Shown one piece after another: positions 1 to 16,878 of a stretch of DNA of 16,878 nucleotides (positions are counted from its first letter, which is position 1; the number at the start of each line of letters is the position of its first letter). Below the pieces are notes generated by a model. The model was not told the DNA's origin and made no database searches. It saw only the letters and a list, made by a program, of their open reading frames with translations. The DNA is taken from assembly GCA_039812445.1 (NCBI GenBank), contig JBDIAM010000037.1, positions 1 through 16,878 on the forward strand, in the 5' to 3' direction. This DNA is from Piscicoccus intestinalis. GTDB lineage: Bacteria; Actinomycetota; Actinomycetes; Actinomycetales; Dermatophilaceae. A program made the translations under genes and the position numbers.

Positions 1-878
1 CCGGAGCCGCCGTGGCCGTAGCAGTGCACGACGCGCCGCTCGCCGCTGATCTCCTCCTCGAGGCGCACGCTGGGCCGTCCGGGGCGCAGCCCGACGCGGT
101 GGGCGACGACCCGGGCGCGTTCGAGGCGCCACCCGAATGCGGGCACCATCCGCGCGCATCGGGCGACGATGGCCCGTGCCACGGCCGGGTCAGGCATCGT
201 TCCCCACACACTGTCCTGTGCGGTTCCGCCGAGCACGATCGTCTCCGAGCGCGGGATCGCGTAGGCGAGTTCGGAGTCGTCGACCCACCACTGCTCGAGG
301 CCGACCTGCTCGACGACGACGACCTGCCCGCGGATCGGCGTCATCGACGGGTCCCGGGCCAGCCCGAGCGCCCCGAGGCCCGAGCAGTTGACGACCGTGA
401 CCCCCTCGGGCCGCGGCAGGTGCGGCAGCGCCATCCGGGTCAGCGTGCCGCCGAGCTCGTGCAGCCGTCGGGTGAGCCAGTCGAGGTAGACCGGCATCTC
501 GATGACCGGCACCCGCAGGCTCCACCCGCCGGCGTACCCGTCGGGCACCCGTTCGGCCTCCCGGAACGTGGGGACCGCGCCGGCCCACTCCGGTCGCGGA
601 GACCGTTCGCGCAGCAGCTCGACGCCCCAGCGGGAGACGACCCCGGTCGCGGGGTCGGCGGCGAGCTCCTCGAAGACGGCCAGGGAGGCGGCGCCCCACG
701 CGTCGACCTGCTCGCGCGGGTAGGCGAGGTAGGGGTACCACAGCGCGGCCGCGACGGCCGAGGTCGTCTCCTGAGGCAGCTCGCGGGCGATGACGTCGAC
801 CCGATGCCCGGCCTGAAGGAGCCGGATCGCGCAGCTCAGGCCGATGACACCGGCTCCGACGACGATGACCCGACCCAT
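1..878 (-). CDS. D-amino-acid oxidase family FAD-dependent oxidoreductase; 3' end runs off the window edge
   Basis: Minus-strand ATG at 878 gives MGRVIVVGAGVIGLSCAIRLLQAGHRVDVIARE (GxGxxG Rossmann N-terminus). The frame stays open to position 3 and ends ...VAHRVGLRPGRPSVRLEEEISGERRVVHCYGHGGSG, the hallmark HxYGHGGxG C-terminal motif of DAAO/DAO family. It is absent from the ORF track because no stop codon lies in the window. The plus ORF 12..1055 is its antisense shadow. Confidence 0.8.
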   Translation of the reverse strand, partial: MGRVIVVGAGVIGLSCAIRLLQAGHRVDVIARELPQETTSAVAAALWYPYLAYPREQVDAWGAASLAVFEELAADPATGVVSRWGVELLRERSPRPEWAGAVPTFREAERVPDGYAGGWSLRVPVIEMPVYLDWLTRRLHELGGTLTRMALPHLPRPEGVTVVNCSGLGALGLARDPSMTPIRGQVVVVEQVGLEQWWVDDSELAYAIPRSETIVLGGTAQDSVWGTMPDPAVARAIVARCARMVPAFGWRLERARVVAHRVGLRPGRPSVRLEEEISGERRVVHCYGHGGS

Positions 879-994
879 GCTCGCACTCCCGACTTCGGCG
901 CCCGCGCTCGTCGGTCGTGCCGCGCATCGGCCCGTGCCCGCGCGAGTCGCATTGCGAACACCCTATCGACGCCACGCCCTCCCTCCTGCGAAAG

Positions 995-1032
995 TCGAAC
1001 ACTCGAACGGTCATTAGCACTGGCGTTCGAAC
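995..1032. promoter_or_regulatory. TCGAAC direct repeat plus inverted repeat (TCGAACG-N14-CGTTCGA) in the divergent DAAO/alkB promoter region
   Basis: TCGAAC at 995-1000 and 1003-1008. Inverted repeat tcgaacg (1003-1009) / cgttcga (1024-1030), overlapping the self-complementary GTTCGAAC at 1025-1032, 1 bp before the alkB ATG at 1034. Confidence 0.35.
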
Positions 1033-1033
1033 C

Positions 1034-1678
1034 ATGGGCTATCGTGGCCGCATGACCGGTTTCCAGGGCTCGCTGCTCGACGTCACCGACGAGCTGTGCC
1101 TGCACGGGCTCGGCCCGGCGGTGCGGCGCACCGAACTGAGCGACGGCGCGTGGGTCGACGTGCGCCCCGGCTGGGTCGGCGGCGCCGACGAGGTGTTCGC
1201 GCTCATGCGCGACCGCGTCGACTGGCAGGCCGAGCGCCGCCGCATGTACGACCGGGTGCTCGACGTGCCCCGGCTCGTGCGCTTCTACGGCGCTCGTGAG
1301 ACGCTGCCGCACCCGCTGCTCGACGACGCCCGGGCCGCGCTGAGCGAGCACTACGCCGCCGAGCTCGGCGAACCGTTCGCGACCGCGGGCCTGTGCTACT
1401 ACCGCGACGGCCGCGACTCGGTCGCCTGGCACGGCGACCGCATCGGGCGCGGCCGCACCGACGACACGATGGTCGCCATCGTGTCGGTCGGCACGCCGCG
1501 CCCCCTGCTGCTGCGGCCCGCCTCCGGCGGCCGTTCGCTGCGCTTCCAGCTGGGCCACGGCGACCTGCTCGTCATGGGCGGCTCGTGCCAACGCACGTGG
1601 GAGCACTGCGTGCCGAAGGTCGACGCCTCGACCGGCCCCCGCATCAGCATCCAGTTCCGCCCCCGCGACGTGCGCTGA
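1034..1678 (+). CDS. alkB: AlkB-family 2-oxoglutarate/Fe(II)-dependent dioxygenase (oxidative DNA/RNA alkylation repair)
   Basis: WHGD (HxD iron ligands), LGHGDLLVMGGSCQRTWEHCVP (distal His) and RISIQFR (2OG-binding Arg) align to E. coli AlkB HQDKDE / LEHGDVVVWGGESRLFYHGI / RYNLTFR. Alternative start ATG 1052 (MTGFQGSLLD). No obvious SD, so possibly leaderless. Confidence 0.85.
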   Translation: MGYRGRMTGFQGSLLDVTDELCLHGLGPAVRRTELSDGAWVDVRPGWVGGADEVFALMRDRVDWQAERRRMYDRVLDVPRLVRFYGARETLPHPLLDDARAALSEHYAAELGEPFATAGLCYYRDGRDSVAWHGDRIGRGRTDDTMVAIVSVGTPRPLLLRPASGGRSLRFQLGHGDLLVMGGSCQRTWEHCVPKVDASTGPRISIQFRPRDVR

Positions 1679-1722
1679 TCCGCCGATGCGCTCGCGGCCC
1701 GCGGCGTGCGCACCGCCACGGG

Positions 1723-2832
1723 CTATCGGCTCGGGGTGAGCCGGCCCGCCATCTCCGGTCCCCCGGTGTCGGCCCGCACGGCGATCTGGCCGCGCGCGTT
1801 GACCGCCACGGCGTCGGTGAGGGTCCAGCCGGCGGGCAGGTTCACGGTGCGCCGCGTGAGGTCGACCATCCGCCCGGACTGCCAGGCCACCGCGCGGGCT
1901 CCGCGCTGCCCGACGACGACGCCGGCGTCGTTGACGCCCCGCGGCCGCAGGTTCGTCGCGCCCTTGAGCGTGACCGGGTTCGCGCTCGTCGAGAGCCAGG
2001 CCGCCGTGCCGCGGGACCCGCCGGGCGTCTCCGGCACGCCGACGCGCCCCACGAGGTAGCGGCCGTTCGGGGAGATTCCGTCGACGGCACTGGATCTCGG
2101 GGCACGCACCGGCGTCACGCCGGAGGCGGTCAGCACGACCCCGCGCGGAAAGGTCCCCGTCGAGGGCTGGCTCGGCCGGTGCGCGATGCCGACGGCGCGG
2201 CCGGCCTGCGAGATGCCGGTGATGTCGTAGGTGGCGGTCAACGATGTGGGCACCGAGACGACCCGTCCGTTCGCGCCGTAGAAGGGCGTCGACGACTTCA
2301 CACTGTCGGCCGCGCCCGCGTAGACCGCGCTGTCGTTCACCGCGCCGACCCGCACCTGGTAGTTCGCGCCGGGCACCTCCACACGCTCGCGCAGGCTCGT
2401 CCCGACGCCCCAGACGTAGAAGAACGGGCTGGGGCTGGGCGGACCGCCGACGACCCGACCGGCCGGCCCGATCGCCGTCGCCCGGAACTGGGAGGCGGAG
2501 CCGTCCGCCGAAGCGTCGAGCCACTGCCCGTCGCGGCCGTTGCCGACGAACGGCAACGGATCGCCGGACTCCGGCTCCACGTTGCCCGCCACCCACCCGG
2601 AGTCGGCGATCCCGACCGGGTGCGACGCGAGGCCGTTGCCGCTGCCGTCGGGCAGCAGCGACGGCGCCACGAGCGTGAACGTGTAGCCACCCGGCAGGCG
2701 GGCTGCGGCTGGAGCGTTCGCGCCGGCTGGGTCGACGCGGGGTGTGGCCGCGGCTCCCGCGGTCGAGGTCGCGAGCGCGCACACGCCCGCGGCGAGGGCG
2801 GCGGACAGGCGGGCACCAGGGTGCTGGATCAT
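1723..2832 (-). CDS. Secreted HAF-repeat family protein, function unknown
   Basis: Start MIQHPGARLSAALAAGVCALATSTAGAAA has signal-peptide character. Repeated units VNDAGVVVGQRGARAVAWQSGRMVDL, ISPNGRYLVGRVG...AAWL, ISQAGRAVGIA and VNARGQIAV resemble the HAF extracellular repeat (iNdxGqvvG...hAflW). The ORF-track start at 2895 is probably too far upstream. Plus ORFs 1393..2934 and 2244..2678 are Arg-rich shadows. Confidence 0.55.
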   Translation of the reverse strand: MIQHPGARLSAALAAGVCALATSTAGAAATPRVDPAGANAPAAARLPGGYTFTLVAPSLLPDGSGNGLASHPVGIADSGWVAGNVEPESGDPLPFVGNGRDGQWLDASADGSASQFRATAIGPAGRVVGGPPSPSPFFYVWGVGTSLRERVEVPGANYQVRVGAVNDSAVYAGAADSVKSSTPFYGANGRVVSVPTSLTATYDITGISQAGRAVGIAHRPSQPSTGTFPRGVVLTASGVTPVRAPRSSAVDGISPNGRYLVGRVGVPETPGGSRGTAAWLSTSANPVTLKGATNLRPRGVNDAGVVVGQRGARAVAWQSGRMVDLTRRTVNLPAGWTLTDAVAVNARGQIAVRADTGGPEMAGRLTPSR

Positions 2833-3083
2833 GCGTGGCTCCTGTGGTTCGTCGGCCGGCGAGCGACCGGTCAGGAGACCGGTTTCGGCCTCCATGACCT
2901 CGGAGCGCGCTCGAACGCCCGTGATACCCCGTGATGGACGGACCCGCCCACGCCCGCCTCACGTCGCCGGCCGGCGAAGGCACGGCGAAGGCAGGTCGCG
3001 GGGACAGGAGACCAACGTCCCGCGCTGGACGGGCTGCTCCCAAACGCCAGCGGGAGCGGGAGACGGGCTGGAAGACTGCGCGC

Positions 3084-4862
3084 ATGGCGCGCGAATTCGA
3101 AAAAGTAGCTGTGGTAGGGGTCGGCACGATCGGCGCGGGCATCGTCGAGATCTTCGCCCGGTCGGGCCGCGACGTCATCGCGGTCGCTCTCAACGACGAG
3201 AAGGCCGAGCGCGGAAAGTACCTGCTGGAGCGCTCGACCCAGGCCGCAGTCGACGGCGACAAGATGGCGGCCGCCGACCGCGAGGCAACGCTGAGCCGGG
3301 TCACCATCACCACCGACATCACGCAGGTGGCGCAGGCCGACCTCGTCATCGAGGCGGTCAGCGAGACCATCGAGGCCAAGCGCAAGGTCGTCGGCCAGCT
3401 CGAGGTGATCATCTCCGACGACGCGGTGCTCGCGACGAACACCTCCAGCCACTCGGTCACCGACATCGCCGCGGCCATGCAGTTGCCGGGCCGCGTCATC
3501 GGCACGCACTTCTTCCCGCCGATCCCGGTCATGCGGCTCGTGGAGATCGTGCGCACCGTGATGACGGATCCGCCGGTCATCGACGAGGTCGTCGAACTCA
3601 TGCGCTCCCTCGACAAGGACCCGATCGTCGTCGAGGATCGCGCCGGATACATCGCCGACGCGCTCGTGCTCGGCTACCTCAACCACGCCGTCGAGATGTA
3701 CGAGGCGAAGTACGCCACCCGCGAGGACATCGATGCCGCGATGAAGCTCGGCTGCGGCCTGCCCCGCGGCCCGCTGGAGCTGCTCGACCTCATCGGCCTG
3801 GACACCGCCTACTCGGTGCTCGACACCATGCACAAGGCGAGCGGCAACCCGCTGCACGCACCCCGGCCGATCCTCAAGCAGATGGTCACCGCGGGCCTGC
3901 TCGGGCGCAAGAGCGGGCGCGGCTTCTACAGCTACGAGCAGCCCGACTCCGCCAAGGTCGTGCCCGACAAGCTGACGCCGTCGGCCGAGGTCTCCGGGGA
4001 GAACACCCGCACGATCGAGAAGGTCGGGGTCGTCGGCAACGGCACGATGGCCATGGGCATCGTCGAGGTCTTCGCCAAGGCCGGCTACCCCGTGACGTTC
4101 GTCGCCCGTTCGCAGGAGAAGGCGGACCGCTCGCTCGGCAAGCTCACCGCCTCCCTCGACAAGGCCGTGGGCCGCGGCAAGATGACGCAGGAGGGCCGCG
4201 ACGCCGCGCTCGGCCTGGTCACTGCGGCCTCCGCGCTGACCGACCTGGGTGACGTCGACATCGTCGTGGAGGCGATCGCCGAGGACCTCGCCGTCAAGCA
4301 GGACACGTTCGCCCGGCTCGACGAGATCTGCAAGCCCGGCGCGATCCTGGCCACGACGACCTCCTCGCTGCCGGTCATCAAGTGCGCGGTCGCCACGTCG
4401 CGTCCGCAGGACGTCATCGGCATGCACTTCTTCAACCCGGCCCAGGTCATGAAGCTCGTCGAGGTCGTCTCGACGGTCTCCACGGCCGACGACGTCACCG
4501 CCACCGTCGCGCAGCTGTGCGCGAGCATCAAGAAGCACCCGGTGTTCTGCGCCGACGTCTCCGGCTTCATCGTCAACGCCCTGTTGTTCCCCTACCTCAA
4601 CGACGCGGTGACGATGCTGGCCTCGCAGTACGCCACGATCGACGAGATCGACCTGGCGATGAAGGCCGGCTGCGGCTACCCGATGGGCCCGTTCGAGCTG
4701 CTCGACGTCGTCGGGCTCGACGTGTCGCTGGCGATCCAGCAGGAGCTGTTCACCGAGTTCCGCCAGCCCGCGTTCGCGCCCGCGCCGCTGCTGGAGTACC
4801 TCGTGCAGGCCGGTTTCCTCGGCCGCAAGACCGGCCGCGGGTTCCACAACTACGCGCGCTGA
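3084..4862 (+). CDS. Tandem-duplicated 3-hydroxyacyl-CoA (3-hydroxybutyryl-CoA) dehydrogenase, two complete HADH units fused
   Basis: Two N-terminal Rossmann starts (KVAVVGVGTIGAGI at residue ~8 and KVGVVGNGTMAMGI at ~306). Each is followed by NTSS/TTSS and HFF(N/P)P...VMKLVEVV motifs and a C-terminal dimerisation segment (GRKSGRGFYSY / GRKTGRGFHNY). RBS-like GGAAGA upstream of ATG 3084. Confidence 0.9.
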   Translation: MAREFEKVAVVGVGTIGAGIVEIFARSGRDVIAVALNDEKAERGKYLLERSTQAAVDGDKMAAADREATLSRVTITTDITQVAQADLVIEAVSETIEAKRKVVGQLEVIISDDAVLATNTSSHSVTDIAAAMQLPGRVIGTHFFPPIPVMRLVEIVRTVMTDPPVIDEVVELMRSLDKDPIVVEDRAGYIADALVLGYLNHAVEMYEAKYATREDIDAAMKLGCGLPRGPLELLDLIGLDTAYSVLDTMHKASGNPLHAPRPILKQMVTAGLLGRKSGRGFYSYEQPDSAKVVPDKLTPSAEVSGENTRTIEKVGVVGNGTMAMGIVEVFAKAGYPVTFVARSQEKADRSLGKLTASLDKAVGRGKMTQEGRDAALGLVTAASALTDLGDVDIVVEAIAEDLAVKQDTFARLDEICKPGAILATTTSSLPVIKCAVATSRPQDVIGMHFFNPAQVMKLVEVVSTVSTADDVTATVAQLCASIKKHPVFCADVSGFIVNALLFPYLNDAVTMLASQYATIDEIDLAMKAGCGYPMGPFELLDVVGLDVSLAIQQELFTEFRQPAFAPAPLLEYLVQAGFLGRKTGRGFHNYAR

Positions 4863-4875
4863 CCAGAGCCAGACG

Positions 4876-4907
4876 AAGGGGCCGGATCCGTTGGGATCCG
4901 GCCCCTT
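4876..4907. terminator. Bidirectional intrinsic terminator between convergent HADH and leuA
   Basis: Perfect 14-bp inverted repeat AAGGGGCCGGATCC-GTTG-GGATCCGGCCCCTT followed by TTTCGG. Located 14 nt after the HADH stop and 21 nt after the leuA stop on the other strand. Confidence 0.75.
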
Positions 4908-4928
4908 TCGGCATCCGTGAGACGAGGC

Positions 4929-6788
<1,860 letters not shown>

Positions 6789-6845
6789 CTAGTAGGCCTC
6801 GCCGCGGCGACGAAGCAGGAGGTTCCTGCGCGATCCGAAGAACAC
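6789..6845 (-). CDS. leuL: Putative leucine leader peptide (18 aa, V/M-FFGSRRNLLLRRRGEAY) of a leuA attenuator
   Basis: Small minus-strand ORF GTG(6845)...TAG(6789), 70 nt upstream of leuA, containing three consecutive Leu codons CTC-CTG-CTT. TACGGT -10-like hexamer sits 6 nt upstream of the GTG, compatible with a leaderless start. Followed by overlapping complementary segments (see regulatory feature). Confidence 0.5.
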   Translation of the reverse strand: MFFGSRRNLLLRRRGEAY

Positions 6846-6915
6846 CCCTGCACCGTAGCGGCTCCCGGCGCCGCGCGTCCACGCGGGTGCCGGCCCGGCG
6901 CGTCGGCACGCCCCG

Positions 6916-7137
6916 CTACTGCTTGCGCGGCCGGCCCCGGCGCGGCAGGGGTCTCGCGTCGCGAGGAGCCCGGCCCTCGGCCTCCAGGGCGCGGCGCAGC
7001 ACGATCTCGATCTGCGCGTTGACGCTGCGCAGCTCGTCGGACGCCCAGCGCGAGAGCGCCTCGTGCACGGCAGGGTCGAGCCGCAGCAGCACCTGCTTGC
7101 GCTGCTGCGGCTGCGGCTTGTCGTTCCCGCCTGACAC
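6916..7137 (-). CDS. Small ribbon-helix-helix (Arc/CopG/HicB-antitoxin-like) DNA-binding protein
   Basis: GTG 7137 ... TAG 6916, 73 aa: VSGGNDKPQPQQRKQVLLRLDPAVHEALSRWASDELRSVNAQIEIVLRRALEAEGRAPRDARPLPRRGRPRKQ. Beta-strand LLRL followed by two helices is the RHH signature. Strong GC3 bias. Lies 40 nt after the SPFH stop, same strand. Start codon uncertain. Confidence 0.55.
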   Translation of the reverse strand: MSGGNDKPQPQQRKQVLLRLDPAVHEALSRWASDELRSVNAQIEIVLRRALEAEGRAPRDARPLPRRGRPRKQ

Positions 7138-7177
7138 AATCCGTCCGATCCGTCGGGTGCGGCCTGGGCTGCCCGGC

Positions 7178-8248
7178 TCAGGTGTAGAGGCTGCCGGTGT
7201 TGACGACCGGGGTGGCCCGCTGCTCGCCGCACAGCACGACGAGCAGGTTGCTGACCATCGCCGCGCGGCGCTCCTCGTCGAGGGCCACGACCGAATCGGC
7301 CTCCAGGCGCTGCAGGGCGTCTTCGACCATGCCGACCGCGCCGTCGACGATGCGGGCGCGGGCCGCGACGATCGCGCCGGCCTGCTGGCGCTGCAGCATC
7401 GCCTGGGCGATCTCCGGGGCGTAGGCCAGGTGGGCGATGCGCACCTCGATGACCTCGACACCGGCGATGATGACGCGCTCGGCCACCTCGTGCGCCAGCT
7501 CCGCGCTGACCAGATCGGTGCTGCCCCGCAGCGACGTGGCGCCGCCCTCGTAGTCGTCGTAGGGGTGCGTCGTCGCGACGTGCCGCAGCGCCGCCTCCGC
7601 CTGCACGTGCACGAAGTCGCTGTAGTCCTCGACCGCGAACCGCGCCTTGGCTGTATCAGCCACCTGCCACACGACGATCGCGCCGATCTCGACCGGGTTG
7701 CCGTGCGCGTCGTTGACCTTGACGACACTCGTCTCGAAGTTGTGCACCCGCACGGAGACGGTGGGCTTGGTCGTCAGCGGCATCACCATCGTCAGGCCCT
7801 CGCGCCGGTTCGTGCCGACGTACTGCCCGAAGAACTGCAGCACCTTCGTCTGCCCCGGCTGCACGATCGTCACCGAGCTGAGCACGAGCACCGCGGCGAC
7901 GAACAGCACCCCGGCCCCGATCAGCGCGCCCAGGCCGCCGGTGCCGGCGTTGAGCGCGAATCCCCCGATGACCGCCAGGTAGACCGCCACCCCCAGCAGC
8001 ACGACCCCGACGAGCAACGCGAGGAAGCCGTTGACCGCCCAGGCCCGGCGCTCGGTGACGTCGACCCGCGCGCCCGAGTGCCCCACCGGCGTCGCCTGCG
8101 GCGGCACCTCCTGCGGGCCCTCCGAGACCACGCCCTCGGCCGTGGCGCCGCGTGACTCTCGCACCCCCTGCTCCCGTGCTTCCGGGGCCTCCCGTGCCTC
8201 CCGTGCCTCGGCGGGCACCGAACCGTCTCGTCGCCCCTGCTCGTCCAT
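7178..8248 (-). CDS. SPFH / band-7 (stomatin-prohibitin-flotillin-HflK/C family) membrane protein
   Basis: Start ATG 8248 preceded by GGGGAG 7 nt upstream. N-terminal acidic [14 protein letters not shown] repeat, two predicted TM helices ([23 protein letters not shown]; [21 protein letters not shown]), then SPFH core ([18 protein letters not shown]...[24 protein letters not shown]). The ORF-track start at 8395 reads through the promoter region and is probably spurious. Confidence 0.85.
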
Positions 8249-8281
8249 CACAACTCCCCTCTCGTCGGCCAGCTCGGCCCC

Positions 8282-8302
8282 CTGATATCTAAGTGATATC
8301 AG
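8282..8302. promoter_or_regulatory. Perfect palindrome CTGATATC-TAAGT-GATATCAG in an AT-rich island; candidate operator over the SPFH promoter
   Basis: 8-bp arms with a 5-bp spacer in a locally AT-rich patch, unusual for this genome. Minus-strand ATAAAT -10-like hexamer (8308-8303) immediately abuts it, about 50 nt upstream of SPFH ATG 8248. It lies about 60 bp from the divergent M4 promoter element. Confidence 0.45.
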
Positions 8303-8363
8303 ATTTATGACGTGGTCGCGAGCGCGTCGGTTCCGCTCGGGCGCGGATTGTTGAACTCGAACC

Positions 8364-8386
8364 TTGTCGGTGGTCGGTGCTTCAAT
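8364..8386 (+). promoter_or_regulatory. RecA-NDp-like (PafBC-type DNA-damage) promoter element TTGTCGGTG-N8-TTCAAT, placed for a leaderless M4-nei transcript
   Basis: TTGTCGGTG (8364-8372) perfectly matches the tTGTCRgtg -35-like element of the mycobacterial/actinobacterial RecA-independent promoter. After 8 nt comes TTCAAT (8381-8386) versus consensus TAnnnT, one mismatch at position 2. The ATG at 8394 lies 7 nt after the hexamer with no SD, so the transcript would be leaderless. Confidence 0.35.
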
Positions 8387-8393
8387 CGTTGAC

Positions 8394-9827
8394 ATGACGA
8401 ATCACCGTGAACTTCACGACATCTCGCGCGGGGCCGCGCAGTGCACGGTGGTCCCGCCGTTCCTGCTGCAGCGCCTGGCGCGCTCCGGAGACGGGCCGGC
8501 CGCCACCGTGGCCCGCGACACCCTGCGTCTGGAGCACACGCTGCGGGTGCGGCGCGAGGCGCGCTCGATGCGCCAGCCACGATCGACGGGCGGCCCCGTG
8601 CCGGGTCGGGAGCCCGCCGCCGGCGGCGAGCCGCAGAACGAGCGCGTCGACGAGCCGGTCGAGGGGCCGCTCGAGGGGCGAGGCGACGAGCGGGGCGATG
8701 CTCGAGGCGGTGACGCCCGCGACGGGAGCGGGGAACCGGGGCCGCCCGGTCAGGGGTTCGTGCCCGACCGGCTGCAGCGCCACCCCAGGCTCCGGGAGCA
8801 TCGTCGCGTCGAACCGCCGCGCGGGCTGGCGCCCGGCGAGCCGCCACAGGAGGCGGTGACCGCGACCCCCGACCGGGCGGTCCACGACGCCGAGCACGGC
8901 ACCGATCTGCCCGGCGTGCTGCGCCGCGACGAGGGCGCCGAGCCGCACGCCGACGAGTCCGTCAACGAGGCCTACGACGGGCTCGGCCACACGTGGTCGC
9001 TGTTCCACGACGCGTACGGGCGCAACTCCCTCGACGACGCCGGGCTCAAGCTCGTCGCGTCCGTGCACTTCGCGAAGGACTACGACAACGCGTTCTGGGA
9101 CGGCGAACAGATGGTCTTCGGCGACGGCGACGGCGAGGTGTTCGGCTCGTTCACCGACTGCCTCGACGTCATCGGCCACGAGCTCGCGCACGGGTTCACC
9201 CAGTACACGGCGGGATTCGTCTATGTCGGGCAGTCCGGGGCGCTCAACGAGCACGTCTCCGACGTGTTCGGCGTGCTCACCGTGCAGCGCGTCGAGGGGC
9301 AGATCGCCGACCAGGCCGACTGGCTCGTCGGCAAGGACCTGTTCCTGCCGGGCGTGCAGGGCGTCGCGCTGCGGTCGATGAAGGCGCCCGGCACCGCGTA
9401 CGACGACCCGCGCCTGGGCAAAGACCCGCAGCCCGCGCACATGGACGACTACGAACAGCTGCCGCACGACGAGGCCAACGACAACGGCGGGGTGCACATC
9501 AACTCCGGCATCCCCAACCACGCCTTCTACCTGGCCGCCACCACCCTCGGCGGCAACGCCTGGGAGGCCCCCGGCCAGATCTGGTACGACGTCATGACCA
9601 CCGGCGGCCTGCCCAAAGACGCCGACTTCGCGGCCTTCGCCGCCGCCACCCTCGCGGCCGCCGGCGCCCGTTACGGCGAGGGCAGCGCCGAGCAGGAGGC
9701 GGTCCGGGCGGGCTGGGACGGAGTCGGTGTGGTCGCCGCCGCCTCCCCCGTGCACCTGACCCGGCCCCGGCCCGACGCGCGGGCGGCCGCCCGGGGGCCG
9801 CGGCGCCTGCCCGATGCCCGAAGGTGA
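8394..9827 (+). CDS. Protealysin-like thermolysin-family (M4) zinc metalloprotease, intracellular type with short PPL-motif propeptide
   Basis: HExxH plus downstream Glu (VIGHELAHGFTQYTAGFVYVGQSGALNEHVSDVFG). Other M4 blocks: DNAFWDGEQMVFGDGDG, GGVHINSGIPNHAFY, C-terminal VRAGWDGVGV. No signal peptide. N-terminal CTVVPPFLLQRL resembles the conserved PPL motif of protealysin-like propeptides. An Asp/Glu/Gly/Arg low-complexity linker of roughly 60 residues (PAAGGEPQNERVDEPVEGPLEGRGDERGDARGGDARDGSGEP) sits between propeptide and catalytic domain. Stop overlaps nei start by 14 nt. Confidence 0.9.
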   Translation: MTNHRELHDISRGAAQCTVVPPFLLQRLARSGDGPAATVARDTLRLEHTLRVRREARSMRQPRSTGGPVPGREPAAGGEPQNERVDEPVEGPLEGRGDERGDARGGDARDGSGEPGPPGQGFVPDRLQRHPRLREHRRVEPPRGLAPGEPPQEAVTATPDRAVHDAEHGTDLPGVLRRDEGAEPHADESVNEAYDGLGHTWSLFHDAYGRNSLDDAGLKLVASVHFAKDYDNAFWDGEQMVFGDGDGEVFGSFTDCLDVIGHELAHGFTQYTAGFVYVGQSGALNEHVSDVFGVLTVQRVEGQIADQADWLVGKDLFLPGVQGVALRSMKAPGTAYDDPRLGKDPQPAHMDDYEQLPHDEANDNGGVHINSGIPNHAFYLAATTLGGNAWEAPGQIWYDVMTTGGLPKDADFAAFAAATLAAAGARYGEGSAEQEAVRAGWDGVGVVAAASPVHLTRPRPDARAAARGPRRLPDARR

Positions 9828-10755
9828 CACCGTCGCGTGGACCGCGGCCCGGCTCCAGGCCGCCCTCGGCGGCGCGACCCTGACCCGGGCCGAGTTGCGC
9901 TGGCCGTCGCTCGCGGGAGCCGACCTCGTGGGGGCCAGGACCGTGCGGGTGGTCGCGCGCGGCAAGCACCTGCTGCACCGCCTCGACCTGCGCGGCCAGG
10001 CCCTCACCCTGCACTCGCACCTGCGGATGGACGGCACGTGGCGGGTGCGACCCGCACAGGAGAGTGTGCGGTGGGACCATCGGCTGCGCGCCGTGCTCGG
10101 CACCGCCGACGCGACCGCGCTGGGGCGCAGCCTCGGCATGCTCGACCTCGTCGCCACCGCCGACGAGGATCGGCTCGTCGGCCATCTCGGGCCCGACATC
10201 CTCGCCCGTGCCTGGCAGGCGGGCGAACCGCCCGGGCGCGACATCGCGATGCGCCGGCTGTCACGAGACGACCGGCCGCTCGCGGAGGCGCTGCTCGATC
10301 AACGGGTGCTGGCCGGGCTCGGCACCTTCTGGGTCAGCGAGGGCTGCTTCGCGGAGCGGCTGAACCCGTGGCGGACCGCCGCGCAGGTGCCGACCGACGA
10401 CGTGGCGGCGCTCCTGGACTGGGCCCGGCCACGGATGCTGCGGTCGGCCCGCACCGGCGCGCAGTCGGTCACCGGGCTCGCCCGCCGCGACGCCCTGGGG
10501 GCCGTGCACGCGCTCTCGGGGCGTCCGTGCCGCCGCTGCGGACGCCCCGTTCGGGTCGCGCTCGTCGGCGCGGCCCCGCGAGAGCGCACGATCTTCTACT
10601 GCCCGGCCTGCCAGGGCGGGATCGCGCCCACCGACGACGGCCGGCCGCAGGCACCCCTGGGGGCCACGGGATCCACTCGTCGCTCCGGTGGCGACGACGG
10701 TCCCGGCAGGGCTCAGGTGTACAGGGGCCGGTCCGGGTCGGCGGGCTCGTCCTGA
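9814..10755 (+). CDS. nei: Fpg/Nei-family DNA glycosylase, endonuclease VIII-like (Nei)
   Basis: Starts MPEGDTV (catalytic Pro2/Glu3). GKHLLHRLD...LTLHSHLRMDGTWRV, LGPDIL, LLDQRVLAGLGTFWVSEGCF and a C-terminal C4 zinc finger (CRRCGRPV...FYCPACQ) align along E. coli Nei. The low-complexity C-terminal tail of about 40 aa overlaps the convergent gene by 43 nt. Confidence 0.85.
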   Translation: MPEGDTVAWTAARLQAALGGATLTRAELRWPSLAGADLVGARTVRVVARGKHLLHRLDLRGQALTLHSHLRMDGTWRVRPAQESVRWDHRLRAVLGTADATALGRSLGMLDLVATADEDRLVGHLGPDILARAWQAGEPPGRDIAMRRLSRDDRPLAEALLDQRVLAGLGTFWVSEGCFAERLNPWRTAAQVPTDDVAALLDWARPRMLRSARTGAQSVTGLARRDALGAVHALSGRPCRRCGRPVRVALVGAAPRERTIFYCPACQGGIAPTDDGRPQAPLGATGSTRRSGGDDGPGRAQVYRGRSGSAGSS

Positions 10756-11225
10756 CGCGCCGAACTCTCGCCGCCGTCGGGCGCGACGTCCTCGCCGTAC
10801 AGCACCTGACCGTCCTCGGCGACGACGACGAGCGTCTCCGCGCCGCCGTCGACGATCTTGTCCGCGATGAGGGCCGCCTCCGGCTCCGGAACCCGCACCC
10901 CGGCGCGTTCCCAGCCCCGCGTCAGTTCCTCGAGGATGTCCGAGGGGGCCCGGCCGGCCGCGCCCCCGGCCACCGCCGCCAACGTGTCGACGTAGGCCCG
11001 CACCCCTTCCGGCCCGACCTCGTCCGCGAAGCCGGAGTTCACCGTGATGCGCGACGTGCGGGTCGTCTCCTCGTTCCCCCGCCGGCCCGCCAGGTCCGGG
11101 TTGTTGATGTCGACCTCGGCGGTGTCACTGGAATGGACCTTGTGATCGTCCTGCCGATCGGCGTGCCGAACCTCGTGCCGATCGTCCCGTCGATCGTCGT
11201 GACGGCCATCTGCGGCGGTGCTCAT
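10713..11225 (-). CDS. Hypothetical protein with His/Asp/Arg-rich disordered N-terminus and conserved-looking C-terminal domain
   Basis: ATG 11225 preceded by AGGAGA 6 nt upstream. 170 aa: MSTAADGRHDDRRDDRHEVRHADRQDDHKVHSSDTAEVDINNPD... then ...GVRAYVDTLAAVAGG...ILEELTRGWERAGVRVPEPEAALIADKIVDGGAETLVVVAEDGQVLYGE. Strong GC3 bias. The ORF-track start at 11870 is an upstream read-through. Family not recognised. Confidence 0.6.
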   Translation of the reverse strand: MSTAADGRHDDRRDDRHEVRHADRQDDHKVHSSDTAEVDINNPDLAGRRGNEETTRTSRITVNSGFADEVGPEGVRAYVDTLAAVAGGAAGRAPSDILEELTRGWERAGVRVPEPEAALIADKIVDGGAETLVVVAEDGQVLYGEDVAPDGGESSARQDEPADPDRPLYT

Positions 11226-11403
11226 ATCAGTCTCCTGGTCAGGCGGGAAACGGTCTGCGAAACGCCCGCCATCACTCGACGAGCACGGCGCGGCGCGCTC
11301 TGTCGGCGGGTCGACCCGAGTACATCTACCCGTTGCGGCCGAACGCAATCCCGGCGCCGGCAGCGGGTCCTGCCTAGGGTAGGGGCGCCGACCGGCCACC
11401 CGC

Positions 11404-11436
11404 CACGAAAGAGGCACGAAAGAGGCACGAGAGAGG
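11404..11436 (+). repeat. Three tandem copies of an 11-bp SD-containing unit (CACGAAAGAGG x2, CACGAGAGAGG) immediately upstream of the photolyase ATG
   Basis: Direct reading: cacgaaagagg cacgaaagagg cacgagagagg accgccgag ATG. Each unit carries an AAGAGG/AGAGG Shine-Dalgarno-like core. The third copy sits 9 nt before ATG 11446. Confidence 0.8.
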
Positions 11437-11445
11437 ACCGCCGAG

Positions 11446-12813
11446 ATGAGCACGATCCTGTGGCTGCGCCGGGACCTGCGCCGCGACGACCTGCCGGCGC
11501 TGGTCGCCGCGCACGAGGCGGCGGGCGACGGCCGGGTGCTGCCGGTGTTCGTGCTCGACCCGAGGCTGTGGAACGGCGCGGGCGAGGCGCGCCGCGCGGC
11601 GCTGCGAGACGCCCTGCAGCGCGCCCAGGAGGAGTACGACGGCGCGCTCGTCGCGCGTCGCGGCGACCCCGCGCAGGTGCTGGCGCACCTCGCGACCCAG
11701 ACCGGCGCCACCAGCGTGCACGTCAGCGGCGAATCGACCCCCTTCGGCCGCCGCCGCGGGGAGGCCGTGCACGCAGCCCTCGCCGCCTTGCCCGGAGGCG
11801 GGGTGCCGGTGGTCGCGACCGGCACCCCGTACGCCGTCTCCCCCGGCCGCATCCGCACCCAGGCCGGCACGCCCTACCAGGTGTTCACCCCGTTCGCGCG
11901 GGCCTGGCGCGCCCACGGCCACCCCGGCCCGGCGCGGCCGCCCGCGGCCGTGCGGTGGCTCACCGGCGTCCCCAGCGACGACCTGCCCGGCACGGCCGAC
12001 GCGTCACCGGCTCCCGGCCCGGACCCCCGGCAGGCGTGGCGTGACTTTCTCGACGAGGGACTCGGCGACTACGACACCGCCCGCGACCGCCCCGATCTCG
12101 ACGCCACCTCGCGGGTCTCCGAGCACCTGAAGTTCGGGGCGCTGCACCCGCGCACTCTGCTCGCCGACGTCGCCGCGCACCCCGCGGCCGGGAGCACCGC
12201 GGCCCGCCGGTTCGTCGACCAGCTCATCTGGCGCGAGTTCTACGCCGACGTGCTGTGGCACCGCCCCGAATCCGCCTGGCACGACCTGCGCCCGCTCGGC
12301 GACATCGGCACCGACCCCGACGCCGACGAGCAGACCGCGCACCGCTGGGACGCCTGGTGCGCCGGCCGCACCGGCTACCCCTACGTCGACGCCGGGATGC
12401 GCCAACTGCTCGCGCAGGGCTGGATGCACAACCGGCTGCGCATGGTCACTGCCTCCTTCCTCGTCAAGGACCTGCACATCCGCTGGCAGCACGGCGCCCG
12501 GTTCTTCCTCGCGCACCTGCGCGACGGCGATCTCGCCTCGAACAACCACGGCTGGCAGTGGGCGGCCGGCACCGGCACCGACGCCGCGCCCTACGTGCGG
12601 GTCTTCAACCCGATCACCCAGGGGAGGCGGTTCGACCCCGGCGGCGACTACGTGCGCCGCCACGTGCCCGAACTCGCGCACGTCGCCGGGGCCGCCGCCC
12701 ACGAGCCGTGGAACGCCCCCGACGGGTACACCCACGGATACCCGCAGCGGATCGTCGACCACGCGGCCGAGCGCCGCGAGGCCCTGCGTCGCTTCCACGA
12801 GGTGTCGCCCTGA
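11446..12813 (+). CDS. phrB: Deoxyribodipyrimidine photolyase (class I CPD photolyase/cryptochrome family)
   Basis: 455 aa. N-terminal photolyase alpha/beta domain (ILWLRRDLRRDDLPAL) and FAD-binding domain with WREFY, GYPYVDAGMRQLLAQGWMHNRLRMVTASFLVKDL and NNHGWQWAAGTGTDAAPYVRVFNP signature blocks. Confidence 0.95.
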   Translation: MSTILWLRRDLRRDDLPALVAAHEAAGDGRVLPVFVLDPRLWNGAGEARRAALRDALQRAQEEYDGALVARRGDPAQVLAHLATQTGATSVHVSGESTPFGRRRGEAVHAALAALPGGGVPVVATGTPYAVSPGRIRTQAGTPYQVFTPFARAWRAHGHPGPARPPAAVRWLTGVPSDDLPGTADASPAPGPDPRQAWRDFLDEGLGDYDTARDRPDLDATSRVSEHLKFGALHPRTLLADVAAHPAAGSTAARRFVDQLIWREFYADVLWHRPESAWHDLRPLGDIGTDPDADEQTAHRWDAWCAGRTGYPYVDAGMRQLLAQGWMHNRLRMVTASFLVKDLHIRWQHGARFFLAHLRDGDLASNNHGWQWAAGTGTDAAPYVRVFNPITQGRRFDPGGDYVRRHVPELAHVAGAAAHEPWNAPDGYTHGYPQRIVDHAAERREALRRFHEVSP

Positions 12814-12950
12814 GCCCGGTCCGATGACCCGCACCGTCCTCGGGCGGCTCGCGGGGGCGTTGAGCGCGCCGCGGCGGCCCGGCCGGGTGAGACTGAGCGC
12901 TAGGCCGATCCCGCCCGAGCCGAGCGAACACACCGACAGCAGGAGGACCA

Positions 12951-14255
12951 ATGGACACCGACGTCGTCATCGCCGGAGCCGGGCTCGCCGGCCTGACCTG
13001 CGCCCGGCACCTCGCGGGAGCCGGGCTCGACGTGCGCGTCCTCGAGGCGGGCGACGACGTCGGCGGCCGCGTGCGCACCGACGTCGTCGACGGCTTCCGC
13101 TGCGACCGCGGGTTCCAGCTGCTCAACCCCGCCTACCCCGCCGTGCGCGACGAGGTCGACGTGCGCCGGCTCGGGCTCGGCACGTTCGAGCGCGGCGTCG
13201 CGGTGCGCCGCGACGACGGTCTGACGCACCTGACCGTCAGCCCGCGGGCGCTGGCCCACGCGGCGCCCGCGACCGTCTCCTCGATCACCTCCCTCGTGCC
13301 GGGCCCCTACCTGCGCCCGCAGTCGGTGCGCGAGCTCGCCGCGCTGACGCGGTGGGCGGCGCCGGCGCTGGGCCCGGTCTCGCGGCTGCTGCGGCAACGG
13401 GACACGACGCTGCGCGAGAGCTGGGACGACGCCGGGTTCCGCGGCCGCTTCCGCGCCGAGGTCGTCGAGCCCTTCCTCGCCGGGGTCGTGCTCGAGCGGG
13501 ACGGCTCGACGTCGGCCAATTTCGCCCGACTGCTCGTGCGCGCCTTCGCGCTGGGCACCCCGGGGGTGCCCGCCCAGGGCATGTCCGCGCTGCCGCACCA
13601 GCTCGCGGCGCCGGTCCTTGAGTCGGTGGAGTTGGGCCGGCGCGTCGAGGCCGTCACCCGCGAGACCGGCGGGGTGCGCGTCGACACCGACTCCGGGCCG
13701 GTGCGGGCGCGGGCGGCGGTCGTCGCGTGCGACCCGGCGACCGCCGGCGAACTGCTCGACATCGAGGTGCCGGCCGGCCGGGGCCTGACGACGTGGTGGT
13801 TCGCGACCGACTCCGACCCCGGCGACCGGGCGATCCTGCATCTCGACGGCCGCTCGCAGCCCGGGCCGCTGGTCAACGCGGCGGTGATGACCAACGCCGC
13901 CCCGTCGTACGCCCCACCCGGATGGCACCTCGTGCAGGCCAGCGCCCTGACCGCCGACGCCGACCTGCCGACCGAGGCGGTGCTCGCGCAGGTCGGTGCG
14001 GTGCTCGGCGTGCCGACCCGGTCGTGGCAGCTGGTGACCCGCCACGACATCGCCTACGCCCTGCCGAGCCAGCCGCCGCCGCTGCGGGTGCGCCGCGACG
14101 TCGCCCTCGGCGGGGGCGTCTACGCGTGCGGCGACCACCGCGACACCGCCTCCATCCAGGGCGCGATCGTCTCCGGACGGCGCACGGCGCGCGCGGTGGC
14201 GCGTCGCCTGGCCCCGGCGGCCCCGGCTGACTCAGCGGCCCGCGGCCGAGCATGA
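12951..14255 (+). CDS. NAD(P)/FAD-dependent oxidoreductase of the flavin amine-oxidase superfamily (protoporphyrinogen-oxidase / phytoene-desaturase-like)
   Basis: AGGAGGA RBS then MDTDVVIAGAGLAGLTCARHLAGAGLDVRVLEAGDDVGGRVRT (dinucleotide-binding GxGxxG...E...GGR). C-terminal VYACGDHRDTASIQGAIVSGRRTA is the second FAD-contact motif typical of the amine oxidase/PPO/CrtI fold. 434 aa. Stop overlaps the next start (ATGA). Confidence 0.8.
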   Translation: MDTDVVIAGAGLAGLTCARHLAGAGLDVRVLEAGDDVGGRVRTDVVDGFRCDRGFQLLNPAYPAVRDEVDVRRLGLGTFERGVAVRRDDGLTHLTVSPRALAHAAPATVSSITSLVPGPYLRPQSVRELAALTRWAAPALGPVSRLLRQRDTTLRESWDDAGFRGRFRAEVVEPFLAGVVLERDGSTSANFARLLVRAFALGTPGVPAQGMSALPHQLAAPVLESVELGRRVEAVTRETGGVRVDTDSGPVRARAAVVACDPATAGELLDIEVPAGRGLTTWWFATDSDPGDRAILHLDGRSQPGPLVNAAVMTNAAPSYAPPGWHLVQASALTADADLPTEAVLAQVGAVLGVPTRSWQLVTRHDIAYALPSQPPPLRVRRDVALGGGVYACGDHRDTASIQGAIVSGRRTARAVARRLAPAAPADSAARGRA

Positions 14256-14974
14256 TCAATCCGGTCACCGAGCTGCGGGCCTTCGTCACGGCGGCCCTGT
14301 TCTCCCCCGTTCCGCGCGATCACGCCCAGACCGACGCGGCGTTCCGGCGCCGCCGGGTCGTGGCTGCCGCCACCCTCGTCGTCGGCGGCGTGTTGCTCTT
14401 CGTGAGCCTGCGGGTGCCGCCGGGTGACCCGGCGTTCTACGCCTGGACGCTGGCCCTCGCCGCCGTGTGGACCGTCGGCGCGTTCGCCTCCGGGCCGCTG
14501 CATCTGGGCCAGGCCTGGACCCGCACCGGGGCCGTCGCGCGGCCCGTCGTGCAGTCCGCGGCGCTCGCGGCCCTGCTCGTCGCGCTCTTCCTCGTCGGTG
14601 CCGTCGTCGTCGCGGGCGTCCCCGTGCTGCGCGGCCCCGTCGACGGGCTCCTCGACCACGCCCGGTTCGGGTCGCTGCCGGTCGTCGCGGTCGTCACCGC
14701 GGTCAACGGCATCGGCGAGGAGTTGTACTTCCGCGGCGTCCTCTTCGCCGCGATCGGCCGTCGACACGCGGTCGCGGTCTCGACCGTGCTGTATATGCTC
14801 GTCACGCTCGCCAGCGGGGTGCCGCTGCTCGTGCTCGCGGCCGGCGTGCTCGGCGTCGTCACCGGCCTGCAACGCCGCGTCACCGGCGGCGTGCTCGGCC
14901 CGATCCTCGTGCACGTCGCGTGGTCGATGTCGATGCTCTTCCTGCTTCCTCCCGTTCTCGACACCCTGAGGTGA
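14252..14974 (+). CDS. CPBP-family intramembrane metalloprotease (CAAX protease/Abi-like) membrane protein
   Basis: Multiple TM helices. Motif 1 EELYFRG (EExxxR) and a downstream ILVHVAWS histidine motif. Translationally coupled on both sides (ATGA at 14252; TGA-AC-ATG at 14972-14979). Confidence 0.7.
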   Translation: MINPVTELRAFVTAALFSPVPRDHAQTDAAFRRRRVVAAATLVVGGVLLFVSLRVPPGDPAFYAWTLALAAVWTVGAFASGPLHLGQAWTRTGAVARPVVQSAALAALLVALFLVGAVVVAGVPVLRGPVDGLLDHARFGSLPVVAVVTAVNGIGEELYFRGVLFAAIGRRHAVAVSTVLYMLVTLASGVPLLVLAAGVLGVVTGLQRRVTGGVLGPILVHVAWSMSMLFLLPPVLDTLR

Positions 14975-14976
14975 AC

Positions 14977-16392
14977 ATGACCGTCTCGTCCACCGACGCG
15001 CAGGCCCGCACGGCGCTGGTCACCGGCGCCACCGGCTACATCGGCGGGCTGCTCGTCCCCCGGCTCCTGGAGGCGGGGTGGCGGGTGCGCGTGCTGACCC
15101 GCGACGCCGCGAAGATCGCCGACCTGCCGTGGGGCTCGCGCGTGGAGGCGGTCGAGGCCGACGCGAGCGACGCCGACGGGCTGCGTTCGGCGATGACCGG
15201 GGTCGACGTCGCCTGGTACCTGCTGCACTCGATGGGTGCCGGCGGCGACTTCGCGCGCCGTGACCGGGAGCTGGCGGGCACGTTCGGCGCCGCGGCCCGC
15301 GAGGCCGGGGTCGCCCGCATCGTCTACCTCGGCGGGCTGCACCCCCGCGGCGAGCTGTCGGCGCACCTGGCCTCGCGGGTCGAGGTCGGCGAGGTGCTCA
15401 TGGCCTCGGGAGTGCCGACGGCCTGCCTGCAGGCCGCGGTCGTGCTCGGAGACGGGTCGATCAGCTTCGAGATGCTGCGGCACCTCACCGAGCGGCTCCC
15501 GGCGATGATCGCGCCGAAGTGGCTGGGCAACCTCATCCAGCCGATCGCGGTCGACGACGTGCTGCACTACCTCGTCGCGGCGGCCGATCTGCCGCCGGAG
15601 GTCAACCGCACGTTCGACATCGGCGGGCCCGACGTGCTCAGTTACGCCGACATGATCCGCCGGTTCGCGCAGGTCACCGGGCTGCGGCCGCGTCTCGTCG
15701 TCACGGTGCCGGTGCTGACTCCCGGGCTCGCGAGCCACTGGATCGGCCTCGTCACGCCCGTCGACACCGGCGTCGCCAAGCCCCTCGTCGGCAGCCTCGT
15801 GCACGAGGTGGTGTGCCGCGAACGCGACCTCGACGGGCTCGTCGGCGCGCCGCCCGGCGGGGTCACCGGCTTCGACGAGGCGGTCCGGCGCGCGATGCGC
15901 ACCGCGTCGCCGCAGCGGGGGCCGCGCACGCTGGCGTTGACCGGCGCGATGACGACGGCCGCGGCGGTCGCCGGGTCGATCGCCTCCGACCCCGGCTCCG
16001 CCTGGTACCGCGGCATCGACAAGCCCGCCTGGCAGCCTCCGGCCCTTGCGTTTCCGGTGGTGTGGACGGCGCTGTACGCCGACATCGCCGGTACCAGCGC
16101 CTCGGTCATCCGCACGCTGGAGGACTCCGGCCGCGAGTCGGGGGCGCGTCGGTTCACCACGGCCCTCGGGGTGAACCTCGTGCTCAACGCCGCGTGGAGC
16201 GCGCTGTTCTTCCGGGCGCACCGCCCCGACGTCGCCACGCTCGGAGCCGGGCTGCTCGCCGCGAGCAGCGCCGACCTCGCCCGACGCGCGGGAGCCGCCG
16301 GGCGCGGGCATGCCGGGTGGCTGGCTCCGTACGCCGCGTGGTGCGCGTTCGCGACGGTGTTGTCCGCCGAGATCTGGCGGCGCAACCAGTAG
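14977..16392 (+). CDS. Fusion protein: N-terminal NAD(P)-binding NmrA/atypical-SDR-like domain plus C-terminal TspO/MBR (translocator protein, tryptophan-rich sensory protein) domain
   Basis: GAGGTG RBS then MTVSSTDAQARTALVTGATGYIGGLLVPRLLEAGWRVRVLTRD (TGxxGxxG Rossmann). From about residue 310: WYRGIDKPAWQPPALAFPVVWTALYADIAG...LGVNLVLNAAWSALFFRAHRPDVATLGAGLL...WLAPYAAWCAFATVLSAEIWRRN, the TspO/MBR five-helix signature (W..L.KP.W.PP..F..VW..LY...LN..W...FF...P...W..FA..L). The ORF-track start at 14467 is a shadow over the CPBP gene. Confidence 0.8.
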   Translation: MTVSSTDAQARTALVTGATGYIGGLLVPRLLEAGWRVRVLTRDAAKIADLPWGSRVEAVEADASDADGLRSAMTGVDVAWYLLHSMGAGGDFARRDRELAGTFGAAAREAGVARIVYLGGLHPRGELSAHLASRVEVGEVLMASGVPTACLQAAVVLGDGSISFEMLRHLTERLPAMIAPKWLGNLIQPIAVDDVLHYLVAAADLPPEVNRTFDIGGPDVLSYADMIRRFAQVTGLRPRLVVTVPVLTPGLASHWIGLVTPVDTGVAKPLVGSLVHEVVCRERDLDGLVGAPPGGVTGFDEAVRRAMRTASPQRGPRTLALTGAMTTAAAVAGSIASDPGSAWYRGIDKPAWQPPALAFPVVWTALYADIAGTSASVIRTLEDSGRESGARRFTTALGVNLVLNAAWSALFFRAHRPDVATLGAGLLAASSADLARRAGAAGRGHAGWLAPYAAWCAFATVLSAEIWRRNQ

Positions 16393-16610
16393 GGCCGGCG
16401 CCTGGTGGGCTGCCTGCGCGGGCGCGCGGCGCCGCGCGGAGGCAGCGTCTGCGCCGACGATCCCGCCTCACGGGACGGCTGTCTCGACGGTCGGGACGGG
16501 ACCGCCCGGCTGCCGCCGAACCACCTCCGCGGACGCGGCTCAGCGGCACCCCGGCGGTCCAGTCGGACAGCACAGGCTCCCGTGCGAAACGGAGGCCCTG
16601 GGGAGGGGAT

Positions 16611-16720
16611 CGCCGAGGCGCCGGGCGAGGGCGCCGCAGAGGCGCCGACCCAGCCTCGCGGAGCCGCCGACCCAGCCTCGCCGAGCCGCCGACCGAGCCT
16701 CGCCGAGGCGCCGGGCGAGG
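16611..16720. repeat. GC-rich imperfect tandem repeat (about 21-bp period, GCCGACCCAGCCTCGCSGAGC x3) flanked by an exact 20-bp direct repeat CGCCGAGGCGCCGGGCGAGG
   Basis: Units at about 16644-16664, 16665-16686 and 16687-16708. The 20-mer occurs at 16611-16630 and 16701-16720. The region lies in a 360-bp convergent intergenic region between the SDR-TspO stop (16392) and the era stop (16753). Confidence 0.7.
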
Positions 16721-16752
16721 ACCCGCGCCCGGCCGTCTGACGCCCGCGCCCC

Positions 16753-16878
16753 TCAGAAGCCGAGGCGCCGCAGCTGCTTGGGGTCGCGCTGCCAGTCCTT
16801 GGCGACCTTGACGTGCAGGTCGAGGTGCACGCGCTGGCCGAGGAGGGCCTCGATGCTCGCGCGGGCGCGGGTGCCGAC
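16753..16878 (-). CDS. era: GTPase Era, C-terminal KH-domain end; gene continues beyond the window
   Basis: Reverse-complement translation VGTRARASIEALLGQRVHLDLHVKVAKDWQRDPKQLRRLGF* matches the conserved Era C-terminus (...A.IE.LLG.KV.L.LWVKV...W..D...L..LG). Stop TGA at 16755-16753. Confidence 0.8.
   Translation of the reverse strand, partial: VGTRARASIEALLGQRVHLDLHVKVAKDWQRDPKQLRRLGF

Follow-up and report, generated by a model that had tools for sequence, protein, structure and literature searches.

The stretch of DNA analysed here (16,878 nucleotides; hereafter the window) carries on its minus strand a gene for an SPFH/Band 7 membrane protein (7178–8248; Pfam PF01145 Band_7, E 5.8e-20, residues 128–297), which is the first gene of its unit. 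The gene that follows on the same strand (6916–7137) encodes an Arc-like ribbon-helix-helix (RHH) protein of 73 aa, proposed as an autorepressor, and begins 40 nt after the SPFH stop. A terminator scan found no terminator-like site on the minus strand between the two genes. The pair is neighboured by leuA (4929–6719, minus strand), and an M4 peptidase gene (8394–9827, plus strand) is divergent from the SPFH gene; the gene content proposed by the first-pass annotation (SPFH, a small downstream gene and a divergent M4) was thus borne out. The SPFH start codon (ATG at 8248, minus strand) lies 33 nt past the palindrome described below, and a ribosome-binding site read from the sequence (GGGGAG, 8254–8259, minus strand) stands 5 nt before it. 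The SPFH protein has more than 8000 homologues, its closest named relatives belong to Dermatophilaceae (Mobilicoccus, 73% identity), and a phmmer search against the PDB returned no match at E <= 0.001. Its residues 1–70 form a long extension at the N-terminus, rich in E, R, A and P and encoded by direct repeats at 8171–8219, which is longer than in most relatives and precedes a conserved PVGH motif and a membrane segment. After the RHH stop, an inverted repeat (GTGCCG-N11-CGGCAC, 6870–6912, minus strand) lacking a T tract may serve as a factor-independent terminator or may mark off the 196-nt leader region of leuA. The PADLOC anti-phage defence models matched none of the SPFH, RHH and M4 proteins.

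The segment at 8282–8302 reads CTGATATC-TAAGT-GATATCAG, with arms of 8 nt that are 100% complementary and a spacer of 5 nt. In gene sense, CTGATATC is the promoter-distal arm (8295–8302, minus strand), the better conserved of the two in relatives as judged by information content and site lists, and GATATCAG is the more degenerate promoter-proximal arm (8282–8289, minus strand). This putative operator core comprises two palindromic GATATC subsites with centres 11 bp apart; as GATATC is its own reverse complement, the site can equally be read as a direct repeat (TGATATC at 8283 and 8294, period 11). The G + C content of 8200–8399 was 0.615 compared with 0.735 for the whole window, which confirmed the earlier description of a 21-bp perfect inverted repeat in an AT-rich patch. 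The end of the site had previously been placed at 8310; the palindrome held as far as 8302, and the longer span takes in the ATTTAT flank. In gene sense this flank is ATAAAT (8303–8308, minus strand), found adjoining the palindrome as had been reported and forming part of a conserved WAAAW flank. The flank on the downstream side is GGGGC in the window and lacks the A/T tract present in most relatives.

The palindrome was then placed against the background of the window. With up to 3 mismatches allowed, it gave a single match in the 16,878 nt, and its pattern was matched in none of 200 dinucleotide-preserving shuffles of the window. The whole window contains just two GATATC sequences, and both lie inside the palindrome. 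Scored with a weight matrix built from orthologous sites, the palindrome reached 35.7 bits, and the next non-overlapping position in the window scored below 0 bits.

In a first comparison, we examined three orthologous loci, from Mobilicoccus caccae, Gephyromycinifex aptenodytis and one metagenome contig (L005). The SPFH gene was followed by a gene of 73–80 codons in all three, and the motif lay just upstream of SPFH in all three. Upstream of the motif, Mobilicoccus and Gephyromycinifex have a co-directional S9 peptidase gene, and the metagenome contig has a divergent M4 gene. A metagenome scan with the SPFH alignment yielded 80 further loci, which were scored with a weight matrix built from sites containing TATC-N7-TATC at a threshold of >= 25 bits. 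A site at this threshold was present upstream of SPFH in 59 of the 75 metagenome loci with enough upstream DNA and at none of 329,544 other positions, and the RHH gene lay downstream of SPFH in 75 of 76. The gene-sense consensus was AAAGTGATATC-N5-GATATCACTTT with an A/T-rich spacer, and among relatives both the second arm and the outer AAAG/CTTT flanks were symmetrically conserved. Metagenome loci lacking a strong match carried variants with 10-bp spacing, two 16-bp units or a single AAAGTGATATCACTTT unit. Overall, the spacing between units in relatives was 10, 11, 21 or 22 bp, or the unit stood alone; these spacings are in phase with the DNA helix, which fits what would be expected for proteins bound on one face. 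Individual architectures included 10-bp spacing (L014, L021, L024, L025), two complete 16-bp units 21–22 bp apart (L049, L056, L070, L076), a lone unit (L055, L206) and three units with an 11-bp period (L210).

An exact-pattern scan for (C/G)TGATATC-N5-GATATCA(C/G) covered about 185,000 genomes, one per species, and returned at least 120 sites in at least 119 stretches; as these stretches were not centred on the matches, some sites near their ends were unclassifiable. At least 60 sites directly preceded an SPFH homologue in the same orientation, nearly all of these homologues being followed by an RHH homologue, and 2 more SPFH-RHH sites among the matches listed, at a stretch end or behind a frameshift, were recognised by eye, giving at least 62. 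The taxa included Actinomycetota, Bacillota, Gammaproteobacteria, Acidobacteriota, Spirochaetota, Gemmatimonadota, Chloroflexota and Patescibacteria (among the organisms, Lachnospiraceae, Oscillospiraceae, Streptococcus parasanguinis, S. oralis, Colwellia, Pseudoalteromonas, Stenotrophomonas and Treponema). Plasmid records added Deinococcota, Bacteroidota and Alphaproteobacteria; the organisms they contributed were Deinococcus, Bacillus thuringiensis, Qipengyuania, Bosea, Rhizobium, Parabacteroides and Prevotella. The results demonstrated that the motif accompanies the SPFH-RHH pair across about ten bacterial phyla.

The link between the motif and the RHH gene was assessed by a co-occurrence test on 17 loci with SPFH homologues, picked by SPFH similarity alone, in which the small gene was called present at a profile E <= 3e-14. 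All 10 loci with an RHH gene after SPFH carried GATATC-type units 20–70 nt before the SPFH start, compared with 0 of the 7 loci lacking the RHH gene (Listeria, one Deinococcus, Pseudomonas and Vibrio), a split for which Fisher's exact test gives p of about 5e-5. Only two genes were constant neighbours of the motif, the SPFH gene, encoding the membrane protein, and the small RHH gene. This split supports the earlier proposal that the RHH protein encoded downstream is the autoregulator.

Promoter geometry was surveyed over 118 unique promoter regions. The TTGnnn -35 hexamers peaked at a spacer of 17 bp (18 loci) and 16 bp (7 loci) from the TATCAN of the distal arm, with mostly 0–3 loci at other offsets, and the peak held in both GC classes. 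The dominant layout, described from low-GC relatives, was TTGACA, 16–17 bp, and then TATCAy within the distal arm, in which the GTG before TATCAy supplies an extended -10 (TGnTATCAT). Since the -35 lies 16–17 bp upstream of the distal-arm hexamer, the operator overlaps the -10 and the transcription start. In a second layout, a complete TTGACA-N17-TATAAT ended right before the operator, and in a third the -35 adjoined the operator and the -10 was the TATCAC of the proximal arm. The operator covered the -10 and/or the start site in all three layouts, which, as read from the sequences, is the geometry of a repressor. Together with the pairing across phyla, this overlap in relatives upholds the previous reading of the palindrome as a repressor operator at the SPFH promoter.

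In the window itself, a scan of 8100–8500 for consensus promoters and terminators returned no match, and the -35 TCGCGA (8321–8316) matched at only 3 of 6 positions. Because the -35 is weak and no consensus promoter was found, we infer the promoter assignment in the window from the relatives. The putative extended -10 is TG-A-TATCAC (8293–8301, minus strand; TG at 8301–8300, hexamer at 8298–8293), whose hexamer TATCAC does not end in the T of the actinobacterial TAnnnT -10. Transcription would start at about 8286 +/- 3, in or near the proximal arm, predicting a leader of about 38 nt. The ATAAAT flank, which had been taken for a -10 hexamer, was considered as a candidate and set aside: its equivalents in relatives (GAAAA, ATAAA, TAAAT) keep no TAnnnT register. 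It is probably part of the A/T flank (WAAAW), and the TATCAC in the distal arm, preceded by TG, is the likelier -10.

The small protein reads ...RKQVLLRLDPAVHEALSRWASDELRSVNAQIEIVLRRALEAEGR...PRRGRPRKQ and is, judged from its sequence, an RHH protein of the Arc type. In a cross-phylum alignment, K14, L18, R19, W31, R37, S38, N40, E44 and L47 were invariant. Comparison of the cross-phylum alignment A3 with P22 Arc by hhalign gave a probability of 91.5% (E 8.4e-7) over 44 columns, which make up the whole RHH domain, and the best profile matches among solved structures were Arc variants; similarity to Arc by HMMER was weak (E 0.0025 to 0.4). At the Pfam cut-offs the window protein was matched neither by RHH_5 (PF07878; 16.7 bits vs 26) nor by HicB (17.9 vs 21), Arc (PF03869) and FitA-like_RHH (PF22513) gave no match, and no NCBIfam model matched it. 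An AlphaFold2 monomer consisted of one long helix (pLDDT 76) that found no match in the PDB by Foldseek; this model is uninformative because the RHH fold is an obligate dimer, for which monomer modelling is unsuitable. A weak profile match (E 0.12) was also seen to chain G of structure 9pio, a 79-residue 'Arc family DNA-binding protein'. Homologues are annotated as 'hypothetical', as 'HicB family antitoxin' and, in Parabacteroides, as 'Arc family DNA-binding protein'. Assignment to the HicB antitoxins was rejected: HicB scored below its cut-off, the neighbours are SPFH and leuA with no adjacent toxin gene, and the name comes only from automatic annotation, unsupported because the HicA partner is absent.

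At its C-terminus the window protein carries an AT-hook, PRRGRPRK (residues 65–72; codons at 6922–6945, minus strand), with an RGRP core flanked by basic residues. R67, G68, R69 and P70 were invariant in 20 of 20 actinobacterial homologues. GRP was found in 85 of 133 RHH partners, all of them from loci with at least 56% G+C, and no AT-hook was found in the RHH partners of Bacillota and Pseudomonadota loci. Among high-GC loci, the upstream 5-nt flank held 4.23 A/T of 5 where the protein has an AT-hook compared with 2.86 where no hook was detected (p = 7e-5), a comparison that is confounded by phylogeny and in which some no-hook proteins are cut at contig ends. These results make the ATAAAT flank a candidate minor-groove docking site for the hook.

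Taken together, the palindrome is very probably the operator of the SPFH-RHH operon, negatively autoregulated by the RHH protein. From sequence comparison we infer that two dimers of the Arc-like RHH protein would occupy the operator, one over each palindromic GATATC core, and that, with the cores 11 bp apart, both would sit on the same helix face. The 11-bp core spacing and the variants at two helical turns fit the dimer-of-dimers mode, and two dimers are likelier than the single dimer envisaged by the first-pass annotation. In high-GC lineages, the C-terminal AT-hook probably adds minor-groove contacts at the ATAAAT flank and perhaps at the A/T-rich spacer. As the promoter-distal arm would double as the extended -10 (TGATATCAC), the bound protein would block RNA polymerase at the -10 and the start, and the predicted outcome is that SPFH and the RHH repressor are both placed under negative autoregulation. 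This arrangement has precedents: RHH dimers insert a two-stranded sheet into the major groove and commonly bind inverted repeats as dimers of dimers (PMC2777438, PMC3920265), which is the rule for Arc, MetJ, NikR, FitAB and ParR (PMC2777438).

A close parallel is with P22 Arc and Mnt, with which the window protein shares the RHH fold, the RSVN motif at the start of helix B and the 44-residue profile alignment. On the P22 Arc operator, too, a dimer of dimers occupies two subsites spaced by about 11 bp (PMC2777438), a likeness seen here at the level of sequence, and that operator overlaps its promoter, as the operator here does in relatives. The operator sequences differ, each subsite here being a perfect GATATC palindrome, and unlike P22 Arc the present protein is chromosomally encoded, paired with SPFH, furnished with an AT-hook tail in high-GC lineages and not matched by PF03869. 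The tail resembles HMGA-type AT-hooks in its PRRGRPRK core and in that the operators of hook-bearing proteins have A/T-rich flanks in high-GC DNA, but it is a single hook appended to an RHH domain; a literature search found no described RHH + AT-hook repressor.

A second parallel is with FitA-FitB. The FitA half-site is TGCTATCA, one base from TGATATCA. In the exact-pattern scan, the same palindrome, (G/C)TGATATC-N5-GATATCA(G/C), stood 1–19 nt before FitA-like RHH + PIN operons in at least 5 genomes (L096, L104, L106, L108 and L162), the Pfam assignment (PF22513, PF01850) having been checked for L096 and L104. Sites of this type are thus found next to at least two RHH families. As in the present model, FitA-FitB places RHH dimers on paired inverted subsites in its own promoter (PMC3920265). 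The two systems differ in that the window protein has no PF22513 match, in that no toxin gene is present here, and in that the partner is a membrane scaffold protein encoded upstream, not downstream, of the RHH gene.

Several other readings of the palindrome were weighed against autoregulation by the RHH protein. The best surviving of them, which we consider unlikely, is that the palindrome is a protein operator bound by another, unlinked regulator, with the RHH protein doing a different job, such as that of an antitoxin-like partner of SPFH. It draws on sites away from the SPFH-RHH pair: besides the FitA-type toxin-antitoxin operons just described, in at least 10 Clostridia genomes the same palindrome precedes an ABC-transporter operon, and the 8-kb stretches covered contain no Arc-like RHH gene. 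Recognition of the palindrome is therefore not exclusive to one protein family. Against an unlinked regulator stand the co-occurrence of the motif with the RHH gene (10 of 10 loci, and 0 of 7 SPFH loci lacking the gene) and the persistence of this pairing over about 10 phyla, with no other DNA-binding gene as a constant neighbour. The Clostridia palindromes (L102, L116, L135, L144, L171, L203, L089, L124, L151 and L168) are identical and lie 12–70 nt upstream of an operon that encodes an ABC ATPase (PF00005) together with a permease (PF16949) of about 537 aa; they could belong to the same regulon, controlled in trans, or else serve a different protein.

A further reading gives the palindrome a second target, the divergent M4 protease gene, which would share the operator with SPFH; such a link was suggested by the first-pass annotation. 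SPFH and M4 are divergent, about 145 bp apart, in the window and in metagenome contig L005, but the end of the operator lies 62 bp from the promoter-like element of M4 (8364–8386) and its centre about 100 bp from the M4 start codon. In addition, Mobilicoccus and Gephyromycinifex have the S9 peptidase gene in the place of M4, and almost every other taxon likewise has a different upstream gene; the motif remains with SPFH. Control of M4 by the operator is thus very unlikely, its proximity to the site being incidental, and the M4 gene was not retained as part of the unit.

It is also conceivable that the site is a bare promoter, in which an extended -10 is accompanied by a chance or duplicated second copy and no repressor is involved. 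The distal arm does read TGnTATCAN at 16–17 bp from a -35 in many relatives. Such a promoter would not account for the symmetrical conservation of the second arm and the outer AAAG/CTTT flanks, for the relatives in which the whole operator lies downstream of a complete TTGACA-N17-TATAAT, or for the absence of the motif at SPFH genes that have no RHH partner, and we regard this reading as highly improbable. Least credible is a hairpin in the SPFH mRNA leader, or a DNA cruciform: an 8-bp stem with a 5-nt loop is predicted in the minimum-energy fold of the minus-strand RNA, but the fold z-score is only -1.67, Rfam gave no family match over the whole window, only 9 of the 111 inner-arm pairs that depart from the consensus in 59 unique orthologous sites are still complementary, the GATATC sequence itself is kept across phyla, variants with 21–22 bp spacing and lone units exist, and the distal arm, because it overlaps the -10 in most relatives, would there be left out of the transcript.

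Autoregulation of an RHH repressor through a phased inverted-repeat operator is, as a kind of system, textbook material. The literature search found no description of an SPFH-RHH cassette across about ten phyla with a near-invariant operator, and searches on the motif string, on SPFH with Arc, CopG or antitoxin, and on the FitA half-site returned nothing relevant. Two-gene units are known for SPFH: the SPFH-NfeD operons (SPFH1, SPFH2 and SPFH5) are likewise conserved and show signs of lateral transfer (PMC2636767), but in the present unit a DNA-binding RHH protein takes the place of NfeD. Hinderhofer et al. (2009), surveying prokaryotic SPFH families, gave NfeD as the sole conserved partner, mentioned no DNA-binding partner and stated that subfamilies 6–12 are without documented member proteins (PMC2636767).

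SPFH proteins occur widely in bacteria, their regulation and function are mostly obscure, and the cassette gives a handle on them: one SPFH family is accompanied by a predicted repressor of its own and by an operator that stays almost identical across Actinomycetota, Streptococcus, Bacteroidota and Deinococcus. A cis-element conserved in sequence across phyla is uncommon among transcription-factor sites. The fusion of an RHH domain to an AT-hook is a further point of interest, with operator flanks that form A/T-rich islands in DNA of 70% GC. The predicted circuit is directly testable, consisting of a 73-residue protein and a site of 21–31 bp, and Streptomyces, Bacillus thuringiensis and Streptococcus parasanguinis are cultured carriers of the cassette. 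More speculatively, SPFH-RHH may be a self-contained membrane-state switch whose repressor also acts in trans, for example on the Clostridia ABC-exporter operons; we hold this to be doubtful. If true, the SPFH scaffold or its damage would set the availability of the Arc-like repressor, in a manner likened to PspA-PspF or to the conditional cooperativity of toxin-antitoxin systems, and the near-invariant operator would mark an ancient or laterally spread, undescribed stress regulon.

Two minor observations concern the Bacteroidota and the M4 gene. In Bacteroidota, the operators have variant cores (TAATATCA twice and TGATATTA twice; L214, Parabacteroides, and L215, Prevotella), and the RHH strand reads KSFILRV instead of KQVLLRL; this is possibly a co-variation of protein and site. 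Upstream of the M4 ATG (8394), the plus strand carries TTGTCGGTG-N8-TTCAAT at 8364–8386, ending 7 nt before the ATG, which on its sequence is the geometry of a leaderless transcript. This promoter-like motif had 1 match in the window compared with 0.01 expected, and in L005 TTGTCGGTG-N9-TACCTT-N5-ATG is retained ahead of the M4 gene. The M4 upstream element resembles the RecA-NDp / PafBC-type promoter motif of actinobacteria, tTGTCRgtg-N8-TAnnnT. The M4 protein lacks a signal peptide and carries a VVPPFLL motif like that of protealysin-type enzymes, and a photolyase gene lies nearby at 11446–12813.

Follow-up and report, generated by a model that had tools for sequence, protein, structure and literature searches.

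In the 16,878-nt stretch of Piscicoccus intestinalis DNA analyzed here (the window), the gene for a protealysin-like M4 metalloprotease (PLP) runs into the start of a gene for a Nei2-type DNA glycosylase, and the protease gene is preceded by a promoter-like motif that was found at all 18 PLP loci of the surrounding actinobacterial group. Judged from sequence comparisons, the locus is probably a PafBC-type, damage-inducible, leaderless PLP-nei2 bicistron read from a single hybrid promoter. The nei2 gene and the lhr-nei2 operon are induced by PafBC in mycobacteria (PMC11323726), and damage control of a nei gene was therefore to be expected. What is new is the protease under a damage-type promoter, not the control of nei2. 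The features of the locus are listed in Table 1.

Table 1. Coordinates of the features of the PLP-nei2 locus (positions in the window)
Feature	Positions	Strand	Basis
Divergent intergenic region, SPFH gene to M4 gene	8249-8393		Holds the promoter and a separate palindrome
PafBC-type upstream (-26) element TTGTCGGTG, core TGTCGG at 8365-8370	8364-8372	+	Consensus match, conservation
Tandem heptamer GTCGGTG (two copies), over the -26 element and spacer	8366-8379	+	Repeat in sequence
Extended -10: TGc, then hexamer TTCAAT (8381-8386)	8378-8386	+	Spacing, conservation
Predicted transcription start, at or 1 nt before the ATG (8394-8396), leaderless mRNA	8393-8396	+	Inferred
Protealysin-like M4 metalloprotease (PLP), 477 aa	8394-9827	+	Pfam, alignment A1, motif coordinates
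Overlap of M4 stop region and nei2 start, ATGCCCGAAGGTGA	9814-9827	+	Sequence; recurs in L086 and L091
Nei2-type Fpg/Nei family DNA glycosylase/AP lyase, 313 aa	9814-10755	+	Pfam, 8tjg, NCBIfam Nei2, motif coordinates

The promoter of the protease gene

The PLP gene diverges from an SPFH gene (7178 to 8248, minus strand). The bipartite motif TTGTCGGTG-N8-TTCAAT in the region between them spans 8364 to 8386 and ends 7 nt before the ATG of the protease gene. This ATG was taken as the true start because homologues begin at the same point and the in-frame codons further upstream are the promoter itself. The motif differs from TTGTCRGTG-N8-TANNNT by one mismatch, with a chance expectation of 0.01 per window and one match in 3 of 200 shuffles. 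The TGTCGG core is separated from the hexamer by exactly 10 nt (TGGTCGGTGC). In the PafBC consensus, tGTCgg(N10)tA(N3)T, the GTC is strictly conserved and a -35 box is absent (PMC8635444); mycobacteria are the only group in which the motif has been validated experimentally. No -35 element was recognizable in the window promoter. Scans of the window with Rfam and for tRNAs were empty. The intergenic region also contains a conserved palindrome at 8282 to 8302, apart from the promoter.

The sequence-only reading of this DNA had proposed a PafBC-like promoter positioned for a leaderless mRNA. The promoter proposal was supported by the -26 element, the spacing, the missing -35 box, and the conservation. 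The hexamer keeps the T at -7 and carries T in place of A at -11. This substitution is the weak point of the promoter reading, as the A is a well-conserved, upper-case position that is key for sigma recognition. The leaderless positioning agrees with the short distance from hexamer to ATG and with the absence of a Shine-Dalgarno sequence ahead of the ATG at 8394, and a leaderless transcript is predicted on these grounds. Other -10 registers were considered: the window offers no TAnnnT at N9 to N12, and loci L086 and L091 permit TACCTT at N11. An ECF/SigH-type -10 (CGTT at 8387) was dropped by eye, as there was no GGAAY at the right distance, and a SiwR-type site was ruled out because the motif differs. 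Kineosphaera limosa (K. limosa, L081) has the GTCGGTG repeat in identical form, and L084 and L082 have degenerate versions of it.

With the spacer fixed at 10 nt, a relaxed, frame-aware scan found GTCGG-N10-hexamer-N6-9-ATG at 18/18 PLP loci of the group (Dermatophilaceae, Intrasporangiaceae, and relatives), and at every one of them the ATG after the motif was in frame with the PPL motif of the protease. The gap between hexamer and ATG ranged from 6 to 9 nt, GTCG and the last T of the hexamer were invariant, and the spacers diverged. Among 69 other PLP loci, mostly from Streptomyces, the arrangement was not found once. The promoter is phylogenetically footprinted in this actinobacterial group. 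A strict scan (TGTCRGTG-N8-TnnnnT) had confined the motif to four close relatives; this was an artefact, as the pattern required the hexamer to begin with T. Half of the related promoters (9/18) have an nAnnnT hexamer. Eight have TTnnnT, which lacks the A at -11 and is common to the window's subclade; TGn precedes seven of these eight, including all members of that subclade, and is missing in L003.

Motif-bearing PLP loci occur in many genomes without an adjacent nei2, and in a search of 80 other actinobacterial PLP genes none had a nei within 6 kb; the PLP-nei pairing is therefore not general. The nei2 gene adjoins PLP only in the window's subclade and elsewhere follows lhr. The best reading of this distribution is that the promoter would belong ancestrally to the protease and that nei2 would have joined it later.

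Known damage genes of relatives were used for calibration. Four loci from related genomes, L090, L092, L093 (Knoellia aerolata), and L094 (Knoellia koreensis), retain the lhr-nei2 operon, and in each of them lhr is preceded by TGTC[GA]G-N10-[CG]AnnnT-9 nt-ATG. The genomes of L093 and L094 also supplied PLP loci L004 and L021, both with the motif, so that the same-genome comparison of lhr and PLP covers Knoellia; the Lhr search gave no K. limosa protein. In K. limosa, nei2 is split from M4 by an insertion and has its own TGTCGG-N11-TACGCT-6 nt-ATG. The motif also precedes recO in L089 and L091.

These promoters bear on whether the element is read by PafBC. It could instead be a protease promoter or operator used by another factor, such as a different activator at -26, a repressor, or plain SigA, with expression unrelated to DNA damage. 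In the window's subclade the -10 lacks the key A of the PafBC consensus, which would fit such a factor, and other WYL activators do work at -26. However, the example at hand, SiwR, recognizes a GGA triplet within a 19-bp palindrome (PMC10693628) and not GTC, and half of the PLP promoters have the regular nAnnnT hexamer. The PafBC target that is best documented, lhr, has GTCGG-N10 ahead of it in the same Knoellia genomes, and a GTCGG-type motif stands ahead of K. limosa nei2. We therefore consider a factor other than PafBC unlikely.

The glycosylase gene and its overlap with the protease gene

The second gene starts at the ATG at 9814 (MPEGDTV), with Pro2 and Glu3 present. The catalytic Pro has to occupy position 2 of the protein, which rules out a mis-called start and removes an objection that the sequence-only reading had raised against the overlap. 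The protein has Lys51 in RGKHL, an H2TH domain, Pfam matches to PF01149 and PF06831, and a zinc finger CRRC...CPAC at nt 10528 to 10611 (CRRC at residue 239 and CPAC at residue 263). Its best solved structure was Nei2 of M. smegmatis (8tjg; E = 2.9e-44), followed by a next-best match at 1.5e-16; Fpg and Nei structures matched at about 1e-16. The best NCBIfam model was likewise Nei2, at 196 bits compared to 90 for Nei and under the 400-bit equivalog cutoff. By these comparisons, the glycosylase resembles Nei2 more than it does Nei, Nei1, or Fpg, which sharpens its previous description as endonuclease VIII-like. No lhr was found in the window, and the usual operonic neighbor of nei2 is thus missing.

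The M4 stop codon (TGA, 9825 to 9827) lies inside nei2, and the coordinates give an overlap of exactly 14 nt, as had been claimed. The overlap is identical in L086, 14 nt by coordinates in L091, and 8 nt in L082. This recurrence of the overlapping pair in relatives agrees with the co-transcription of M4 and nei proposed earlier, as does the absence of a terminator or a sigma-70-type promoter between the two genes in a generic scan of 8100 to 11500; that scan needs A at hexamer position 2 and is blind to the TTCAAT promoter. The 14-nt overlap suggests that translation of the two genes may be coupled.

Alternatively, the main source of nei2 expression might be a separate promoter within the 3' part of M4, with the overlap a by-product of an intergenic deletion and not a sign of obligatory co-expression. 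The independent PafBC-type promoter of K. limosa nei2 is a precedent, and L084 has an 85-nt gap with a Shine-Dalgarno sequence before nei2. However, the 60 nt before the ATG at 9814 contained no GTC element, no suitably spaced -10-like hexamer, and no Shine-Dalgarno sequence, and overlaps of 8 to 14 nt recur in three other lineages. A separate promoter as the main source of nei2 expression is quite unlikely.

The protease and the missing inhibitor

The open reading frame from 8364 to 9827 is a real gene (GC3, 0.92), with Pfam matches to Peptidase_M4 and M4_C (PF01447, 8.8e-26; PF02868, 8.9e-50). The product had been described as an M4 protease with a protealysin-type propeptide and no signal peptide, and each part of this description was borne out. 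The PPL motif, VVPPFLL, lies at residues 19 to 25 (nt 8448 to 8468), and its P21, P22, and L25 are invariant in alignment A1. Also invariant in that alignment are HELAH (residues 262 to 266, nt 9177 to 9191) and the third zinc ligand, Glu286, in GALNEHVSD (nt 9237 to 9263). A search of the N terminus for a hydrophobic stretch or signal peptide found none. The Pfam model PLN_propep matched the protein below threshold (E = 0.002; 18.2 bits compared to a cutoff of 28.1), and Pfam gave no match to FTP or PepSY propeptide domains.

The inhibitor emfourin had been reported absent at the locus, and a local HMM search of six-frame ORFs (E <= 1) indeed gave no match in any frame of the window. The same type of search found none in L081 to L089 and L091, and for the window's subclade tblastn and a Pfam search of the K. 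limosa ORFs downstream of M4 were also negative. In contrast, 72 of 80 other actinobacterial PLP loci have emfourin, and in related loci with the same promoter it is fused to the protease. This fusion and the proposal by Serratia workers that PLP and emfourin are an effector-immunity pair (PMC9505478) would suit a damage-induced toxin for bacterial competition, comparable to SOS-induced colicin-immunity operons, with emfourin as immunity and an incidental link to Nei2, but this is very improbable for a protease without a signal peptide or a nearby export gene in a subclade without emfourin at the locus, where the producer would be harmed by a toxin without immunity.

Proposed mechanism and comparison with known systems

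We favor damage-inducible expression of both genes from the promoter ahead of the protease. Upon DNA damage, PafBC activated by single-stranded DNA would bind TGTCGG at about -26 and adapt the housekeeping sigma factor to a promoter without a -35 box. Because the -10 is weak (extended, with T for A at -11), low basal expression from TGcTTCAAT is expected. Transcription would begin at or beside the ATG and yield a leaderless mRNA, from which the protease would be produced as a cytoplasmic zymogen with a PPL propeptide and Nei2 would be translated through coupling at the overlap. The promoter would be an ancestral trait of PLP genes in Dermatophilaceae, Intrasporangiaceae, and relatives. The nei2 gene would have parted from lhr, its usual partner with a promoter of the same class, and settled downstream of the protease in one emfourin-less subclade. 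The pair gives the impression of two genes under common regulation that were joined in a single unit, with nei2 swapping its operon partner and its regulation apparently kept.

PLPs are widespread and intracellular and have no agreed physiological role, and a group-wide DNA-damage-type promoter is a concrete cue. It suggests, from sequence, that this PLP family may belong to the DNA-damage response, and it would add a proteolytic candidate to the PafBC regulon, which is known mainly for repair enzymes. Cleavage of RecA and FtsZ in vitro has been published for the protealysin of Serratia, and UV survival is lowered when protealysin is expressed without its inhibitor (PMC9505478); a damage-type promoter on PLPs fits both observations. 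By analogy, the protease might carry out damage-timed proteolysis of response or division proteins, a role that we put forward with low confidence. A bolder and doubtful extension is that PLPs are true DNA-damage effectors, in which a PafBC-induced cytoplasmic metalloprotease would cleave proteins of the response or of division, for example RecA or FtsZ, or proteins bound to DNA, among them covalently trapped Nei2 and other DNA-protein crosslinks, as a stand-in for the Pup-proteasome (or for SPRTN-type proteases in eukaryotes), and the PLP-Nei2 pair would form a module dedicated to repair. The TGnTTnnnT elements are natural -10 variants relevant to sigma adaptation. Should the genes not prove inducible, no more would be left than a compact operon preceded by a motif that resembles a PafBC promoter.

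The protealysin-emfourin operon of Serratia proteamaculans shares with this locus the M4 core, the short signal-less N terminus with a PPL motif, and the bicistronic organization, with a small downstream gene in the Serratia system. In contrast, the second gene here encodes a DNA repair enzyme in place of emfourin, the protease carries a low-complexity linker of ~100 aa and a basic C-terminal tail, and the promoter is of the DNA-damage type, of which none is reported for protealysin in the literature found.

The mycobacterial lhr-nei2 operon, which is PafBC induced and serves inter-strand crosslink repair, likewise has a Nei2-type second gene and a tGTCgg-N10 -10 hybrid promoter near the start codon. 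However, the upstream partner here is an M4 protease instead of the Lhr helicase, the two genes share 14 nt, and the -10 hexamer has T at -11.

With the PafBC/RecA-NDp promoters of recA and about 150 mycobacterial genes, the promoter shares the -26 element with its invariant GTC, the 10-nt spacing to the -10, the invariant T at -7, and the lack of a -35 box. It departs from them in the T for A at -11, the TGn-extended -10, and the tandem GTCGGTG, which is without a known counterpart; on this comparison, it is a candidate PafBC promoter.

Gene content and the protease-nei2 overlap

The gene order of the window (G+C content, ~74%) was derived from codon-position GC and Pfam matches. The nearest named relative is Kineosphaera limosa, with an M4 identity of 68%.

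Genes of the window, called from codon-position GC and Pfam
Feature	Positions	Strand
FAD oxidoreductase	3-962	-
AlkB-like 2OG oxygenase	917-1678	+
3-Hydroxyacyl-CoA dehydrogenase	2931-4862	+
LeuA	4929-6719	-
SPFH/Band-7 protein	7178-8248	-
M4 protease	8394-9827	+
Fpg/Nei-family enzyme	9814-10755	+
Conserved acidic ORF	10713-11225	-
Photolyase	11446-12813	+
Amine oxidase	12951-14255	+
Rce1-like protease	14252-14974	+

The M4 ORF starts at ATG 8394, and the equivalent methionine begins both a metagenomic homolog (P0001, 98% identical) and the K. limosa protein (P0003). Pfam matched Peptidase_M4 and M4_C, with neither an FTP nor a PepSY domain, and the protealysin-propeptide model aligned with the correct residues at a score below threshold. 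The protein carries the propeptide (PPL) motif VVPPFLL at residues 19 to 25, HELAH at 262 to 266, and the third zinc ligand E286. The N terminus is not hydrophobic, in agreement with the sequence-only reading of a protealysin-type M4 protease without a signal peptide. Between the propeptide and the catalytic domain lies a low-complexity Gly/Pro/Arg/Glu-rich linker of ~100 aa (~8560 to 8870), whose length differs widely across orthologues (0 to ~45 extra residues). The basic C-terminal tail after the catalytic domain (~9735 to 9824) has a [KR]AAAR-like motif that is also found in emfourin-less relatives (P0002 to P0004, P0007, and P0009) with or without nei2 downstream, which means that the tail is more than former intergenic DNA now read through.

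The downstream ORF begins MPEGDTV, and because the catalytic proline has to be residue 2, ATG 9814 is the sole possible nei2 start. With the M4 stop at TGA 9825-9827, the 14-nt overlap claimed earlier was recovered. Sequence matches identify the glycosylase as Nei2: its best solved relative is Mycobacterium smegmatis Nei2 (8tjg, E = 2.9e-44), with all other Fpg/Nei structures at ~1e-16 or worse, and the NCBIfam Nei2 model scored 196 bits versus 90 for Nei, a Nei2 score that lies below the strict equivalog cut-off. Damage control of nei2 is already known; the lhr-nei2 operon is induced via PafBC by mitomycin C, UV, and ciprofloxacin, and Nei2 is reportedly pupylated following mitomycin C (PMC11323726).

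Several further features were observed in the window. The acidic ORF is convergent with nei2, shares 43 nt with its 3' end, and lies directly downstream of nei2 in every case within the clade (L082 10558-11022, L084 6701-7150, L086 7654-8169, and L091 9213-9614). Its product (130 to 170 aa) has a conserved C terminus, SARQxEPxDPxRP[LV]Y[ST], and no Pfam or NCBIfam match, and the 5' part of the ORF contains 12-nt periodic repeats (11144-11204). Three tandem 11-nt units (CACGAAAGAGG twice, then CACGAGAGAGG; 11404-11436) end 9 nt upstream of the photolyase start codon and may have a role in regulation or ribosome binding. A perfect inverted repeat, CTGATATC-N5-GATATCAG (8282-8302), stands ~35 nt ahead of the SPFH gene start and is kept as GATAKCTAAGTGATAYCA in three other lineages (L084, L086, and L091) with different flanks. 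It probably serves the SPFH gene as operator or promoter and is distinct from the protease promoter.

A putative damage-type promoter on the protease genes

The motif proposed directly upstream of the M4 gene, TTGTCGGTG-N8-TTCAAT, is present at 8364-8386, ending 7 nt ahead of the ATG; its chance expectation, allowing one mismatch, is 0.01 per window. The PafBC motif published from in vivo data is tGTCgg(N10)tA(N3)T (lowercase, ≤50% conservation), with a GTC triplet near-absolutely conserved across Actinobacteria and no -35 element (PMC8635444). A scan anchored on the PPL motif, with a start codon required in frame, found [T]GTCGG-N10-hexamer-N6-9-ATG in 18/18 protealysin-like protease (PLP) loci of the group: the window, L081 (K. 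limosa), L082, L084, L086 to L089, L091, L001 (Mobilicoccus), L002, L003 (Janibacter), L004 and L021 (Knoellia), L005 (Arsenicicoccus), L006, L010 (Serinicoccus), and L066. GTCG and the final hexamer T were invariant (18/18 each) and the next G was kept in 17/18, while the 10-nt spacer and the 6 to 9 nt preceding the ATG varied. The gene upstream is SPFH in some loci and leuA in others, so it is the protease gene that the element accompanies. Applied to 69 other PLP loci, mostly from Streptomyces, with Kitasatospora, Actinomadura, Kribbella, an Arthrobacter, and two proteobacteria, the scan gave no hit. Two Streptomyces loci have textbook RecA-NDp (PafBC-type) sites, TTGTCAGTG-N8-TAGGCT (L014, ~9444, minus strand) and TTGTCGGTG-N8-TACGCT (L073, ~12323, minus strand), which precede phoH-ybeY-corC ~5.3 kb from the PLP-emfourin pair; none was found at the Streptomyces PLP itself. 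Within the putative promoter of the window, the heptamer GTCGGTG is tandemly duplicated (8366-8379), identically in K. limosa and in degenerate form in L084 and L082.

The least secure part of the PafBC match is the -10 hexamer. In the window's subclade it (TTCAAT, TTGAAT, TTACCT, or TTGCAT) has T at -11, the position of the best-conserved A in the consensus; the Janibacter hexamer is likewise TTCAAT, and nAnnnT was found in 9 of the 10 other loci. In sigma-70-type promoters, a poor -10 hexamer can be offset by an extended -10. A TGn extended -10 motif directly precedes every TTnnnT hexamer in the subclade and occurs in just 2 of the other 10 PLP promoters. A generic promoter scan gave no match, but it demands A at -11 and is thus informative only on the absent -35/-10 pair.

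Calibration on accepted PafBC-target genes of relatives located the motif there as well. Upstream of lhr it reads TGTCGG-N10-CAGGCT-9-ATG (L090), TGTCGG-N10-CATCGT-9-ATG (L092), TGTCGG-N10-GAGGCT-9-ATG (L093, Knoellia aerolata), and TGTCAG-N10-GAGGCT-9-ATG (L094, Knoellia koreensis), and the K. limosa nei2 gene has its own TGTCGG-N11-TACGCT-6-ATG. Both Knoellia genomes also supplied motif-bearing PLP loci (L004 and L021), which places the protease promoter in the same sequence class as the lhr promoters of those genomes. At recO, TTGTCGG-N10-CACAAT-6/7-GTG (L089 ~1622-1590 and L091 ~1007-975, minus strand) implies a leaderless start a few codons 3' of the annotated one; the element was not recognizable ahead of recO in L081, L087, or L088. 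A site for SiwR, another -26-binding WYL activator, was rejected, as SiwR recognizes GGA within a palindrome.

Synteny and the emfourin inhibitor

The recO/alkB-like/leuA/M4 neighborhood is kept in relatives. The 14-nt overlap recurs in L086 and L091, and nei2 overlaps M4 by 8 nt in L082/83 and follows an 85-nt gap in L084/85. In K. limosa, the two genes are split by a 1.65-kb insert (L081 9285-10936; G+C, 56 to 62% versus ~70%) containing two doubtful ORFs and an ORF of 102 aa that matches no family; 2 kb beyond it is an IS110 transposase. nei2 is absent from L087, L088, and L089 (M4 identity, 57 to 67%), and no nei gene was found within 6 kb of the PLP gene in 80 further PLP loci. In other Dermatophilaceae/Intrasporangiaceae (L090, L092, L093, and L094), nei2 is in its canonical position behind lhr, so the M4-nei2 pairing is a derived trait of one small clade.

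In 72 of the 80 general PLP loci, an HMM built from emfourin segments placed the inhibitor beside the protease or in an in-frame fusion with it. The HMM had no match in the window, as the sequence-only reading had held, or in L081 to L089, L091, L001, L005, L010, and L035. In L002, L003, L004, L006, L021, and L066 (Janibacter, two Knoellia species, a Dermatophilaceae MAG, a Propionibacteriaceae MAG, and an uncultured actinobacterium), protease and emfourin share a single uninterrupted reading frame, which predicts an enzyme-inhibitor fusion protein (cf. P0116 and P0118). The damage-type promoter is still present in these loci, indicating that promoter and inhibitor status are independent.

Proposed regulation, history, and relation to known systems

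By analogy, PafBC activated by single-stranded DNA would bind TGTCGG and adapt SigA-RNAP (PMC8635444, PMC11804915). The spacing and the missing Shine-Dalgarno sequence suggest a leaderless bicistronic mRNA starting at ~8393/8394. Protease zymogen and Nei2 would then be co-produced, with Nei2 translation probably coupled across the overlap; the sequence directly upstream of 9814 showed neither a terminator nor a GTC element nor a Shine-Dalgarno sequence. In the most economical history, the PLP genes of the group would already have been on the PafBC-type promoter class when nei2, on the same class, moved beside the protease with its own promoter, as the K. limosa arrangement suggests. Intergenic DNA would then have been lost in some lineages, which fits the variable M4 C-terminal tails, whose stop codons fall at various points within the start of nei2.

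Serratia protealysin is intracellular, cuts RecA and the linker of FtsZ in vitro, and without its inhibitor lowers Escherichia coli UV survival ~10-fold (PMC9505478). In mycobacteria, the Pup-proteasome clears RecA and other regulon members once repair is done, and proteasome genes have been lost in some Actinobacteria (PMC8223512). Given this cleavage and clearance and the pupylation of Nei2, it is plausible, at low confidence, that the PLP acts as a damage-timed cytoplasmic protease on proteins of this kind. Sequence and comparative evidence confirm the observation and support the earlier reading as a whole. Neither the M4-nei2 operon nor, more importantly, the damage-type promoter shared by PLPs across the clade appears to have been reported in the searched literature. 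Judged from its sequence, the locus newly combines a promoter class, a protease subgroup, and a repair enzyme that are each known.

Follow-up and report, generated by a model that had tools for sequence, protein, structure and literature searches.

A photolyase, amine-oxidase-fold flavoprotein, CPBP and SDR::TspO cluster in Piscicoccus intestinalis as a previously undescribed version within known photoprotection clusters

Described photolyase and TspO loci

CarH is a B12-dependent repressor of carotenoid genes, and CarH/LitR regulons bring photolyase and SDR genes together with those for an amine-oxidase-fold flavoprotein, DUF1365 and a CFA-synthase-like methyltransferase under a MerR plus B12-binding regulator. 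The light-inducible class II LitR cluster of Pseudomonas consists of phrB, an SDR gene, an FAD oxidoreductase gene and ufaM (PMC9758184). In M. kansasii, the phrB-tspO-mmpL2 "photolyase locus" is light-induced ~30-fold, and a MarR-type regulator controls photochromogenicity (PMC9861118). The RpoE regulon of R. sphaeroides includes phrA, cfaS and the SDR RSP_1087, while crtIB-tspO of R. capsulatus is induced by singlet oxygen (PMC7074977). In STRING, Pseudomonas TSPO had earlier been connected with PhrB and an NAD-dependent epimerase/dehydratase (PMC4237140).

The window analyzed here, a 16,878-nucleotide stretch of P. intestinalis DNA, contains the following features:

11227-11445, no strand: intergenic region between phr and a small, divergent minus-strand ORF (10713-11226)
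11446-12813, plus strand: phr, class I CPD photolyase, 455 aa (PF00875 and PF03441)
12951-14255, plus strand: gene for the amine-oxidase-fold FAD flavoprotein (AO), 434 aa (PF01593)
14252-14974, plus strand: gene for a CPBP/Rce1-like polytopic membrane protein, 240 aa (PF02517)
14977-16392, plus strand: SDR::TspO fusion gene, 471 aa
14977-15906, plus strand: N-terminal atypical SDR domain of the fusion, aa 1-310, YbjT/NDUFA9/NmrA-like, NAD(P)H-binding (PF13460/PF05368)
15919-16392, plus strand: C-terminal TspO/MBR domain of the fusion with the stop codon, aa 315-471, five transmembrane helices (PF03073)

The M. kansasii locus is likewise actinobacterial, with adjacent, co-directional photolyase and TspO-family genes. 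Its TspO, however, is described simply as a TspO-family member with no mention of an SDR fusion, and its partner is an MmpL transporter, CPBP and flavoprotein genes not being reported (PMC9861118). Relatives of the window share the gene set of the CarH/LitR regulons, whereas no such regulator is encoded in the window. The SDR of the Pseudomonas LitR cluster is a short-chain dehydrogenase by annotation alone, whereas that of the window is a YbjT/NDUFA9-like atypical SDR; CPBP and TspO, both present in the window, are absent from the named genes of the Pseudomonas cluster (PMC9758184). The Rhodobacter sigmaE-ChrR regulon (phrA, cfaS, RSP_1087-1091), taken with crtIB-tspO, resembles the window's gene set in that photolyase, SDR, lipid-modifying enzymes and TspO are photo-oxidatively induced there (PMC7074977), and resembles the relative L087 in that TspO is tied to carotenoid genes. 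It differs in that the annotated loci showed no ECF sigma/anti-sigma gene, that their carriers are non-phototrophic high-GC Gram-positives, and that the window's TspO is fused to a reductase-like domain.

Gene organization

The four-gene cluster is real: a photolyase gene is followed by three tightly coupled genes, for AO, CPBP and SDR::TspO, whose products are membrane-associated. All four ORFs lie on the plus strand, and the ATGA and TGA-N2-ATG junctions of the preliminary description were found as given. The AO stop codon (TGA, 14253-14255) overlaps the CPBP start codon (ATG, 14252-14254), and the CPBP stop codon (TGA, 14972-14974) is followed by AC and, at 14977, the start codon (ATG) of the fusion gene; GAGGTG, a Shine-Dalgarno-like motif, lies just 5' of this ATG. 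GC3 is of the coding type (0.94-0.95) for the phr, AO and CPBP genes. Three 11-bp tandem repeats CACGAAAGAGG lie 5' of phr at 11404-11436 (TRF: period 11, 3.0 copies, 95% matches); the 11227-11445 region gave neither a sigma-70 consensus promoter nor an Rfam match. No CarH, MarR or sigma/anti-sigma gene and no recognisable operator was found within the window.

Photolyase, flavoprotein and CPBP protein

The first gene was correctly described as a photolyase gene: its product matched DNA_photolyase (4.7e-34) and FAD_binding_7 (1.8e-75) in Pfam, and among solved structures E. coli photolyase 1dnp is the closest to it (5e-79 over aa 4-450). The match to the NCBIfam deoxyribodipyrimidine photo-lyase model (1.5e-92) falls under the equivalog cutoff.

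AO had been placed in the amine-oxidase/protoporphyrinogen oxidase (PPO)/CrtI fold. The Pfam Amino_oxidase family was matched across the whole profile (1.1e-39, positions 1-442 of 443), while orthology to PPO or CrtI was rejected, the match being confined to aa 3-67, the FAD-binding motif. The flavoprotein type of the classical photolyase/CFA-synthase cluster was also rejected, as the two are unrelated beyond the FAD motif, and AO belongs to another subfamily than the classical-cluster flavoprotein of Terrabacter L003. Its top NCBIfam match, full-length, is HpnE (hydroxysqualene dehydroxylase)-like (1.5e-15, far under cutoff), and the closest solved relative, putrescine oxidase, is matched in part (1e-12). 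AO orthologs with 47-52% identity adjoin the CPBP/SDR genes in L007, L019, L027, L028, L033 and L052, and others are found beside these genes in L081, L085, L088 and L089. By sequence comparison, AO is a member of an uncharacterised amine-oxidase-fold subfamily.

The third protein matched the Pfam Rce1-like/CPBP family (3e-13, 50 bits vs a cutoff of 22), and a sequence search of solved structures gave no match. Its motifs are EExxxR (kept), YxxxT (motif 2) and HxxWS (motif 3); among 30 orthologs, E155, E156, R161, Y181, H221, W224 and S225 occur in at least 97% and T185 in at least 85%. The assignment to CPBP therefore holds, whereas the "membrane protease" of the preliminary description is doubtful because a canonical catalytic residue, the motif-2 histidine, is absent.

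The SDR::TspO fusion

The fusion protein matched NAD_binding_10/NmrA at aa 12-148 and TspO_MBR at aa 327-468 (9.9e-32, profile positions 6-145 of 145) in Pfam. Both parts of the PF13460/PF05368 plus PF03073 architecture are thus present: an NAD(P)-binding NmrA/SDR-like domain is fused to a complete TspO/MBR domain, as had been proposed, and the C-terminal part is indeed TspO/MBR.

In the SDR domain, T16-G17-x-x-G20-x-x-G23 and R42 are invariant. The canonical Ser-Tyr-Lys triad is missing: H130-x-x-S133-R134 (HxxxR) stands where YxxxK is expected, and position 119 is G or S. Sequence searches matched the bacterial complex-I NDUFA9-like subunit 9g83_P (2.9e-11) and also NDUFA9, and Foldseek matched Gox2253, triphenylmethane reductase, NDUFA9, SimC7 and QOR2 with target-normalised TM-scores of 0.68-0.80; identity to the closest solved relatives is 18-23%. 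Apart from NDUFA9, its fold neighbours reduce planar hydrophobic substrates. NDUFA9 (the 39-kDa complex I subunit), 9g83_P, triphenylmethane reductase, QOR2 and SimC7 are atypical SDRs and provide the closest solved folds or sequences, but none is fused to TspO, and the window has no complex I context. NDUFA9, triphenylmethane reductase, QOR2 and SimC7 exemplify NADPH binding at the membrane surface or reduction of planar hydrophobic substrates without YxxxK. NDUFA9 sits near the quinone tunnel of complex I and its NADPH is structural, not catalytic; as a rule, NmrA-family and NDUFA9-like proteins bind dinucleotides without catalysis.

The TspO domain matched mouse TSPO 2mgy (3.5e-10), BcTSPO 4ryi (1e-9) and RsTSPO 4uc1, and shares with the two bacterial proteins the full length of TspO/MBR and the WxPP, NxxW and TM5 W/F-A-T signature residues. 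Its AF2 model (pLDDT 91.3, pTM 0.80) has helices at 315-336, 358-383, 387-413, 417-441 and 443-469. All 104 homologs compared share W343, W352, W363, W407, W455, N404 and F458, and we take W352 and W455 to be the equivalents of the BcTSPO tryptophans implicated in porphyrin degradation. Strict conservation of this tryptophan-rich signature suggests selection for canonical TspO ligand binding; by analogy, porphyrin binding and degradation are putative activities of the domain. With a large cytoplasmic N-terminal domain, TM1 starts at the cytoplasmic face and the orientation of TspO is fixed, unlike bacterial TspO generally, for which it is reported as variable or unsettled (PMC8243069).

Both domains occur in all 120 of the best database homologs (61-98% identity; 460-575 aa, most below 510), and a further ~8 clusters at 50% identity are also fused, down to 42% identity. 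The fusion recurs across genera (Janibacter, Terrabacter, Intrasporangium, Kocuria, Brevibacterium and Corynebacterium) and is not an assembly artefact; databases auto-annotate such proteins as "tryptophan-rich sensory protein".

Distant SDR orthologs carry DUF2867 (PF11066, 7e-40) behind the SDR domain. The N-terminal 310 aa of the fusion are orthologous to the uncharacterised YbjT family (COG0702; NAD_binding_10 plus DUF2867), with 54-62% identity and HLxSR common to both, whereas the fusion has a five-helix TspO in place of DUF2867 and is encoded by a gene coupled to one for CPBP. The TspO-fused SDRs form one clade in an NJ tree; this clade includes one unfused locus (L014) and lies within a CPBP-linked branch that also holds DUF2867 forms and forms without a C-terminal domain. 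The DUF2867 of distant orthologs indicates that TspO replaced an ancestral DUF2867, presumably a Bet v 1/SRPBCC-like hydrophobic-ligand-binding domain, in the CPBP-linked lineage. The fusion is unusual in the literature, but SDR::TspO proteins are common in sequence databases, where they appear as one branch of the large YbjT (SDR plus DUF2867) family.

Synteny and regulators in relatives

The synteny set comprised 80 genome loci, ~74 with an SDR gene called, the window included. In 30 of the ~74 SDR-ortholog loci CPBP adjoins SDR, with several gene orders and orientations; this CPBP plus SDR pair is the conserved core, an old two-gene module of Actinomycetota. A photolyase gene lies within three genes of SDR in 21 of the ~74 loci, in at least five arrangements (PHR>CPBP>SDR; SDR>CPBP>PHR; divergent PHR; SDR>PHR in Streptomyces L037; PHR>SDR in L073), a proximity far above chance for a single-copy gene. 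AO of the window type is near SDR in 6 loci of the 80-locus set.

A CarH/LitR-like regulator (MerR + B12-binding_2 + B12-binding) is encoded within 7.3 kb of SDR in 19 loci, among them 7 of the 10 fused loci. Clusters headed by it often include flavoprotein-DUF1365-CFA-synthase genes, known from light and singlet-oxygen regulons. In Terrabacter L003, SRPBCC and CarH genes diverge from AO-DUF1365-CMAS-PHR-CPBP-SDR::TspO; in Granulicoccus L007, PHR diverges from CarH-CPBP-SDR::TspO-AO, with AO of the window type; and in L058 one CarH-headed cluster holds both a stand-alone TspO gene and one for a YbjT-type SDR.

In the neighbourhood comparison, the photolyase-AO-CPBP-TspO order of the window was also that of two independent relatives, L081 at 76% and L089 at 98% identity. 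Other close relatives have mutually orthologous MarR genes: MarR diverges from AO-CPBP-SDR::TspO in L085 and L088, PHR from MarR-CPBP-SDR::TspO in L083, and crtB/crtI/NUDIX from MarR-PNPOx-CPBP-SDR::TspO in L087. Across 90 loci the palindrome TTCGAT-N-ATCGAA (at most one mismatch) was found 10 times, in 9 cases within the regulatory regions of these close relatives, where it is a conserved putative MarR operator; the window has no copy. In L081 a palindrome of this type lies 5' of phr-AO-CPBP-SDR::TspO, implying co-regulation of all four genes there. The phr and marR genes appear to be alternatives at one chromosomal position (window, L081 and L089 vs L085 and L088).

The light or photo-oxidative reading of the module is therefore supported by synteny in relatives, where CarH/LitR or MarR genes accompany photolyase or crtB/crtI, although the window itself has no regulator or operator. 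The proposed analogy to sigmaE-ChrR regulons was not supported: CarH/LitR or MarR, never sigmaE-ChrR, is the regulator wherever one adjoins the cluster (19 genome loci and 4 close relatives).

Proposed function and alternatives

With a probability of about 50%, we infer that the module guards the membrane from photosensitised damage through photosensitiser capture by TspO and a tethered SDR. A hydrophobic photosensitiser, of which free protoporphyrin or another tetrapyrrole is the most plausible, would be captured in the membrane by the TspO domain. The tethered cytoplasmic NAD(P)H-binding domain would supply reducing equivalents to this ligand or the product of its photo-oxidation, by hydride transfer akin to the reduction of planar hydrophobic acceptors by triphenylmethane reductase, QOR2 and SimC7; alternatively, it may couple the process to the NADPH pool. 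BLVRB, to which this chemistry can be likened, also transfers hydride to a planar hydrophobic acceptor. The flavoprotein would act as partner oxidoreductase and CPBP as membrane partner or scaffold, while the photolyase would repair accompanying UV lesions. The tetrapyrrole link comes wholly from what is known of TspO elsewhere, and tetrapyrrole-reductase chemistry is only what we infer for the fusion. The TM1-TM2 loop caps the TspO ligand pocket; given the cytoplasmic N-terminal domain and exactly five TM helices, this loop is predicted to face outward. The NADPH site would then lie on the membrane face opposite the pocket, which argues against direct hydride transfer into it. Chlorophyll delivery and homeostasis offer two parallels: Ycf39/HCF244-Hlip pairs an NmrA-like atypical SDR with a small membrane protein that binds tetrapyrroles, for photoprotection, and the CaaX-protease-like, CPBP-family BCM1/2 regulate tetrapyrrole metabolism. 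The resemblance to the window would be by analogy alone, and the carriers of the window's cluster are non-phototrophic.

A membrane lipid or quinone redox module, still serving photo-oxidative protection, is a less likely alternative. The SDR would have a hydrophobic substrate, an isoprenoid, a quinone or a product of lipid oxidation (menaquinone, a carotenoid/apocarotenoid, a lipid aldehyde, or an intermediate of furan or cyclopropane fatty acids), with DUF2867, a separate SRPBCC protein and TspO as interchangeable hydrophobic-ligand carriers and the flavoprotein as desaturase or oxidase of the same pathway. TspO occupies the DUF2867 position and can be swapped for DUF2867 or nothing, so the substrate of the SDR need not be a tetrapyrrole; an SRPBCC gene is often immediately 5' of unfused SDR forms; neighbours include lipid-modifying CMAS/CFA synthase, DUF1365 and classic SDR genes as well as carotenoid genes; and the quinone reductase QOR2 and NDUFA9 among the fold relatives, like the sub-threshold HpnE match of AO, are in keeping with it. 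Against this stand the strictly conserved tryptophan-rich signature with W352 and W455, and a window in which no lipid or quinone biosynthesis gene was found; the sequence assigns no substrate.

It is improbable that the fusion is a non-enzymatic sensor or signalling device, in which the NmrA-like domain would sense the NAD(P)H/NAD(P)+ ratio, TspO would sense porphyrin, oxygen or light damage, and CPBP would cleave or sequester a membrane-bound regulator, as in the earlier analogy to ChrR proteolysis in the singlet-oxygen response. The missing SDR catalytic residues, the NmrA-family and NDUFA9-like structural relatives and the membership of CPBP in a family of intramembrane proteases fit such a device, as does the description of Rhodobacter TspO as a photosynthesis-gene regulator (PMC7074977). 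However, neither a sigma/anti-sigma pair nor a membrane-tethered regulator lies beside the module in L081-L091 (11 Pfam-annotated loci) or in the ten neighbour-cluster representatives that were read, the module stands 3' of CarH or MarR as an apparent output rather than input, Rce1-type catalysis requires a motif-2 histidine that CPBP does not have, and invariant H130/S133/R134 with the NADP-type R42 suggest a conserved active site and no relic.

Equally unlikely is that the photolyase is a mere neighbour, placed by a local rearrangement and without co-regulation beside a general membrane/redox housekeeping operon of AO-CPBP-SDR::TspO. The 137-nt phr-AO gap (vs -4 and +2 nt at the other junctions), the marR at the same position in relatives and the operator- and regulator-free window favour it, as do the Kocuria pair (SDR::TspO then CPBP, 4-nt gap) and the divergent CPBP and SDR::TspO pair of C. 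appendicis, both without phr; no light-related neighbour gene was found beside CPBP-SDR::TspO in the Kocuria and Corynebacterium loci, so the light connection is frequent, not obligatory. The phr-AO gap, however, has no terminator-like site, and the recurrent photolyase proximity, the CarH-type regulators of 19 loci and the L081 palindrome all speak against it.

The CPBP plus SDR pair is a module recurrently wired into photoprotection clusters headed by CarH/LitR or MarR, and the cluster of the window is a previously undescribed version within these known clusters.

Organization of the four-gene cluster

The cluster occupies 11446-16392 on the forward strand of the window (74% G+C). A Pfam search of its four genes confirmed every domain call of the preliminary description:

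11446-12813 (+), gene 1, phr: photolyase (PHR), 455 aa, DNA_photolyase and FAD_binding_7
12951-14255 (+), gene 2: amine-oxidase-fold flavoprotein (AO), 434 aa, Amino_oxidase over the whole profile
14252-14974 (+), gene 3: CPBP, 240 aa, Rce1-like/CPBP
14977-16392 (+), gene 4: SDR::TspO fusion, 471 aa, NAD_binding_10/NmrA at aa 12-148, then a complete TspO_MBR at aa 327-468

GC3, scored for genes 1-3, is of coding type (0.94-0.95). The junctions reported earlier are both present in the sequence: the stop codon of gene 2 (TGA) and the start codon of gene 3 (ATG) share bases as ATGA, and the two bases AC separate the TGA of gene 3 from the ATG of gene 4 (TGA-N2-ATG), which has a GAGGTG motif upstream. 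A spacing of 137 nt separates phr from gene 2, and no terminator-like hairpin was found in this gap.

The genes 5' of the cluster, which encode an FAD oxidoreductase, an AlkB-like 2OG-Fe(II) oxygenase, a duplicated 3-hydroxyacyl-CoA dehydrogenase, LeuA, a Band-7 protein, an M4 peptidase and a Nei/Fpg glycosylase, are housekeeping genes. On the 3' side, the C-terminus of an Era-like GTPase gene (minus strand, convergent) lies beyond a ~360-bp spacer. This spacer carries a 22-bp tandem repeat array (16610-16713, 4.6 copies, 82-91% matches), whose period is not a multiple of 3 and which is therefore probably non-coding.

Several other features of the region were recorded. Three DNA-repair genes fall within 12 kb: the AlkB-like oxygenase (917-1678), the Nei/Fpg glycosylase (9814-10755) and the photolyase (11446-12813). 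There is a 14-nt overlap between the start of the glycosylase gene and the M4 peptidase gene. The 643-aa product of 2931-4862 (+) contains the 3-hydroxyacyl-CoA dehydrogenase module doubled in tandem (3HCDH_N and 3HCDH, each matched twice). A putative 390-aa ORF at 1723-2895 (-), accepted by the GC3-based gene caller and failing a stricter stop-to-stop GC3 filter, has no Pfam match; a 513-aa ORF of the other strand (1393-2934) overlaps it. Divergent from phr is a small ORF at 10713-11226 (-), 171 aa, with no Pfam or NCBIfam match and with a low-complexity acidic/basic N-terminus that derives from a 12-bp periodic repeat at 11144-11201. Four relatives' loci (L081, L085, L088 and L089) have an unannotated minus-strand ORF of 149-171 aa in the same place between nei and the cluster, alike in size and position.

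The SDR::TspO fusion is real and widespread

Both domains are present in all 120 of the best homologs (61-98% identity; 460-575 aa, most below 510), from Janibacter, Terrabacter, Intrasporangium, Luteipulveratus, Pedococcus, Humibacillus and other genera. These proteins appear as 'tryptophan-rich sensory protein' at NCBI and as 'YbjT (DUF2867 family)/tryptophan-rich sensory protein' at JGI. A search of 1.84 billion representatives returned 17,862 relatives, most of them proteins of ~480-510 aa aligned over residues 1-310 only. The full-length fusion was found in ~8 of the top 150 clusters at 50% identity (42-55% identity), including Kocuria, Brevibacterium and Corynebacterium appendicis. The fusion is established as real and widespread.

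The C-terminal ~150 aa of the fusion had been called TspO, and the call holds because Pfam returns a complete TspO_MBR domain at aa 327-468 (PF03073; 110.1 bits, cutoff 24; profile positions 6-145 of 145; 9.9e-32). The NCBIfam TspO equivalog model gives 69 bits against a cutoff of 180; the domain is therefore not the alphaproteobacterial-type equivalog. Among 104 homologs, W343, W352, P354, W363, N404, W407, F411, W455 and F458 are invariant or nearly so. The tryptophan-rich signature is thus kept (WxPP in loop 1, NxxW..FF in TM3, W..FA(T) in TM5), and it aligns with mouse TSPO and BcTSPO. We take W352 of the WxPP motif and W455 of TM5 to be equivalents of residues implicated in porphyrin degradation by work on BcTSPO. 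The role of bacterial TspO, as sensor, transporter or porphyrin-degrading enzyme, is still debated.

The AlphaFold2 model of the fusion (pLDDT 91.3, pTM 0.80) contains exactly five TspO helices, at 315-336, 358-383, 387-413, 417-441 and 443-469. An N-in/C-out topology is implied, an orientation derived solely from the cytoplasmic N-terminal domain and the five helices. A positive-inside count, made by hand on the consensus, gave ~7 versus 8 basic residues and is therefore uninformative. The TM1-TM2 loop of TspO caps the ligand pocket. With N-in/C-out topology this loop would face outward and the NADPH site would lie on the face opposite the pocket, a caveat for any model of direct hydride transfer. 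In the literature (PMC8243069), the membrane orientation of bacterial TSPOs is called variable; in the fusion, by contrast, the N-terminal domain would fix it.

No literature description of an SDR::TspO fusion was found, and a full-text term search of a 2021 TSPO partner review and a 2014 Pseudomonas TSPO paper returned no natural TspO fusion. A STRING analysis of Pseudomonas TSPO (PMC4237140) includes PhrB and an 'NAD-dependent epimerase/dehydratase' among the predicted partners, the latter read there as a cell-wall enzyme.

TspO occupies the place of DUF2867 in an atypical SDR lineage

The SDR domain (PF13460/PF05368, 4.2e-18) carries T16-G17-A-T-G20-Y-I-G23, the TGxxGxxG dinucleotide-binding motif of the Rossmann fold, invariant in 104 homologs. 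An invariant basic residue at the end of strand 2, R42, is read as a probable sign of NADP-type preference. The YxxxK of the catalytic Ser-Tyr-Lys arrangement found in classical and extended SDRs is missing; in its place stands H130-L-A-S133-R134, invariant in the same 104 homologs and shared with the DUF2867-type orthologs, a replacement that fits an 'atypical' SDR. By sequence, the closest solved relatives are the NDUFA9-like subunit of bacterial complex I (9g83_P, 2.9e-11), KstA11, Gox2253 and NDUFA9. The SDR part of the AlphaFold2 model superposes on Gox2253, triphenylmethane reductase, NDUFA9, SimC7 and QOR2 (Foldseek target-normalised TM-score 0.68-0.80). We take all of these to be atypical SDRs; they either bind NADPH at the surface of a membrane or act as reductases of planar hydrophobic acceptors.

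The orthologs differ in what follows the SDR domain. Distant ones (Kineococcus, Streptomyces, Kribbella, Curtobacterium; 54-62% identity, 490-550 aa) have NAD_binding_10 followed by DUF2867, the YbjT architecture. In intermediate orthologs (63-72% identity, 306-395 aa) the C-terminal domain is lacking, and an SRPBCC gene is often found just upstream. PF11066 (DUF2867) has no Pfam match in the window fusion protein; it is found in two comparison loci, L045 (7e-40) and L058 (3e-40), at the position that TspO occupies in the window protein. A neighbor-joining tree of SDR domains, midpoint-rooted and without bootstrap values, places all CPBP-linked SDRs in one clade, in which the C-terminus is DUF2867 at 5 loci, absent at 16 and TspO at 11. 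The 11 TspO-fused loci form a single subclade together with one unfused locus, L014. On this sequence evidence, we regard the replacement of DUF2867 by TspO in the SDR lineage as established. Two papers, the only ones found to mention DUF2867, name it once each, and their titles and abstracts do not concern its function. The domain is presumably a soluble Bet v 1/SRPBCC-like one that binds hydrophobic ligands. That TspO stands in its place speaks for a membrane-soluble ligand as the substrate or partner of the SDR.

In the mechanism that we propose, TspO would capture a tetrapyrrole that acts as a photosensitiser, and the NAD(P)H domain tethered to it, together with the flavoprotein and the CPBP partner, would detoxify this compound or its photoproducts. 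In the main rival, the module would act on a quinone, isoprenoid or lipid, and TspO, DUF2867 and SRPBCC would be interchangeable carriers. The SDR's atypical relatives and the intermediate orthologs with their SRPBCC neighbours can be read this way; the conserved W352 and W455 would point rather to a canonical TspO ligand. A bolder reading, to which we give a probability of roughly 15%, makes TspO the subunit that binds the substrate in the membrane for an NAD(P)H-dependent oxidoreductase system (SDR plus the CPBP-family protein, with or without the flavoprotein). Controlled by light-sensing regulators, this system would render photosensitising tetrapyrroles, or the products of their oxidation, harmless.

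CPBP, flavoprotein and photolyase

The CPBP protein matches PF02517 with 50.3 bits (cutoff 22.4). The EExxxR motif is kept: of 30 orthologs, at least 97% have E155, E156 and R161. Where the canonical motif 2 is FxxxH, with its catalytic histidine, the protein has Y181-x-x-x-T185 (Y shared by at least 97% of the same orthologs and T by at least 85%), and where motif 3 is canonically HxxxN/D it has H221-x-x-W224-S225. Motifs 2 and 3 were assigned by spacing only, because the protein has no PDB sequence match even at E = 10 and no paralogs among 1,229 ORFs (first 80 genome loci plus the window) for a residue-level alignment. With YxxxT and HxxWS at these positions, Rce1-type catalysis by the window CPBP is doubtful. 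A pure sensor/protease signalling device is a less likely reading of the module than either the tetrapyrrole one or its main rival.

The flavoprotein is a member of an uncharacterised amine-oxidase-fold subfamily. The preliminary description had placed it in the amine-oxidase/PPO/CrtI fold; the full Pfam profile bears out the amine-oxidase fold, and PPO or CrtI membership falls away, as the NCBIfam PPO, CrtI and CrtD models match only the FAD motif (aa 3-67), scoring 18-41 bits where the cutoffs are 98-640. Of the solved structures, putrescine oxidase comes closest, with a partial match. The COG2907-like enzyme of the classical photolyase/DUF1365/CFA-synthase cluster was also considered and rejected, only the FAD motif aligning.

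The phr product (PF00875 and PF03441) best matches E. coli Phr (1dnp, 5e-79), with A. nidulans 1tez/1owl also matched. It is assigned as a class I CPD photolyase, at 311 bits against the 506-bit cutoff of the NCBIfam photolyase equivalog, which it does not reach.

CPBP and the SDR form the conserved core

Synteny was assessed in one genome per species, giving 80 loci to which the window proteins were mapped by tblastn and in which ORFs were called and clustered. Across ~74 SDR-ortholog loci, the window included, CPBP is adjacent to the SDR in 30, a photolyase lies no more than 3 genes away in 21, and a flavoprotein of the window type is nearby in 6. The gene orders observed were:

PHR>CPBP>SDR::TspO: Terrabacter, Humibacillus, Nostocoides, Intrasporangium, Aeromicrobium
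SDR>CPBP>PHR: Ornithinibacter-like MAGs
SDR>CPBP>AO, and CPBP>SDR with AO next on the other strand: among the loci
SDR>PHR: a Streptomyces
PHR>SDR: Homoserinimonas
SDR::TspO>CPBP with a 4-nt gap: Kocuria, no light-related neighbours
CPBP/SDR divergent pair: C. appendicis, no light-related neighbours

Kocuria and C. appendicis keep the pair while the other arrangements vary; the invariant core is therefore CPBP plus SDR. The CPBP-SDR pairing can be taken as established from gene order, and photolyase, flavoprotein and TspO are frequent accessories of this core. That phr is adjacent by coincidence in this genome is less likely, its 137-nt spacing and the loci with no photolyase nearby being set against its recurrence at 21 loci. 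No literature combining CPBP with photolyase was found.

Putative light-responsive regulators accompany the module in relatives

In Terrabacter lapilli, an operon for an amine-oxidase-fold flavoprotein, DUF1365, CMAS/CFA-synthase, photolyase, CPBP and SDR::TspO lies divergently to the genes for an SRPBCC protein and a MerR/B12-binding regulator. Among the NCBIfam models this regulator matches CarH best (1.2e-37, under the cutoff). At 19 of the ~74 loci, 7 of the 10 fused ones among them, the SDR has such a MerR plus B12-binding regulator no more than 7.3 kb away (for example L003 from Terrabacter, L007 from Granulicoccus and L058 from a MAG). In Granulicoccus, PHR is divergent from CarH-CPBP-SDR::TspO-AO, the AO being of the window type. 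In L058, CarH is divergent from AO-DUF1365-CMAS-classic SDR-stand-alone TspO-SRPBCC-YbjT SDR, which is the unfused counterpart of the fusion cluster.

These CarH clusters share their gene vocabulary with known regulons that respond to light or singlet oxygen: the Pseudomonas LitR cluster, phrB-SDR-FAD oxidoreductase-ufaM (PMC9758184), the RpoE regulon of R. sphaeroides, with phrA, cfaS and RSP_1087-1091, and the R. capsulatus crtIB-tspO operon, which singlet oxygen induces (PMC7074977). In M. kansasii, phrB-tspO-mmpL2 is induced ~30-fold by light (PMC9861118). The genes of the cluster go unmentioned in an RNA-seq study of light in freshwater actinobacteria.

The nearest relatives of the window (72-76% identity) have a MarR in place of CarH. 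In L085 and L088, which share the window's chromosomal position, the AO-CPBP-SDR::TspO genes have a divergent MarR; in L083, PHR is divergent from MarR-CPBP-SDR::TspO beside Fur-catalase; and in L087, MarR-PNPOx-like-CPBP-SDR::TspO is divergent from crtB(::Rieske::DUF5914)-crtI-like-NUDIX. The relatives' MarRs are mutually orthologous (41-57% identity to that of L087). The L087 crtB-type gene, at 64-2283 (-), encodes a 739-aa fusion of phytoene/squalene synthase, Rieske [2Fe-2S] and DUF5914 domains, and adjoins a CrtI-like desaturase and a NUDIX (IPP-isomerase-like) gene.

A 13-bp palindrome, TTCGAT-N-ATCGAA, occurs 10 times in 90 loci at no more than 1 mismatch, 9 of them exactly in the regulatory regions of these loci (L081 at 6437; L083 at 8220 and 9100; L085 at 7755; L087 at 4623; L088 at 2270; and copies in L082, L084 and L086). 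It is likely the MarR operator for CPBP-SDR::TspO and, in L087, also for the divergent carotenoid genes. In L081 (76% identical to the window), which has the window's four-gene order and no adjacent MarR, the palindrome lies upstream of phr.

No MerR/B12 or MarR gene is present among the called ORFs of the 16.9-kb window. An alignment of upstream regions makes the operator apparent in L081 and L085 and finds nothing in common with the window, where the relatives' operator GATGMTCGAATCAY has 0 matches at up to 3 mismatches and the best match to TTCGATNATCGAA (987-999, 3 mismatches) is no better than chance. The palindrome is presumably missing also from L089, the 98%-identical twin of the window. 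Searches of the window found no sigma-70 consensus promoter and no Rfam family or riboswitch. Immediately upstream of phr are three perfect or near-perfect 11-bp tandem repeats:

11404-11436 (ending 9 nt before the phr start codon), CACGAAAGAGG, 95% matches (TRF)

These are candidate stacked ribosome-binding sites or a regulator site. Each repeat contains a Shine-Dalgarno-like AGAGG, and L081 has a different two-copy repeat, ACCCCACTCGAGAAC, in the same place.

The light or photo-oxidative-stress role first suggested for the cluster had been likened to sigmaE-ChrR regulons. That analogy is not borne out: no ECF sigma/ChrR anti-sigma pair is linked in the window or in the 11 Pfam-annotated loci L081-L091 (in the other 80 loci, the search used clustered ORFs and a Pfam scan of a few genes). 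Synteny and the literature on related systems instead give good support to the module being commonly an output of light-responsive regulators (CarH/LitR, or a carotenoid-associated MarR), together with photolyase and membrane-lipid protection genes. The window copy has no visible light regulator, and it is from sequence that we infer how the module would work.

Significance for TspO and the associated families

Photolyase-centred photoprotection clusters and the phrB-tspO linkage are already known, and the fusion proteins themselves are abundant in databases. The SDR::TspO architecture, its obligatory CPBP partnership, its YbjT/DUF2867 derivation and the CarH/MarR wiring in Actinomycetota were not found described in the searchable literature. 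The findings give a photoprotection context to three poorly understood families, namely YbjT/DUF2867, this CPBP subfamily and this flavoprotein subfamily. They also extend the proteobacterial 'light regulon' vocabulary of photolyase, CFA-synthase and SDR to Actinomycetota, with different regulators.

If the bolder reading is true, the fusion would be a 'Rosetta stone' for what TspO does in bacteria, a matter of long dispute, and it would settle the membrane orientation of TspO in these bacteria, with a cytoplasmic N-terminus. By the same logic, the DUF2867 domain of YbjT would be a soluble functional equivalent of TspO. Even if the chemistry is ordinary, thousands of proteins labelled 'tryptophan-rich sensory protein' or 'NAD(P)H-binding protein' would be better annotated. 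A conserved natural fusion to an NAD(P)H-binding domain, invariably accompanied by a CPBP-family gene and often by a B12 photoreceptor regulator, is a useful and testable clue to the function of TspO.
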